Shown here: piece by piece, positions 1 through 64,000 of the stretch
How the letters are laid out: the number at the start of each line of letters is the position of its first letter
How positions within the stretch are numbered: the stretch's first letter is position 1
Origin: a virus
Length of the DNA: 64,000 nt
Direction: 5' to 3' (one strand)
Virus record (IMG/VR): IMGVR_UViG_3300047168_000120
Span: 31,521-95,520 of that record
Notes under the pieces: model-generated
Databases searched by the model: none
Told to the model about the DNA's origin: nothing
What the model saw: only the letters and a program-made list of their open reading frames with translations
Program-made: the position numbers and the translations under genes

Positions 1-140
1 CCGTGCCTGGCACCTGCCTCGACGACCTCCCGCAGTTTGCTTTCGTTCGGCCACGCGGCGATCAGAAGCATGCCCTTTGGAATGCTCCGAGCGTTCGTGA
101 ACGTAATCAGGCCATTTCTATCGACATACGCTCTTGCCAT
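1..140 (-). CDS. Small phage protein, 3' end outside window (MARAYVDRNGLITF...)
   Basis: ATG at 140, preceded by GAGGAG and the repeated two-hairpin element. Confidence 0.6.
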   Translation of the reverse strand, partial: MARAYVDRNGLITFTNARSIPKGMLLIAAWPNESKLREVVEAGARH

Positions 141-185
141 GTTTTTCTCCTCATAGCGCCACAATGGCGCCAACCCCGAAGGGTT

Positions 186-833
186 TCAAATAACCGAATC
201 GAGTATCCGGGCCGAAAGCACGGATATCTCGTAGGCTTCCTTCCAAGACCACACCTTCACGAAGGTGATCGGATAGGTGACCATCTTACCATCGACAACG
301 TGGACGACATCGATATGGGCATAATAGCCCTCGTTACCGCCACGTACCGGATAGCAGGCCGGCCAGCATCGGCCCTTTTCGCCGAGCGACTGCCAGCAGG
401 GCCAAATATCATCCTTTGTGAGTTGAGAGTGACCCCACCTGCGATCTCTCCGATAAAAATTATCGGAGTCGCCAATGTGTGGAATGCCAGCATTACGCAA
501 TGCGATTTCAAGTTCCCTTAGAACGTCATCGATCTTGCGATTCTCCCAATCTATACATTCCCTCTTGGCAGATAGATCGACATTGACATGTGGCTCAAAT
601 CCAGGCTTGGTCAGGAGCAGCTCCATCCAGTCATCCGACATGTTGGTAAATTGCTCCTGCCAGCCCTTGGCCATAGCCATGGCTTCGATCGATGGGCGCA
701 GATCCTGCAGAACGATGTCCTTGATGGGCTCGTCCGACGAGGACATGCGCTGCCATATGCGGCCCGCGGCAAAGCCGTGCGCATAGGAAGGCGATTGATC
801 GGGAAAGGCAAAACTAAGTTGATATTCGGGCAT
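186..833 (-). CDS. Hypothetical phage protein
   Basis: ORF; start reassigned to ATG 833 after GAGGAG. Confidence 0.75.
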   Translation of the reverse strand: MPEYQLSFAFPDQSPSYAHGFAAGRIWQRMSSSDEPIKDIVLQDLRPSIEAMAMAKGWQEQFTNMSDDWMELLLTKPGFEPHVNVDLSAKRECIDWENRKIDDVLRELEIALRNAGIPHIGDSDNFYRRDRRWGHSQLTKDDIWPCWQSLGEKGRCWPACYPVRGGNEGYYAHIDVVHVVDGKMVTYPITFVKVWSWKEAYEISVLSARILDSVI

Positions 834-870
834 GTTTTTTCTCCTCATGCTGCGGAATACAGCGACCGCG

Positions 871-1263
871 CTAAGCGGTTTCGGGGGTTGATCCGTGATC
901 GGTTTCCCCTGCATCAAACAGCGCCTCCACACACTGATCGGAGAGTGCTTTGAGCTCCGCCCAATCTTCGTCATTTCCTCCATGCTGGCGCTGCTCGATT
1001 TCGTGGTCGATAATTGCCATACAGCGTTTCAGAAGTTCTGGGATCGCATTTTTGTGGGGTATTTCTTCGGTCTTTGTTTCACCCCCGCAGTCGTCGCAAT
1101 AAGCATGGTCATGGACTGATTCCAGTTCCCATTGTTGGGTTTCCAGGTTCCATGAAGCCCACGCATCTCGCTTGACATTTGGGCTTCGGCAAGACGAACA
1201 GACCACGTCGACAGGGTGAGGTATCCTCGTTTTGTCAACGTAAGGCGTGTTTGCGTAAGTCAT
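871..1263 (-). CDS. Hypothetical protein with CxxC...CxxC zinc ribbon
   Basis: CSSC...CDDC; ATG 1263 after GAGGAG. Confidence 0.75.
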   Translation of the reverse strand: MTYANTPYVDKTRIPHPVDVVCSSCRSPNVKRDAWASWNLETQQWELESVHDHAYCDDCGGETKTEEIPHKNAIPELLKRCMAIIDHEIEQRQHGGNDEDWAELKALSDQCVEALFDAGETDHGSTPETA

Positions 1264-1321
1264 ATGTTTCTCCTCACGCCGGCGGGATGCCGGCGACCCC
1301 GCAAGGGGTTTCGGTGGCCGG

Positions 1322-1897
1322 TTAGGCCGCGCCTTCCTTTTCGAGCCTCTTATCGAGGTCGCTGGTATCAGGAAGATCGATGAAGTCCTTAATCGAATAG
1401 ACGTGTACGAGCTCACTGCCATAGCGGCTCGCATTACCCTCGGGTTTTTCGACAATGTCGTAAAATTCGAGAGTTTCATCGTCCAGGTTCAAAATATAGC
1501 CGTATTCGCACCAGCTTTTCGGCTCAATGCCGAAGTTGCCGTCCAGGAAGACGCCGGCGTCTAGGCGTTGGAGGATCGACCCTTGATGTTTCCGGCACAG
1601 GCAATACCAATCCTTGGTCGACTGTTTGGAAACGCTCAGATCGACGGCGCCCAGTTGTTGCATTTTGCGGATATCGCCATCCGAAGGCGTGGAGTCTTGT
1701 GCAATCAGGCGCGCTGTACGCGCCTTTTGCTTCAGTTCGCCAATTACGTCTTCGTAAACGCGATTCTTGAAACGCTCCTGAAGCTCGGCCAATATCTCGG
1801 CGCCAACGCCGCTGGGGTAGCCGTCGAACTGATTGTACGAAAGCTTGTCGGCCTGGTCGATGCGAATACCGCATACTGATCTTGTACCAATTTTCAT
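1322..1897 (-). CDS. Hypothetical phage protein
   Basis: ORF with AGGAG before ATG 1897. Confidence 0.7.
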   Translation of the reverse strand: MKIGTRSVCGIRIDQADKLSYNQFDGYPSGVGAEILAELQERFKNRVYEDVIGELKQKARTARLIAQDSTPSDGDIRKMQQLGAVDLSVSKQSTKDWYCLCRKHQGSILQRLDAGVFLDGNFGIEPKSWCEYGYILNLDDETLEFYDIVEKPEGNASRYGSELVHVYSIKDFIDLPDTSDLDKRLEKEGAA

Positions 1898-1951
1898 TCT
1901 CCTAATTAAAGTTTTCAAAAGCAGCTGTCTGCTGCAACCCCGGAAGGGGTT

Positions 1952-2197
1952 TCAGGTGTCGGGCAGGTCGGATTGCTCACACCGGACGACAAGTTCTTCG
2001 GTTCCGACGGCGTCCATGTATTCGAAATACCGGTCGATCGCCTCGGAATCATCCTTGGGAATCGGGCCTTCGACACCTTCTGGCCCCCAATTCGCGCGCG
2101 CATAGGCTGCGAGCTGGGATGTCAGGCCGGCCTCTGTTTTGTCCGAATAGGCGTTATACCCGTGGACGTGCCGCACTACGGCAACCCAAATTTTCAT
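1952..2197 (-). CDS. Hypothetical protein
   Basis: ORF with GAGGAG RBS; stop overlaps the hairpin element. Confidence 0.75.
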   Translation of the reverse strand: MKIWVAVVRHVHGYNAYSDKTEAGLTSQLAAYARANWGPEGVEGPIPKDDSEAIDRYFEYMDAVGTEELVVRCEQSDLPDT

Positions 2198-2291
2198 GTT
2201 TTCTCCTCTTCATTGGCGGCGCTGATGCCGCCGACCCGCGCGAGCGGGTTGCAGACAGTGTACTCAATGGCCGGTGAACCGGCCGACCGCA

Positions 2292-2588
2292 TTAAGCGGT
2301 TTCGCTGGGCGTCCCAAAGATCATTTCTGCGTCACGCTCATATTCCTGAACGGCCTTTTTCGCCGATGCTTCAAGAAATTCCCGCTGGCCTGGCTGTTCG
2401 ATTGGATCCGATATTTGCTCGACTTGAATCATAAGCCCTTTTCCCAGGAATTCCTCGGGCGTTTGGGAATCGTATTCGTTCTCAAGGAACCCTACGAACC
2501 GGTTGAGGGCAGAATAAACCATCATGGCGAGAATCACGTATTTTCGCTCATTGGCGGTTTGGACCTTTGGATCGTCTGAATTTTCCAT
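2292..2588 (-). CDS. Hypothetical acidic protein
   Basis: ATG 2588 after GAGGAG; ends ...SETA* inside the element. Confidence 0.75.
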   Translation of the reverse strand: MENSDDPKVQTANERKYVILAMMVYSALNRFVGFLENEYDSQTPEEFLGKGLMIQVEQISDPIEQPGQREFLEASAKKAVQEYERDAEMIFGTPSETA

Positions 2589-2662
2589 GTTTTTCTCCTC
2601 ATGGCGCCACAATGACGCCAACCGCCTTTCAGGCGGTTTCCTCAGAACGCATCACGCGCGCA

Positions 2663-2872
2663 TCAGATTTCCGACGGGATGATCTTGATGAGCAAATAGG
2701 ACGGTTCTTCATCCGCGTTGCCCTGCTGCTCATCAAGATCAGCGCCAAGGGTGTCTTCCAGTTCCTCGGGGATATTGTCGAACAATTTGCGGGCCTGTTT
2801 GCGGGTGATTACCGTACCGCTCCAGTTATCGGGCTGAGCGGCCGGCCAGGTATCTAAAATATCGTCTGGCAT
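2663..2872 (-). CDS. Hypothetical acidic protein
   Basis: ORF with GAGGAG RBS. Confidence 0.7.
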   Translation of the reverse strand: MPDDILDTWPAAQPDNWSGTVITRKQARKLFDNIPEELEDTLGADLDEQQGNADEEPSYLLIKIIPSEI

Positions 2873-2934
2873 ATCTTTCTCCTCATGCTGCGGAATTGCA
2901 GCGACACACCGCCCCTTTGGGGGCGGCGGTTTCC

Positions 2935-4134
2935 TTAGAACGCGTTACGCGCCGCTTTATCCATGACCTTGGCGCCGATCCGTTCGAGATCGAGGCGGCG
3001 GTCCTGGTGCTCAATGGTGCGAGCGACGGCGGTAATGCCCTGGCAGAAATCCCAGGCGCTGGTGGCAGGATGACCTTCCTCGCGTTCCACGGTATCCAGG
3101 ATCTTCCGGCTTTGAACCTTTGAAAAATCCAGGGTCTTGAGAAACGCCATGCGGTCATCGTCGTCACGCGCGACTTTGGCTTCCTTGGCAGCGGTAATGC
3201 CGGCGATGAGCTTGTTGGGCTCACTGAGGGCATAACGCTTCAGGGCGGGTTCCGCGTCGCGTGCAAAGCGATCCGGCGCGAAACGCGTGTGGTTGATCTT
3301 CATGGTGTCAAACCCTTCGACACCCCAGAGATTGCGGTTCATGCAAACGCCGCGCAGCATGAAAGTAGCGATGCCGAGCGACCTGCTGCCCACCTCAGAG
3401 TTCCAGGCATAGAAGCCGCGGAACACGTAATCGGGATCGCCGTTATCCAGCTTACCGATTTCGATGGGATGCGTGTCGTCAACCAGGAAAAGAAACACGT
3501 CGCGATCCGATGCATACAGCGTCGTACTCTCGGTCGTGGGCGAAACGTACGGATTGTACGTCTGTTTCGCCCAGTCAATCTGCCCCGGGATTTTCCAGCA
3601 GGTATCACCCGTCCCGTCGCCGGCGATGCGTTGCACCGCTTCGCCGAGCGTATGGTCCATGATCCGGCCGTAGCCGTCGCTGGTGAAGGCCCGTGCGTGG
3701 CGCGATTTGTCGTTCCAATAAAGCATGGAATTGAGATCGCGCTTCACGGTCAGGTCATCCATCAGATTGACCGCCGTGAGAAAGGCCGGCTTTTCACGCA
3801 GATACGAAGCAGGTGCGCCCGCGAGCGAGCACATCTGGCCGAATACATGGTGGGTAAGACCCAGCGGCTCACCACCATCGGGCGGCGCCAGGAACAGATT
3901 TCGTGTGTCTTCCTTGCTTGCGACAAGGCGCAGATCGCGGGCATCGATGACATCTTCCTTCATCCCGACGGAGCGGGCTTCGAGAGAGGCCATGAGCGCG
4001 GAAATGCTCGTGAACCGCTGGTCGGCCGGCCGCGAAAACCATTCCTGGCTGACGCGGCTGTTGTTAGAGCCACGCGTCGCATCGATGCGGCGCTCCCCGA
4101 CCACCGGGGTATTGTCAATGATGTGTGTATCCAT
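2935..4134 (-). CDS. DUF932 family phage/plasmid protein
   Basis: VSQEWFSRPADQRF, TLYASDRDVFLFLVD, FRGFYAWNSEVG and VCMNRNLWG motifs recalled for alphaproteobacterial DUF932 proteins. Confidence 0.8.
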   Translation of the reverse strand: MDTHIIDNTPVVGERRIDATRGSNNSRVSQEWFSRPADQRFTSISALMASLEARSVGMKEDVIDARDLRLVASKEDTRNLFLAPPDGGEPLGLTHHVFGQMCSLAGAPASYLREKPAFLTAVNLMDDLTVKRDLNSMLYWNDKSRHARAFTSDGYGRIMDHTLGEAVQRIAGDGTGDTCWKIPGQIDWAKQTYNPYVSPTTESTTLYASDRDVFLFLVDDTHPIEIGKLDNGDPDYVFRGFYAWNSEVGSRSLGIATFMLRGVCMNRNLWGVEGFDTMKINHTRFAPDRFARDAEPALKRYALSEPNKLIAGITAAKEAKVARDDDDRMAFLKTLDFSKVQSRKILDTVEREEGHPATSAWDFCQGITAVARTIEHQDRRLDLERIGAKVMDKAARNAF

Positions 4135-4325
4135 TCTTCGATTCTCCTTTTCAGTTGCAGCGTCGCGCCTCGCGGAATTGCGAAAGCGTTATCTGCGGAC
4201 CCCGGAGGGTTTCGGGAGGTATTACACACTAATATGTGTTTTTTGGAAGAAAAGTAAAGAATAAAAATGTGTTTCTGAAATGATTTTCCAGCCAGCGAAA
4301 TGCTGGCAACCGGCCGGAGCCGGTT

Positions 4326-4925
4326 TCATCTTTCTACGTGCTTGAGCACCTTGCGCTGAATTTCATTGGCGAGGCCAAAATAGGTCAGCCGCATCATGGG
4401 GTCGCTCAGCATGCTTTCCGCTTCCGCTTCCGCGGGGAATTTGGACCCCACGGAATCCAAAACCGCTTTGTTTTCCGGGTTAGCCCGGAACATTGCGGTT
4501 TTGGTGGCCCAGATGTAGAGCTCTGCCATGTGCTCGCTAAGAGGTGCTTCCAGGGAAGCCTCATACATCACCATGGCGAATTCAGTCGGACCGACTGGAA
4601 GTTCGGTCAGGGCGAGCGCCCATTTCAGGCGATCAGCGACGATGAAGTGTTTGAACTGCTCGTTTTGCGTCAGTGGATGATGCTGGAGCTCGCGCGTGCG
4701 GCTATGGCAGATGATAGGTCCGCCAACGAATTTAATCCGATAGCCAGCGATCTTCAGACGATGAATTCCGGCGCCAAGCGATAGCATCGCGGCGATAAGC
4801 TGCCCGCTCATGCCAATCAGCGCCAGAGGCTCCAGCCTTTGATAGAGGCTTTCAGCCACGGATTTTTCGTCTGGAAAATTAGTCCGAGCCGCATCATCCA
4901 TGATGTTCAAAATGTTCTGGTCCAT
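4326..4925 (-). CDS. Hypothetical protein
   Basis: 199-aa ORF with GAGGAG RBS. Confidence 0.75.
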   Translation of the reverse strand: MDQNILNIMDDAARTNFPDEKSVAESLYQRLEPLALIGMSGQLIAAMLSLGAGIHRLKIAGYRIKFVGGPIICHSRTRELQHHPLTQNEQFKHFIVADRLKWALALTELPVGPTEFAMVMYEASLEAPLSEHMAELYIWATKTAMFRANPENKAVLDSVGSKFPAEAEAESMLSDPMMRLTYFGLANEIQRKVLKHVER

Positions 4926-4973
4926 GTTTTTCTCCTCAATACCGGCAGGGATGCCGGCAACCCCAAAGGGGTT

Positions 4974-5324
4974 TCAGGAAGCGCGGATCAGCCGGCTCAC
5001 GGCCAGGATGCCATTCTCATCACGTTCAGCGCCTTGATAGGGGCTGGTTGCCGGGTAAACGATATCGGTCCTGTCCGGGCAAAGTTTTGCCGCGGCAAGA
5101 GCCGCTATCTGGCTCACGATGAGATAGGTTTTTGGCCGGGAATCCGGCAGGTTCTGGATGCCGATTGTGCGGCTTGGCGCGTGGATCGTAACGCCATCCT
5201 CTGAAGTGACGGCTGGCCCCATGCGCGTTTTTATTCGCACCGGGGGACCATCAGGTTCAATGATCCTCACGCATCCGTCGCATTTCAGCGATATGACGTG
5301 GGGTGTTAAATTCAAGATTTTCAT
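4974..5324 (-). CDS. Conserved hypothetical phage protein (NLTPH motif)
   Basis: MKILNLTPH...YLIVSQ...RTDIVYP. Confidence 0.7.
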   Translation of the reverse strand: MKILNLTPHVISLKCDGCVRIIEPDGPPVRIKTRMGPAVTSEDGVTIHAPSRTIGIQNLPDSRPKTYLIVSQIAALAAAKLCPDRTDIVYPATSPYQGAERDENGILAVSRLIRAS

Positions 5325-5370
5325 GGGGGTTCTCAAACCGGCGGGATGCCGGCAACCGGCCGGGCCGGTT

Positions 5371-5691
5371 TCAGAAGGTAGGACGGGCTTTTTTGCGGGC
5401 CACCAGATGTTTTAAAGACCTTATTTTCCCGATGGGATATGTGCGGGTCATTGATTTCAACGTCGATCCGAAGCGGCGCTCCAACTTCACCTCAATGAAG
5501 CTATTTTTAGCCAGCTTGCAGAAAGCGAAATCGCCACCTTTTTCCTTTAAAAGCTCCGAAACAAATGTTTCGATGTTCGCAGCGCGTTTGCGCTTGCACC
5601 GAGACATGTCTGCAGTCAATGACATCTGGCAAAGAGTGCCGTCATAAATTGGACCGATCATATGACCGTGCAAAGTGGTTGAAATTCTCAT
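5371..5691 (-). CDS. Hypothetical basic protein
   Basis: ATG 5691 after GAGGAG. Confidence 0.7.
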   Translation of the reverse strand: MRISTTLHGHMIGPIYDGTLCQMSLTADMSRCKRKRAANIETFVSELLKEKGGDFAFCKLAKNSFIEVKLERRFGSTLKSMTRTYPIGKIRSLKHLVARKKARPTF

Positions 5692-5739
5692 GTTTTTCTC
5701 CTCATGGCGCCACAATGGCGCCAACCGGCTGTGCCGGTT

Positions 5740-6234
5740 TCAATCAAGCAGGTGCTTCACCTGCCCATCGATCAGACTGTGAACCAACTCCTCAGATAGA
5801 TCGTCCAGGATCGCCTGAGACAGATCTTGAACCTCAAGAAAACGCAACTCGCCAACGCGATCCGCGATATCTCTATTGGCCCATCGTTCACATATATTTT
5901 CGATCAAGCTTCCATCTGAATGGAGATTGGCACTTCGAAAGAGTTCCTCTTTCGAGGTTGCTACGATCTCTGACCAGGCCGCTCTGATTTGTGGGTTTTT
6001 CCAGTGTTTTTTTTCGATGAGCAGGACGATTTCACTATCGGTAGGAACAACAGGCGTCGGGATTTTTTTATGAACGCGGTGGCCGAGGTAGTGAAGCATC
6101 GCGAACGTTACTTCGATATCCTCGCCAACCGCCAAACCGGCGTAGTTTTCCAGGTTTTCATCTTCATTGCTGAAATAATCCCAGCATGCTGTTCCGGCAT
6201 CCTTTTCAGGAGTTTCGAAAATTGTGAAGTTCAT
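5740..6234 (-). CDS. Hypothetical acidic protein
   Basis: ORF with GAGGA RBS. Confidence 0.75.
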   Translation of the reverse strand: MNFTIFETPEKDAGTACWDYFSNEDENLENYAGLAVGEDIEVTFAMLHYLGHRVHKKIPTPVVPTDSEIVLLIEKKHWKNPQIRAAWSEIVATSKEELFRSANLHSDGSLIENICERWANRDIADRVGELRFLEVQDLSQAILDDLSEELVHSLIDGQVKHLLD

Positions 6235-6277
6235 GTTTTCCTCATGCTCACCGGGGATATCCGGCGGCGACCGCCTT

Positions 6278-6535
6278 TCAGACGGTTTCTGGAAATGTCC
6301 AGTTGTAGGGCGGCTCGTCTATGAAGACGGCAGCCCTGGCTTCTTCTGAGCCGTTTCGATTCGAGGCTGCGATCTTCAGTATAGAATAGTCGCTGTAACC
6401 CGCCAGCATCCGAACCACATTCCACCAGGATTCTGGATCGTAGCAAAGCCGGGCGATTTCCCGCGGGGTCATCTGCAGGGATGAATTATCCTCGAATTTC
6501 ACGGCAAGATAATCTTCTTGTCTTGCGCGTGGCAT
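6278..6535 (-). CDS. Hypothetical protein
   Basis: ATG 6535 after GGAG; ends ...PETV*. Confidence 0.7.
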   Translation of the reverse strand: MPRARQEDYLAVKFEDNSSLQMTPREIARLCYDPESWWNVVRMLAGYSDYSILKIAASNRNGSEEARAAVFIDEPPYNWTFPETV

Positions 6536-6571
6536 GTTTTTTCTCCGCCGGCGGGATGCCGGCAACCGCCT

Positions 6572-6811
6572 TCAGGCGGTTTCTTTTTGGCGAGTAGGTA
6601 TATGGAATGCATCAGCCGGTTCAACACATCTCTCAATGTTGCCTTCCGGCGCCAGCTCGTAGATATAAATCTGGAACAGTCCAATACCCAGCTCGCCATT
6701 GTGAGCCTGCGTGATAAAGACATCACGCGCAGCCTTGGCTTTTTCCAGGCTCGGATACTGACCGAATATATGAAGGTCATCTCCTCGCCAAACCTGGACT
6801 TGGTGTTTCAT
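6572..6811 (-). CDS. Hypothetical protein
   Basis: ORF; ends ...KETA* inside the element. Confidence 0.7.
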   Translation of the reverse strand: MKHQVQVWRGDDLHIFGQYPSLEKAKAARDVFITQAHNGELGIGLFQIYIYELAPEGNIERCVEPADAFHIPTRQKETA

Positions 6812-6988
6812 GACATGTTTCTCCTCAATGCGGCGAATGCCGCGAATACCAGACGTTCCCGCCTGGTATTTTCCTAAAGGCCGAGCAGTTTCACGATCAG
6901 GAAGATCGTGATGCCGACGGCCAAAGCGTCGCCGACGCGCCCAATAAACGAAAGAATGATGGCGACTGCGATCAGCGTTCCGAAGAAC

Positions 6989-7186
6989 TCACCGATGAGT
7001 GTCAGCATCTTCCACCGTTTTGATTTGGACGGCGCCGCGCGCCGCTTGTTGAATGGCCAGCGGTTCGCTCATGTTGAAGCGCTTGCCGCCGGAGAAGTAC
7101 CAGCACTTGGTTCGACCCGTGCTGGAGTATTTTCGGAACACCGTGATTACGGATTTTCCGGGTTCGGTGTTTTCCACATTGCTCAC
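6989..7186 (-). CDS. Hypothetical protein
   Basis: Start overlaps the upstream stop by 4 nt. Confidence 0.55.
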   Translation of the reverse strand: MSNVENTEPGKSVITVFRKYSSTGRTKCWYFSGGKRFNMSEPLAIQQAARGAVQIKTVEDADTHR

Positions 7187-7611
7187 GCTGCGACCAGGCT
7201 CAGATTTGTGTCTGATTTCTGGACCCAGAGCGGATATCGCTGGAATTTCAGGCCGCGCAGGCTGATCGGAGCGTCCAGCAACGTGATGCTGTCGGAATCG
7301 ATCTCCCCGGCGCGCGCCGGCGGTTCGCCGGCGGCCGTGGACAGGGCGATAAAATATCGCGTCCCGTCCGGCCGGAAGGTCTGACCATTGCAGCGCACAA
7401 GAAGCGCTTCATGGTCTTCGGCCCGGTGATGACCATAAATCACCAATTCCAGCTTCCCGGTCGGAAATTCGTAGCTTGGCCCCACCCGATAGGCATGGGT
7501 CAACGTTTTGCAATACAGATCGACGAAAGCCGGCTTGAACCGGCGCAGCAGATATTTCCGCGTTTTGGGCGGGATATCGACTGCAATTCGCACAAAGGAT
7601 GTGTTTGTCAT
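7183..7611 (-). CDS. Hypothetical protein, first gene of the leftward operon
   Basis: AAGGAG RBS; AT-rich divergent promoter region upstream. Confidence 0.7.
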   Translation of the reverse strand: MTNTSFVRIAVDIPPKTRKYLLRRFKPAFVDLYCKTLTHAYRVGPSYEFPTGKLELVIYGHHRAEDHEALLVRCNGQTFRPDGTRYFIALSTAAGEPPARAGEIDSDSITLLDAPISLRGLKFQRYPLWVQKSDTNLSLVAA

Positions 7612-7742
7612 TCGACTAACTCCTTATTTTTATGGCATTATTGCCTATCGATATATAATGATTCCGGTTCCAAAATCAAGATAAAAACACATTTTAATGT
7701 GGTTAGCAATGTGCCATAAACCCGCCACCACAACGAAAAAGG

Positions 7743-9197
7743 ATGCCGATAATGCCTGTTGACCAGCCCCTGCTCGGTCTTTCGATGAGAATTCCACCCG
7801 CCAATGTCCAGGCCGAGCAATCTCTCCTCGGCGCTATATTGGCCAACAACAAAGCGTTCGACCGGGTTGGCCATTTTCTGAGGCCGGAGCATTTTGCTGA
7901 CCCATTCCATGGCAGGCTCTTTGGCGAGATCAGCCGGTTGATCCTTGAGGGCAAGGTCGCTGATCCAATAACCCTGCGCCCCTGGTTCCAGGCACAGCCT
8001 GACTGGGACGAGATGCCAGGCGGAGCGGCCTATATGGCGCAGCTGCTATCCGCGATGGTCGGCATCATCAATGCCGCCGATTATGGGCGATCGATCCAGG
8101 ATTCCTGGGCGAAGCGGCAAATCATCGACCGCGCAGAGCTGATGGTGGAAATGGCGTTTTCCGAAAATATGCGGGCCGAGGACATCGTGAACACCACCGT
8201 CACGGCGCTGGAAAGCACCATGCTGCTGCACGGCGATGTGGTAGAGGTCAGCCTCCAGGCAGCCTCAGAGCTGGTTTTCAACACAATGAGCGACGCGATG
8301 GGGGGAAAGACGTCCCCAATTTTCTCGACTGGCATCGCAGACCTGGACGCCATCCTGGGCGGCGGCCTTAAGCTACGGCACCTGAACATCCTCGGTGGCC
8401 GGCCGGGCCACGGCAAGAGCGCGCTGGCGCGGCAGGTCCTACTCTTCATAGCGCAGGAATACAAAATGCCCGTCCATGTCATTTCGTTGGAAATGACGGC
8501 CGAGGATCAGGCCGCGTGCGCGCTCGGGACGTATGCCGGGATCTCCGCTGACCGAATCGAACAGGGGCGCCTAAGCACGGCGGAAGCCATGCGCGTCTTT
8601 GATGCCAAGAAAGGGTTCGCTGATCTCAGGGTATTTTTCGATGACCGCCCGCGGTTGAATCTCGACCAGATCAGAATGGGAATCCGTCAATTCAGACGAA
8701 AATACGTCAAGAAAAATGAGCCTTTCCTTGTGGTTATCGATCACATGCACCTGATTTCCTTGAACAGCCGCACCGTGAAGGGCGGCCTCGGCCTGGTCTT
8801 CGCAATCGGCGAGAATGCGAACGGTCTGAAGGAGCTGGCGAAGGACGAAAATTGCAGCGTTCTGGCGCTGGCGCAGTTGAGCCGCAACAAAGAGGGATCG
8901 GAGGACAAGGTGCCAACCCTCGGAGATTTAAAGAATTCTGGCGATATAGAGGCTGCGGCTGACAAGGTGTTCTTCACGCATCGCCCAGAACTTCACCTGC
9001 ATAAATCGAAGCCCAGCCGGAAGCCGAATGAGAGCGATTCAGAGTATGCGGCGCGCGAGATCGCTTACCAGGCGCTCGTGGAGCAGGAAGCCGGCGTCGT
9101 GCATCTTGTCAGCGCAAAGGTGCGCCAGGGCCGCACCGGTGCCATTCAGATGCGCTTTGACGGCGAGACGACGGCCTTTTTGAGCCTGCATCAATGA
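7743..9197 (+). CDS. dnaB: Replicative DNA helicase (DnaB family)
   Basis: N-terminal AEQSLLGAIL, Walker A GRPGHGKS, IDHMHL, LAQLSR, SGDIEAAAD, KVRQGRTG. Confidence 0.95.
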   Translation: MPIMPVDQPLLGLSMRIPPANVQAEQSLLGAILANNKAFDRVGHFLRPEHFADPFHGRLFGEISRLILEGKVADPITLRPWFQAQPDWDEMPGGAAYMAQLLSAMVGIINAADYGRSIQDSWAKRQIIDRAELMVEMAFSENMRAEDIVNTTVTALESTMLLHGDVVEVSLQAASELVFNTMSDAMGGKTSPIFSTGIADLDAILGGGLKLRHLNILGGRPGHGKSALARQVLLFIAQEYKMPVHVISLEMTAEDQAACALGTYAGISADRIEQGRLSTAEAMRVFDAKKGFADLRVFFDDRPRLNLDQIRMGIRQFRRKYVKKNEPFLVVIDHMHLISLNSRTVKGGLGLVFAIGENANGLKELAKDENCSVLALAQLSRNKEGSEDKVPTLGDLKNSGDIEAAADKVFFTHRPELHLHKSKPSRKPNESDSEYAAREIAYQALVEQEAGVVHLVSAKVRQGRTGAIQMRFDGETTAFLSLHQ

Positions 9198-10342
9198 GCG
9201 ACCGCGAGACACCATGGTTCAAATTTTACCCCTCTGATTGGCAGGCAGATACCAACCTTGGAACCTGCAGTCTCGGGGCCCGCGGGCTGTGGATGGAGCT
9301 CTTATCCATCATGCACAAGTCGGAAAGATACGGTTTTTTGCTCATTTCTGACTCAAAACCGAGCATAAAACAGCTCGCTTTTGTGTGCAGAACTGAGCCA
9401 AAAAATGTCGAAAAATATCTCCAAGAATTGCGCAAATTTGGGGTTTTGTCTGAAACAGCCGATGGAATAATATTCTCCCGCCGAATGGTAAAGGATCGGG
9501 AGGGAAGCTCCATTTTGTCTGATGCCGGGTCGACCGGTGGCAACCCTAACATTCGGCGCGGAACCGTACGAAAAGACCTTCGAAAACGCTCCTACAGACG
9601 CTCAGACGCACCGGCAAAAACGAAAAGAATATTTGAAAAAACAGAAGGTTGTTGCATATGGTGCGGCGTCCATCTCGATGAAAATGGCGAAGGTCAAAAC
9701 GCCTTCCAGATCGACTATATAAAGCCGGTTTGCGACGGCGGTAATCACGATGAAAGCAACCTGGTTCCCTCATGCGGGGACTGCAAAAATTCGCGGTCAA
9801 TTGGAAAAAATTTCTATAAAAAGCCATTTAGGCCGGAGTGGCGGATATACGTTCCGACCGATTCCGACGTTAACGTCGGACGCGATTCCGACACTAAGCC
9901 CGACCATAAGCCCCATATACCAGAGACCAGAGACCAGAAAGAAAGAGTTCCGATTCCTTCGGAATCGGCGCCGGCGCTGCCGGCGCTCCCTGGGGTGATC
10001 ATCGATGTGCGCACCCAGCTTTTCCGGGACGGCCTGGAAATCCTGCGGCGCCTCACCGGCAAATCGGAGGGCGCCTGCCGGACTTTCCTGGGCAAGCTGC
10101 TCAGGGAGGCCGGCGACGACTGCGAGCTGGCGCTGCGCAAGCTGCGCGAGGCGGCCGAAACGCCTCCAGCCGACCCGGGAGCTTGGCTCATGGCCGCGGT
10201 CAAAAAAGGTTCGGTTCCGAAAAAAAGCGCAAAAACCGAGGCGATGGAAAAAATTTCCGCGAGGCTTGACGCGGGTGGCAAAAACACACAAAGATGTGTT
10301 TTGACCATCGACGGCGAAGCGGAGCGGGAACTGGATGTTTAA
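9194..10342 (+). CDS. Phage replication initiator with an internal degenerate HNH-like domain
   Basis: N-terminal PWFKFYPSDWQAD...SLGARGLWMELL...IFSRRMVKD; internal CIWCG...DYIKP...GG...NLVPSCGDC. Confidence 0.75.
   Translation: MSDRETPWFKFYPSDWQADTNLGTCSLGARGLWMELLSIMHKSERYGFLLISDSKPSIKQLAFVCRTEPKNVEKYLQELRKFGVLSETADGIIFSRRMVKDREGSSILSDAGSTGGNPNIRRGTVRKDLRKRSYRRSDAPAKTKRIFEKTEGCCIWCGVHLDENGEGQNAFQIDYIKPVCDGGNHDESNLVPSCGDCKNSRSIGKNFYKKPFRPEWRIYVPTDSDVNVGRDSDTKPDHKPHIPETRDQKERVPIPSESAPALPALPGVIIDVRTQLFRDGLEILRRLTGKSEGACRTFLGKLLREAGDDCELALRKLREAAETPPADPGAWLMAAVKKGSVPKKSAKTEAMEKISARLDAGGKNTQRCVLTIDGEAERELDV
9852..9938. other. Candidate replication origin (iteron-like repeats and palindrome) inside the initiator gene
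   Basis: TTCCGAC at 9852, 9862 and 9886; perfect palindrome TCCGACGTTAACGTCGGA at 9863-9880; TAAGCCC twice; CCAGAGA repeats at about 9920-9938. Confidence 0.5.
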
Positions 10343-10886
10343 GGTTTTGGAACGGATTGGAATCAATATCAGCCACCCGGCTGCGCAATCCCTGAATTAC
10401 CTCAAATCCACCGACATCGCCATGTTTCCCCCCTCACCGCGGCGCCTGGCCGATTGCGGGTTTTTGATGAACCTGCTGATGGTTTATTTTTCCGGGATCA
10501 CGCTGGCCGAGGCCACGGATTGGTTCGGCAGCGTCGTTGCCGGCACCAAAACCGGGTCGCTGGATGCGACCGAGATCGAGGCGCGGTGGAACGCGTTCGC
10601 GTTCAGCGTCGAGGGCAAGCCGAAATGCCTGTTCGACGACGCCTTGAAGCGCGAGGTCCTGTTGAAGTTTTCCTGGCTTCCGACGGCCGCCGAGGTCTGG
10701 GCTTTGGTGGAACCGGAATATGCTGAATTTCAGTCTGTATTGCTGCATTTGAACAAGATTTTGGGGCGCCCTTTCCGTGCAGCCCTTCCCTCCTTCGCCG
10801 AGATCGAAGAGCACGGATGGGCCATCGACCCGGCCGCAAAGCCTGCGATCGTATCAGTCCCGATTCGGGCGCTCAGCCAGGCTTAA
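10335..10886 (+). CDS. Hypothetical replication-associated protein
   Basis: Overlaps the initiator stop; WLPTAAEV motif. Confidence 0.6.
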   Translation: MFKVLERIGINISHPAAQSLNYLKSTDIAMFPPSPRRLADCGFLMNLLMVYFSGITLAEATDWFGSVVAGTKTGSLDATEIEARWNAFAFSVEGKPKCLFDDALKREVLLKFSWLPTAAEVWALVEPEYAEFQSVLLHLNKILGRPFRAALPSFAEIEEHGWAIDPAAKPAIVSVPIRALSQA

Positions 10887-11409
10887 AGCCGGCCGGCAGC
10901 CCATACAGCCGCGGGAACGGGAGCGCCTTTACCGGCACCTGGCGGCTCCGTAATACGGCATCGAAATCCTCAATCGAATAAACGACCACGTGAAGATGGG
11001 CCAGGCGAACAGCAGCGTCCCGGAATATGCGTTGCGGGCGTGATAATCGCCCTGCCTTTCGGTCCGGCGTCAGTCCCGGTATTCCGGCCAGCTCCGGGAC
11101 CTTCACTTCGATCAGCGTCGTAGCAGCGCCATCGGTGAGTAGGATCAGGTCGACAGCCCCCGGCAGAACGCCCTGCCCGGCCGGCACCAGGAAAGCCTCG
11201 TCTGGCTTGAATCTCTCTACCTCAGCATCCTTTTTCCTCTTACGGCCAGTCAACATGCTGGCCGTGGAAGGGTCCCTCTTCTCGCCATTCGGCACCGCGA
11301 AAAGAATGGCGTCGCCTGGCCGCACCACGGCGGCGAAATAGGCGACGATCGAGGCCTGGAGGTCTCGCTCGGGATGCGCCCTTGGAGAGGTCAGCTTGAA
11401 GGGTTTCAT
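10873..11409 (-). CDS. VRR-NUC-like PD-(D/E)xK nuclease / resolvase
   Basis: ERDLQASIV, FAVPNG, GVLPGAVDL, IEVK, GRLSRPQ. Confidence 0.8.
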   Translation of the reverse strand: MKPFKLTSPRAHPERDLQASIVAYFAAVVRPGDAILFAVPNGEKRDPSTASMLTGRKRKKDAEVERFKPDEAFLVPAGQGVLPGAVDLILLTDGAATTLIEVKVPELAGIPGLTPDRKAGRLSRPQRIFRDAAVRLAHLHVVVYSIEDFDAVLRSRQVPVKALPFPRLYGLPAGFKPG

Positions 11410-11548
11410 ACGGGGCGACCACCTGGGGTCGTGCCGATTTTCCTCAATAAACTTCTGGTTTTATTGAGGGTTTTTCGCTGTAACGAATGTGTGAAATTCC
11501 GTTCATATTTTAGACAATAACATTGCAAAGAAGGTATTTTAACGCCTA

Positions 11549-11863
11549 TTAAGAATTCGCAACACATTTTGGTGTTACTTTTGGTATGTCTTTTGAGGTG
11601 GAACTTATGTGCGGCTCTGCGTTCTGGTTCAGGTCTTTTTTCGGAGCGGCGCGGAGTTTAACCCCAGGGTTTTTTTCAAGGTAATCCAATGTTTTCTGAA
11701 CGGCGCGCAACGTGGTTATCGATGGCTCCCAGCCTGGCTTTAACATGCCTTGCAGCGTGTTCGGGTGCAGCCCAGATTTTATGGCGATTCCTCGAATCGG
11801 TTGGCCGCTTCCCTTTACCTGCTTCACGACATGGACGATCAGCTTATCGATATCTTGCGTCAT
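11549..11863 (-). CDS. Cro-like HTH regulator
   Basis: IRGIAIKSGLHPNTL...WEPSITTL; divergent from the cI-like gene. Confidence 0.7.
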   Translation of the reverse strand: MTQDIDKLIVHVVKQVKGSGQPIRGIAIKSGLHPNTLQGMLKPGWEPSITTLRAVQKTLDYLEKNPGVKLRAAPKKDLNQNAEPHISSTSKDIPKVTPKCVANS

Positions 11864-11926
11864 CGCGCGAATCAAAACACATTAGGTTGTGTTTTTCAAT
11901 AGTTTTGCCTTCAAATTCACAACATA

Positions 11927-12637
11927 ATGGTGTGTCGCGTGTCTGATGTCGAGTCGTCCGCTGAAAAGCGCCGTGTGGCCCTCAAAAAGGTCCTCAATGA
12001 GCGCGGCATCAATCCAACTGACCTTGCCAGCATGTGCGGGTGGGGCACGCCCAACGTGATCTATAATTTCTTTGCGGGCCGCACCACCCAGCTCTCAACT
12101 CAAAAATATGAGGAAATCTGTAAGGCTCTGCCAGGCATTACGGTTTCTGATCTTACGGGCGGCACTGTAAAAAAAACCGCGCCTCAGGTTCTGGTGAAAA
12201 CAGAGTGCCGGGCCGGTTATTTGAGGGACACGTTCTCGCTGCCGGCCTCTAAAATTCGCGAGCTTCCATTGCCTGTGGATGACGCTGCTCGCGTCGCCGG
12301 CGCTTATGCCGCTGTCGTGCGCCATCCGGGCGCCGAATCGATCTATCCGGAAGGGTCCTTACTGCTTTGCATCCCGGTCGACAGGTTTGAAGGCGAAATT
12401 ACAAGGGGTCGCCGTCTCCTCGTGGAGCGTCTTGTGGACACCAAATTGGAAGTCACGGTACGCGAGGTTCAGGAAGACGCAGAAGGCCGATTCTGGCTCT
12501 CCCAAAGGTCCACTGACCCGAGGTTTTCCGACGCTGTAAAATTGCCGCAGCAGATTTCAGGAAAACCGTGGCGCGAGAAGGGGGAGAAGTATGCGATTGC
12601 CGGCATCGTGATCGGCGCATTCGTCCCCGAACAATAG
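11927..12637 (+). CDS. CI-like repressor (N-terminal HTH, S24-like C-terminal domain)
   Basis: PTDLASMCGWGTPNVIYNF helix-turn-helix; C-terminal ...YPEGSLL...IAGIVIG. Confidence 0.75.
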   Translation: MVCRVSDVESSAEKRRVALKKVLNERGINPTDLASMCGWGTPNVIYNFFAGRTTQLSTQKYEEICKALPGITVSDLTGGTVKKTAPQVLVKTECRAGYLRDTFSLPASKIRELPLPVDDAARVAGAYAAVVRHPGAESIYPEGSLLLCIPVDRFEGEITRGRRLLVERLVDTKLEVTVREVQEDAEGRFWLSQRSTDPRFSDAVKLPQQISGKPWREKGEKYAIAGIVIGAFVPEQ

Positions 12638-12641
12638 GCAC

Positions 12642-12678
12642 AAAAAACCCCCGAAGCCGTAACTTCGGGGGTTTTTTT
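12642..12678. terminator. Bidirectional intrinsic terminator
   Basis: AAAAAACCCCCGAAG-ccgtaa-CTTCGGGGGTTTTTT between convergent genes. Confidence 0.85.
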
Positions 12679-12982
12679 AAGACGCAAGCGCCATTTCTAC
12701 GCCGGGCAGGAAGGCGACGCCTTGCGCGTTCACCAGGATTGGTTTCGGCGGGGCGGCGAACCAACCCGAGACCGTATCACCAACCCAGCTGCACGCGTCG
12801 CTGGCGACGTCGTACACAGCCTGGCAAGCTGGCTTGCCGTACTCGTAGACAACGATCACGGCGGCGGCATTCACCGCGGCTGCGGTAACGACCGCGCCGG
12901 CGATCAGCACGTTCTTCGCGGCAGCGCTGGCAACCGCCTCGGCAGCGATTTGCGATGCGGTGTCCAAAAGACGATCGATCAT
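12677..12982 (-). CDS. Hypothetical Ala-rich, possibly membrane protein
   Basis: AAGGAG RBS before ATG 12982. Confidence 0.65.
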   Translation of the reverse strand: MIDRLLDTASQIAAEAVASAAAKNVLIAGAVVTAAAVNAAAVIVVYEYGKPACQAVYDVASDACSWVGDTVSGWFAAPPKPILVNAQGVAFLPGVEMALAS

Positions 12983-13004
12983 TGATTTTCTCCTTGTTTT
13001 GATA

Positions 13005-13602
13005 GCCAGAGGATTCTGGCGGACGACCGGGGAATAAAGTCCCGGCCGGCTTCGGCACGAAATAGGCGTCTCTCCAGGAGAGCTCGACACTCAGAATTTT
13101 CGATTTTGGTAGAAGATAATTGAGCTCGATCCTGGATCGACCTGTTTATCAAACTGGAATTGCTTCCAGTGACCCCGTAGGGGTTGCAAACAAAGGATTA
13201 ACATAACTTATATGGTAGTAGACCATTGAAATTCAAGGTTTTTATTGTTTTCAGGAATATTTTTGGGAATATTTTGCGTCGATTTTGTCAGTTTTTACGC
13301 ATCTTTTTCGGCGAGGTCCAAGGCAAGAATATCATCAGCGAGAGCCATTTTGGCGGTCACGATGCGGCCGCCGAATCCGACAACGTCGGCGATCTCAGCC
13401 AGGCGCCTGGTAATCTTCCTGTGTTCCCTGCCGGCTGATGCTGCGTTGGGATCTCCGGCTCGCACGATCCTTGCAAGATCGGTCTGTTTGGCACGGTAGG
13501 AATCGATGAGAATTATCGCTTCCTCTCGCGTAATTTCCAAATATTTTGGCATTATCGATTTAATCACGCTGGATATTGTCCAGCAACCCCCGCAGGGGTT
13601 TC
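13005..13602 (-). repeat. Three more copies of the two-hairpin element
   Basis: About 13005-13053 (divergent), 13153-13187 and 13568-13602 (GAAACCCC-TGCG-GGGGTT-GCTGGA...TCCAGC). Confidence 0.7.
13295..13552 (-). CDS. Hypothetical protein
   Basis: ORF following a hairpin element. Confidence 0.6.
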   Translation of the reverse strand: MPKYLEITREEAIILIDSYRAKQTDLARIVRAGDPNAASAGREHRKITRRLAEIADVVGFGGRIVTAKMALADDILALDLAEKDA

Positions 13603-13604
13603 GT

Positions 13605-14366
13605 TTAGGCCGCCTTGCTCTTGCCCGGCATTTCTGCCGGTGGCGGCGCCGCGAGATCGGGGCGCTTCAGGTGATACGCCAGCCAGTTCGGATGGCTAAA
13701 GGAGCGAGGCCTGCTCATGGGCATGAGAAGCCCTACGGCATCCACGTTCCCGAAGCTGGTCCGGAAATGGGCTGGCCCACTATTGTCGCAGATTTCGATG
13801 TTGATACCGGCTCCTTTTGTCTCGCCCAGGATCTCCGCGAATTGACCGATGCGCTGCAGCAGCGAGGAGCTAAACACCGCCCCGCTCCGCTCTTCACCGA
13901 TCTTCTTGAAGAGCCTCGAGAAGTCAGGAAACGTCCCGTCGATCGCGGCATTGCGGCCGATCTGCTCACAATTTGGGCTATCCCATTCCAACTCAGCCAC
14001 TTCCTGAGCCGTAAGCTTCGTGCCGGCATGGAACGCCAACCTGAATTCAGGTGCCGTTTCCTTACCGTGTTGCTCGTAGCGCAGCCATTTGGACGTGAAG
14101 TTTTTGGACTTCGACTCCTTTGCCTTGATCTCGGCCGCGAATTCCTTGATGCGCCAGATCTGCGACGCCCCGGCGCAATGCGCGTCCGGGTCGTAGACGG
14201 ACACCAGGAGGTGACCATCGGTGGCCGTCATAACCGCGCCACCTTCCTCATGCGGCTGGATGTAAATGCCGCCCAAGTAATAGCGCGTTTCCTCGGTCGA
14301 CACGATTTTCATCAGCGCCTGCATGTGGCGCGGTCGAACGACAGCGATTGAATTTTGATTGGTCAT
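13605..14366 (-). CDS. DNA polymerase III beta-clamp-like protein (short)
   Basis: STEETRYYLGGIY, ATDGHLL, IDGTFPDF, LLMPM; about 253 aa. Confidence 0.75.
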   Translation of the reverse strand: MTNQNSIAVVRPRHMQALMKIVSTEETRYYLGGIYIQPHEEGGAVMTATDGHLLVSVYDPDAHCAGASQIWRIKEFAAEIKAKESKSKNFTSKWLRYEQHGKETAPEFRLAFHAGTKLTAQEVAELEWDSPNCEQIGRNAAIDGTFPDFSRLFKKIGEERSGAVFSSSLLQRIGQFAEILGETKGAGINIEICDNSGPAHFRTSFGNVDAVGLLMPMSRPRSFSHPNWLAYHLKRPDLAAPPPAEMPGKSKAA

Positions 14367-14803
14367 AAAATTCCCTTTCGGCCCCCAGAGTGGGGGGCTG
14401 ATCACCCTGCCGGTTGATCCGGCAGGAAGGGAGGGTGGCGCCGGCGCGCGGCCGGCGCCGATCTAGCGCTTATGGTTTTAGGGTCTCAGGGAGCGCTGGG
14501 CGCTAGATTAGGCGGCGAGCTCGAAGCGGCGCTCCGCCGCGGCGCGGGCGGCATAGGTTTGCACGATCCCGTTTTGGTCTAGTGACGAGCCATCAAGATA
14601 GACGCGGACCCAAGCCCGGCCGTCTTCCGTCTCGAAAGTATCCCGGGTCGCCGGTTCATCGACAAGCATCTCCGGCGCTGCTTCACCAGCGACGTCGGGT
14701 GCCCAAATACCTGCGTTGTTGTCGCGAACGCACTGTGCGATGCACACGGCTGAATCTCCGAATAATATTCTTCTGCGTAACACATTTATGTGTGTTTTTG
14801 CAA

Positions 14804-14842
14804 GAAAAAACCCCGCTTCTTCGCAGAAACGGGGATTTTTTT
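14804..14842. terminator. Intrinsic terminator-like hairpin
   Basis: AAAAAACCCCG...CGGGGATTTTTT. Confidence 0.6.
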
Positions 14843-15091
14843 ATCGGATCATCCGCGCAACCATGCCGAAACCAAGACTGGAAGCCGCAAGATAAACGAC
14901 CGTTCCGCCGGTTTGAAACATGAAGGATGCGTGGATCAGACCATAGGCCCATATGGCGGCACCGGTGCAAAGTCCGATTCCGAATAGACCGCTCAATGCG
15001 ATTTGCTTCAGCATGTTTATCCCTTTCTGCCCATGTGTGTGGACTGATTTTCACCCCGAGCTGTGCCCGGGAAGGGTTGGCCGGGACGCTG

Positions 15092-15391
15092 TTAAACGTC
15101 CCGGCCTGGATTGGCGTACATTTCCTGTAGTGCCAGCTGTTGAGAAGCGGCACTCAGAATTCCGTATGCGCCGCCGGCGCTCAGAATGATCGCGCCAGGC
15201 GGTACTTCGGCGCGTGGCAGATCGTTGATTCGATCAAGGAACCGCCAGCACTGCTCCTGAGCAGCGCACAGCTGGAACGCTGCGCGGCGCTGCACGATCA
15301 GCCCTTCGTAAAGCACTGGCTCGCTGAGCCAGGCCAACATGGCGGTATCCTCTTCTGAGTCGTCCGGAGCCGCGAGGATTTGATCCTTCAT
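15092..15391 (-). CDS. Hypothetical protein
   Basis: GGAG RBS; operator at 15414 just upstream. Confidence 0.6.
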   Translation of the reverse strand: MKDQILAAPDDSEEDTAMLAWLSEPVLYEGLIVQRRAAFQLCAAQEQCWRFLDRINDLPRAEVPPGAIILSAGGAYGILSAASQQLALQEMYANPGRDV

Positions 15392-15515
15392 AGCGTTCTC
15401 CGTTAAGTTGTTGAAACACATAAGAATGTGTGTCATTCTCGTACTCAGAATATGGGTCTTATTTGATTTATTTCAATACTTTGCGGGAACAAAATAACCC
15501 ATGGCGTCAAGTTGA

Positions 15516-16430
15516 ATGGCCACAAAAAAGAAATCGCGGAATGCTCTCAATGTGGAAGCTGCGATGCAGCGCTTGTGGGCGGAAATCCGAGAGGAATTTG
15601 AGACCACCGATATAGGGCTGCGCGCCCTGGCGAAGAAATACGGGATCAAGAGCCATGCTACGATCAAGCGCCGCGTCGACAGCGAAAACTGGCGCCGCGA
15701 CGTTCCCTCGGTAGCGGCTCATATCGCGACCCAAAACGTCCTGCAGAGCCTGGAAAATGAACCGGCGCTGGGTGGTTCGCAAGGCGGTTCATCCCCGCCG
15801 GTTGAGCAACCACCAGAATCTCAGAATCATGCAGAAAAAATCGGAGAAACTGTAAAATCGGAAGTGGTTGAAAAGGGTGGTTCGCAAGGCGGTTCCTCGC
15901 CACCCTTCAAACCGACTTCCCTGGCCATTTCGGAGCAGGTTGGCGCCATCAGGGCGGCCCGGCGAATGGCCACGGCGCAGGAGCAGCAGTTGCTGCGCGA
16001 AATCGAGCTCGCCAACGCGACGATTGGCATTTCCGCCAGCATGATCCAGATGCTGAACACGGCGATCACCACTGAGGACCCCGCCGAGGCCACGAAAATT
16101 ATATCCAGGTTCAAGGCGCTCGGCGGCAAGATGGAAAGCTTCAGTAGCTTGCTCAAAGCCGCATTGGCGGGTGTCGAAAAGGGCGTGGCGATGCGGCGTA
16201 AGGCCCTCGGCATGGAACCCCGCGGCGGCATTCCTGCGCCAGGCGCCGGCGCCGCTGGGCAGGCAGAGCTGCCGGAGCAGGTTCAGCAGATGCTCCCTGC
16301 CCTTTCCACTGAGCAGCTCATGGAGCTGCGCCGCACGGCGGCGATGCTCAACGAGAAAATGCGCTTGGCGCAGCCTCAGGCCCATATTACGATTGACGCA
16401 GAAATTGCAGAAGCGGCAATAAACTCGTAA
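15516..16430 (+). CDS. Probable terminase small subunit
   Basis: N-terminal LRALAKKYGIKSHATIKRR...W HTH; RRKALGM motif; upstream of terL; duplicated GGSQGGSSPP peptide. Confidence 0.7.
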   Translation: MATKKKSRNALNVEAAMQRLWAEIREEFETTDIGLRALAKKYGIKSHATIKRRVDSENWRRDVPSVAAHIATQNVLQSLENEPALGGSQGGSSPPVEQPPESQNHAEKIGETVKSEVVEKGGSQGGSSPPFKPTSLAISEQVGAIRAARRMATAQEQQLLREIELANATIGISASMIQMLNTAITTEDPAEATKIISRFKALGGKMESFSSLLKAALAGVEKGVAMRRKALGMEPRGGIPAPGAGAAGQAELPEQVQQMLPALSTEQLMELRRTAAMLNEKMRLAQPQAHITIDAEIAEAAINS

Positions 16431-16474
16431 ATTTCCGGTTGCAAAACACATCTTAATGTGTTTTTCTTTTCCAC

Positions 16475-17032
16475 ATGGCGACAGAAACACATACCGCTGG
16501 AAGAATTCAATATCTCCCGCCGCGCGCGCCGAGTGAGCGCCAGAGCCTGCGGGAATTCGTCGACAAAATCGCTTCACGCTGCGAGACGCCGGAGGGCGCC
16601 GAAACGCTGGCGATGGAAGAATTGCTGCTCAAGCCAGACTTGGCGGATGAAGCCATGCGTCTTGGTCTGCGCCAGATGATCGGCGAAATGCGTACCAGGT
16701 TGCGGACTTCTATGGTGAAGGCCAGGCGGGGGGAATGGCGCGCGGAAAAAAATGCGCCGCGCGGCTTCGCCGGCGCCGCGGCGGCCCGGGCATCCTTCTA
16801 TAACTGGCCCCTACCGAATTCGGCGGTCGTTCTAGGCGATGCGACTGTCGCGGACCTAGAGGCCGCGGCGGCTTTCCATGATGTTCACCGGGACGCGCAC
16901 GCCAGCCGCGGGGGCGCCTACCGGCAGATCGCCGCGCTTCTGACGCGAGCCACCTCGAACCAAGATGTTCCGGTACGGAAAATCGTTGCCGAAGGCGAGT
17001 TGGCGCGCATTTTGGCTGGAACCCCCGCTTGA
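16475..17032 (+). CDS. Hypothetical protein immediately upstream of the TIGR-like array
   Basis: 185-aa ORF after operator 16444; WPLP...LGDATVADL motif. Confidence 0.75.
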   Translation: MATETHTAGRIQYLPPRAPSERQSLREFVDKIASRCETPEGAETLAMEELLLKPDLADEAMRLGLRQMIGEMRTRLRTSMVKARRGEWRAEKNAPRGFAGAAAARASFYNWPLPNSAVVLGDATVADLEAAAAFHDVHRDAHASRGGAYRQIAALLTRATSNQDVPVRKIVAEGELARILAGTPA

Positions 17033-17051
17033 ATCCGGTCCAAAAGGCCGG

Positions 17052-18045
17052 GCTGCCGGCCGTTACGCGCTTGCTACCCAAAATGCCGGTGCCGGCAGCA
17101 AACCAACGCCGGCTTCGGCCGGCCCGCGCGGCCCGTTATAGTTTGCCATCCGATAGCAAGATGCCGCGCGGTTTAAATTCGGCCCGTTCTCATTCATTCC
17201 CGGCCTGTGTTTTAGTGATGCCCCAGGAGATCGAGCCGGGGGAATGCGAGGGGTCGAGCCTGCGGCCGAAAAGGGAGTGTTTTCCCCAAGCTGCAATGCC
17301 GCAGGTATTTTTCAGCTCAGCGGGCCATCAAATCGACGACAACCGCAGATGCCTTGCCACACTGCGCTGCGGGGGCGCGGCCAACACCCAGGCGCCTTCC
17401 ATCAGCATCGCGCCGCGCCCCGTTTTTTTCCCAGCCCAAGGATCCATGAAATGAACCCACCATACGATTCCGGCCTTGCGCCGGGTGACGCCGCGGCCGG
17501 CCATGGTCTAATTGATAACCAGCAGAGCCCTGCAGGCCGCGGCAAACCTCTTCCGCCGCGGCGCTCCGGTGCCAAAGCGGTGCGCGGCCCGCGAAAAGGA
17601 GAAACCCAAAGGAGATCTGCCGCGCAGAATTCCGCATCAGATCCGACGCCCGATTCCGGCTCGCAACCCGCAATGAGAATGGCGCCGGATCTGGCTGCTG
17701 CCGGCCATAAACAATCTGAAGCCCCAGGGTTTCGCGCCGGCAGCAGCAAACCTATGTCTCCCGGTGCCAGGGTTGAAGCGAAATCCGATGGCTTACTGCG
17801 CCGGGACGACGAGGGTGCCGCCCAGCATTTACTTGCTCACCAACTAGCAGATGGCGGCGCCCCACCCATTAAGCGCCGCGGCCGCCCGCCCGGTGCCGCG
17901 AAATCCGCCAGAAATGGCGGCGAGGCCACCCCTCAAGAGCATGCAGCCCAAAATGGTCATGGCGGCCTCGAAGATTCCGGCGCCTGCGCCGGCGAGGAGG
18001 TTGGCCAAGATCATGACGAAAACCAATATCTAATAGCCGGCCTCC
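17052..18045 (+). ncRNA. Stem-loop TIGR-like guide array, 14 units
   Basis: Core CCN-N9-NG-N4-CCN-N9-NG closed by GC stems. Cores start at 17060, 17132, 17204, 17266 (5-nt loop), 17325, 17381, 17501, 17588, 17650, 17705, 17767, 17822, 17930 and 18005. Confidence 0.85.
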
Positions 18046-18914
18046 CCGAGCTTTTGACCGTCGATCGCGCTTCCCGCGCCCAGAAGCGCGCGCTTGCGGT
18101 GCGGATCGCCGCAATGGACCTGCCGACGGTGATTGACGGGCTGGTCAGCCTGCACCGAGAGCACCGGGCCTTGCAGCGCGCCGTGGGCGATATGACGCGG
18201 CGCATCAAGGCGGACGAGAAATGGGCGGCCCATGCGCGCCATGTACGCGATGGCATCGAAATCCCGGCGGGTAAGATGGCCGTCCCGAACGATGACGACG
18301 CAGCGTTCATCAAGACGCTGCGACACCGCCTTTATACGGGGCGTGCCGCTCTGGAGGCGCTGCGCAAGCAGGTGCAGGCCGAGCAGCTCATGCTGGTGAC
18401 CCGCCTGCCGGTCTATGACTGGGCACTTAGCATTCGTGGCTTCGGGCTGGCCAGCCTGGCGGCCATCGTGGGCGAAGCCGGCGATATAGGGAAATACGGC
18501 AATCCGGCGAAATTCTGGAAGCGGATGGGCTTGGCCGTGATCGACGGCGAGCGGCAGCGCAAGGTTGCCGGAAATCCCGAGCTTGCGGAGCGGCATGGCT
18601 TCCGGCCGCAGCGCCGCGCCGAGGTGCATGTGATCGGGGAAAACCTAATCCGGCAGAAAAGCCCCGGCTACTACGAGCTGTATGTCGCGCGCAAGGAATA
18701 CGAGCAGACCCGGCCGGACCCGGTGCCGTATTTGATCGTCGCGCACAAGCGGGCGCTTCGCTATGTCGAGAAGCGGCTGCTGAAGAAACTCTGGTCGGCC
18801 TGGCGCGTCGGTACGGGCGTCGCCGGCGCTGAGCCGGAGGGGGCTGAGACCGGAGTGTTGGTGATGCCCAATGAGGACTTGTCTCAGCCTCAACCAGAAA
18901 TGAGCCTGTCGTGA
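17451..18914 (+). CDS. TasA-like protein: IS110/IS116-type Nop RNA-binding domain, no nuclease domain seen
   Basis: IRGFGLASLAAIVGEAGDIGKYGNPAKFWKRMGLA and AHKRALRYVEKRLLKKLW after a coiled-coil; no DEDD/RuvC or HNH motif. AAGGA RBS before ATG 17451; alternative start 18114. Confidence 0.8.
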   Translation: MNPPYDSGLAPGDAAAGHGLIDNQQSPAGRGKPLPPRRSGAKAVRGPRKGETQRRSAAQNSASDPTPDSGSQPAMRMAPDLAAAGHKQSEAPGFRAGSSKPMSPGARVEAKSDGLLRRDDEGAAQHLLAHQLADGGAPPIKRRGRPPGAAKSARNGGEATPQEHAAQNGHGGLEDSGACAGEEVGQDHDENQYLIAGLPELLTVDRASRAQKRALAVRIAAMDLPTVIDGLVSLHREHRALQRAVGDMTRRIKADEKWAAHARHVRDGIEIPAGKMAVPNDDDAAFIKTLRHRLYTGRAALEALRKQVQAEQLMLVTRLPVYDWALSIRGFGLASLAAIVGEAGDIGKYGNPAKFWKRMGLAVIDGERQRKVAGNPELAERHGFRPQRRAEVHVIGENLIRQKSPGYYELYVARKEYEQTRPDPVPYLIVAHKRALRYVEKRLLKKLWSAWRVGTGVAGAEPEGAETGVLVMPNEDLSQPQPEMSLS

Positions 18915-26421: not shown

Positions 26422-28392
26422 ATGAGCTCAACCACCTTCGATGCCTCACACCATCCCCGTGGCGACCATGGCCGGTTCGCTTCGGCGCGCGGAAGGGCTG
26501 CGATCATCAATGCGGTGCCGGCGGTGCGGTATCACACCGGGCCGAGCCTGGGCGCGCCGCGGCTGGCCGAGCGATCACCTGGCCCGGGGATTGAGCGGCG
26601 CAGCCTGACGCGGGGCGAGGCGTGGCAGCGCATCGGCAATAAAATCAATGCTTTGCCGGTGCATTATACGGGCGAGAAGACGATGGAACGTCCCGTCGGC
26701 ACCTATCTGCACCTGACGCTCGATAGCCAGATCCCGAAGACGATGTCCGTGCAGGATCATCAGGCGCGGGTGAAGCGCTTCATCCAGTTGGCCAAGGACA
26801 AGCGCAAGGAGATCATGGATGGCGCCGAGAAAGCGCGCGTCGGCAAGAAGCACGTCTATCTCAAGGCGTCAGAGCCGGCGAGCGGCGGCGTGGATCGCTG
26901 GCGCATGAAGCCGGACAAATATCCGGAAGGCACTTCGAAGGCGACGCTGCACCGGGCGTACAACCATGCCGCGCTGCTGGCGATGCATGATCGCGGCTTG
27001 GCGGATTACGACTTCAAGATGGATGACGCGCTGAAGGACGAGCTGAAGCCGACCGAGCCATTCATTCGATATGCGCGGCAACGCCTTAATAATGAAGCAG
27101 ATATCGCCATGCAGGGTGAGCGCCGGCCATACGTCCAGGCGTTCGGCAAGCCGTTCGCGGATCTGCGCACGGACAAAACCACCGGCGAGGTAAGGCGCCG
27201 CCTGCGGCCAAACCAGCAGCTGATCAAGGCAGCACCGCGGCTGAAGGCGGCCGGCTTGATGCTGATGCACGGTCCCAGCGATTCCCCCAAGATTCTCTTG
27301 CTGAAGCGCGCCAGTGGTGGTGATCACCAGGGCGAATGGTGCTTCCCAGGCGGCAAGATCGAGCCCGGCGAGACGCCGCGCCAGGCCGCAATCCGGGAAA
27401 CGCGGGAAGAAATCGGCCCGGTTGCGCATGGTCGTCCCCAGATGTGGGCGCGGCGCATCGCCGGCGGGGTGGATTTTACAACCTTCGCGGCCCGCGTCCC
27501 GACAGCCTATGAGCCGGTGCTGAACGACGAGCATTCCGACTGGAAATGGGCGAGCCCCGATGATCTGCCCAGCCCAATGCATCCCGGCTGCGCGGTCGCG
27601 ATCGACAAGCTCGCGCATCGGTCGAAAGGTATGGTGCTGGGGAAAGCCTCACCTTTCGGCGGGTTTCGTCAGGCGGTACGCAACGGCATGGCGCGCGCGG
27701 CGACGAGCCTGGATTCCGCCTTCGCGCCAGAGGCCGCTTCCCGCAGTGTTTTCGAAAGGGTGAATGGATTATCTGAAAAGGTGCGGCAATTCACCGGCTC
27801 CAAAGCGCCGCACACCACCGGCTTTTCGGCATACACAGCGGGACGCTGGACGGCGAGCAACGCAAGGGCGTTATTCCGCCAACCGGTTCAAACTGGCAAA
27901 AAGTTTGTGAGGCATAGCGCGCAAATCGGTGCTGGTTTCGGGCATGGCATATCTGATGAATTTGGCGGTTCCCCGCGGACGCGCCGCGTCGCCGGCCGGA
28001 TTGGCGCGGCTGTGGGGGCTATCAAATTGCCGGTGGTGGCCGGCGCCATCGCCGCGAAGCCGATCTCGATGGCCTATCACGAATTTGGCGGCGGGGCTGA
28101 CAATCAGCCCAAAAACCAGTCAGCCAAACTCGCAAAGTCTTTTGACGAAACCAAGCATCGGCGCAGCCATACGGGCGAATTCATCGCTGGCGCGGCCGCC
28201 GTTGCGGGAACGGGGGGCGCTATCGCGGCTGCCCCTGTAGTGGACAGGCACGTCAAAGCGCTGGGCCGGAAACGATATCGCCGAGACGTTAAAGCGCTGA
28301 AAGCGGCCGGCGGCCAGGTAATGTATCGCGGAGCGCCTGCACCCGACCCCAAACCAATCCAAGCCAAATCTAGCCAATATCTGCTAAAATGA
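26422..28392 (+). CDS. Head-associated multidomain protein with a Nudix hydrolase domain
   Basis: Nudix box GGKIEPGETPRQAAIRETREEIG; FDASHHPR..GRF motif. Confidence 0.8.
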   Translation: MSSTTFDASHHPRGDHGRFASARGRAAIINAVPAVRYHTGPSLGAPRLAERSPGPGIERRSLTRGEAWQRIGNKINALPVHYTGEKTMERPVGTYLHLTLDSQIPKTMSVQDHQARVKRFIQLAKDKRKEIMDGAEKARVGKKHVYLKASEPASGGVDRWRMKPDKYPEGTSKATLHRAYNHAALLAMHDRGLADYDFKMDDALKDELKPTEPFIRYARQRLNNEADIAMQGERRPYVQAFGKPFADLRTDKTTGEVRRRLRPNQQLIKAAPRLKAAGLMLMHGPSDSPKILLLKRASGGDHQGEWCFPGGKIEPGETPRQAAIRETREEIGPVAHGRPQMWARRIAGGVDFTTFAARVPTAYEPVLNDEHSDWKWASPDDLPSPMHPGCAVAIDKLAHRSKGMVLGKASPFGGFRQAVRNGMARAATSLDSAFAPEAASRSVFERVNGLSEKVRQFTGSKAPHTTGFSAYTAGRWTASNARALFRQPVQTGKKFVRHSAQIGAGFGHGISDEFGGSPRTRRVAGRIGAAVGAIKLPVVAGAIAAKPISMAYHEFGGGADNQPKNQSAKLAKSFDETKHRRSHTGEFIAGAAAVAGTGGAIAAAPVVDRHVKALGRKRYRRDVKALKAAGGQVMYRGAPAPDPKPIQAKSSQYLLK

Positions 28393-30824
28393 CGACTGAA
28401 CTGTCAGCCGCCCAGCTGCAGGAACGGCGCGACGCGGCGCGCGCCAGATGGGCGAAAGCGCGCGAGGCAGCCGCGGCCGCCGGCGGAGCGATAGCAGGCG
28501 GGGCTGCCGGTGCGGCGGGCGCGGAACAAATTGGGAACATCGCTCGGAATCGCCTTGTTCGGCCCGCCCGAGCAGTGCTCGACCCTCTTCGTTCAGCCAT
28601 AGAAGATAACAAGCGAAAACAATCGTTTATCGATCAACGCGCACAGAGAGCCAAATCCGGCGTGCGTTCCGATAGCAATTTTCTTTCTACCGCTCGGCGA
28701 GCGTACGAAATAAAGTTTCGCGTTGCGGCCAGGGCGGCCCGCCGTTTGGCGGAACACCAGGCAGTCAATTCCGAGACATATTTCGATTCCACCAGCGGGG
28801 AAACGGCGCAGGCAACGCTTGACCTGCCGGGTGAGACTCGGCTGCGCGAGGTAGCGGCGGCGGTAGGGGCTGATCAGGCGCAGCGTTTCCGTGCCGCCGC
28901 CGATGATCTCCGCGAAAACGGCCGCAATTCAAGGAAAGTGCCGCGCGCCGGATCGATCCAGTTGCCAAAAAAGGACAGCTTCAGCAGGACGATCATCGGC
29001 AAAGCCGAGCTCAAGCTATCGAGCAAGACCAAGGACTATCTGCGCGAGGTATTCGCGGCTGATGCTGCGCAGCGCGCCGCCGGCGGCACAGAGTTGTCTC
29101 ATTTCGACGAGCTGGGCATCAAATCGATCGATCAGCTGCAGCAACGCTTCCGTGAGTTGTCACCGGATGACCGTAAGGGCTTCGCGCAATATCTGAAGCT
29201 GGAAGCCAGCCTGCCGAACATCACCTTGCGCCGCCAGAAAAAGACGGTCGACGTGCAGAATTCCAGCCGCGTCGTTCCGCCTCATACGACCACGGTACCG
29301 GGCTATCCATCCGACAAAACCCGCAAAGCAATGCGGGCCGAACTGCTGGGCGACATCACCGCGCGGCACCGCGAGCTTTCGGCAGTCCAGCAAGCCCGCG
29401 CGGACGCCGAAATCGGCCCGGCACGCGCGCGTGCCCAGACGGCGGCCCGCGCGCTGCGGTGGTTGCGCCCCGGATCAGTGGCGCGGCGCGGCCTGGTCGG
29501 CGCCGGGCTGAGCGCCGGCGTGCTGGCGGGAGCATTCGCCGCGGCGCGGGCTGAGCGCGAGATCGAGCACAGGTTCGTGGAATCCCCCGATAAGTTGACA
29601 AAGTCAGGCCCCGAGTTGACCAACTACCCGTCCTACTTGGCCAACTCGCGCCTCCAGTTGACGAAGGCGGATCAGTCCACCGGTGACGAAGACGCTCAAA
29701 ACCAGGGTGATCCGGCTCAAAAACCGCGCCAGCGCCTCACCACCGCGCATCGCCTGTTGAACGCGGCGCAGGACATTGAGAACGGCCTTGCCGAAGGCGT
29801 GGGGCGCGCATTCGCGTCCTGGAAGGACGCGGCGACACCGGAAGCGATTGCGGATCCCGAGGCGCAGGGTTCGCTGTTCGACCAGCTCGATGAGCCGCTC
29901 AACGACGGGATGGCGCGGCTGGACGACGCCACAGTCGCCGGCCTGACCGCGCCGACGCGGATTCAGCCGCCGCAGACCGAGCGCGACACCTCGGAACCAA
30001 AGCCGCGGCTGGTAAGTTTCGGCTTCAATCTGCGTTCCCCGGCCACCGAAAAATACGCCAGGCAATACCGCTATTCCCGGGTGCGGGAGATCACGGACCG
30101 GCAGCGCCAGAACATCCGGCAGATCATCATAGCATCGACCCGAAGCGGCGATCCCCCTGCCCTCACCGCGCGCCGCATCCGCGATGTCATCGGCCTGACA
30201 GCCAACCAGGCCGCGATCGTGGCCAATTACCGCGCAGCACTGGAGGCTAATGACCCGCGCGCCGCCACCTATGCGCTGCGGGATCGCCGCTTCGACAGGA
30301 CCATCAACGCCGCGATCGAGGCCAAGAAGCCACTGCACGAGCAGGTGATCGACAAACTGGTCGACGCCTATCAGCGCCGCTTCCTGGCGTACCGCGCCAT
30401 GACGATCGCGCGCACGGAGAGTCTTCGCGCCGCCAACAACGGCCATGTGCAGGCTGTGACCAAATGGCTGGCGGATCACCCCGACTATACGGTGGCCAAG
30501 ACCTGGATATCGACCGAGGACGAGCGCACCCGGCCGGATCACGTGGGGCTGCACCGCCAGACCGTGATCGGGCTGCAGACCCCGTTCGTCTGCGATAGCG
30601 GCGAGACGATCCGCTGGCCGCATGACCCCTTGGGCGCGGCCAAAGAGGTGATCAATTGCCGCTGTACCTTCATGACGGTGCTGATCCCGCGCAGTGCGGC
30701 GGCGCGGCATGGTCAAGCCGCCTACGGCACGCCGTTCCCGAATTTCTGGTCAGGTCCGCGAGAGCCGTACGACATCGAGAGTCCGGACGATCTTTTCGGG
30801 AATCCCGCGCTGGAACCTGCGTAG
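28389..30824 (+). CDS. Head morphogenesis protein (MuF / SPP1 gp7 family) with long N-terminal extension
   Basis: RAMTIARTE, KTWISTEDERTRPDH, INCRC. Confidence 0.85.
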   Translation: MTTELSAAQLQERRDAARARWAKAREAAAAAGGAIAGGAAGAAGAEQIGNIARNRLVRPARAVLDPLRSAIEDNKRKQSFIDQRAQRAKSGVRSDSNFLSTARRAYEIKFRVAARAARRLAEHQAVNSETYFDSTSGETAQATLDLPGETRLREVAAAVGADQAQRFRAAADDLRENGRNSRKVPRAGSIQLPKKDSFSRTIIGKAELKLSSKTKDYLREVFAADAAQRAAGGTELSHFDELGIKSIDQLQQRFRELSPDDRKGFAQYLKLEASLPNITLRRQKKTVDVQNSSRVVPPHTTTVPGYPSDKTRKAMRAELLGDITARHRELSAVQQARADAEIGPARARAQTAARALRWLRPGSVARRGLVGAGLSAGVLAGAFAAARAEREIEHRFVESPDKLTKSGPELTNYPSYLANSRLQLTKADQSTGDEDAQNQGDPAQKPRQRLTTAHRLLNAAQDIENGLAEGVGRAFASWKDAATPEAIADPEAQGSLFDQLDEPLNDGMARLDDATVAGLTAPTRIQPPQTERDTSEPKPRLVSFGFNLRSPATEKYARQYRYSRVREITDRQRQNIRQIIIASTRSGDPPALTARRIRDVIGLTANQAAIVANYRAALEANDPRAATYALRDRRFDRTINAAIEAKKPLHEQVIDKLVDAYQRRFLAYRAMTIARTESLRAANNGHVQAVTKWLADHPDYTVAKTWISTEDERTRPDHVGLHRQTVIGLQTPFVCDSGETIRWPHDPLGAAKEVINCRCTFMTVLIPRSAAARHGQAAYGTPFPNFWSGPREPYDIESPDDLFGNPALEPA

Positions 30825-30920
30825 TTTTGGCGACCAAGAGCGGTCACAATAAATTCGCTTGCAGCGAAACACATTTTAATGTGTTATTGCCCAACCTTAA
30901 ACACATAGGAGTGTGAATCT

Positions 30921-31370
30921 ATGCCCCAAGACATTTCGTGGCTCTGGCACCAGGTCGATCCGGCCGTTACCCTTTTCTTGGCCGGCCTGTTCGGTTTCAT
31001 CACCAAAGCTGGCAACGCCTTCCTGGTGCAGCACAAGCTAAGCGCGGCCCAGGATGACTTCGACCAGGCGATGGTCCACGGCGATGCGCTGATTCTGGCC
31101 TGGTGGAAATCGCTCGAGGCGCACAATTCGATCGTGACGATCCCGGAGGGTATTCTATCCGACGTCGCCAGCAAGGTTCTGGCCCTCGCGCCAGCAGCCG
31201 AAGCGGTTCTTAAGCTCACGCCCGATACGATTGGTTCGATCCTCCAGGCGAACCTTACGAAATACCTGCACTGGTCGCTGACGATGATGACGCCGATGAC
31301 AGGCATTGCGCCCGCAGCCGCGCCCGCAGCCGCGCCTGCGCCGGCCACTGACGCCCCCGCCGCCACCTAA
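30921..31370 (+). CDS. Hypothetical membrane protein, holin-like candidate
   Basis: N-terminal hydrophobic segment; AGGAG RBS; operator upstream. Confidence 0.6.
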   Translation: MPQDISWLWHQVDPAVTLFLAGLFGFITKAGNAFLVQHKLSAAQDDFDQAMVHGDALILAWWKSLEAHNSIVTIPEGILSDVASKVLALAPAAEAVLKLTPDTIGSILQANLTKYLHWSLTMMTPMTGIAPAAAPAAAPAPATDAPAAT

Positions 31371-31380
31371 TCCGCAGCCG

Positions 31381-31420
31381 CCCGGTTCCCGATGTGAAAG
31401 TCGGGGCCGGGCCTTTTTTT
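31381..31420 (+). terminator. Terminator-like hairpin
   Basis: CCCGGTTCCCGA...TCGGGGCCGGG followed by T7. Confidence 0.55.
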
Positions 31421-31431
31421 GGAGATTCCCC

Positions 31432-31905
31432 ATGAAAACGTCACGTCGCCGCTATCTCATGGCCGCCGCCGCCTTTATGCCGACCGCCCTGGTTGCGGTG
31501 GGCTGCAGCAATACGTCCGCCACAATCCCGGCCAGCCTGGCGAATGCGCAGGCCGAGGCTAACGCCCTCCTGCAAGCCTTCACCGAGCTGGCGTCGTTCG
31601 TGCCCGGCACGCCGGCGATTTCATCGGCCCTGGCGATCGCCAAGGATGCCGTTTCCGTCTTCACCGCCATTCCCGCCGGTGGCTCATACCTGGCGGCCGC
31701 GAAGGACGTCATCGCCGCGCTAAGCCCGCTGATCGCCCTCATTCCTATGGGCGCGCCGACGCTGCTTGCTGTCAATGCCGGCATTGGGCTGATCACCGCG
31801 CTGCTCAACGGTGTGTCCGCCGTTCCCGCGCCGGGCGCCAGCCCATCACTCGGCGCGACCACGAATGTGATCGCAGCGCCAATCGCCATTCCGGTGATTT
31901 CGTAA
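31432..31905 (+). CDS. Putative Tat-signal lipoprotein
   Basis: SRRRYL twin-arginine motif and VAVGC lipobox. Confidence 0.65.
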   Translation: MKTSRRRYLMAAAAFMPTALVAVGCSNTSATIPASLANAQAEANALLQAFTELASFVPGTPAISSALAIAKDAVSVFTAIPAGGSYLAAAKDVIAALSPLIALIPMGAPTLLAVNAGIGLITALLNGVSAVPAPGASPSLGATTNVIAAPIAIPVIS

Positions 31906-32179
31906 TGCGCGGCGGCAGCCCGCGCAGCGCGGCGCTGAGCGCCAGCGCCGTGTTGATCTCGCTCATGGACAGCCTGCCGATGGGAGCTCTGCTTCCAATT
32001 CGCGCGAGCAGGGGCCATTTCAGCGGCGGCGGCAAGAAATCGATGCTGTCGCCGCGGCGCACATTGCGGCCGATGACGGAGAAAGAACGCGAATGGATGC
32101 GCGGCGGTCTCAAGCCCGGCAGCAGGGAACGCTGCCGACGCGCGCCGAATCATCCCAGCAACCAAAAGGCGGCCTAGCC

Positions 32180-32854
32180 GTGGATTTCGGCCAGGCTCTC
32201 CATTTTCTCCGGAACGGCAAACGCGTCGCGCGCGCAGGCTGGAACGGCCAGAACATGTTCCTTTTGTTGGTGCCGGGCAGCACGTTCAAGGTGAATCGCC
32301 CACCGCTGCTCGGTATTTATCAGGAACCCTTCCGTGGTCCGCATCTGGAAGAGCTTATCGATATGAAGACGGCGCAGGGGTATGTGGTTCCCTGGCTGGC
32401 TTCGCAGTCTGACCTGCTGACGGATGACTGGGTCGAAGTTACCGATGAAACGGCCAAGCCAGAGCCTGCCGCGTCATCGGGGAACGAAATTCCCGCCTAT
32501 TGCGATGAAGAGCTGCAACTTCTGGCAGGTTACGATGAGCACTGGAGCGGCACCGAGTTGCATGGCAAGATCACGCCACTCTCGGGCCAAGATATGCCGC
32601 AGCCGACCAATCTTGCCAGCGGTGGCATAATTGACGGCAGCACATCGGCGTTGCTGGGCGAGACGCCTCATCCAAGTCCTGATATGCGGATCGGTGTTAA
32701 TTGCGATACCAGATATTACACGCAAAACGGTATGTTGGTGAACGACTCAGTCGTTTCGTACGAAGAGGCCAATACCGCGAAATTAGCTCACGAAAGCGGT
32801 CAACCTTTACCGCCGGGTTGGAGTTTCATTCCGGCCGCTCAGGATCCCACCTGA
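32180..32854 (+). CDS. DUF2829 / Tad2-like anti-defence sponge domain with acidic C-terminal extension
   Basis: FGQAL..LRNGKRVARAGWNG...IDMKT...VPWLASQSDLLTDDW. Confidence 0.8.
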   Translation: MDFGQALHFLRNGKRVARAGWNGQNMFLLLVPGSTFKVNRPPLLGIYQEPFRGPHLEELIDMKTAQGYVVPWLASQSDLLTDDWVEVTDETAKPEPAASSGNEIPAYCDEELQLLAGYDEHWSGTELHGKITPLSGQDMPQPTNLASGGIIDGSTSALLGETPHPSPDMRIGVNCDTRYYTQNGMLVNDSVVSYEEANTAKLAHESGQPLPPGWSFIPAAQDPT

Positions 32855-33101
32855 AGATGGGCGCCGATGTGCCTTTGACGTGGACGCTGAGCGGCGCGCT
32901 CGGGCTTCGCAGAGGAGCATTCGGCGGCGTCGTTGTGATCGTGCAGGAGATGCGACGCCGGCATGGACCGGCGTTGCAGTTTCTATGGTGGCACAGGCGG
33001 GAATATGACTTCATCCAATTCCGCTGGCGCCGCGCGCGCCGCCCGGACATCGTACATTTGCACTCATATCGCCCAGACCTCATTCCTGGATGGTTTAAAA
33101 T

Positions 33102-33938
33102 ATGACGACAGGCCTCTGCCTCGGTAAGCTTCCGGCCAGCACGGATAAAACCGTGCCGACATTTCGCTGGCTGATAGACGGCGTGCCGAGCCCGCCTGTG
33201 GTGCAGCTCCCCGCGCCCGCGGCGTCGATCGGTTTCTTCGACAAGGTGGCTGCCTGGCCGATGCTGGCGAATGACAGGCTGGAAAACTGCACCATCGCCG
33301 CGGTTGGCCATGCAGTTCAGCTCTGGACAGCCGCGAACAACGTGCCGATCATCCCGGATGAGCCGTGCGCGATTGCTGGCTACGCCCATGCCACCGGCTA
33401 TGATCCGGCCACCGGCGAGAACAACAACGGCGCGGTCGCACTCGATATCCTGAAATACTGGATGCACACCGGCCTGCCGATCTGCGAGGCAGGTTCGCTC
33501 GACCTGCTGGACGGCTTCGCGAAGATTCAGGTCGGGGACATCATTTCGATTCAGCGCGCCATCTCTGCTTTCGGGGCTGTTTATGTGGGCGTGGAACTGC
33601 CGGCCGGCGCCGACGAGGATTTTATCGCCGGCAAGCCTTGGGCCGATCTGACGGGTCAGCCCGGCTCGCTGGGCGGCCATGCCATCATCCTTGTTGGCTT
33701 CGACAATGAGGGACCGGTGTGTGTGACATGGGGCCGCCTGCAATGGATGACCTGGTCCTGGTGGCTGCGCTATGGCAGCGAGGCGTATGCCCTGCTGCGC
33801 CGCGAGTGGATCGGGCTCAACGGCATGGCGCCCAGCGGCCTCACCATGGCGCAGCTGGACGCGAAACTGACCTGGATGCGCGGCACGCTCGGCCTGGGCG
33901 CTTCCTCGCCTCCACTGATCGGCACCGGTGCGCCTTGA
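33102..33938 (+). CDS. Papain-like cysteine peptidase
   Basis: NDRLENCTIAA (catalytic Cys candidate), GGHAIILVGFD (His), VTWG. Confidence 0.7.
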   Translation: MTTGLCLGKLPASTDKTVPTFRWLIDGVPSPPVVQLPAPAASIGFFDKVAAWPMLANDRLENCTIAAVGHAVQLWTAANNVPIIPDEPCAIAGYAHATGYDPATGENNNGAVALDILKYWMHTGLPICEAGSLDLLDGFAKIQVGDIISIQRAISAFGAVYVGVELPAGADEDFIAGKPWADLTGQPGSLGGHAIILVGFDNEGPVCVTWGRLQWMTWSWWLRYGSEAYALLRREWIGLNGMAPSGLTMAQLDAKLTWMRGTLGLGASSPPLIGTGAP

Positions 33939-33939
33939 G

Positions 33940-34215
33940 ATGAGCGACCCCTGGCTTAAACCCCTGCACCCGCAGCTCAACCTGCCGTACGGCGAGTGGA
34001 TCGTGATCTCCGAGCAGGAGTCCGCCGGCGCGATCTGGTATAACCGTTTTGACCCATCCACTATGCACCTGATCAACGAGCTGGCTGAAAAGCGCTTGGT
34101 CTGGGTGTTTCATCGCCGAAAAATCCGCGTGGATCCAAAAGCCGACCCGCGCTGCTTTGAGCGGGTCATGTGGATCGTGCGCCCGGCCGAATTATTCACA
34201 TCGAAAGTGTCTTGA
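33940..34215 (+). CDS. Hypothetical protein
   Basis: ORF directly after the peptidase gene. Confidence 0.55.
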   Translation: MSDPWLKPLHPQLNLPYGEWIVISEQESAGAIWYNRFDPSTMHLINELAEKRLVWVFHRRKIRVDPKADPRCFERVMWIVRPAELFTSKVS

Positions 34216-34252
34216 CGGCATCCGAAATCACATCTTAATGTGTTTTTAGTGA

Positions 34253-34325
34253 TGCGGGGTAGCGCAGTTGGTAGAGCGTCGGAGTCATAATCCGAAGGTC
34301 ATTGGTTCAAATCCAATTCCCGCAA
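34253..34325 (+). tRNA. tRNA with CAT anticodon (fMet-like body), no encoded CCA
   Basis: Acceptor TGCGGGG/TCCCGCA; anticodon arm TCGGA-GTCATAA-TCCGA; T-loop TTCAAAT; TTGACG and operator upstream. Confidence 0.9.
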
Positions 34326-34348
34326 GAATCCTATCGATGAGGGTGATT

Positions 34349-34669
34349 ATGCGCCTGCGCTGGATATTATTCATCTGCTTGGGCGCGATATTCGCGCCGT
34401 ATCGGTTCTACGGTGCCCAGGCGCAGGATCGAGCGCTCCTCTCGTATAATGCCGGCTGGAACGCAGCGATAGATGCCGTCGCCGTCTGGCTGGTAGCCGC
34501 GGCCGCTGTGCTGACGATCGTGTGGGCGTTAATGGCTCTCATTTCGAGATGGATGGGCCTCGACCATGATAACCCAAAAAGCCCTGATCCGAATGGGATG
34601 TTCTATCCCGGATCTGTCAGCAACATCGTTTATACCGATGACCCCAAAGCCGAAAAGGATAAATCATGA
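34349..34669 (+). CDS. Hypothetical membrane protein
   Basis: Two hydrophobic segments. Confidence 0.55.
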   Translation: MRLRWILFICLGAIFAPYRFYGAQAQDRALLSYNAGWNAAIDAVAVWLVAAAAVLTIVWALMALISRWMGLDHDNPKSPDPNGMFYPGSVSNIVYTDDPKAEKDKS

Positions 34670-35016
34670 GCATGACACGCACTGAGGCGTTGAAGAAAGT
34701 TCTGGAGATGCGCGATTTCGCTGAGCGCATGGAGAGCGATCTGAAGACCAACATGCCGGAAATTGCGCCACACACGCCTTTCGTTTGTGTCCATATGCTC
34801 AACACCTTTGCCAGACCGGCGCAAAAGATTCATGTCCATATCGATTCTGCGCTTCTGACCCTTTGCGTCGACGCGCTGAGCGACTCCCTGATCGCGACGC
34901 CTGAGGTATCCAAAGAGCAGCCGGCTAAACTGGAACAAAAACCGGAGCGGCCAGCGGCGCCGTCATCTATCAAGGACATGCTGCCGAGATGGTGGCGCCG
35001 GCCACAGGGAAAGTGA
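34666..35016 (+). CDS. Hypothetical protein
   Basis: ATGA-coupled ORF. Confidence 0.65.
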   Translation: MSMTRTEALKKVLEMRDFAERMESDLKTNMPEIAPHTPFVCVHMLNTFARPAQKIHVHIDSALLTLCVDALSDSLIATPEVSKEQPAKLEQKPERPAAPSSIKDMLPRWWRRPQGK

Positions 35017-35018
35017 AG

Positions 35019-35537
35019 ATGCAGCGGCAATTGGATGAAATCGAGATTACAGAGGAGATGATTGCGGCTGGAGCCAAAGTAATCATTGATTACTTTCATC
35101 TGGCTCCAGATTGGCTGCCGAACGATATATGCGCCGAAGTGTACCGAGCGATGATTTTTGCGCGAATTGAAGCGCCGCGTCAATTGTCTGATCTACACAC
35201 TGAGATGGTGACTGGCCGGCTCCAGGCGTTGTTCGAATGCCAGCACTTGACGACCGGCGAGCGCACCACAATCGGCTTGGCAATCGAGGAGATCACCGAG
35301 CTCGGCAAGCGCAGCAAACCCGCACCAGCGCCAGCGCCGGAGCAGAAGAGCGCGTTCGATCTTCCGCCAGGTCTTAGCGATTTCCAACTGCGCATGCTCT
35401 CGGCAATCGCCAAAGAAATTACTGCCATCAAGGAAGGTACATCATATCATTACATCGCCGAACGGATGGTCGAAGCTTTGCGCAAGTTTGATCACGAGGA
35501 TTGGGCTTCGTCGCAACCGCGGAATCAAAAGACATGA
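35019..35537 (+). CDS. Hypothetical protein (ITEEMIAAG motif)
   Basis: ORF in the rightward accessory operon. Confidence 0.65.
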   Translation: MQRQLDEIEITEEMIAAGAKVIIDYFHLAPDWLPNDICAEVYRAMIFARIEAPRQLSDLHTEMVTGRLQALFECQHLTTGERTTIGLAIEEITELGKRSKPAPAPAPEQKSAFDLPPGLSDFQLRMLSAIAKEITAIKEGTSYHYIAERMVEALRKFDHEDWASSQPRNQKT

Positions 35538-35798
35538 AATTCGGTTTAATGATCACGCCCTACAGTTTCATAATAGGAATTTCGTGGGATCCGAACAACC
35601 GCAGCCTGGTGATCATGCCGATTCCCGGCATCGGCCTGTTGATAGGTTTTGACCGATGAACCCATGGAGAACCGGTGCGATGGTCCTATGGGGCCTGGAG
35701 ATCAACCTATATTTCGGCTGGTTTCATAAGCCGAGTTCGATCCCCGAGCTGGCGTGCTGGGGGCTCTATTTCCTTCTTTGGTCGATGGCGGCTGACAA

Positions 35799-36161
35799 AT
35801 GAAAACCATTAAATTCCAGGGCTACAGCGACGACACCTTCGCTTGCACCGGTCCCGGCATTAATGTCGATCATGACAACTGCAACAACGGGAAACCGATC
35901 CTGATGCGCGTGGACGCCGGAGGTGAGAGCGTGGTGGTCTATGGCCACTATGCACCGCTCGGCGCCACGGCCGGCTGGCTGATCGGCGTCTCGCCGGCGG
36001 ATTTCGACGGTGGTGATGAGCGCCACATTCCAGACTGGAACATCTATTTCGAGCCAAGCGACCGTGAATATTCGCCGCGGATGGTGATGGAGAATATCCC
36101 CGACGACGCGGTCGTCTATCTGATCACCAAAGACGGAAAGAAAATAGGAGCCGGCCGATGA
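35799..36161 (+). CDS. Hypothetical phage protein (GYSDD motif)
   Basis: ORF. Confidence 0.7.
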   Translation: MKTIKFQGYSDDTFACTGPGINVDHDNCNNGKPILMRVDAGGESVVVYGHYAPLGATAGWLIGVSPADFDGGDERHIPDWNIYFEPSDREYSPRMVMENIPDDAVVYLITKDGKKIGAGR

Positions 36162-36400
36162 CGCCAGAAACAATTAACGCCATGATGGACGAAATTCAGG
36201 CCAACCAAAAGGCGCTGAACGGTTGTCCGAGGCATCTTTTTATCCGGCCCGACAAAGGCTGGCGCATCGGTCAAAAGATCACCTGCGAAAACTGCAAGGG
36301 CGTAGTCAGCAACGTCTACATGGGAAATTATATCCAGGGATATAAAGCCGCCGGCGGCGATCCAAAGGATATCTGCCCGGATTGGAATGAAAAATCGTGA
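36158..36400 (+). CDS. Hypothetical Cys/His protein
   Basis: Coupled ORF; CPRH...CENC. Confidence 0.65.
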   Translation: MTPETINAMMDEIQANQKALNGCPRHLFIRPDKGWRIGQKITCENCKGVVSNVYMGNYIQGYKAAGGDPKDICPDWNEKS

Positions 36401-36630
36401 GCGACCGACGCGACGATGGCCAGTTCACATGCGGGTGTTGCGGTGGTTCATTTTCCTGCGACGCCTATGAACACGTCTGCGGCGTCGGCATGTGCCCAAC
36501 CTGCGCGGCCGATATGCGGGATAATATGGCATCATGCGACCATGTGTGGGAGCCATACGAAGGCGGCGAGTGCGAACCTGGCATCATTTGCGGGAGATGC
36601 ACGATGGTAAAAGAAGGGGAGTCGTTATGA
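36397..36630 (+). CDS. Cys-rich zinc-finger-like protein
   Basis: Coupled ORF with several CxxC motifs. Confidence 0.6.
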   Translation: MSDRRDDGQFTCGCCGGSFSCDAYEHVCGVGMCPTCAADMRDNMASCDHVWEPYEGGECEPGIICGRCTMVKEGESL

Positions 36631-36968
36631 ACAAAGTGGATTCTTTCCCCCAACCCCTCGCGGACCCCAGGCTTGAGGCGGCGGCGCAGATATTGAACAA
36701 ATCTATGCTTTCCACTGATGACATTGAATATTGCCAAATGTTAGTTGAAGCGGAGCCAACGCATTTTCTCGCCATGCTCGCCGAAGCCCGCAAGCAGACC
36801 GGCGCGGATGAGGTAGAGAAGCGGGCTGATAACTTGCTGGCGGCGATAAATTACGCGCTGAAGCACGAGGCAGATGGTTTGATTTGGCTGCGTGATTGGC
36901 ATAATGGTGAGCCAGACGCTTTGGCGGAATTAGACGCCGCGCTCGCCAAGTATGAGGGGGTGGGGTGA
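36627..36968 (+). CDS. Hypothetical protein
   Basis: Coupled ORF. Confidence 0.6.
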   Translation: MNKVDSFPQPLADPRLEAAAQILNKSMLSTDDIEYCQMLVEAEPTHFLAMLAEARKQTGADEVEKRADNLLAAINYALKHEADGLIWLRDWHNGEPDALAELDAALAKYEGVG

Positions 36969-37122
36969 TGCGATTTGTCCGCTACTGGTGCCCGCATCAA
37001 CACGAATGGGTCTCTTATTCAGGAAGATGGAACTGCCCTAAATGCGGCAGACTTTATGATAGCATGTCATCAACAACTTTAAAGTCCCTTATAAAAAGGG
37101 CCTTTTCAAGAAAGAAATCTAA

Positions 37123-38073
37123 ATGACCCCCACCCCGCCGCGCTTCCCCGATGAGGTGCATAAAGATGCCTGGCGAAAAATTGGTACTCGGGAGGTCACA
37201 TATTTCGATGCTTTTCTAGGTAATCAAGCTCGCGTCTACAACTCCGCCCTCGCTGCCGCAGTGGCCGAGCGGGATATGGAGATTGAGCGCCTGGTCCGCG
37301 AGGTTAACGCGCTGATCGGGGAGAATGGTGATTTGCGACTGCAAGCCGGGACATGGACCGAAGGCTGGAAAGCCGGGCGGGATGCGGCGCAGTTAATTGC
37401 ACAAGATACAGCCAATGAAGCTGAAGGCGCTGAGTATTATATAGCGGTCAAAATAGCCCAGGATATCCACGCCCTCACCCCACCCGCCGAACCCGCGGCG
37501 CAGAAAGATTTCGTTAGCTTGTCATGCGGCGGCGAAACTTGTTCTTTATGCGGAAAACCGGCCACTAAAAAGGTGGGAGAGGAAATCCTGTCAGATGACC
37601 CGCATCCTGCGCGCCATAACATGACAGCCTATGTTTGCGCTGAGCATTTCCAGATGATATTTTCGCCTGCTGAATATCGCCGCGTTCATCGCGAAGTTCA
37701 TTCCCAGCCTACAGAACCCCAAACCCCGCCCAGCCACGGCATGAGCGATGAGGAGATTGGGGAGTACATTCTTGGTTATACGTCCGCCATGGTAAGCATC
37801 GGTGACAAGAGAGCCGCAGGCAAAGCCGCCCGCGAACTCCTTCAGCCCGCCGCGTTGAGCGTGCCGGTGTTTACGGGGGAGTGGCTGCGCGAAACCAAAA
37901 AAGGCGCGGACTGGCAAGAAGCTGCCACCGCCATCAACACGCGCCTCGCGCAGGCCGGCTTTGCGCCCGCACCGGAAAAGCTGACCGAGGCGCAGGAGGA
38001 AGAACACTGGAAATGGCTCGCCGGAATGGCTGCGCAGCGTCTTGCCCTCATCGCGAAGGAGGAAGGGAAGTGA
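37123..38073 (+). CDS. Hypothetical mosaic phage protein
   Basis: 316-aa ORF with an internal CSLC...C.EH motif. Confidence 0.65.
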   Translation: MTPTPPRFPDEVHKDAWRKIGTREVTYFDAFLGNQARVYNSALAAAVAERDMEIERLVREVNALIGENGDLRLQAGTWTEGWKAGRDAAQLIAQDTANEAEGAEYYIAVKIAQDIHALTPPAEPAAQKDFVSLSCGGETCSLCGKPATKKVGEEILSDDPHPARHNMTAYVCAEHFQMIFSPAEYRRVHREVHSQPTEPQTPPSHGMSDEEIGEYILGYTSAMVSIGDKRAAGKAARELLQPAALSVPVFTGEWLRETKKGADWQEAATAINTRLAQAGFAPAPEKLTEAQEEEHWKWLAGMAAQRLALIAKEEGK

Positions 38074-38127
38074 GCGACACCGACCTTGTTCCATTTGGTT
38101 CTTTTTTTCAAAAAAGCAGCAGCCCAA

Positions 38128-39435
38128 TCAATACCGATACAGCTCGTGCTTGAACGGCCCATTCTGATTCAATCCCAGATAATCCGCTTGCTTCTTGGAC
38201 AAAGTCGTTAGCTTCGCCCCCACTTTGGCCAGGTGCAAAGCCGCCACTTTCTCATCCAAATGCCGCGGCAGCACGTACACCTTATTCTCATATTTGCCCT
38301 TGGGCGCAGTCCACAGCTCAATCTGCGCCAGCACCTGGTTGGTAAAGCTCGCACTCATCACAAAGCTCGGATGCCCCGTCGCATTCCCCAAATTCACCAG
38401 CCTGCCTTCCGACAGAACAATCAGCTTCTTGCCGTCCGGAAACTCCACCTCATCCACCTGCGGCTTCACATTGTCCCACTTCAAATTCCGCAGGCTCTCA
38501 ATCTGAATCTCGCTGTCGAAATGCCCGATATTGCAGACAATCGCGCGGTGCTTCATCGCCCGCATATGGTCGATGGTGATCACATCCACATTGCCGGTCG
38601 CGGTGACGAAAATATCGCCGCGCGTCGCGGCCTCTTCCATCGTCACGACCTCATAGCCTTCCATCGCCGCCTGTAATGCGCAGATCGGGTCCACCTCGGT
38701 CACCAGTACCCGGCAGCCGGCATTGCGCAGCGAGGCGGATGACCCCTTGCCCACATCGCCGAACCCGGCCACCACCGCCACCTTGCCGGACATCATCACA
38801 TCCGTGCCACGGCGAATGCCATCCACCAGGCTCTCCCGGCAGCCATACAGATTATCAAACTTGGATTTTGTGACGGAATCATTCACGTTGATCGCGGGGA
38901 CCAGCAATGTCCCGGCCTTTGCCATTTCCCACAGACGATGCACACCGGTGGTGGTTTCCTCGGAAATGCCGCGCACATCCTTTAGCATCTCCGGGTATTT
39001 TTCATGCACCAGCTTGGTAACATCTCCGCCATCATCCAGGATCATATTCGGCGTCCAGCCATCCGGCCCGCGCAGAGTCTGCTCAATGCACCACCAGAAT
39101 TCCTCCTCGCTCATGCCCTTCCAGGCAAAAACCGGCACGCCGGCGGCGGCCACCGCGGCGGCCGCCTGGTCCTGCGTCGAGAAAATATTGCAGGAGGACC
39201 AGCGCACGGACGCGCCCAGCGCGGTCAGCGTCTCGATCAGCACGGCGGTCTGAATGGTCATATGCAGGGAGCCGACGATGCGGGCACCCTTCAAAATCTG
39301 GTCCTTGCCGAATTCTTCCCGCAGCGCCATCAGGCCGGGCATCTCGTCCTCGGCCATCGCGATTTCCTTGCGGCCCCAGGCCGCCAGCGACATGTCGCGT
39401 ACTTTGTAATCGGTCACCTGGTTGACGTCCGGCAT
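38128..39435 (-). CDS. ahcY: Adenosylhomocysteinase (SAH hydrolase)
   Basis: [67 protein letters not shown]-terminal YRY. Confidence 0.97.
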
Positions 39436-39543
39436 GGCAATCCCTCAAAAGTCACATAAAAATATGGCTTTCATATGGGGTTAGGGGCCAGGAGACAACC
39501 GGCGGGGGCAAGAAGGCGGCAAGAAGCGCCTCCGATCCGGAGT

Positions 39544-39927
39544 TTAGAGGCGATTTTCGCCTGGCGCCGGCACATCCCGCTCACAGATCCCGCATACCCA
39601 GCCGCGCGGCCCGAAATCGAACCGGGGAGCGTTCCAGCCGCAGTGTGGGCAGAGCATGGGGACTGACTGGCGCAGCTCCGTCTCGCCCCGGCCGAGCGCC
39701 GCAGCTGCGGCCAGCTCTGCAATCTGGTTGCACCGCTCCAGCAGGACTTGGACTTGGCGATCACTCTTTGCCCAGAGCGCTTTCAGCGTCGGCGTAGCCG
39801 CGGCTTCAACGGCGTCGTGATCGACGCGGAAATGCGGCGGGCGCTGCGTCCGATAATTCCGAATCTTGCCCGTCCCGCCGCATTTCGGACAGGTGTTACC
39901 GTCCTCGTCCCGCATCAGGTATCGCAT
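39544..39927 (-). CDS. Zinc-finger hypothetical protein
   Basis: CPKCGG...CPHCG...CGIC. Confidence 0.6.
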   Translation of the reverse strand: MRYLMRDEDGNTCPKCGGTGKIRNYRTQRPPHFRVDHDAVEAAATPTLKALWAKSDRQVQVLLERCNQIAELAAAAALGRGETELRQSVPMLCPHCGWNAPRFDFGPRGWVCGICERDVPAPGENRL

Positions 39928-39928
39928 A

Positions 39929-40429
39929 TTAAGCCGCCTCCTCTGAAGCGCTGGGCGCCTCGCCGACCAGCACTTTTGCCACCCAGCCGCAAACGCGGCC
40001 GACCGAAACGCCCCGAGCGCCATCCCATTGGCCGGCATATCTCGGCTCCATCACGCCTGGCGCCGTGTGGAAGCTGACCTGGCCGGTTGGAAGGTCGATG
40101 TATAGCACTGCGCTGTGCATGCCTTCTTTTGGGTCTACGCCCCAGCCCCACTGGATGCCGCAACCGGCCGCGTGCGCCGCCAGCGCCTTTGTCAGGTTCT
40201 CGATGGCCCACTGCTTCCTGCCGTACGCCATGCTCTTGTAGCTGCCCTTCCCCGGGATTCCGCCGCGGTACTTCTTCGCACGGGCCGAATTCTTCTGGGC
40301 ACGAAAGACGTTCATGGCGATCTCGCCGGCGGGGCCGAGCTTCGCCAGGCGGTTATACAGCGCCATCGTCGCGTCGCCGTCCGATCCCTCGTAGACCTTG
40401 ACGACGCTGGCAAGGATATCGGCGCTCAC
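39929..40429 (-). CDS. Hypothetical phage protein
   Basis: LYIDLPTGQVSFH motif; coupled ORF. Confidence 0.7.
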   Translation of the reverse strand: MSADILASVVKVYEGSDGDATMALYNRLAKLGPAGEIAMNVFRAQKNSARAKKYRGGIPGKGSYKSMAYGRKQWAIENLTKALAAHAAGCGIQWGWGVDPKEGMHSAVLYIDLPTGQVSFHTAPGVMEPRYAGQWDGARGVSVGRVCGWVAKVLVGEAPSASEEAA

Positions 40430-40710
40430 GCCGCACCGCCGGGAAAGCTGCGCGCCATCTGTTCCGCCACCAAGTCCAAATTGTTGTCGGCCGTGCGCTT
40501 CAGATCGGGCAGCAGACGGTCCAGCAGATCGTGGGCGTCGTCTCGTTTGCTCTTAGTGAGCATGACAACCGTGACCGCCAGACAATCGCAGATGGCCTGC
40601 AAGGCCGGCAGCGCGTTATGGCCCGCGAGAACCATCTGAAGGTCGTTGTATATCTCAGTGCGCTGCGCGATGTTCGCCTGGCGATCTTCTTCAGTCCATT
40701 CAAATTTCAT
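40426..40710 (-). CDS. Hypothetical protein
   Basis: AAGGAG RBS. Confidence 0.65.
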   Translation of the reverse strand: MKFEWTEEDRQANIAQRTEIYNDLQMVLAGHNALPALQAICDCLAVTVVMLTKSKRDDAHDLLDRLLPDLKRTADNNLDLVAEQMARSFPGGAA

Positions 40711-41149
40711 TGGGAATCTCCTTTGTTATATCGGCTTCCACGCACGCTCTGGTGTCCCGTGGGGGCGCAGGAACGTGCATAGCGCAGAGCGTATCGCTGC
40801 CAGCGCGATAGCTCTTGCAGAGCGCAGGCCTGTTCTCGTAATCGCCGCATCGGCCGGTCTTGATATCCAGCACGGGACACCAAAAACGCCAGACGCCCAT
40901 TGGCCGTTTGTAAAGCGGCATGAATGGTAATCCAATGAGCAAGTCATCCACATCTTCCCATAGCCGCCTATCGTGCTGACTAAAACGAGTTGGCTGTTCC
41001 GCATAAAACCCGGTGACGATTGTGGCCATAATAGCCATTACTTCCAGAGCAGTTTCGCACCGGTCCAGCGCCCCAAAACTCAGGTCAAACCCAAAGCAGC
41101 ACTTACCTGGCAGCTTGCAGTTGTCGCAAAGAATGCTGGAGCAGCTCAC
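40700..41149 (-). CDS. YkgJ-like cysteine-cluster protein
   Basis: CxxC...GKCC...CPVL...GRCGDYENRPALC; GTG start overlaps the upstream stop. Confidence 0.7.
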   Translation of the reverse strand: MSCSSILCDNCKLPGKCCFGFDLSFGALDRCETALEVMAIMATIVTGFYAEQPTRFSQHDRRLWEDVDDLLIGLPFMPLYKRPMGVWRFWCPVLDIKTGRCGDYENRPALCKSYRAGSDTLCAMHVPAPPRDTRACVEADITKEIPNEI

Positions 41150-42864
41150 TGGAAAAACTCTGCCAGCCGGATTTTTCGACCAGACACTTCGACCAGCTCG
41201 TTCGCTTTCAGATTGGAGATCCCCGAGTTCCAATGCCCACCGCTCGGCTTACGGCTGAGATAGGCAGCCAGATCGTCAAACGAGGTGTATTCGTGCCGCT
41301 CGGCCACAGCGCAATCGTACAGCGCCTGCAGCATTTCTGGTGCTGGCGCCGGCAACGCTTCGCACCAGAGTGCAATCTGCTGTTCTGGTGAAAGAGGCGA
41401 CACCGGGCCACCGCCCTTCTTTGCCAGGCCGGCGTCGCTCAAACAGATGCGCTCGTTCTGCTCGGTAATAAGTCCACTATCGCGCAGGACCTTTCTCGCT
41501 GCGTTGAAATGGCCGCCGCGGGCCTTCAGGCCGGTCAGCTGCGCGACCTGGCCCCAGGTCATTTTTGAAGGATGATGTCGCGCGAGGGTCGTGAACAGCT
41601 TATCAGCCGCGTTGCCCGCGCTACCCTTATTGCTGAGGTCGGTAATATGATCCCCGGCAGGCAATGGGTTGGGCTTCGGCGAGACCGAAATCACCTGACC
41701 TGCGCGCAAGCGGGGCTGCACCTTCTCGGTTTTAACCGCTTTATTGACGGCAGCATCCCATGCCTCAGAAAACTCCCGCTGCTGCTCGACCGTTATGTCG
41801 GGCGGCATGACGAAACCTTCGAAAATCTGGGTCAAGTATGGCGCCAGCAGCAAGCCGACTTGCTCGATGACCTTGTGCAGGTCAGCCAGCTCAGCCGCCA
41901 TCGTGCTGTACTGGGCCTCCAACAGCGCGCTTTTGGCTATTGCAGCCTGCAGGGCTTTTCCATCACTGGATTTTGCGCCGACCTCCTTCAGAACGCCCTC
42001 CGAAGCGAGCGCCCATTTGATTGCGCTCACGTCGATCGGCGGCAGCTCCACGCCTTCGACGCGCTCTCCCCGCTTCGGCGTCCGGGAGCTATCGTATGTT
42101 CGGATCTGCGGGAACGATACCAGCCTCAAAATCTTGCGCGCCGGCGCCCAAACATATCCAACCCCTGGTTCCAGGGTCGGCAGATCTGCCAGGATGGCTT
42201 TTCCCGTCACCTTATCAGCCTGGCCTTCTATCCAACCGCCGACCGCCGCCCGATCCTGGCTGCTGGTCAATCCCATCGCGATCAGGATGGTGGCCTGGCT
42301 CAGCACGTCCTTATGGATGACGGCGGGGCGCTGGCTGATCAGCCAGGGAATAAAGCCCCTCACCCGGCCGCGCCGAACGATCTCATCGATGCGGTTCAGC
42401 AGCACAGTTTGATCCGGCATGGGGCGCTGAGGAACCCAGAGATCTGCCTCGTCCAGAATCAGGTGCAGCGGTTCGGTATTCAGCTCGTACACGGTCTCGG
42501 CAAAAGCTGTCATAAACCGGCGCCGCGCCGCATTCGAGGAAAGGCCCGAAAGATCGATCACGCATCGAAAATCTCGCGTGGCGACGAGTTTTGCGACCGC
42601 CGCGCCCATTCCATCTGTGATGTCTACGTCGCCATGCGCGCCGCCAAAAACGGTTAGGGGAAATCCGGGCGATACACGGTCAGCGCCCAGACGTAAGCCC
42701 CACCAGACCCCAAGAGGGTCAACGATCGCCACCCGCATATTCGCGTCCAGCAGGCGCTCCACAAACCCCTTGGCCGCATAGGTCTTTCCCTTCCCTGTCG
42801 TGCCCACGATCGCGATACGATCATCCAGCATTTCATCGGTCAGGATTGGGCCGGAATCGGTCAT
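41146..42864 (-). CDS. HerA/DUF87-like P-loop ATPase
   Basis: GTTGKGKT, IVDPLG, LILDEAD, RRGRVRG, SQRPA. Confidence 0.85.
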   Translation of the reverse strand: MTDSGPILTDEMLDDRIAIVGTTGKGKTYAAKGFVERLLDANMRVAIVDPLGVWWGLRLGADRVSPGFPLTVFGGAHGDVDITDGMGAAVAKLVATRDFRCVIDLSGLSSNAARRRFMTAFAETVYELNTEPLHLILDEADLWVPQRPMPDQTVLLNRIDEIVRRGRVRGFIPWLISQRPAVIHKDVLSQATILIAMGLTSSQDRAAVGGWIEGQADKVTGKAILADLPTLEPGVGYVWAPARKILRLVSFPQIRTYDSSRTPKRGERVEGVELPPIDVSAIKWALASEGVLKEVGAKSSDGKALQAAIAKSALLEAQYSTMAAELADLHKVIEQVGLLLAPYLTQIFEGFVMPPDITVEQQREFSEAWDAAVNKAVKTEKVQPRLRAGQVISVSPKPNPLPAGDHITDLSNKGSAGNAADKLFTTLARHHPSKMTWGQVAQLTGLKARGGHFNAARKVLRDSGLITEQNERICLSDAGLAKKGGGPVSPLSPEQQIALWCEALPAPAPEMLQALYDCAVAERHEYTSFDDLAAYLSRKPSGGHWNSGISNLKANELVEVSGRKIRLAEFFQ

Positions 42865-43454
42865 GGCAACGTCTCTTTCCCTTGGAATTTTCCAACCTCA
42901 TTGCCCCAGCTCAGCCAGCCAGGCGCGGTTTCGCGGGCGAACAGTTCGACACGGGGCCCGAGCCACAGCTTTTCGAGATCCGCGCGCATTTCGTCCGGTT
43001 TGCGGCTGTGCTCCCGCGCCGGCGCGATGATCGCGTTGCGGATAGACCGGCTCTGGCGCTTCGGCGCGCCGATGGTTCCGACGAGCGCAAATTCACTGGC
43101 AGCCCGGTAAATATAGCCGGGGCCGAATGCCATCTTCCCGTTCTTGCTCTGCTTGGTCCATGGCAGGCCGGTTTTGTATTCGAAGCCCCATGCCGCAAGC
43201 AGTCGCAGCCCGGCGGGCAGCATCGGCCAGGTACACCACATCGTCAGAGCACAACCATCAGGATCGGCGAGCTCGCGCACCGGCAGCGCCGCGATATCCT
43301 CCAGTTTCATACAGGCATAGTGCTGAACGGGGTTTTTCTTTTCGCCTTTGGCTGAGTAATTTTTGAAATACCAAGGCGGATCGGCCAAAATGCATCGAGC
43401 TTGCCTGGGCGGAATGTCCCCGAAAGGCCATGCAGAGAATAGGTCTGACGCCAT
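42861..43454 (-). CDS. MT-A70 family adenine methyltransferase
   Basis: DPPWYF, HSRKPD, ELFAR...GW.SWGNE. Confidence 0.9.
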   Translation of the reverse strand: MASDLFSAWPFGDIPPRQARCILADPPWYFKNYSAKGEKKNPVQHYACMKLEDIAALPVRELADPDGCALTMWCTWPMLPAGLRLLAAWGFEYKTGLPWTKQSKNGKMAFGPGYIYRAASEFALVGTIGAPKRQSRSIRNAIIAPAREHSRKPDEMRADLEKLWLGPRVELFARETAPGWLSWGNEVGKFQGKETLP

Positions 43455-43565
43455 AAAAACACACAGTAATGTGTTTTTATCAGGCTTTCAATGTGCAATG
43501 ATGTTCATTGATGTACATTGGTGAACATTTCCGGATAAATATGGCATTTAAATGCCATTCTTCCC

Positions 43566-44789
43566 CTACGCGGCGTTGATGTCGCGTGCCTTAAGGTCAC
43601 TTTGGTCCAGGTCACTAAGATTTATTGAAAGCCGGAACCTAGGTAGCCCATTCAGGTCTCTGTAACGATTGGCAGCTTTCAATAATTGCTCATCGTCGGG
43701 AAAGCTCCCTGGATTGCCGCCTGCACGGCGCAGCCAAACCCGGATATCCACAGCGGTCGCCGGCACGAAATGCTCCGGGTCGAGCAATGCCGTTACGCCA
43801 GGCTGCATGATCTCATGCTGGCCGCGGCGCCCCTGCAGGGACTGGACGCCCTTCTTCTGCCGCGTTTTCTTCTGCTGCATTTGCGCCTTGGCTTTCCGTC
43901 TGACCATACGCGGACCACCAACATCTGAGTCGAGCGTCCTACGCTGCGCCGGAAGATGCCGGCGTTGGGTCGTCAGATCATCCTCCGCCTGCGCCTCCGT
44001 GATATTGGTGGCAATTCCACGGCCAACCTTACCATGAGCAATAAAGGCGACTGGCTTCGTGCCGGTCCAGCAAAAACCGCAGCTGCCGCAGCAGTCCGTC
44101 TTTTCGGTCTGAGCCGGGCAGACCACGGCGCCGTCGGCCGTCGGGCCATCGGGAATACTCCAAAGCGCAGTGGCGTACCGGACGCCCGGCACCGCGCCGG
44201 CGACAGCGCGCGAGAACCGGATCACACACCGGTCCGGGTGCGCCGCGTTCATGGCGCGGATCAGCAGCCCGATATCCGATGACTCATCCCGCGCCGTGAA
44301 TCCGAAAACCCGCAGCTCGGGATATTTCTCCAGCCACCTGGCCCACAGCGCGGCATAAGCGGCATCGTAGAAATCGCCCAGGATGTGCAGCCGCACGACG
44401 AACCCAAATGGATACGCTTCTGCCTTCTCGGCCAGCTCGGCGTCCAGAAGATATTCAAGCGCCGCGCCGTGCCGGTGGCGCCGCGACTGAGGCATCCCGT
44501 TGCCATAACAGGAGCGCCAGTGATGGCACTCAGGCGGACACGTCGCCCGCTCCTCCAGGGTCAAGCAGAAGATGGGCATATCCTTCCAGTGGCCCTTCGT
44601 CACCCGATCTCCGAGCTTCCTCTGGTTCTTGCCGGAGATCAGCAGCCGCGGTGCGTCTTGCGGGTTTACTACCGTCGTCGGGAAAAGCGTTCTGGATTCC
44701 TGAATCGCTGGATGTGTTGGGCTGAGCCCGATGCCGGCCTGCGGGGCGGCGGCATGCTTATTCTCGAAGCGTCTGATAATTTTAGGCAT
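43566..44789 (-). CDS. GP88-like Cys-cluster protein
   Basis: TCPPECHHWRSCY, VRLHILGDFY, CPAQ...CGSCGFCW. Confidence 0.7.
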   Translation of the reverse strand: MPKIIRRFENKHAAAPQAGIGLSPTHPAIQESRTLFPTTVVNPQDAPRLLISGKNQRKLGDRVTKGHWKDMPIFCLTLEERATCPPECHHWRSCYGNGMPQSRRHRHGAALEYLLDAELAEKAEAYPFGFVVRLHILGDFYDAAYAALWARWLEKYPELRVFGFTARDESSDIGLLIRAMNAAHPDRCVIRFSRAVAGAVPGVRYATALWSIPDGPTADGAVVCPAQTEKTDCCGSCGFCWTGTKPVAFIAHGKVGRGIATNITEAQAEDDLTTQRRHLPAQRRTLDSDVGGPRMVRRKAKAQMQQKKTRQKKGVQSLQGRRGQHEIMQPGVTALLDPEHFVPATAVDIRVWLRRAGGNPGSFPDDEQLLKAANRYRDLNGLPRFRLSINLSDLDQSDLKARDINAA

Positions 44790-46767
44790 ATGTCTTTCGA
44801 GAATCGCCGCACCTGGGGCAGCTCATCGTCACGCCATTGGCGTCAACCTTCACGGTGCCGGAGCATTTGTGGTTTGGCTCGTCCTTGCGGTCGCAGTGAA
44901 CCGAGTGGAATTTCCGGTACATCTGTGCTTCGTGCGGGGTCGCCGTGAATGGCATCTCGCAGGAGGTAATCGGTTCACCGGTCTTGGTTGTGGCGCGCAG
45001 CTTGCGGCTCATGGCGACAGCTTTTCAGGCCGGCCGAAGCATGCCGGACACGGCTCAGTCGAGAATGCCCAGAACCCAATTCCTGTGGGTAAATTTATGA
45101 ATCCGGTCCCTTTGCATGTTGCGCAGGTCGGTTCTTTGGCTTCGCCGATGGAATCTTGCTTCATCGCCTTGGCGATGGCCGCATAATCATCGGCAACAAA
45201 GTTGCTGGTCATTTCTTCGCTCCCAAGCTTGCGACATAATCCTGCCCAGCCTTCGTCAGGCGCAGATGCTGAATGCGCCGCGGTTCCTTGTTCCTGCGCC
45301 TGTGGGTTGAGAACGGACTGTCCTTGAGAAAGACCTCAACCAGACCATCGCGTTCAAGACGTTCACACGCCCCCGGATTGAATCCTTGGCGCGCCAAATC
45401 ACCGCAAGCCGCAATCTCGCGCAGCATGTCCTTGGCGTAGCCGCTTAGCTGCCGTTCCATTCAAGCCGATTCCTTTTCTTTGTCATCAATCACCCAAACA
45501 GAATGCTTATGCAGGTCGCGCGTAGGACCGATGCTGAAATTAAATCCCCATCGCTGCCGCTCACCAACGGAGGAGGTCGGGCGCCAGCGGAACCCGACAT
45601 ATATGCGGCCAAAGAAATGCCAATATGTGATCCAATTGCACACATTCTTTTCGAGCCATTTGTATTTCTTGTCGTCTTGCCTGATGAATTTCATCTGGCC
45701 GATTCCGCGCCAATCTTCCGTTCCATGCCGACGCTTTCCAGGAGCTCAGCGAGTTGACCAGAGGTATGGTCATACCAAGCATCGCTGATCTCTAACCGGA
45801 CATCACCGGTTTCCGCATTGACCCTTCGGTAAACGGTCATTTTGCAAGAACGGCCACGTACATAATCTAACCGGACCGCACATAACCGGTCTTCGATAAT
45901 AAGTTCCTTGGCTTCCTCTTCGGTGAGGCTACCAGATTCAAAAAGCAGAAATCCCATGCCTTGCGGCTTCGACAATTCGTAGACCCTCTGAACAAACTTT
46001 ACCAAATCGACGCCGGTAATATCAATCATTTATCGTACCCCATTTCTTTCAGCATGCGCGCCACAAGGTTCCAGACATGGAATTGCTTGCGCGGCCACGA
46101 CTCTACGCGGCCATATTTCGAGACAGTCCCCTGATCCAACCGAGCCGTATCCCGGCCGACAAAGGTGACGCCATCATAATGCGACCGAGCCAAGGTTCCT
46201 TGCCCGTCATTCGCAATCCGCATGCGCGCCAACTCTGTGACGCTGCCATCGCGGGCGGAGTGCAACTCGACGCGGACGATAATCATTCAGAAGGAACCGT
46301 CAAAGAGTATTCTTGGGTCCAGTGGACAATCGATTTCCCCGCGATCGTGTCAAACAGAACTTCATGAAACTCACCATCGTTTCGGCGCATCAGGACTTTG
46401 ATTTCCAACCGAGTATTCTTCGGTTGGCCGGATGCTTGATCCGCATCGAAAAAATTGTGAAATTCAAGTTTCATATTGGCTGTAGATTTCGTCATAGCTT
46501 ACACCATCCCCACGTCTTATGTTTACCTTTTCCCAAAACCCTCCATGCGACCAAGTTGTCATTTTGAAGGGACTTCAATATCCGTGAAGCCGCCGCGCCG
46601 GCACCTTGATTTGTCCAAATGGTGCCTGGCCATATTTTTTCCGCCACCGCAGATGCAGGCATAAGCTGGGTTTTTGAAAGTGCGGCTAGAGCACGCTCGC
46701 GGCAGAGCAATAGAGGAACCCGTTCTTGGACTTTCCTCACCATATGCTCAACTCCTATGCTCGCCAC
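44782..46767 (-). CDS. Cluster of 8 small hypothetical ORFs (44782-45012, 45009-45212, 45209-45460, 45461-45694, 45691-46029, 46026-46286, 46283-46495, 46492-46767)
   Basis: Consecutive overlapping or abutting start/stop codons on the minus strand. Confidence 0.7.
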
Positions 46768-46897
46768 AGGAGCAGCAAAACAGGTGATGGTTGAAGTTCC
46801 TGGTCCGGCAATGCTTGCAGTACCAGATCAGCTTTTCGTTGGGTGGTGCTTCTTTATCGCTCATGCCGCAGCGACCTTTTCGACGTAATTCTGAGCA

Positions 46898-47086
46898 TCA
46901 AACCGCTCCCAAAAAGCCTCTTCCCAGCGATTTAGCGCGCGGCCGCGCAGCTCTTCCGTCACCTTCGGCCGTCGCCACCGCCAGCAGGTCAATCCACAAC
47001 CCCCGCGCGGCCAGCGAACAGCCGCGCAACGCCGGATCGCGCATCCAGTCCTGAAACCAGAATTTTATGAATCGGTGTTTGGTCAA
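46898..47086 (-). pseudogene. Remnant of a replication-initiator N-terminus
   Basis: FIKFWFQDWMRDPALRGCSLAARGLWIDLL parallels the 9194 protein's N-terminus; only 62 aa. Confidence 0.65.
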
Positions 47087-47215
47087 GATGGTCTCCGGTG
47101 TTTGGTTTCATGGCTGGATCGCCCGCAGGTAGCAGCGCGTCAGGCTGTCATAGGAGGCCGCAGCAAATGACTTTGAGCAAATATACTGCTGCGCGACCTA
47201 AGATTTTAAGTGGTT

Positions 47216-48151
47216 TCATGTCGGAAACTCCTTATGCGCGATGCCGTCCAACAGCGAACCGGCGGCCTTCTTGCCGACTTTTTTCATTAAATGAACGCGC
47301 TCGCCGTGGAAGCCTTGACCTCCTGCCAGGTTATGGAACCGATATCGGCCGTTTCCAAAATGAAGCGATGGGTTGCTGTAGACAATTTGCCAGTCGGGAT
47401 CGTCCGTTTCTCGGTCGACCACCGGCATCCAATCCCCCCATTGTTTAAAGAAATAGGGCGTGCCGGCCGCCGCGCATTGGTCCCTAATAGACCGCGCCCA
47501 ATCCGGGTGCATCGGCCGCGCGTCAGGGCCGGATTCGCCGCCCACAATCACCCAATCAATCCCGGCCAGTTCAATCTCGCCAAGGTCTTCCAAAAGCGGT
47601 TCGATGGACAGGAAACGCTTGGCGGCGGGCGTGGCCCGCAAGTCATCTATCCTATGAAGTGCGGCCCGGTTTTCCACCGAGACGCCGAGCCAGACATTGG
47701 GCAGTATAGAGCGGTGCCAGGTTTTCGGGTGCCAATGTTCGTGGCTTTTCGGGCCGTTCATTAGCCGCTTCATGCGGTCGGAACGCTTGGTCAAAATCTG
47801 GTAGACATGCTGCGGCGTCATCGCCATGACCGTGAACGGGCGGCCAATATCATCATCCGCCAGCCCGCGATGGAACAAGTCGCTCATCGAATTCACGAAT
47901 ATCCGGCGCGGCTTTTTCCACCGCATCGGCTGGGTCAACTGCTTCTCGCCAGACAATCGGATTTCGCCAGTCCACACCGGCCCGGCTTTACTCGACTGCG
48001 TGAGTCCACGGTAGAGCTCGACCCCCATACGATCCAGCCGCGCCGCCATCATCATGGCATAGCAGTTCGTGCATCCGGGGCTTATGACGCTGCAACCCGC
48101 CACAGGATTCCACGTCGCGTCCGTCCAGCTAATGCCTGTTTTGTCACCCAT
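47216..48151 (-). CDS. DUF5131 / phage Gp37-Gp68 family protein
   Basis: ISWTDATWNPVAGCSVISPGCTNCYA, FVNSMSDLFH, LTKR, SIEPLL, GGESG, FFKQWG. Confidence 0.9.
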   Translation of the reverse strand: MGDKTGISWTDATWNPVAGCSVISPGCTNCYAMMMAARLDRMGVELYRGLTQSSKAGPVWTGEIRLSGEKQLTQPMRWKKPRRIFVNSMSDLFHRGLADDDIGRPFTVMAMTPQHVYQILTKRSDRMKRLMNGPKSHEHWHPKTWHRSILPNVWLGVSVENRAALHRIDDLRATPAAKRFLSIEPLLEDLGEIELAGIDWVIVGGESGPDARPMHPDWARSIRDQCAAAGTPYFFKQWGDWMPVVDRETDDPDWQIVYSNPSLHFGNGRYRFHNLAGGQGFHGERVHLMKKVGKKAAGSLLDGIAHKEFPT

Positions 48152-48274
48152 GGGCCACTCCTCAAAAACACATCGTAATGTGTTTATCGTTGGTCGTAAA
48201 GCTTCAATGATGTGGCGGCGACCAAAAAACACCACCCAGGAGGTCAGCGCGTTCATGTCGAACTGGGGCCAATC

Positions 48275-48985
48275 ATGCCGGACACATTTGAGCAAATCCT
48301 TGAAAAATCAGTGCAGACGCCGGAAGGCGCCATCGCGACCATCCACCTGACGCAGCAGATCGGCATCCTGAACAAGATGTACGACAACGTGCCCACCCGC
48401 GACGCGGCGTTCATCCTCGCCACGGACTGGGTCGAAAATGGCAGCCCGCTGCGCAAGGCGGCCGCTGCCCATTGGGCGAGAGACAAAAAGATCACGTCCG
48501 AAGACAAACCTGATCCCAACGCGAAACAGCCTGAGCCCAGCGCCATGTCAGATGGTGTTGATGCGCCGGAGAGCGCCGCCGGCGCTGCCGGCACCGGCGA
48601 GCGGGGCAAGGACGCCACGCTAAAGCCCGAGGATAAGATGCAGCAGGGCAAAGTGAAGGGCGGCAGCTTCTACAGCAAACTGCGCCAGGTCGTCGGAAAA
48701 GCGCCGATGGCACCGGCAGCCGGGGGCCATCGCACCGTCGACGCAGCCTATGAGGCCGGGCGGCGCGACGCCACGAAAGAGCACGCCGGGCACGTCCACC
48801 GCGTCGGCCGCACCGCCGCGCGGCACGCTTTCCAGCTCGGAACCGAAGCTGGCGCGAAAATGGCGCAGCGGCACCAGGAGCGCGGCAACCAGGCGCTGCC
48901 GCTACCGACCCAGCAGGTGGTCACGCATCCCGGTGCTTTCCAAAAGGCTGATCTCGAAGCCCTCCTGGCCAAAGCGAGGGCTTGA
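48275..48985 (+). CDS. Hypothetical head-module protein
   Basis: ORF before the protease; rich in LxK(A/S) motifs. Confidence 0.65.
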   Translation: MPDTFEQILEKSVQTPEGAIATIHLTQQIGILNKMYDNVPTRDAAFILATDWVENGSPLRKAAAAHWARDKKITSEDKPDPNAKQPEPSAMSDGVDAPESAAGAAGTGERGKDATLKPEDKMQQGKVKGGSFYSKLRQVVGKAPMAPAAGGHRTVDAAYEAGRRDATKEHAGHVHRVGRTAARHAFQLGTEAGAKMAQRHQERGNQALPLPTQQVVTHPGAFQKADLEALLAKARA

Positions 48986-48988
48986 GCC

Positions 48989-49669
48989 ATGAACGTTTCG
49001 ACAGGGCAGACGGACATGCCTGTGATGGGAAGCCATCGCTTTGTGATTCCGCTCACCAAGATCGACGTGGAGCGCCGCTTGGTGATCGGCGTCGCGGCCC
49101 AGGAAGAGCCGGATAAGGCCCGCGAGATCATGGATTATGAGTCCTCGAAAGCGGCGTTTCAGGCCTGGTCGGACGCGGCCTATGAACGCTCCGGCGGTCT
49201 TTCCAAAGGCAACCTTCGCGCCATGCACGACCCGAAATCGGCGTCCGGCATCATCGATCAGCTCTCATTTGATGACGACAACAAGCGCATCGAGGTCTGC
49301 GCCAAGGTGATCGACGACAACGACTGGAAGAAGTGCCTCGCCGGCGTCTACACCGGTTTCAGCATCGGCGGCGGCTATGACCGGAAGTGGGATGACCCGA
49401 TGCAAAAGGGCTTCAAGCGCTACACGCCCCGCATCGCCGAAATGTCGCTGGTGGACTCGCCCTGCATGCCGTCGGCCAAGTTCTGCGAGCTGGTCAAGGC
49501 GGACGGCACGATTGAGCAGTTGGAGCTGATCGGCAACCCGGCGCCGGATTTCTACTCGTTCGCGGATCTGATGAAAATGCAGCCCGCGCCGATTCCGACC
49601 TTCGCCGAGCAATGGGCCAATCGGCCCATGACCTTCGCGGAAATGATGCAGGCGTCCGGCCTGGCATGA
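48989..49669 (+). CDS. Prohead protease (HK97/XkdF-like)
   Basis: KIDVERRLVIG, LRAMH, TGFSIGG, EMSLVDSP. Confidence 0.85.
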   Translation: MNVSTGQTDMPVMGSHRFVIPLTKIDVERRLVIGVAAQEEPDKAREIMDYESSKAAFQAWSDAAYERSGGLSKGNLRAMHDPKSASGIIDQLSFDDDNKRIEVCAKVIDDNDWKKCLAGVYTGFSIGGGYDRKWDDPMQKGFKRYTPRIAEMSLVDSPCMPSAKFCELVKADGTIEQLELIGNPAPDFYSFADLMKMQPAPIPTFAEQWANRPMTFAEMMQASGLA

Positions 49670-52600
49670 CCCGCCCCGCCTTCAACGCCGACCTGATCGC
49701 CGGGCTGCGGGCGAAGGTCGCCGCCCATAACGAGGGTGCGCCGGAATCCGCCAAGGTGAAGCTGAACGACCTGAAGCGCATCTATGAGCGCAGCTTCAAG
49801 GGCGACCAGCCGGCTGCCCGCGCGCTTGGCAAGGTCGACGCTCACCTGGCCGAGCTTGCCAAGGCGTTCGACCCATCCAAGCACCCGCGCCGCCCCGACG
49901 GCAAGTTCGGTTCGGAAAAGGAAAGCCCTTCGGCGCTGGATGCGGCAGCAGCGCATGTTAAGAACGCCGCCGGCGCAGCTTCGGACGCCGCCGGCGCCGC
50001 AGCCGCAGGGGTGAAGCGCGGGCTACACCATGCCGCCTATATCCATGGCTTCGCAGACGCCCCGCCCCTGCCAGAGGGCGTCAAAATCCCAAAAGCCCCG
50101 CTGAATCTGCCGGCTGATAAGGACCAGCACCGCGCGCTGCAAAGCGTGAACGCGGGTTACAGCGCCTTCACCAGCGATGTGATTCCGGAACGCCGGTTCG
50201 AGGCATTGGGAGAGCTGGCACGGACCGGCGTGGCTCTGACGGGCGGTGCGCTCATCACGCACATTCTGACCAGCAAAAACCCCAACAATCGCACGCGCCG
50301 CGCGCTGGAAAGCGCCATTTCATACCCGCCGGCGAAGATCGCGGCCGTCGCCTATGGCGCGCCGCTCCACGTCATCGGGGTTGGCTACGAGCTGGCGCAC
50401 CAAAAACTTGGCCTGGCGGGCGACGCCGTGAAAGTCCGCCGCTTCGCCTATAATTTCAGCGCAAAAGTCGAGCGCAACACGCGCCGGCTGGCACGCGGCG
50501 CGGCGCACCGTACCATATCGGCTGCGCGTTTCGGCGTCGGGAAATTCATCGACACGGTCGAGGGCTTGCCCAGCGAATTCGCGGCGCCGGCTGAACCGAT
50601 CACGGCCAGGCGGTTTTCAACCTGGGCCGGTGCGCGCGGTGCGGCGGCTCAGATCAGCCGCGAGATCACGCTGCGCGGTATTCGTCCAGCCCGGCGCGCC
50701 GGCGCCATCGCCGCGATTGCTTTGGTGCCCACGGCGGCCATCTCGCGCGCTATCCAGGCGTCGTCTCTCGACCCTCAGAAGGCCGGCGAAACTTATGACC
50801 AGCTGAGCTACCGGGTCGTCAACAAGGTTTTGGGCATGCCGGAGACACACGCCCTGGCCAAGGCGCTCACCTCGGACCTGCGGAAAGCCGCGGCGCTCGA
50901 AGGGCTTGAGAGCGGGGTCGAGCGCATTTTCGGGCGTGCCAGCGGCACGGCCATCACCGGCCTGACATCTCTGGGGTCCAGCGGTATCGGCGCGGCGGCG
51001 GGCGCCGGCAGCCAGGCCGTCGCCAACGCGCTGAACGGCGATAAGGGTAATCCCTACCACGACAGCCACGGGCGCTTCACCTCCAAGGACGGTGCGGAGC
51101 CGTCATCCGGGATCGGCCATGCCGCGCTGGTGGGCGCCGGTATTGGTGCGGCCATCGGCGGCGGCGCGGCACATTTTCGCCTGCGTGCATTCAACCAGCG
51201 CGTGTTCCGGGAGGCGATGGAGCACCTGGACAACCATATTCGGGGACTCACCGAGCCGGCTGGCGCCAAGGCGGAGGCGTCGATTATTCCCGCCGTGAAG
51301 AAACTTGCCGATGAGCATGCGCGCGAGCTGGAGAATCTCAAGGCAGAGAAGACGGAATTCGTTGATAAATCGATTGCCGCCGATTCCGGTGTTAAAGCCG
51401 CGCGCGCCGAGATCGAGCAGTACGGAAGCTCGAATCCGACCCATTACAAGGAAAAGATACGGGCCGACATCAATCGCTATCTCGCCTCGATCCTGACGCC
51501 GCACGACAATTTCATGCTGCCGGAAAAAAGTGGCAAGTCCCTGATTTACATGCCTGAGGTCCGGGCCAGGGTAGCGCGGTTCGACGAATATGCGCGGAAC
51601 GCCATCGATGGCGCCACCCCCGAAGCTTTCGCAGGCATGATCGCCAATCTGACGCCTGCGCAGAAGACGGCCGCGCTCCATATTTTCGCGAAACGGGCCG
51701 ACATTTCCGACATGGTCGATAAGGCGCTGGCCGGCCACGTCAAGAAAATCGACGATGCGATTGAAACCATCAAAGCCAAATCTCAGGCAATCGACGACGC
51801 GGAAAAGGCTGCGCTCGACACCAAAGCCAGGGTCGATATGCACCCAGAGGATGGGCCGGAGCGCACCGAGGCGCTCGCGGCTCATGAAAAGGCGGTGACC
51901 GCGATCAAATCGGCAGAAAGAGCTGGAAACGCCGCGCAGAAGAAGCTGGACGAACTGCGATCCATGGGGCCCGAGGTTCGCTCTCCCATCGATGAGCGCC
52001 TTATCGCGCCGCCCAGCCGGCTGGATAACCAGACGCTACAGCAGTCCGCAGAGCTGAAAGCGCGGGCGCGCGCCGAAGCAGAGCATGCGCAGAAGGTCGA
52101 TAAGGCCAAGAAGAGGCATGCGACCGAGATACGAAAGGCCCGCGACGCCTATGCGGCCGACCTTAAGCTGCGTCATGCCAGGCAGGTCGGCGCCTTCGTC
52201 ACGCTCGGGCGCCGCGCTGCCGGCCTTGGAAGCATTACGGGCCGCGCGGTCGATCCTTTGATTAGCGCTCACGCAGACCATGCCGCCGCGCTTGGCGCGC
52301 TCGAAGCGGCCGAGGCTAAGCTTTCAGCGGCGCGCGGCATGGTTGATCGGCTCACCGAAGAGAAAGAGGGCCTTGAACGCGGCGCCGGAAAAGCCAAACG
52401 GGAAGCTCTCTCGGCAAATCTGGCGTCACGTAAAGCCAAGGTGAAGGTCGCCGAGGACGAATATGCCAAAGCGCAGCAGAGCGCGGCCAGCAAGGAAAGC
52501 GCGCTACTGGCGGAGGCCGATAAATTTCTCAATAAATACAATAAATTCCGTTCTGACTCTCAGAATTCAAATGAAACTGCGCATCTGCCACCCAGCCTGA

Positions 52601-55137
52601 TTGCGGAGATGACGCGGGACATTGGGCGGGCGGCGCAGGCTGGCTATGACCCGATCAGCCGGTACGCGGTGCAACCGACGGCCGATGCGCTTCGCGATGC
52701 AATGGCATATGTCGGGCCGCGCGCTCGGGTCGTCGGGGCAGGATTTGCGCGCGCGGCAGACCGAACCTTCAAAGGGATGTTTCTGCGCCAGGCAACTGAC
52801 GAAGATCCGGACAGCGGGCAAAAGACATCCTATTGGGTCCCTGACCCGTTCAAGATCGCGTTCTGGAGCGCCACCGGCGCCGGCGCGGCGACAATCGATT
52901 TCCTGCGGCACTACGGCGAATACGCACACAGCCAGGTGCTGGGCGACGGCAAAGTGAAGTCGCCGACCAACCTGCAGGTCGAGTTGCGGCGCCACCCGAC
53001 CAAGGAAAATGAGGGGCTTTTCGCCGTACATGCGGCCGATCCGCGCAACAAGGGTGAGCGCGTCATCATCTTCGGTCACCGGTACGAGGAAGGCCGGCCC
53101 GACCCTATCAACCTGAATCCGGGCGCGCGGCTTAAGGATGTCACGGAGCATTTTCAGAACCGTTCCGGCAATCAGGGCGGCCAAACCGGCAAGTCGAGCG
53201 TGGCATCTCAGGACGCTGGCTGGCTGAGCGAGAAGGCCAAAAGCGAGATCAACGGCTTCCTATCCAAGATGGGCAGCGACAAAAAAGCCGCGATCACCGG
53301 CCCGGGCGTTTCAATCCCAGCGCGCCACAGCAGCGACAGCGATGGCAATAACGCCGCCGGGACGTTCATGAACGAGTTCCGCGCCAGGTGGGTCAAGCCA
53401 GAGACGGCATCGAACAGCGGCGCAATGTATGGCGCGCTGGAGGCGCTGTTCCAGAAGCAGTCCGAAATCCTGAAATCCAGCCAATTTTACCAGATGCTCA
53501 CCGGCTACAAGGGCAACGAGAAGAAGGGCGACGGCATCTTCAAGCCGAACGAGGATTTCGGGTCGAGCGACCGCGACGAGGTGGCTGGGGCGCTGGACAG
53601 CGAAATCACCCGCATCATGGACAAAGCCGCGCCGCGGGACGACGCCCAAAGAGATGCGCTGCGCCGCGCCGTCGCGGTGATCGGCAAATCGCGCAACCTG
53701 CCGCCGGAGACTCTCCAGCCGATCTACGACAAGATCGGCGGCGCGGCGGCGCCGCAGCGCGAGACAGTCTATTCCGAATCCGCGACCCTGCCGCATGTGC
53801 CTGTCGAGCATAGGACTGCTCATGTTCGCCCCGCCGTGCCGGATGAGATCAGCGAACCGATCAGGTCGCCACGTGACTTCGACAATCCGTACAGCGACCA
53901 GGCCGCCCATGTCGCCAGCAACATCGCGCCGCGGCTCGGGCTGCGCACCGATTCCCAGCGCGAAATGCTCACCATTATGATCGAGCATTACATCAAGCAG
54001 GTCTCAAAGGCGCAGAACCTCGATATCCCGGTCGCCGGGAAGATCGTCAGCGACGCGATGATCCGCAGCGGCGGCGGAGATCGCGTCGCCCAGGCGGAAT
54101 TTGCCCGCACGATGGCCAGCACGGATCATGCAGCCTTCGAAAAGGCGATCAATCAGGCAATTCGGCGCCATAAAAACGAGCAAGCCGGGGAAAACAGCTA
54201 CGCCAAAGCCGATTTCGTCGTGCGCGGCAGCGATCTCGACAGCCTTGATGTGCTGATGAAGCGCATGCCCGCCATTTTTAACGCTTCGCCATACGATCCT
54301 GGCGCTCCCTCGCCCACCCCGAAAGCGCAGCCGAAATATACAGGGACCGATGCGGTGGCTGCCGCTGCTGATCTTGCGGGCGCGGGCGTGGCCAATCACG
54401 CCCTGAACCATATCGGCGCTCTCAAAACACCGGAGATCGGGACCAAACAAGTCATTCAGGCCATCGCCAGCCCGCTTCAATCCCTGAAAACAGCCGGCTC
54501 TTCGGTCGCGGGAGCATTTGAAGGTGGCGCAGGTGCGGGGCTGAAGGCTGTCGGCCGCGGAACATTGATGGCGGGAAAACTGGCCGCCAAGGGTTTGATT
54601 GCAGGTGCGGCTGGTGCTGGCCTCTATAACCTGGTGCAGGGCGCCGGCGGCGGGGCATCATATGCGCGGAACACATCAACTGGCGAAACGCTCGCCATGG
54701 GCGCTGCCAAATTCGGCGGTGCGACGGCCGGGGAGTTGGCAGGTGAGGCAGCTGCCGGCCGCTTCATTGGTGAAGGCGCTGGAGCGCTCCTTGGTACAAT
54801 CGGCGGCCCTGCTGGCGAAGTAGCCGGTGGCGCGGCTGGCGCGGCCCTCGGCGATTACCTTGGGCACAAGGTCTTCAAATTCTTTAACGGCTATCACCCC
54901 GCGACCGTCCAGCGCGTGTTGCAAACCAAACTGACGGCGCCGGCTGACCAGGCCAGCGAAGTGCAGGCGGGTGAAATCGGCGGTGGAATCGTCGGGAACG
55001 CGGTGGCCGGCGCTAAGGGTGAGGGTTTGGCAAGTGCGGTCGGCGCTGCGCTGGGCGCGGCACACGCCCGCGCCACTGCCGATGTCAGCAATGTTTTGCA
55101 CCGGCGACCGAAACAGCCCGCAACGGGCATCGCTTAA
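49666..55137 (+). CDS. Giant (about 1820 aa) Ala/Gly-rich head-associated or internal protein
   Basis: Between protease and scaffold; FDPSKHPR..GKF and NPYHDSHGRF motifs; coiled-coil and glycine-zipper-like segments. Confidence 0.75.
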   Translation: MTRPAFNADLIAGLRAKVAAHNEGAPESAKVKLNDLKRIYERSFKGDQPAARALGKVDAHLAELAKAFDPSKHPRRPDGKFGSEKESPSALDAAAAHVKNAAGAASDAAGAAAAGVKRGLHHAAYIHGFADAPPLPEGVKIPKAPLNLPADKDQHRALQSVNAGYSAFTSDVIPERRFEALGELARTGVALTGGALITHILTSKNPNNRTRRALESAISYPPAKIAAVAYGAPLHVIGVGYELAHQKLGLAGDAVKVRRFAYNFSAKVERNTRRLARGAAHRTISAARFGVGKFIDTVEGLPSEFAAPAEPITARRFSTWAGARGAAAQISREITLRGIRPARRAGAIAAIALVPTAAISRAIQASSLDPQKAGETYDQLSYRVVNKVLGMPETHALAKALTSDLRKAAALEGLESGVERIFGRASGTAITGLTSLGSSGIGAAAGAGSQAVANALNGDKGNPYHDSHGRFTSKDGAEPSSGIGHAALVGAGIGAAIGGGAAHFRLRAFNQRVFREAMEHLDNHIRGLTEPAGAKAEASIIPAVKKLADEHARELENLKAEKTEFVDKSIAADSGVKAARAEIEQYGSSNPTHYKEKIRADINRYLASILTPHDNFMLPEKSGKSLIYMPEVRARVARFDEYARNAIDGATPEAFAGMIANLTPAQKTAALHIFAKRADISDMVDKALAGHVKKIDDAIETIKAKSQAIDDAEKAALDTKARVDMHPEDGPERTEALAAHEKAVTAIKSAERAGNAAQKKLDELRSMGPEVRSPIDERLIAPPSRLDNQTLQQSAELKARARAEAEHAQKVDKAKKRHATEIRKARDAYAADLKLRHARQVGAFVTLGRRAAGLGSITGRAVDPLISAHADHAAALGALEAAEAKLSAARGMVDRLTEEKEGLERGAGKAKREALSANLASRKAKVKVAEDEYAKAQQSAASKESALLAEADKFLNKYNKFRSDSQNSNETAHLPPSLIAEMTRDIGRAAQAGYDPISRYAVQPTADALRDAMAYVGPRARVVGAGFARAADRTFKGMFLRQATDEDPDSGQKTSYWVPDPFKIAFWSATGAGAATIDFLRHYGEYAHSQVLGDGKVKSPTNLQVELRRHPTKENEGLFAVHAADPRNKGERVIIFGHRYEEGRPDPINLNPGARLKDVTEHFQNRSGNQGGQTGKSSVASQDAGWLSEKAKSEINGFLSKMGSDKKAAITGPGVSIPARHSSDSDGNNAAGTFMNEFRARWVKPETASNSGAMYGALEALFQKQSEILKSSQFYQMLTGYKGNEKKGDGIFKPNEDFGSSDRDEVAGALDSEITRIMDKAAPRDDAQRDALRRAVAVIGKSRNLPPETLQPIYDKIGGAAAPQRETVYSESATLPHVPVEHRTAHVRPAVPDEISEPIRSPRDFDNPYSDQAAHVASNIAPRLGLRTDSQREMLTIMIEHYIKQVSKAQNLDIPVAGKIVSDAMIRSGGGDRVAQAEFARTMASTDHAAFEKAINQAIRRHKNEQAGENSYAKADFVVRGSDLDSLDVLMKRMPAIFNASPYDPGAPSPTPKAQPKYTGTDAVAAAADLAGAGVANHALNHIGALKTPEIGTKQVIQAIASPLQSLKTAGSSVAGAFEGGAGAGLKAVGRGTLMAGKLAAKGLIAGAAGAGLYNLVQGAGGGASYARNTSTGETLAMGAAKFGGATAGELAGEAAAGRFIGEGAGALLGTIGGPAGEVAGGAAGAALGDYLGHKVFKFFNGYHPATVQRVLQTKLTAPADQASEVQAGEIGGGIVGNAVAGAKGEGLASAVGAALGAAHARATADVSNVLHRRPKQPATGIA

Positions 55138-56609
55138 TGAGCGAATCAGCCACCTTTTCGCAACCGACCACGGCAACCACGGGGCTCCAGCGTTACGACC
55201 TCGAGCCCAAGCCGAAGGAAGTTTACCCGGCGCCTATGCCGGGCCGGATCACCCGCTTGCGCCATGCCGCATGGCACAAGCGATTTGTTTCTCGCGGCAG
55301 GAAGAAGGGACTTACGACGATGACCAAAAACACCATCGAACTGGAACCGATGGTCGACATGCTCCGGAAGAGCGTGACGTCCATCGTCGCGGCCGCCCCT
55401 GCCAATCAGGAAGAACTGCTGGCGAAATCATTCAGCGAATTCCATGCGGCGGCCAAAGAGACCATTGAAGCTGAACTGGCCAAATCTGTGACACCTGCGG
55501 TCGAGGAACCGCTCTTTAAGGGGTTCGGCACTGTTGGCCGCGTCGCCAATCTCGTCGGAAGCCTGGCTGGCCAGATCGCCACGATCAAGCGCGGCTATGA
55601 GCAGTGGAATGTCGACAAGGATGGCAATCCGCCGGCGGACGCCGACCCGGCCAGCCCCGAGCTGGTTGAGCATCTCGAGGACCTTCTGCTGCACGCCGAG
55701 ATGCTGATGCGCGTCGCCGTCAACGACCAGTGCGAGCCGATGGATGACGGCGAAATGGCGGAAAGCGGCATGCATGTGGTGATGGTTCCCATCACCGGCG
55801 GCGGTCAGATGGCCGTTAAAACGCATCTGCCGGAAGGCCTGGCCAAATACGCCACTGACCCCAACGATATCGACAATATCCTGATCGATCAGGGGATGAA
55901 CATGCTGGCGCTGGGCGGCGTCGATACCGAGGCGCTCGGCAAAGCCATGCAAGGCGGCGAGCTGGCCAAGGACATCACGGGCGGCGGCGCCGCGGCGCCG
56001 ATGCCCATGTCATCAGCAGATGCTGCGTCGCAGGCCGGTGCCGGCCTGCCGGATGACGGCCAGCCGGAAAATCCGCTCGACGTGATCGGGCGCCTGGCCG
56101 CACTTATCATGGTGCAGGTCGACTACGTGCAGCAGATGATGGATGGCACGAATGAGCCGACCGATCCGACCGGCGAGGCCGATCCAGGCGCCGGCGGTGG
56201 CTCGGAATCCAATCCGTCCGTATCGGATGCTGAAGCGGCCGCGAAGGCGGTCACCACCGGCAATCTGGCCAAAGTCGACACGGCAAGCGAAGAGGTCCTA
56301 CAGAAGGTTCTGAAAGAGCATGGCCTGGATCTCGGCGCGCTCAAAAAGATGGCCGACGACAATCTTGCGCTCACCACCAAGCTGAATGAATTCGAACAGC
56401 TTGTGCCGGAGTTGCTCGCCAAGGCCGAGCCGCCGAAGGCGCCTCTTATCAGCACCAGTGTCAGCAAGGAAAATGAAGACGCTGCTCTGCTGAACGCCGC
56501 GCCGGTCGTCGAACCCGACCTTTCGAAGATGTCGCCGCAATCGCGCGCCATGGAATTGATGAAGCGGCAGCATCGCACCGCCGGCCGCCCGAGCAACGGC
56601 ATCGAGTAA
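55137..56609 (+). CDS. Scaffold-like protein
   Basis: Acidic, immediately upstream of the capsid gene; alternative start 55320. Confidence 0.7.
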   Translation: MSESATFSQPTTATTGLQRYDLEPKPKEVYPAPMPGRITRLRHAAWHKRFVSRGRKKGLTTMTKNTIELEPMVDMLRKSVTSIVAAAPANQEELLAKSFSEFHAAAKETIEAELAKSVTPAVEEPLFKGFGTVGRVANLVGSLAGQIATIKRGYEQWNVDKDGNPPADADPASPELVEHLEDLLLHAEMLMRVAVNDQCEPMDDGEMAESGMHVVMVPITGGGQMAVKTHLPEGLAKYATDPNDIDNILIDQGMNMLALGGVDTEALGKAMQGGELAKDITGGGAAAPMPMSSADAASQAGAGLPDDGQPENPLDVIGRLAALIMVQVDYVQQMMDGTNEPTDPTGEADPGAGGGSESNPSVSDAEAAAKAVTTGNLAKVDTASEEVLQKVLKEHGLDLGALKKMADDNLALTTKLNEFEQLVPELLAKAEPPKAPLISTSVSKENEDAALLNAAPVVEPDLSKMSPQSRAMELMKRQHRTAGRPSNGIE

Positions 56610-56806
56610 AAATTTTAGCCAGGAAACACATTTAAGTGTGTTTTCCGGCTAATTTGAGATGTTTTTTTCTTGACGGGGCGACCAGCAAATCGCCCCGTCA
56701 ACGTGTCAGCCCGGAAACGGGCTCGCTCGTCACACCCGTCTGAGCAGCGGGACTGCCCCGAAATCGCCGCTGGGGCGCGGCTGCTCAACACGTGAAGGTG
56801 TGAAAA

Positions 56807-58285
56807 ATGTCTGACACATTGAAGGCGCTCCGCGATGCTCTCGCGAAGGGCGCAGCGACTCAGGATCTGAATAAGGCGGCGACCTTCATTCAGTCCACCT
56901 CGGCAACCACGGGTCTTACCGAATACGACCTCGAGCCGGTGGCGAAGGAACTCTACCCGGTTCTCACCCCGCTGCTGAAATCCATCCCCCGCGTGAGCGG
57001 CAAGGGCGGCATCCAGGCAAACTGGAAAACCGTCAAGTCGATCTCCAGCGACGGTGGCAGCATGGGCATCGCCGAGGGCATGCGCGGTGCGCTGATCAAC
57101 GTCACGACCGGCGATTACTATGCCGCGTACCGGACACTTGGCCGTGAATCCAGCGCGACCTTCGAGGCGGAAGAGGCAGCCGAAGGCTTTGACGACATCA
57201 AGGCGCGGGCGGTTCATACCCTCCTGCAGGCCAAGATGCTCGGCGAGGAAGCTATCCTGCTCGGCTCCAACTCGATGTACAATCTCGGTCGTACCCCGAC
57301 GCCGACCCTTGTCGCGGCCAACACCGGGGGCAACATCCCGGCCAGCACGGCAGTTTATGTCGGATGTGTCGCGCTGACGTTCGACGGTCTGAACGGTGTC
57401 GTGGGGGGCGTGGTTCCAAACCAGATGACGCGCACCAACTCTGATGGCACAACGACCCAGTATAACGGTGGTTCAGCGCAAGGGTCCATTCTGGCGAACG
57501 TTTCCACCGCAGCGGGTACCGCGACGAATCAGGTCACTGCGTCGGTTTCACCGTTGCAGGGTGCCTATGGTTACGCCTGGTACGTCGGCACCAGCAGCAA
57601 CCAGTATTTCTATGCCGTAACGACCGTCGCGCAGGTGGTGATCACCAGCGTGCCGACCAGCGGCCAGCTGTTCAGCGTGTTCTCGGCCGACTATTCCGCG
57701 AATAACCTGATCCACGACGGCCTGCTCGGTTTTGTCGGCAATCCCGGCAATGGATCGTACTGGACCGCGGCTGCAAACGGCGCCGGCCTGACGGCAGATG
57801 GTTCCGGTGGTATCGTCGAATTCGACAGCACCCTGAAATATTTCTGGGATACACTCCGCTTGTCCCCGGATGAAATCATGGTGTCGAGCCAGGAGATGAC
57901 CTGGATCCGCAAGAAAATCCTGACGGGTAGTTCTGCGGCTTCGACGTCGCGCTTCGTGTTCAACATGCAGCAGGGTCAGTTGGTCGGCGGCGGCATGCCT
58001 CGCGGCTATTTGAACCCCTACGTGATGTCCGGCACCGCGCCGGAAATCCCGATCACGCTGCACCCGAACATGCCGGCGGGCACTGTGCTTTTCATCACGC
58101 ACAAGCTGCCCTACCCGCTCGCGAATATCAGCAACGTGATGAACGTTCGTTGCCGTCGCGATAACTACCAAATCGAGTGGCCGCGGACCAACCGTACCTA
58201 TCAATACGGCGTCTACTCGAGCCAGGTGCTGCAGCATTACTTCATGCAGAGCCTGGGCGTCATCACCAACCTCTCGCCGAATTAA
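56807..58285 (+). CDS. Major capsid protein
   Basis: YDLEPVAKELYPVLTPLLKSIPRV; position after protease and scaffold; followed by a strong terminator. Confidence 0.85.
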   Translation: MSDTLKALRDALAKGAATQDLNKAATFIQSTSATTGLTEYDLEPVAKELYPVLTPLLKSIPRVSGKGGIQANWKTVKSISSDGGSMGIAEGMRGALINVTTGDYYAAYRTLGRESSATFEAEEAAEGFDDIKARAVHTLLQAKMLGEEAILLGSNSMYNLGRTPTPTLVAANTGGNIPASTAVYVGCVALTFDGLNGVVGGVVPNQMTRTNSDGTTTQYNGGSAQGSILANVSTAAGTATNQVTASVSPLQGAYGYAWYVGTSSNQYFYAVTTVAQVVITSVPTSGQLFSVFSADYSANNLIHDGLLGFVGNPGNGSYWTAAANGAGLTADGSGGIVEFDSTLKYFWDTLRLSPDEIMVSSQEMTWIRKKILTGSSAASTSRFVFNMQQGQLVGGGMPRGYLNPYVMSGTAPEIPITLHPNMPAGTVLFITHKLPYPLANISNVMNVRCRRDNYQIEWPRTNRTYQYGVYSSQVLQHYFMQSLGVITNLSPN

Positions 58286-58293
58286 CCTGATCT

Positions 58294-58320
58294 GGGGCGT
58301 CTGAAAAGACGCCCCTTTTC
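58294..58320 (+). terminator. Intrinsic terminator
   Basis: GGGGCGTCT-gaaa-AGACGCCCC-TTTT. Confidence 0.85.
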
Positions 58321-58341
58321 ATCCCGCAGGAGGTTTCTGAG

Positions 58342-58836
58342 ATGCCCATTTACAAGGTTCCAAATCCGAACGTGTCAGCTATCGCCTGTCACGGAGAGGA
58401 ATTCGATGTCGAGAACGGTTTTATCGAAGTTCCCGACGAAATCATCACGCCGGAAATCGAGTATGCGATCACGACGCATGCCGGTTGCGTCCTGGCGACG
58501 CAGGATGATGTTGATGAGGTCGTGACGCTCATCGACACCGGCAAAGACTTGAAGCGCAATGCCGAGGAACGCGCCCGGCTCCTGAAGATATTGAAGGACG
58601 CGGGCATCAAAATCGATGGCCGCAAATCCCTCGAATGGGTGCAGGAGCGGTTCGACGAAATGGTGGCGCAAGGCTTGGTGACGCCGGATGGCGGGGCCGT
58701 TCAGCCGGCTCCCGCACCGGTTGAACCGCCTGTCGAGCCAGGGCCAACCGATGAGCCTCCGACACCTGCGCCGGATGTCGAACACCCGTCGGAAGATCCT
58801 CCCCCACCGCCCCCGGAAGAGCCGCCGGCGCCGTAA
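58342..58836 (+). CDS. Hypothetical protein with Pro-rich tail
   Basis: AGGAGG RBS. Confidence 0.75.
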   Translation: MPIYKVPNPNVSAIACHGEEFDVENGFIEVPDEIITPEIEYAITTHAGCVLATQDDVDEVVTLIDTGKDLKRNAEERARLLKILKDAGIKIDGRKSLEWVQERFDEMVAQGLVTPDGGAVQPAPAPVEPPVEPGPTDEPPTPAPDVEHPSEDPPPPPPEEPPAP

Positions 58837-58907
58837 TGCGCACGGCAAATCGATCAACAACTCATGGGCGTGTCCGGTGCATCACCGGCACGCCCTTGGT
58901 GGTTTGA

Positions 58908-59555
58908 ATGACAGATCTAGTCACGCTCGCGGCCGCGCAGGCTTTCGTTCAGGATACGACCAGCGATGGCGCAGCCTGGGTGCAGACCTGCATTGATGCC
59001 GCCAGCCAATCGGTGATAGATTTTCTCGGACCGGATCCATCGACTCAGACCAGGACGGAGCTGCTCAGCGGCTATAATACGAGCTCACTCTACCCCAGGG
59101 CATCAGGAAAAGTCGCGCCGATCACCGGCTTAACCAGCATCACGATCAACCCGGCACTGACGCAATGTGCCGAGCCATGGCCAAACGTGGGGTTGAACAT
59201 CGCGGCGCCGATCACCGTTGATATGTCCACCGTGAGTTTCGAGGCGGGCATGATTTATTACACCAACGGTAGAATTTTTCCTCGGGGAAAAAAGAATATC
59301 ACCGTTGTCTATACGTCAGGGTATGCCCTGACGCCAACAACGGGCATTCCGAACCTTCCATCGTCAATTTCCCTGGCCGTTCTCTATACCGTCAAGGCTT
59401 TTTACACCACGCTCGGCAAGGAAATGAATGCCGCCAGCGAAAGCTATTCCGGCGTGATGAGCCAATCATTTTTCAGCTCTGGCGCAGGTGCAATTCCGCC
59501 GGCGGCTCAGTTGCTGCTTAAGCCCTACCTGCCCAAAATGCATATGCCGGGATAG
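58908..59555 (+). CDS. Head-tail connector/adaptor
   Basis: LVTLAAAQAF...NITVVYTSGY...LP.SISLA...LLKPY. Confidence 0.75.
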   Translation: MTDLVTLAAAQAFVQDTTSDGAAWVQTCIDAASQSVIDFLGPDPSTQTRTELLSGYNTSSLYPRASGKVAPITGLTSITINPALTQCAEPWPNVGLNIAAPITVDMSTVSFEAGMIYYTNGRIFPRGKKNITVVYTSGYALTPTTGIPNLPSSISLAVLYTVKAFYTTLGKEMNAASESYSGVMSQSFFSSGAGAIPPAAQLLLKPYLPKMHMPG

Positions 59556-59561
59556 GCGCGA

Positions 59562-60179
59562 ATGAGCGGAAGCCTAAATGCCGTTCGAAACCAGGTCTCG
59601 ATGGCGGCGCGGCGGCGCGGGACAATGATCACGCTGCGCCGCGCGCAGACCACGGGCGGCCCGAATCCCCTCCAGATCCCGCCCATCGTTGAAAACCCGG
59701 AAATTGCCGCGGCGCAAGCAATCGGCGATACCGTTCTTTCGATAGGGGCTGCGACCGCCAACGGCGCGCTTGTGCCTGGCGATCTGATCACCGTCGATGG
59801 AAACACCTATACGGTCCAGACGCAGACCGCTTCTACGGCTTTCGGCGTCTCGCCGGCGGGATTCTTCAGCGTGCCGATTTCGCCTGCACTCAGCACCGCC
59901 GTCAGCCCGGGGGATGCCGTCACGCTGAGCTTTTCGGCGGATCAGGACTTTTACGCCAACATCAACTCCTATGCCCTGCAACAGGTCAACGAGGTGATCC
60001 AGGCGGCGGATCTGCAAATTCTCTTGCCTGCATGGGATACGATCACCGCTTCGCTGATCACGCAACCTCAGGAGACAGACAAGATCGTCTTCAACGGCCA
60101 GGTTCTGTCGATCATTTCCTGCTTGCCGCAGTTCATCCAGGGCCAGGTGGTGACCTACCGTATCCAGGCCCGGGCCTGA
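59562..60179 (+). CDS. Head-closure-like protein with an inserted domain
   Basis: GTMITLRR...D.IVFNGQ...YRIQARA; synteny. Confidence 0.6.
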   Translation: MSGSLNAVRNQVSMAARRRGTMITLRRAQTTGGPNPLQIPPIVENPEIAAAQAIGDTVLSIGAATANGALVPGDLITVDGNTYTVQTQTASTAFGVSPAGFFSVPISPALSTAVSPGDAVTLSFSADQDFYANINSYALQQVNEVIQAADLQILLPAWDTITASLITQPQETDKIVFNGQVLSIISCLPQFIQGQVVTYRIQARA

Positions 60180-60181
60180 CG

Positions 60182-60637
60182 ATGAAGGGCGACCCGGATC
60201 AATTCGCCGTCGACGTCAGAAATTGGGTCGAGAAGGCCAAAAATGACGTGAATGGCGCGTTCCAAGCAACCGCTCTGCTGGCGCTTGCCAGGGTCAAGGA
60301 ACTGACACCGGTGGACACGGGATTTCTGCGCGCGTCCTGGACGATCGTGAACGCCGATAATGTCCAGGGAATGGACGGCTCGCCGGCGTCGGCCCTTGAG
60401 GCCGTGGCAAATCTCAGGCTGGGCGACCGAATCATGCTCGTTAATCCAGCGCCATACGCGATGCGCATCAATTTCGGTTTCGTCGGCGAGGACAGCCTTG
60501 GGCGCCATTACGATCAGAAGGGACGGCACATGGTCGAGCAAACCATTGCAGAGATGCCGGAAATCTCCCGCCAGGCCGTCAGCTGGGTCATGGGCGGCGG
60601 AACGCCGCTCACGATCATGGGCCTGGGGAATGACTGA
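60182..60637 (+). CDS. HK97 gp10-like neck protein
   Basis: TPVDTGFLRASW, N.APYA.RINFG. Confidence 0.8.
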   Translation: MKGDPDQFAVDVRNWVEKAKNDVNGAFQATALLALARVKELTPVDTGFLRASWTIVNADNVQGMDGSPASALEAVANLRLGDRIMLVNPAPYAMRINFGFVGEDSLGRHYDQKGRHMVEQTIAEMPEISRQAVSWVMGGGTPLTIMGLGND

Positions 60638-63600
60638 TGTACGACGTCGTCGTAGATGCGCTGGACACGTATTTCCAAGCGCAGCTCGCTGCTTTAGCCA
60701 ATCCTCTGGACGTCGCATGGGAAGGTGTTGCCTACCGGCCGAGCGCCAGCAAGCCCTATCTGCGCATCAAGGTGTCTGGCTATGTGCGCACGCCGGCGGG
60801 CGTCGGCGCGGACTGCGTGAATGTGGAGAGCGGGGCCTATACGGTCTCAGTCGTCTATCCGGTGGGATCGGGCCGCGGGGCGGCCTCTGGTATAGCGCAG
60901 CAGATCGCGGAGATGTTTCCGCGCGGCATGTCTCTCGAGCTCGCTGGCCAGGCGCCGCTGATCATCATCAATGCGACAGCCGCGCCGGCGATGACCGAGG
61001 GCGCGTGGATGACGGTTCCCGTCTCCGTCTACTGGGTCACGACCGAAACGGCCGTCCTCAGCAGCGTTACGGTTTCGGAGGATAATATGATCTACGATTT
61101 TGCCTCCGCGCCGGCCGATTCTGTTGGCAGCAACGGTGATTATTATATTAACACGACATCCACCGGGTTCTTTGGGCCAAAAACCAACGGCGTTTGGCCA
61201 GATACCCCGCTTTTCTATATGCAGGGACCTGCCGGTCCGCCTGGCACATCTTCAAGCAACCGCTTCCTGACGAGCAGCTATTCCTCCGTACAGGCGACCT
61301 TCGCGGCCGCGCTTGCCTCCAGCGGCAATGCTTACGTCTATTCCGCACCAGGCGCTTATTCGGAGACAACAGCGATCACGGCAACCCTCGGCAGCTATTC
61401 GCTGACTTTCGACGGCGATGAAGAAACCGCATTCACCTTTCAAAATGGCATTTCTGGCTTTGCTTTCTCACTGGAGAATGAGCTGCAAAGTGTCTCGGTT
61501 AAAGGGATGTCGATCATTTCCGCGACCCCGCAGTCAAGCCCGCCTGCGGGCGCTGCAATTTCTATTCTGAGCCCCGGCTTTACATCTGGTGCGCTTCCCA
61601 AAACTACCAAAATTTCTAGCGTGCAGATTCTTGGCCAGTGGGCCAACGGTATCGTGCTACAGGGCGTTCCCGATGTTGTAGGAAACGGAATCGTCATTTC
61701 CTTCCCAAATGCCAATTCGACATCAGTTGGGATTTCGATCACCGGTAACACGGATGCTGGTATCGCAACGAAATACGGATTTACCGATTGCGTCATCGCC
61801 AATGGCGGCGGCACCGCGGTGAACATCGGAAACGATATTCAAGGTGTCAATTTCAAAAATCTCGTCACTTATGGGCAGCAATACGGGATCGTCTGGACAA
61901 ATACGACTGTTGCTGGCGATTTGCTCCAAGTTGCCGATAGCAACATGGAAGCTCATCAGGTTCTTGGACTTCAAGGAACCTCGTCTGCTCCGCTCTATAA
62001 TATCCAGATTGCTGACTCAACATTCAACACCGCTGCGCTTACCAGCGGCGTCCCGTTCATTTTACTAAATTATTGCACTACAGTAACGCTTAGCGGAAAT
62101 ATCTTTTCGCCCGGTGTCAGTGGCGCGACGATTTCCTTTACCAACTGCGTGAATTTAAGCATCGTCGGCGGCCAGCTACAGTGCGCGACTTTGAATCTGA
62201 CCGGTGGAAATAATTATCATTTCTCCAACGTGAATTTCAATGTGGCGACGATTCAAGGAGCGGCCACGAACTCGAAATATGACGGTTGCTCTTTCGCTAC
62301 AGCGACCGTGTTTACCGGTACGGGCGACTCACCCATAATTTCAGGGTGCAAGTTTGCCGCATTGCCAGATTTCACTGCAATAAATCCAGTGCTTTCGAAT
62401 AACTATTTTGCCGGCGTCTTGTACGTCTCGGGTGCGCCGGCATCATGCCTCTCCGGAAGTTATGTGCCGGGCGCCCAGCAACTTGTCGCGGCAACGCCAC
62501 AGTATTATGCGCAGTTTGACGGCGGAACAAATGCCACGCTCCAGGTCCTTACAAACGTAAGTAATCTGATTGTCGAAACCGTCAATCCAACAGAAATCAT
62601 TCTTCCTCCAGCGCCGACAATGGCGAACACAGGAATTCAGGACCTTGTGATCACATTTGCCGCGGCAAATTCCGCGATATCATGGGCGCTTGGAACTGGC
62701 ACGCAATCGTTTGCGGGTCCAACTCTTCCGACGACTGTGGTAGCGGGTCAGCAAATCGTTTTGCGTTGGATTCAATTCACCAATTCATGGCTAAACGTGT
62801 CGTCGTCCGCGGGCGGTTCTTCAATTACCAACGACCCGCAGCAGACGACGATGGCTCTGACAGATTTTCTGGGCGCGAGTATCGGGGGTGTCGACGCTAA
62901 AATCACGCCGCAGGCCTTCTTTGCAGCTTTGGGCGCGCCCGTATCCGGTCTTTCAACCGGTGCTGCGAGCAGTGCTGGTGATGAAATTCTGACGCTCCAG
63001 TCGGGTTCCTTGGTGGTCAATAGCATGTCAGAGATGTGGACAGGCTATTTCGCGGTGCAAGCAACCGCTCAGTTTCAGCCTGTGGTAAATTTGTCAGGCA
63101 ACACGGTGCTCGACAGCTCAGTGCATAATAATCGGAAGCTGGTTGCCAACACATCTTTGACCTTAACGCCAGATGCATTCGCATCGGTGGGCAATGGTTT
63201 TAGCTGCACGCTTATTGCTGACACGGGTGCCACGGTGACTTTTGGCAGCGGTTTCACAGTTTATGGAGGAGGAACAACTCTGGCGCCGGGCCAAACGGCT
63301 TTCATCAACGCTTTTACTGACAGCGCCAGCAACAATGTGGTGAACGTCGCGATTGTTGGGAGCGGCGGATCAATCACGGGAAACGGCCTAAGCGTCAGCA
63401 CGCTTTCGACAAATTACACGCCAGGATCATCAATCTCCATCGTAGGGTCGGTTGGGCCGGCCAATACGCCGGTTCAGGTGGCCATCGGTACGAGCGCCAC
63501 GGTTGCGCCAACGTCCGGCTGGGTTTCTGCCACGGTATCAGGCACAAACTTCGCTGCTTCTATCACCGAAGCGACGGCTGGCACCTATTATATTTGGGCG

Positions 63601-64000
63601 CAGCAGACGGGAAATACAGCGATTCAGGCGGTCAGCTCGGCTGTGACCGTAGCGTCGCAAACCCTCACGCTGAATTCGCCTGGCAGCAGCGGTACGGCTG
63701 GAACGGCAATACCGCTTTCTGGTACGGTTTCCCCGAGCGGCACCGGAGTCCAGGTGCAGCTCGGCACGAGTGCCACCGTTGCACCAACCGGATCGTGGAC
63801 CGCCGCAGCGATATCCGGCACCAGCTGGACGGCGTCTCTCACGCCATCTTCTGCCGGCACCTATTACGTTTGGGCTGAGGTGACGTCGAATACAGCTGTG
63901 CAGCAGATCAGCAGCGCGATTACGGTTGTGTCTGGCCCAACCGGCCTTACATGGACGCTGATCGGCGGTACTGGCACTGGCGCCATTACCTCGATGACGA
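60637..64000 (+). CDS. Tail-terminator (DUF4128-like) domain fused to a long fibre/adhesin; runs off the window (>=1121 aa)
   Basis: TGATG coupling; VAWEGVAYRP..PYLR...YP.GSG...FPRG...WMTVPVSVYW, then GPAGPPG, a beta-helix-like region and two Ig-like repeats. Absent from the ORF track, consistent with no stop before the window end. Confidence 0.75.
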   Translation, partial: MYDVVVDALDTYFQAQLAALANPLDVAWEGVAYRPSASKPYLRIKVSGYVRTPAGVGADCVNVESGAYTVSVVYPVGSGRGAASGIAQQIAEMFPRGMSLELAGQAPLIIINATAAPAMTEGAWMTVPVSVYWVTTETAVLSSVTVSEDNMIYDFASAPADSVGSNGDYYINTTSTGFFGPKTNGVWPDTPLFYMQGPAGPPGTSSSNRFLTSSYSSVQATFAAALASSGNAYVYSAPGAYSETTAITATLGSYSLTFDGDEETAFTFQNGISGFAFSLENELQSVSVKGMSIISATPQSSPPAGAAISILSPGFTSGALPKTTKISSVQILGQWANGIVLQGVPDVVGNGIVISFPNANSTSVGISITGNTDAGIATKYGFTDCVIANGGGTAVNIGNDIQGVNFKNLVTYGQQYGIVWTNTTVAGDLLQVADSNMEAHQVLGLQGTSSAPLYNIQIADSTFNTAALTSGVPFILLNYCTTVTLSGNIFSPGVSGATISFTNCVNLSIVGGQLQCATLNLTGGNNYHFSNVNFNVATIQGAATNSKYDGCSFATATVFTGTGDSPIISGCKFAALPDFTAINPVLSNNYFAGVLYVSGAPASCLSGSYVPGAQQLVAATPQYYAQFDGGTNATLQVLTNVSNLIVETVNPTEIILPPAPTMANTGIQDLVITFAAANSAISWALGTGTQSFAGPTLPTTVVAGQQIVLRWIQFTNSWLNVSSSAGGSSITNDPQQTTMALTDFLGASIGGVDAKITPQAFFAALGAPVSGLSTGAASSAGDEILTLQSGSLVVNSMSEMWTGYFAVQATAQFQPVVNLSGNTVLDSSVHNNRKLVANTSLTLTPDAFASVGNGFSCTLIADTGATVTFGSGFTVYGGGTTLAPGQTAFINAFTDSASNNVVNVAIVGSGGSITGNGLSVSTLSTNYTPGSSISIVGSVGPANTPVQVAIGTSATVAPTSGWVSATVSGTNFAASITEATAGTYYIWAQQTGNTAIQAVSSAVTVASQTLTLNSPGSSGTAGTAIPLSGTVSPSGTGVQVQLGTSATVAPTGSWTAAAISGTSWTASLTPSSAGTYYVWAEVTSNTAVQQISSAITVVSGPTGLTWTLIGGTGTGAITSMT

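Follow-up and report, generated by a model that had tools for sequence, protein, structure and literature searches.

Nearly every gene junction in an accessory array at the start of the window (the whole 64,000-nucleotide stretch of phage DNA analyzed here) carries a two-hairpin RNA element homologous to type II hammerhead ribozymes. We consider it likely that this intercistronic RNA module belongs to the family by descent, and that in the window it serves mainly as an insulating junction between genes.

When the minus strand was read and its junctions were extracted, the module was present at 14 of 15 consecutive stop-to-start junctions, in the order stop, GAAACC hairpin 1, GGU(C/U), GC-rich hairpin 2, NUGAGGAG, A-rich spacer, and AUG, as a first-pass annotation of the letters had described. 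A covariance model (R1) built from six window copies only was searched with filters off against both strands of the whole 95,520-bp phage genome. It returned 14 matches with E<1e-3 plus 4 of lower significance, every one of them on the minus strand and confined to window positions -190 to 6876 and 13141-13605; nothing comparable was found elsewhere on either strand of the genome (best other match, E=0.45). Fifteen copies lie within 138-6876, a 16th, atypical copy that R1 did not detect lies at 4132-4216, one more lies 134 nt past the window start (L084 19811-19867), and two weaker ones lie at 13141-13190 and 13553-13605. The resulting tally of 19 agrees with the roughly 19 copies estimated initially; of the three further copies that had been placed at 13.0-13.6 kb, two were supported and the third was not.

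Both hairpins covary in 37 aligned copies and again in 55 additional copies, in line with the initial impression that stems change while pairing is kept. In the 37-copy alignment, which was fitted to the model and is therefore biased toward structure, 97.9% of cells were paired, compared with 73% after shuffling and 35 to 55% when the alignment was slid, with 82 double-sided changes; none of 500 shuffles reached as high. Wobbles on the sense strand comprised 12 G.U versus 2 A.C, and the fold is therefore at the RNA level. Across about 90 copies GAAA and GGU(C/U) hardly change, whereas the stems vary; UGA and the hairpin 2 loop (mostly AUCCC or AUUCC) are likewise conserved as single strands. 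In hammerhead terms, hairpin 1 would be stem III, hairpin 2 stem I, GAAA the nucleotides G12-A14 and A15.1, the U or C separating the two hairpins the cleavage-site nucleotide H17, and the NUGAGGA after hairpin 2 the 3-9 core strand. In these phages the core strand and the first stem II nucleotide double as the Shine-Dalgarno (SD) sequence of the next gene, which lies 6 to 9 nt upstream of the start codon. The core had initially been thought reduced to (R)UGAG, but most copies retain the full 7-nt NUGAGGA, differing from CUGANGA only at position 3.

The array (1-7611, minus strand) contains 17 small, promoterless open reading frames in a single orientation, mostly without known relatives, and extends 430 nt past the window start to an intrinsic terminator. 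In addition to these it has a DUF932-like gene (2935-4134; 399 amino acids), and in each of the four phages compared here the array begins with a 142-amino-acid gene (window 7183-7611). An AT-rich, promoter-like gap with a palindromic operator-like site (4220-4241; AAACACAT-N4-GUGUGU) divides the array into two transcription units; the same operator-like motif also precedes other operons.

The copies range from near-consensus to degenerate (all on the minus strand; scores are R1 bits). The best one (5689-5744; 78.7 bits; fold z=-3.3) has an upstream UGA stop overlapping GAAAC, H17=U, and the core AUGAGGA, and could form a 2-bp stem II from G.U and A-U. The same stop overlap, H17, and core occur at 138-190 (66.1 bits; start codon at 140-138), and H17=U and AUGAGGA recur at 2586-2643 (73.5 bits), with a G.U wobble in stem I. 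GUC is found with AUGAGGA at 831-885 (45.9 bits) and, beside a long stem III, after the DUF932-like gene at 2870-2936 (32.9 bits), and with GUGAGGA (G at position 3) at 1261-1315 (68.2 bits), where stem I is predicted to fold as GCCGGC/GCCGGC around the loop AUCCC. The gene upstream of 831-885 ends in PETA, its UAG stop lying inside the stem III loop. Related C termini are PETV before 6232-6292 (33.9 bits; imperfect long stem I; AUGAGGA), KETA before 6533-6586 (63 bits; core UGA lost, GGAG directly after stem I), and SETA before 2256-2306; the repeated ETA/ETV endings noticed earlier, with the stop in the hairpin 1 loop, were confirmed for five genes. The upstream stop UGA again overlaps GAAAC at 4923-4978 (52.4 bits; tail AUUGAGGAG), a copy with 18 identical nucleotides in common with the one just outside the window. 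The first copy of the array, at 6809-6876 (25.8 bits), is a variant with GAAAAU, an 8-bp, AU-richer stem III, and the tail AUUGAGGAG, and that at 5322-5375 (61.4 bits) has UUGAGAA, with the known compensatory pair U3/A8, and no good SD. U3/A8 also occurs in the tail UUUUGAAAA of a degenerate copy at 1895-1956 (14.6 bits) that retains both hairpins; its SD lies farther downstream.

Other copies have lost parts of the junction. In the tandem pair at 2195-2306, recognized from the outset as having no gene between its members, the first copy (2256-2306; 16.4 bits) is followed by neither an SD nor a gene and so looks like an emptied junction, and the second (2195-2255; 34.9 bits) has GCAAC instead of GAAAC and the tail AAUGAAGAGGAG, then AUG. 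The copy ending the upstream unit (4279-4330; 44.1 bits) has both hairpins without UGA, SD, or following gene. The DUF932-like gene has the atypical copy in its 5' leader (4132-4216); read by eye, this copy consists of a hairpin with GAAAC, then GUC, a long stem I with bulges, and CUGAAAAGGAG. Its minimum free energy fold is a three-way junction, and an upstream CUCC pairs with the SD GGAG. No other window copy has C at position 3, which is combined here with A8. Of the two weak outlying copies, both with two hairpins, 13141-13190 (15.2 bits; E=0.19) has GCAAC, UUGAUAA, and no adjacent start codon, and 13553-13605 (19.5 bits; E=0.011) has GAAAC, GUGAUUA, and an AUG at 13552.

Three other phages of about 93 to 101 kb (G001, G006, and G009) carry the same element in 19 to 27 copies per genome (19, 26, and 27 by R1, respectively; E down to 1e-14). 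Against the 37-bit cut-off of Rfam Hammerhead_II (RF02276), one copy in G001 scores 37.9 bits and two in G006 score 42.7 and 41.4 bits, the top match in G006 being aligned by deletion of C3-U4-G5, so that a passing score is not proof of a full core; there are many subthreshold matches besides. The copy just outside the window receives 21.3 bits, and Rfam finds no hammerhead in window positions 1-14000, even at E<=10. The GAAA-stem-GUH-stem layout, from which a type II hammerhead order had been suspected, is thus borne out by homologous copies in sister phages. The first-pass annotation had not recognized a named motif and had held that an Rfam match would remove novelty; the relatives' matches do so, and Perreault et al. 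described hammerhead clusters beside prophage genes in 2011 (PMC3088659).

Core conservation in the relatives is strict except at position 3. In G006, GAAA is present in 27 of 27 copies, C11.1 in 26 of 27, UGA in 26 of 27, G8 in 25 of 26, A9 in 26 of 26, and G10.1 in 25 of 26, and each of the four bases occurs at N7 (G12, A6, C4, U4); such free variation at N7 is a hammerhead signature independent of the SD. Position 3 is A16/U7/C3 in G006, with 16 copies being A3 but otherwise consensus, and A14/C7/G1 in G009. Because A/U dominates in two relatives with otherwise consensus cores, position 3 looks selected rather than decayed; the apparently orthologous junction behind the DUF932-like gene, which is of the A3 type both here and in G001, points the same way. 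In the window, C3 was found in 0 of 17 parsed copies, which have A, U, or G instead, position 11.1 is variable (U7, C5, G3, A2), and the 10.1-11.1 pair is not kept. Given the lack of a canonical C3 and of a regular 10.1-11.1 pair, we expect self-cleavage of the window copies to be slow or absent; the initially suggested role in RNA processing is not supported for this phage. Most type II hammerheads use a pseudoknot between loop I and the 3' tail for fast cleavage; unlike them, the copies here had no detectable copy-specific complementarity between these parts (own mean, 3.53; cross mean, 3.51).

A possible, though clearly less probable, alternative is that the window copies are fully working ribozymes with A3/U3 as a naturally occurring active form of the core; cleavage just after each GUC/GUU would then divide the polycistronic transcript into mRNAs of one gene each. 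The core except position 3 is under strong purifying selection across about 90 copies in four phages, and the 16 otherwise-consensus G006 copies fit this view. So does the copy at 2870-2936, for which the copy at the corresponding junction of G001 appears, from sequence comparison, to be an ortholog; A3 is retained in both, with compensatory stem changes, despite portal proteins that are only about 48% identical. Moreover, prophage hammerhead clusters cleave, and slow core variants have been noted in phages (PMC3088659). However, C3 forms a Watson-Crick pair with G8 in the active fold (PMC3884650), single changes within the CUGA turn leave little activity (PMC9901934), and reports of natural covariation at 3-8 are limited to U3-A8 (PMC3088659), whereas most copies here combine A3 with G8. 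The irregular 10.1-11.1 pair and the missing pseudoknot signal also weigh against it. Conversely, if the copies are noncatalytic, the hairpin-plus-ribosome-binding-site role that we favor leaves the strict conservation of GAAA and UGA unexplained.

That conservation could instead reflect recognition by a protein, the hammerhead likeness being only historical. The protein could be an endoribonuclease of phage or host origin or a regulator of translation, binding the two-hairpin junction with its GAAA, UGA, and AUYCC loop; these single-stranded parts are conserved while the stems vary, and conservation persists in copies that break the catalytic consensus. We regard this as improbable: no candidate protein was found, the sole gene conserved at the head of the four arrays (7183-7611) has no known function, and the conserved positions correspond one for one to the hammerhead core, including the free N7, which a protein site does not predict. 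Still less probable, and already disfavored, is that ordinary ribosome-binding sites and stabilizing or terminator-like hairpins were reused and spread through duplication, lacking a specific RNA fold and being unrelated to ribozymes. Uniformity within the window copies is indeed greatest in the SD and A-rich spacer, the hairpins are short and GC-rich, and Rfam is silent on the window. Yet UGANGA is kept where it does not serve as the SD (for example, AUGACGAGAAC, or CUGAAAA then GGAG), GAAA and GGU(C/U) barely vary, two relatives yield Rfam matches over the cut-off, and neither hairpin is followed by a T-run on the minus strand.

The elements are also sites of gene turnover. Contigs from metagenome runs X9 and X10, from two studies, join position 141 to 836 via 13 shared nucleotides, removing one gene and one element; this identity falls in the SD-spacer part, and one side of the joint is the 831-885 copy. 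A loose end lies at 188, in the 138-190 copy, an X1 contig has 4923 linked to the operon's final gene, and in an X9 contig the match is confined to the hairpin core (5340-5373), with other genes on both sides. Breakpoints of gene deletion and replacement lie inside elements, and the arrays of the phages have only 2 to 5 of 17 genes in common, at 25 to 54% amino acid identity and in different order. This near-complete turnover and the breakpoints support the early suggestion that the junction lets genes be shuffled as cassettes. Cassette-like genes bounded by the element and sharing one orientation without promoters might recall a DNA-level recombination site, folded as single-stranded DNA and read by a recombinase as in integron attC, but this is the least credible reading and already disfavored, since the wobbles favor the sense strand (12 G.U versus 2) and indicate RNA, there are two separate short hairpins rather than a single hairpin that is long and imperfect, RYYYAAC/GTTRRRY is not matched by GAAAC and GGUY, the joint seen in the contigs falls within 13 nt of simple sequence identity in the SD-spacer part, as homologous recombination predicts, and no integron-type integrase adjoins the array.

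Under the insulating-junction reading, one module would stand ahead of each cistron of the accessory block. A copy with an intact core would cut the transcript just after H17, so that a hairpin would close the 3' end of the upstream mRNA, and the downstream one would start with a hairpin bearing a 5'-OH, behind which the ribosome-binding site would be freed, with possible effects on mRNA stability and translation. Where cleavage is slow or does not occur, the module would still provide a standard context-insulating junction made up of one hairpin for the 3' end, another for the 5' end, and a strong ribosome-binding site. Stretches of 13 to 18 nt that recur identically also allow homologous recombination to add, delete, and swap genes as cassettes.

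Several known systems share parts of this design. Like integron attC sites, the element is a structured repeat bounding small, promoterless, fast-turnover cassettes; attC is a DNA-level IntI site, and its cores and single long hairpin are absent from the element. The start-associated and extended start-associated sequences of Cluster K mycobacteriophages and the T4-type PeSL cassettes are repeated short modules before many small genes, combining ribosome-binding or regulatory signals with an inverted repeat at mosaic boundaries. They have other sequences and are not known to contain a hammerhead core or a two-hairpin three-way-junction layout, and PeSL has a promoter. In engineered bacterial aptazyme riboswitches, a ribosome-binding site masked in a hammerhead stem is freed by cleavage; the element likewise holds this site within a ribozyme fold and may couple folding or cleavage to translation initiation. 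Those devices are synthetic and ligand controlled, with type I/III scaffolds and the site in stem I, whereas the element is natural and repeated.

The closest counterparts are the type II hammerheads of prophages (RF02276; PMC3088659), which share the permuted order of GAAA, stem III, GUH, stem I, and CUGANGA and an open, very short stem II, often only 1 to 2 bp (PMC3088659). The GC-rich stems of the element resemble the Rfam consensus, and sister-phage copies pass or approach the cut-off; typical window copies, without C3 and a regular 10.1-11.1 pair, fall below detection. Hammerhead clusters flank single genes in prophages of Agrobacterium tumefaciens, Azorhizobium caulinodans, and Clostridium scindens, and those of Agrobacterium and Azorhizobium cleave in vitro and in vivo (PMC3088659). 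There, too, the elements are intergenic in polycistronic phage accessory regions with variable gene identities, including ardA there and the DUF932-like gene here. Unlike in those clusters, N7-G8-A9-G10.1 doubles here as an SD sequence, and 19 to 27 copies per genome occupy nearly every junction, compared with the three-ribozyme arrangements tested there (PMC3088659).

The window spans bases 31521-95520 of one phage contig of 95,520 bp, which encodes a terminase, a portal protein, and a DnaB-like helicase. Its accessory gene array (window 1-7611, minus strand) comprises 17 ORFs, mostly small and nearly all without a Pfam or PHROG function; a 399-aa DUF932-like gene is among them on the same strand. 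When every stop-to-start junction was extracted, a two-hairpin module was found at 14 of 15 consecutive junctions of the array, in the order stop codon, GAAACC hairpin 1, GGU(C/U), GC-rich hairpin 2, NUGAGGAG, A-rich spacer, and AUG. The upstream stop codon is a UGA overlapping GAAAC, lies in the loop of hairpin 1, or is placed a few nucleotides upstream. The repeated C termini described in the first-pass annotation are indeed present, as five proteins end in ETA or ETV where the stop is inside the hairpin 1 loop. The array operon ends at a strong intrinsic terminator that lies outside the window, ~430 nt before its start coordinate, and no such elements were found in the operon next to it.

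Several other features were observed in the same genome. A strongly hydrophobic 44-aa ORF (window 6874-7008, minus strand) is located just upstream of the array's first element and overlaps the end of the preceding ORF. A palindrome, AAACACAT-N4-ATGTGTTT, is present repeatedly a short distance before operon starts, in many cases preceded by a TTGCAA/TTGTAA box (window 4220-4241, 10265-10318, 15414-15451, 16434-16463, 43439-43476, 48147-48199, and 56624-56659; contig ~30985 and 27805); it looks like an operator embedded in promoters, and at one copy the gene array is divided between two transcription units. A GC-rich hairpin with a perfect 11-bp stem, flanked by A runs and T runs (window 12624-12679), is a predicted bidirectional intrinsic terminator between convergent genes, and weak Rfam matches to Thr and His leaders at this site are merely that terminator. 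The phage also encodes a tRNA-Met (CAU) at window 34253-34325 (plus strand).

A covariance model of the element, R1, was built from six window copies and run without filters against both strands of the whole genome, giving 14 matches with E<1e-3 plus four that were weaker; every one was on the minus strand, and they were confined to window -190 to 6876 and 13141-13605; the best match elsewhere had E=0.45. The previously estimated number of about 19 copies is reached once these matches are joined by an atypical copy (4132-4216), which lies in the leader preceding the DUF932-like gene, and two of the three further copies claimed at 13 kb are supported, the third being unsupported. In an alignment of 37 copies, which was fitted to the model and thus favors structure, 97.9% of cells were paired, versus 73% after shuffling and 35 to 55% with the partner slid, and both hairpins covaried as had been claimed, with 82 double-sided changes. 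Copies from the relatives described below were 98.6% paired, with 109 double changes. The model matches and covariation show that the two-hairpin element at gene junctions is real. As its wobbles are strand specific (12 G.U versus 2 A.C), the fold is formed in the sense RNA and not in DNA.

The order of the element, read directly, is the type II hammerhead layout, (stem II 5' strand)-GAAA-III-H17-I-CUGANGA-(stem II 3' strand), with hairpins 1 and 2 as the loop-closed stems III and I. The hammerhead-like order noted in the first-pass annotation was therefore read correctly, as copies in related phages reach the cut-off of the Rfam family Hammerhead_II (RF02276), and its view that the element matches no named motif is not supported, since the element belongs to a lineage of type II hammerhead RNAs (RF02276 in the relatives; PMC3088659). 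In Rfam searches, the window itself scored nothing ribozyme-like, and two relatives, G001 and G006, exceeded the RF02276 cut-off. At the gathering cut-off nothing except the tRNA was found in the window; at E<=10, no hammerhead or other ribozyme was found in window 1-14000. The best RF02276 score in the whole window genome, 21.3 bits just outside the window, is below the 37-bit cut-off.

We parsed 89 copies from four phages into hammerhead positions, 17 of them from the window genome. In the latter, GAAA was found in 16 of 17 copies (one has GCAA), in agreement with G12, A13, and A14 of the family, and the first pair, A15.1-U16.1, was A-U in 37/37 aligned copies. H17 is unpaired and never G (U in nine, C in five, extra nucleotides in three), and in several copies pairing of U17 with A3 could bury the cleavage site. 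In the active fold, C3 pairs with G8 (PMC3884650); in comprehensive mutagenesis, every single change in the CUGA turn led to low activity (PMC9901934), and the covariation recorded in nature is that of U3 with A8 (PMC3088659). Among the 14 of 17 window-genome copies keeping UGA, position 3 was A in six, U in six, G in two, and C in none, with G8 in 10 and A9 in all 14. U3 occurs together with A8 only in the copies at 5322-5375, 1895-1956, and 13141-13190, each of which has other defects; the atypical 4132-4216 copy combines C3 with A8, position 8 is U in the weak copy at 2256-2306, and the UGA/G8/A9 core is lost at 6533-6586 and 4279-4330. Position 11.1 was variable (U7, C5, G3, A2), so that a regular 10.1-11.1 pair is lacking, and only three copies are at consensus apart from A3.

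By eye and by census, no regular 5' flank pairing with the nucleotides after UGANGA (stem II) was found in the window, and a CUCC/GGAG helix sequestering the Shine-Dalgarno (SD) sequence can form in only ~5 of 38 copies. Most type II members have a pseudoknot that joins loop I to the 3' tail; here, pairing of loop I with the 3' tail or 5' flank gave no copy-specific signal above the cross-copy control, with loop I/3' tail complementarity of 3.53 within a copy versus 3.51 between copies, a test by which a conserved contact is undetectable given the semi-conserved loop I (AUYCC). Because C3, the 10.1-11.1 pair, and a sufficient Rfam score are all absent, the window copies fail the family's own definition and are not members.

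Pattern scans of IMG/VR followed by whole-record R1 searches identified the element in three other phages: G001 (96.6 kb, 19 copies), G006 (93.3 kb, 26 copies in the whole-record search and 27 with filters off), and G009 (100.9 kb with terminal repeats, 27 copies). In each, all copies are on one strand within a single 10- to 23-kb block. RF02276 matches scored 37.9 bits in G001 and 42.7 and 41.4 bits in G006, and about twenty sub-threshold matches were located at other copies. The 42.7-bit alignment was reached by deleting C3-U4-G5; a passing score therefore does not establish that the core is complete. Of the four phages, G001 comes nearest to consensus, with C11.1 in 17/18 copies, the C11.1-G10.1 pair kept in as many, GUC in 18/18, and C12/A3/U1 at position 3. 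G006 is at consensus except at position 3 (A16/U7/C3), with GAAA in 27/27, C11.1 and the C11.1-G10.1 pair each in 26/27, UGA in 26/27, G8 in 25/26, A9 in 26/26, G10.1 in 25/26, and all four bases at N7. In G009, position 3 was A14/C7/G1.

Two further features of G001 were recorded, a weak Hammerhead_II match (C1:36995-37069, minus strand; 19.4 bits) ~4 kb outside the main array and a portal homologue (C1:45374-47965) in whose single 953-aa open frame the match falls into two blocks (residues 85-312 and 308-628) separated by ~1 kb, which suggests an inserted domain or intein. Neither the element nor any Rfam family was found in the neighborhoods of DUF932-like genes at 80 IMG/VR loci (<=55% identity); three IMG/VR matches to an exact 20-nt hairpin 2 pattern lacked the element and look like chance, as do three weak model matches among those listed from a metagenome pattern scan, the one of these three that we inspected being a terminator and SD adjoining a tRNA. 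A TerL-based search yielded one 26-kb fragment without the array. None of eight matches in a genome-collection scan had the element, and therefore no host or prophage was found by that scan. Sequencing run X7 is not a variant; it shares 48% of words owing to low coverage of the same phage. No RNA run was among those listed as matching this stretch.

Simple decay of consensus hammerheads is the rival explanation for the departures at position 3, and three observations argue against it. The core apart from position 3 is near-invariant in ~90 copies, with stems and loops freely diverged. UGANGA is conserved where an SD role is impossible (AUGACGAGAAC; CUGAAAA then GGAG). The junction after the DUF932-like gene is of the A3 type in both the window genome and G001, with unusually long stems III and compensatory stem changes in both, at a portal identity of only ~48% and with the DnaB homologue absent from G001. 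From these comparisons, A/U at position 3 looks like a maintained state.

The core strand also overlaps the signals for translation: in each of the four phages, the GGAG/GAGGA SD consists of N7-G8-A9-G10.1 or of the bases that directly follow, with the start codon 6 to 9 nt downstream. In the folded junction, the SD bases would be engaged in the core and stem II; after cleavage, the upstream fragment, held by only 1 to 5 base pairs, would fall away, and the remaining RNA would begin with a 5'-OH hairpin and continue into a free ribosome-binding site.

The proposal that the elements are cassette junctions gained support both from gene content and from metagenomes. Relatives of the array's 17 proteins number four in G001, five in G009, and two in G006, at 25 to 54% identity and in differing order, with a 142-aa gene (7183-7611) at the head of every array in the four phages. 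In the one pair of arrays compared, G009 and G006, nucleotide similarity was limited to two stretches, 45 and 58 nt long, each about the size of an element. We aligned moss-metagenome contigs onto the window for breakpoints. Contigs in two runs from two studies join 141 to 836 across 13 nucleotides that the two SD-spacer-AUG parts have in common, so that gene 186-833 is precisely lost along with one element. A contig from the probable source sample connects 4923 with the beginning of the last gene in the operon (190 nt before the window start, position 31330 of the phage contig); the 5.1 kb between the two elements, which have 18 identical nucleotides in common, is missing, suggesting that the same population contains a deletion variant. 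In another contig, the match is limited to the hairpin core 5340-5373, with unrelated coding sequence on both sides, and a further contig departs from the window precisely at position 188, where an element has its 5' edge. Both the tandem pair (2195-2306) and the copy lacking an SD (4279-4330) resemble emptied junctions. These breakpoints suggest that the elements are sites where accessory genes swap between phages, whether A3 copies cleave or not, and their location in plain sequence identity favors homologous recombination over the action of a dedicated recombinase.

Other identities fared poorly. An integron attC site would be one long imperfect hairpin, not two separate 5- to 8-bp hairpins; GAAAC does not fit RYYYAAC of its core (RYYYAAC...GTTRRRY), the element's wobble pairs are strand specific, and no integrase was found adjoining the array. 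For a CRISPR-like repeat ending in GAAAC, the 200- to 1200-bp spacing consists of coding genes; the stems are in our judgement too short for an RNase III site, a link to the phage's TIGR array was considered and dropped, and no other ribozyme class or Rfam family was found for the element in the window.

It is conceivable, if rather doubtful, that these ~95-kb phages carry a distinct, selected hammerhead clade in which A/U replaces C3 and the core strand is the ribosome-binding site, A3 copies being either active with a non-consensus core or deliberately slowed or conditional, with cleavage unmasking the ribosome-binding site and ribozyme-bounded genes serving as plug-and-play cassettes exchanged by recombination within the ribozymes. 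Cleavage by A3 copies would mean that the consensus accepted for the core is too narrow and that an entire clade escapes searches requiring C3; if no A3 copy cleaves, a ribozyme fold is being retained for a noncatalytic role. The purpose of bacterial and phage hammerheads has been an open question since their discovery in 2011, and this phage group may suit it, with 19 to 27 copies per genome, one per junction, in a fast-evolving accessory block, a core overlapping the ribosome-binding site, and copies forming a natural series from consensus (C3) through A3/U3 to clearly broken.

In the literature searched, we found no report of one copy per junction at 19 to 27 per genome, of a hammerhead core fused with a ribosome-binding site, of A/U predominance at position 3, or of breakpoints of recombination lying within elements of this type. 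Bacteria commonly carry type II hammerheads (Perreault et al. 2011, PMC3088659), and examples from Agrobacterium, where they flank ardA, and from Azorhizobium are cleaved both in vitro and in vivo (PMC3088659). In prophages, a single gene or a short block of genes is often flanked by several ribozymes, the gene identities not being constant, and stem II frequently has just one or two base pairs (PMC3088659). The RF02276 consensus has the same layout as the element, with a stem II of only 2 bp, and the element, arranged as an array, is one lineage among the type II hammerhead RNAs, a known kind.
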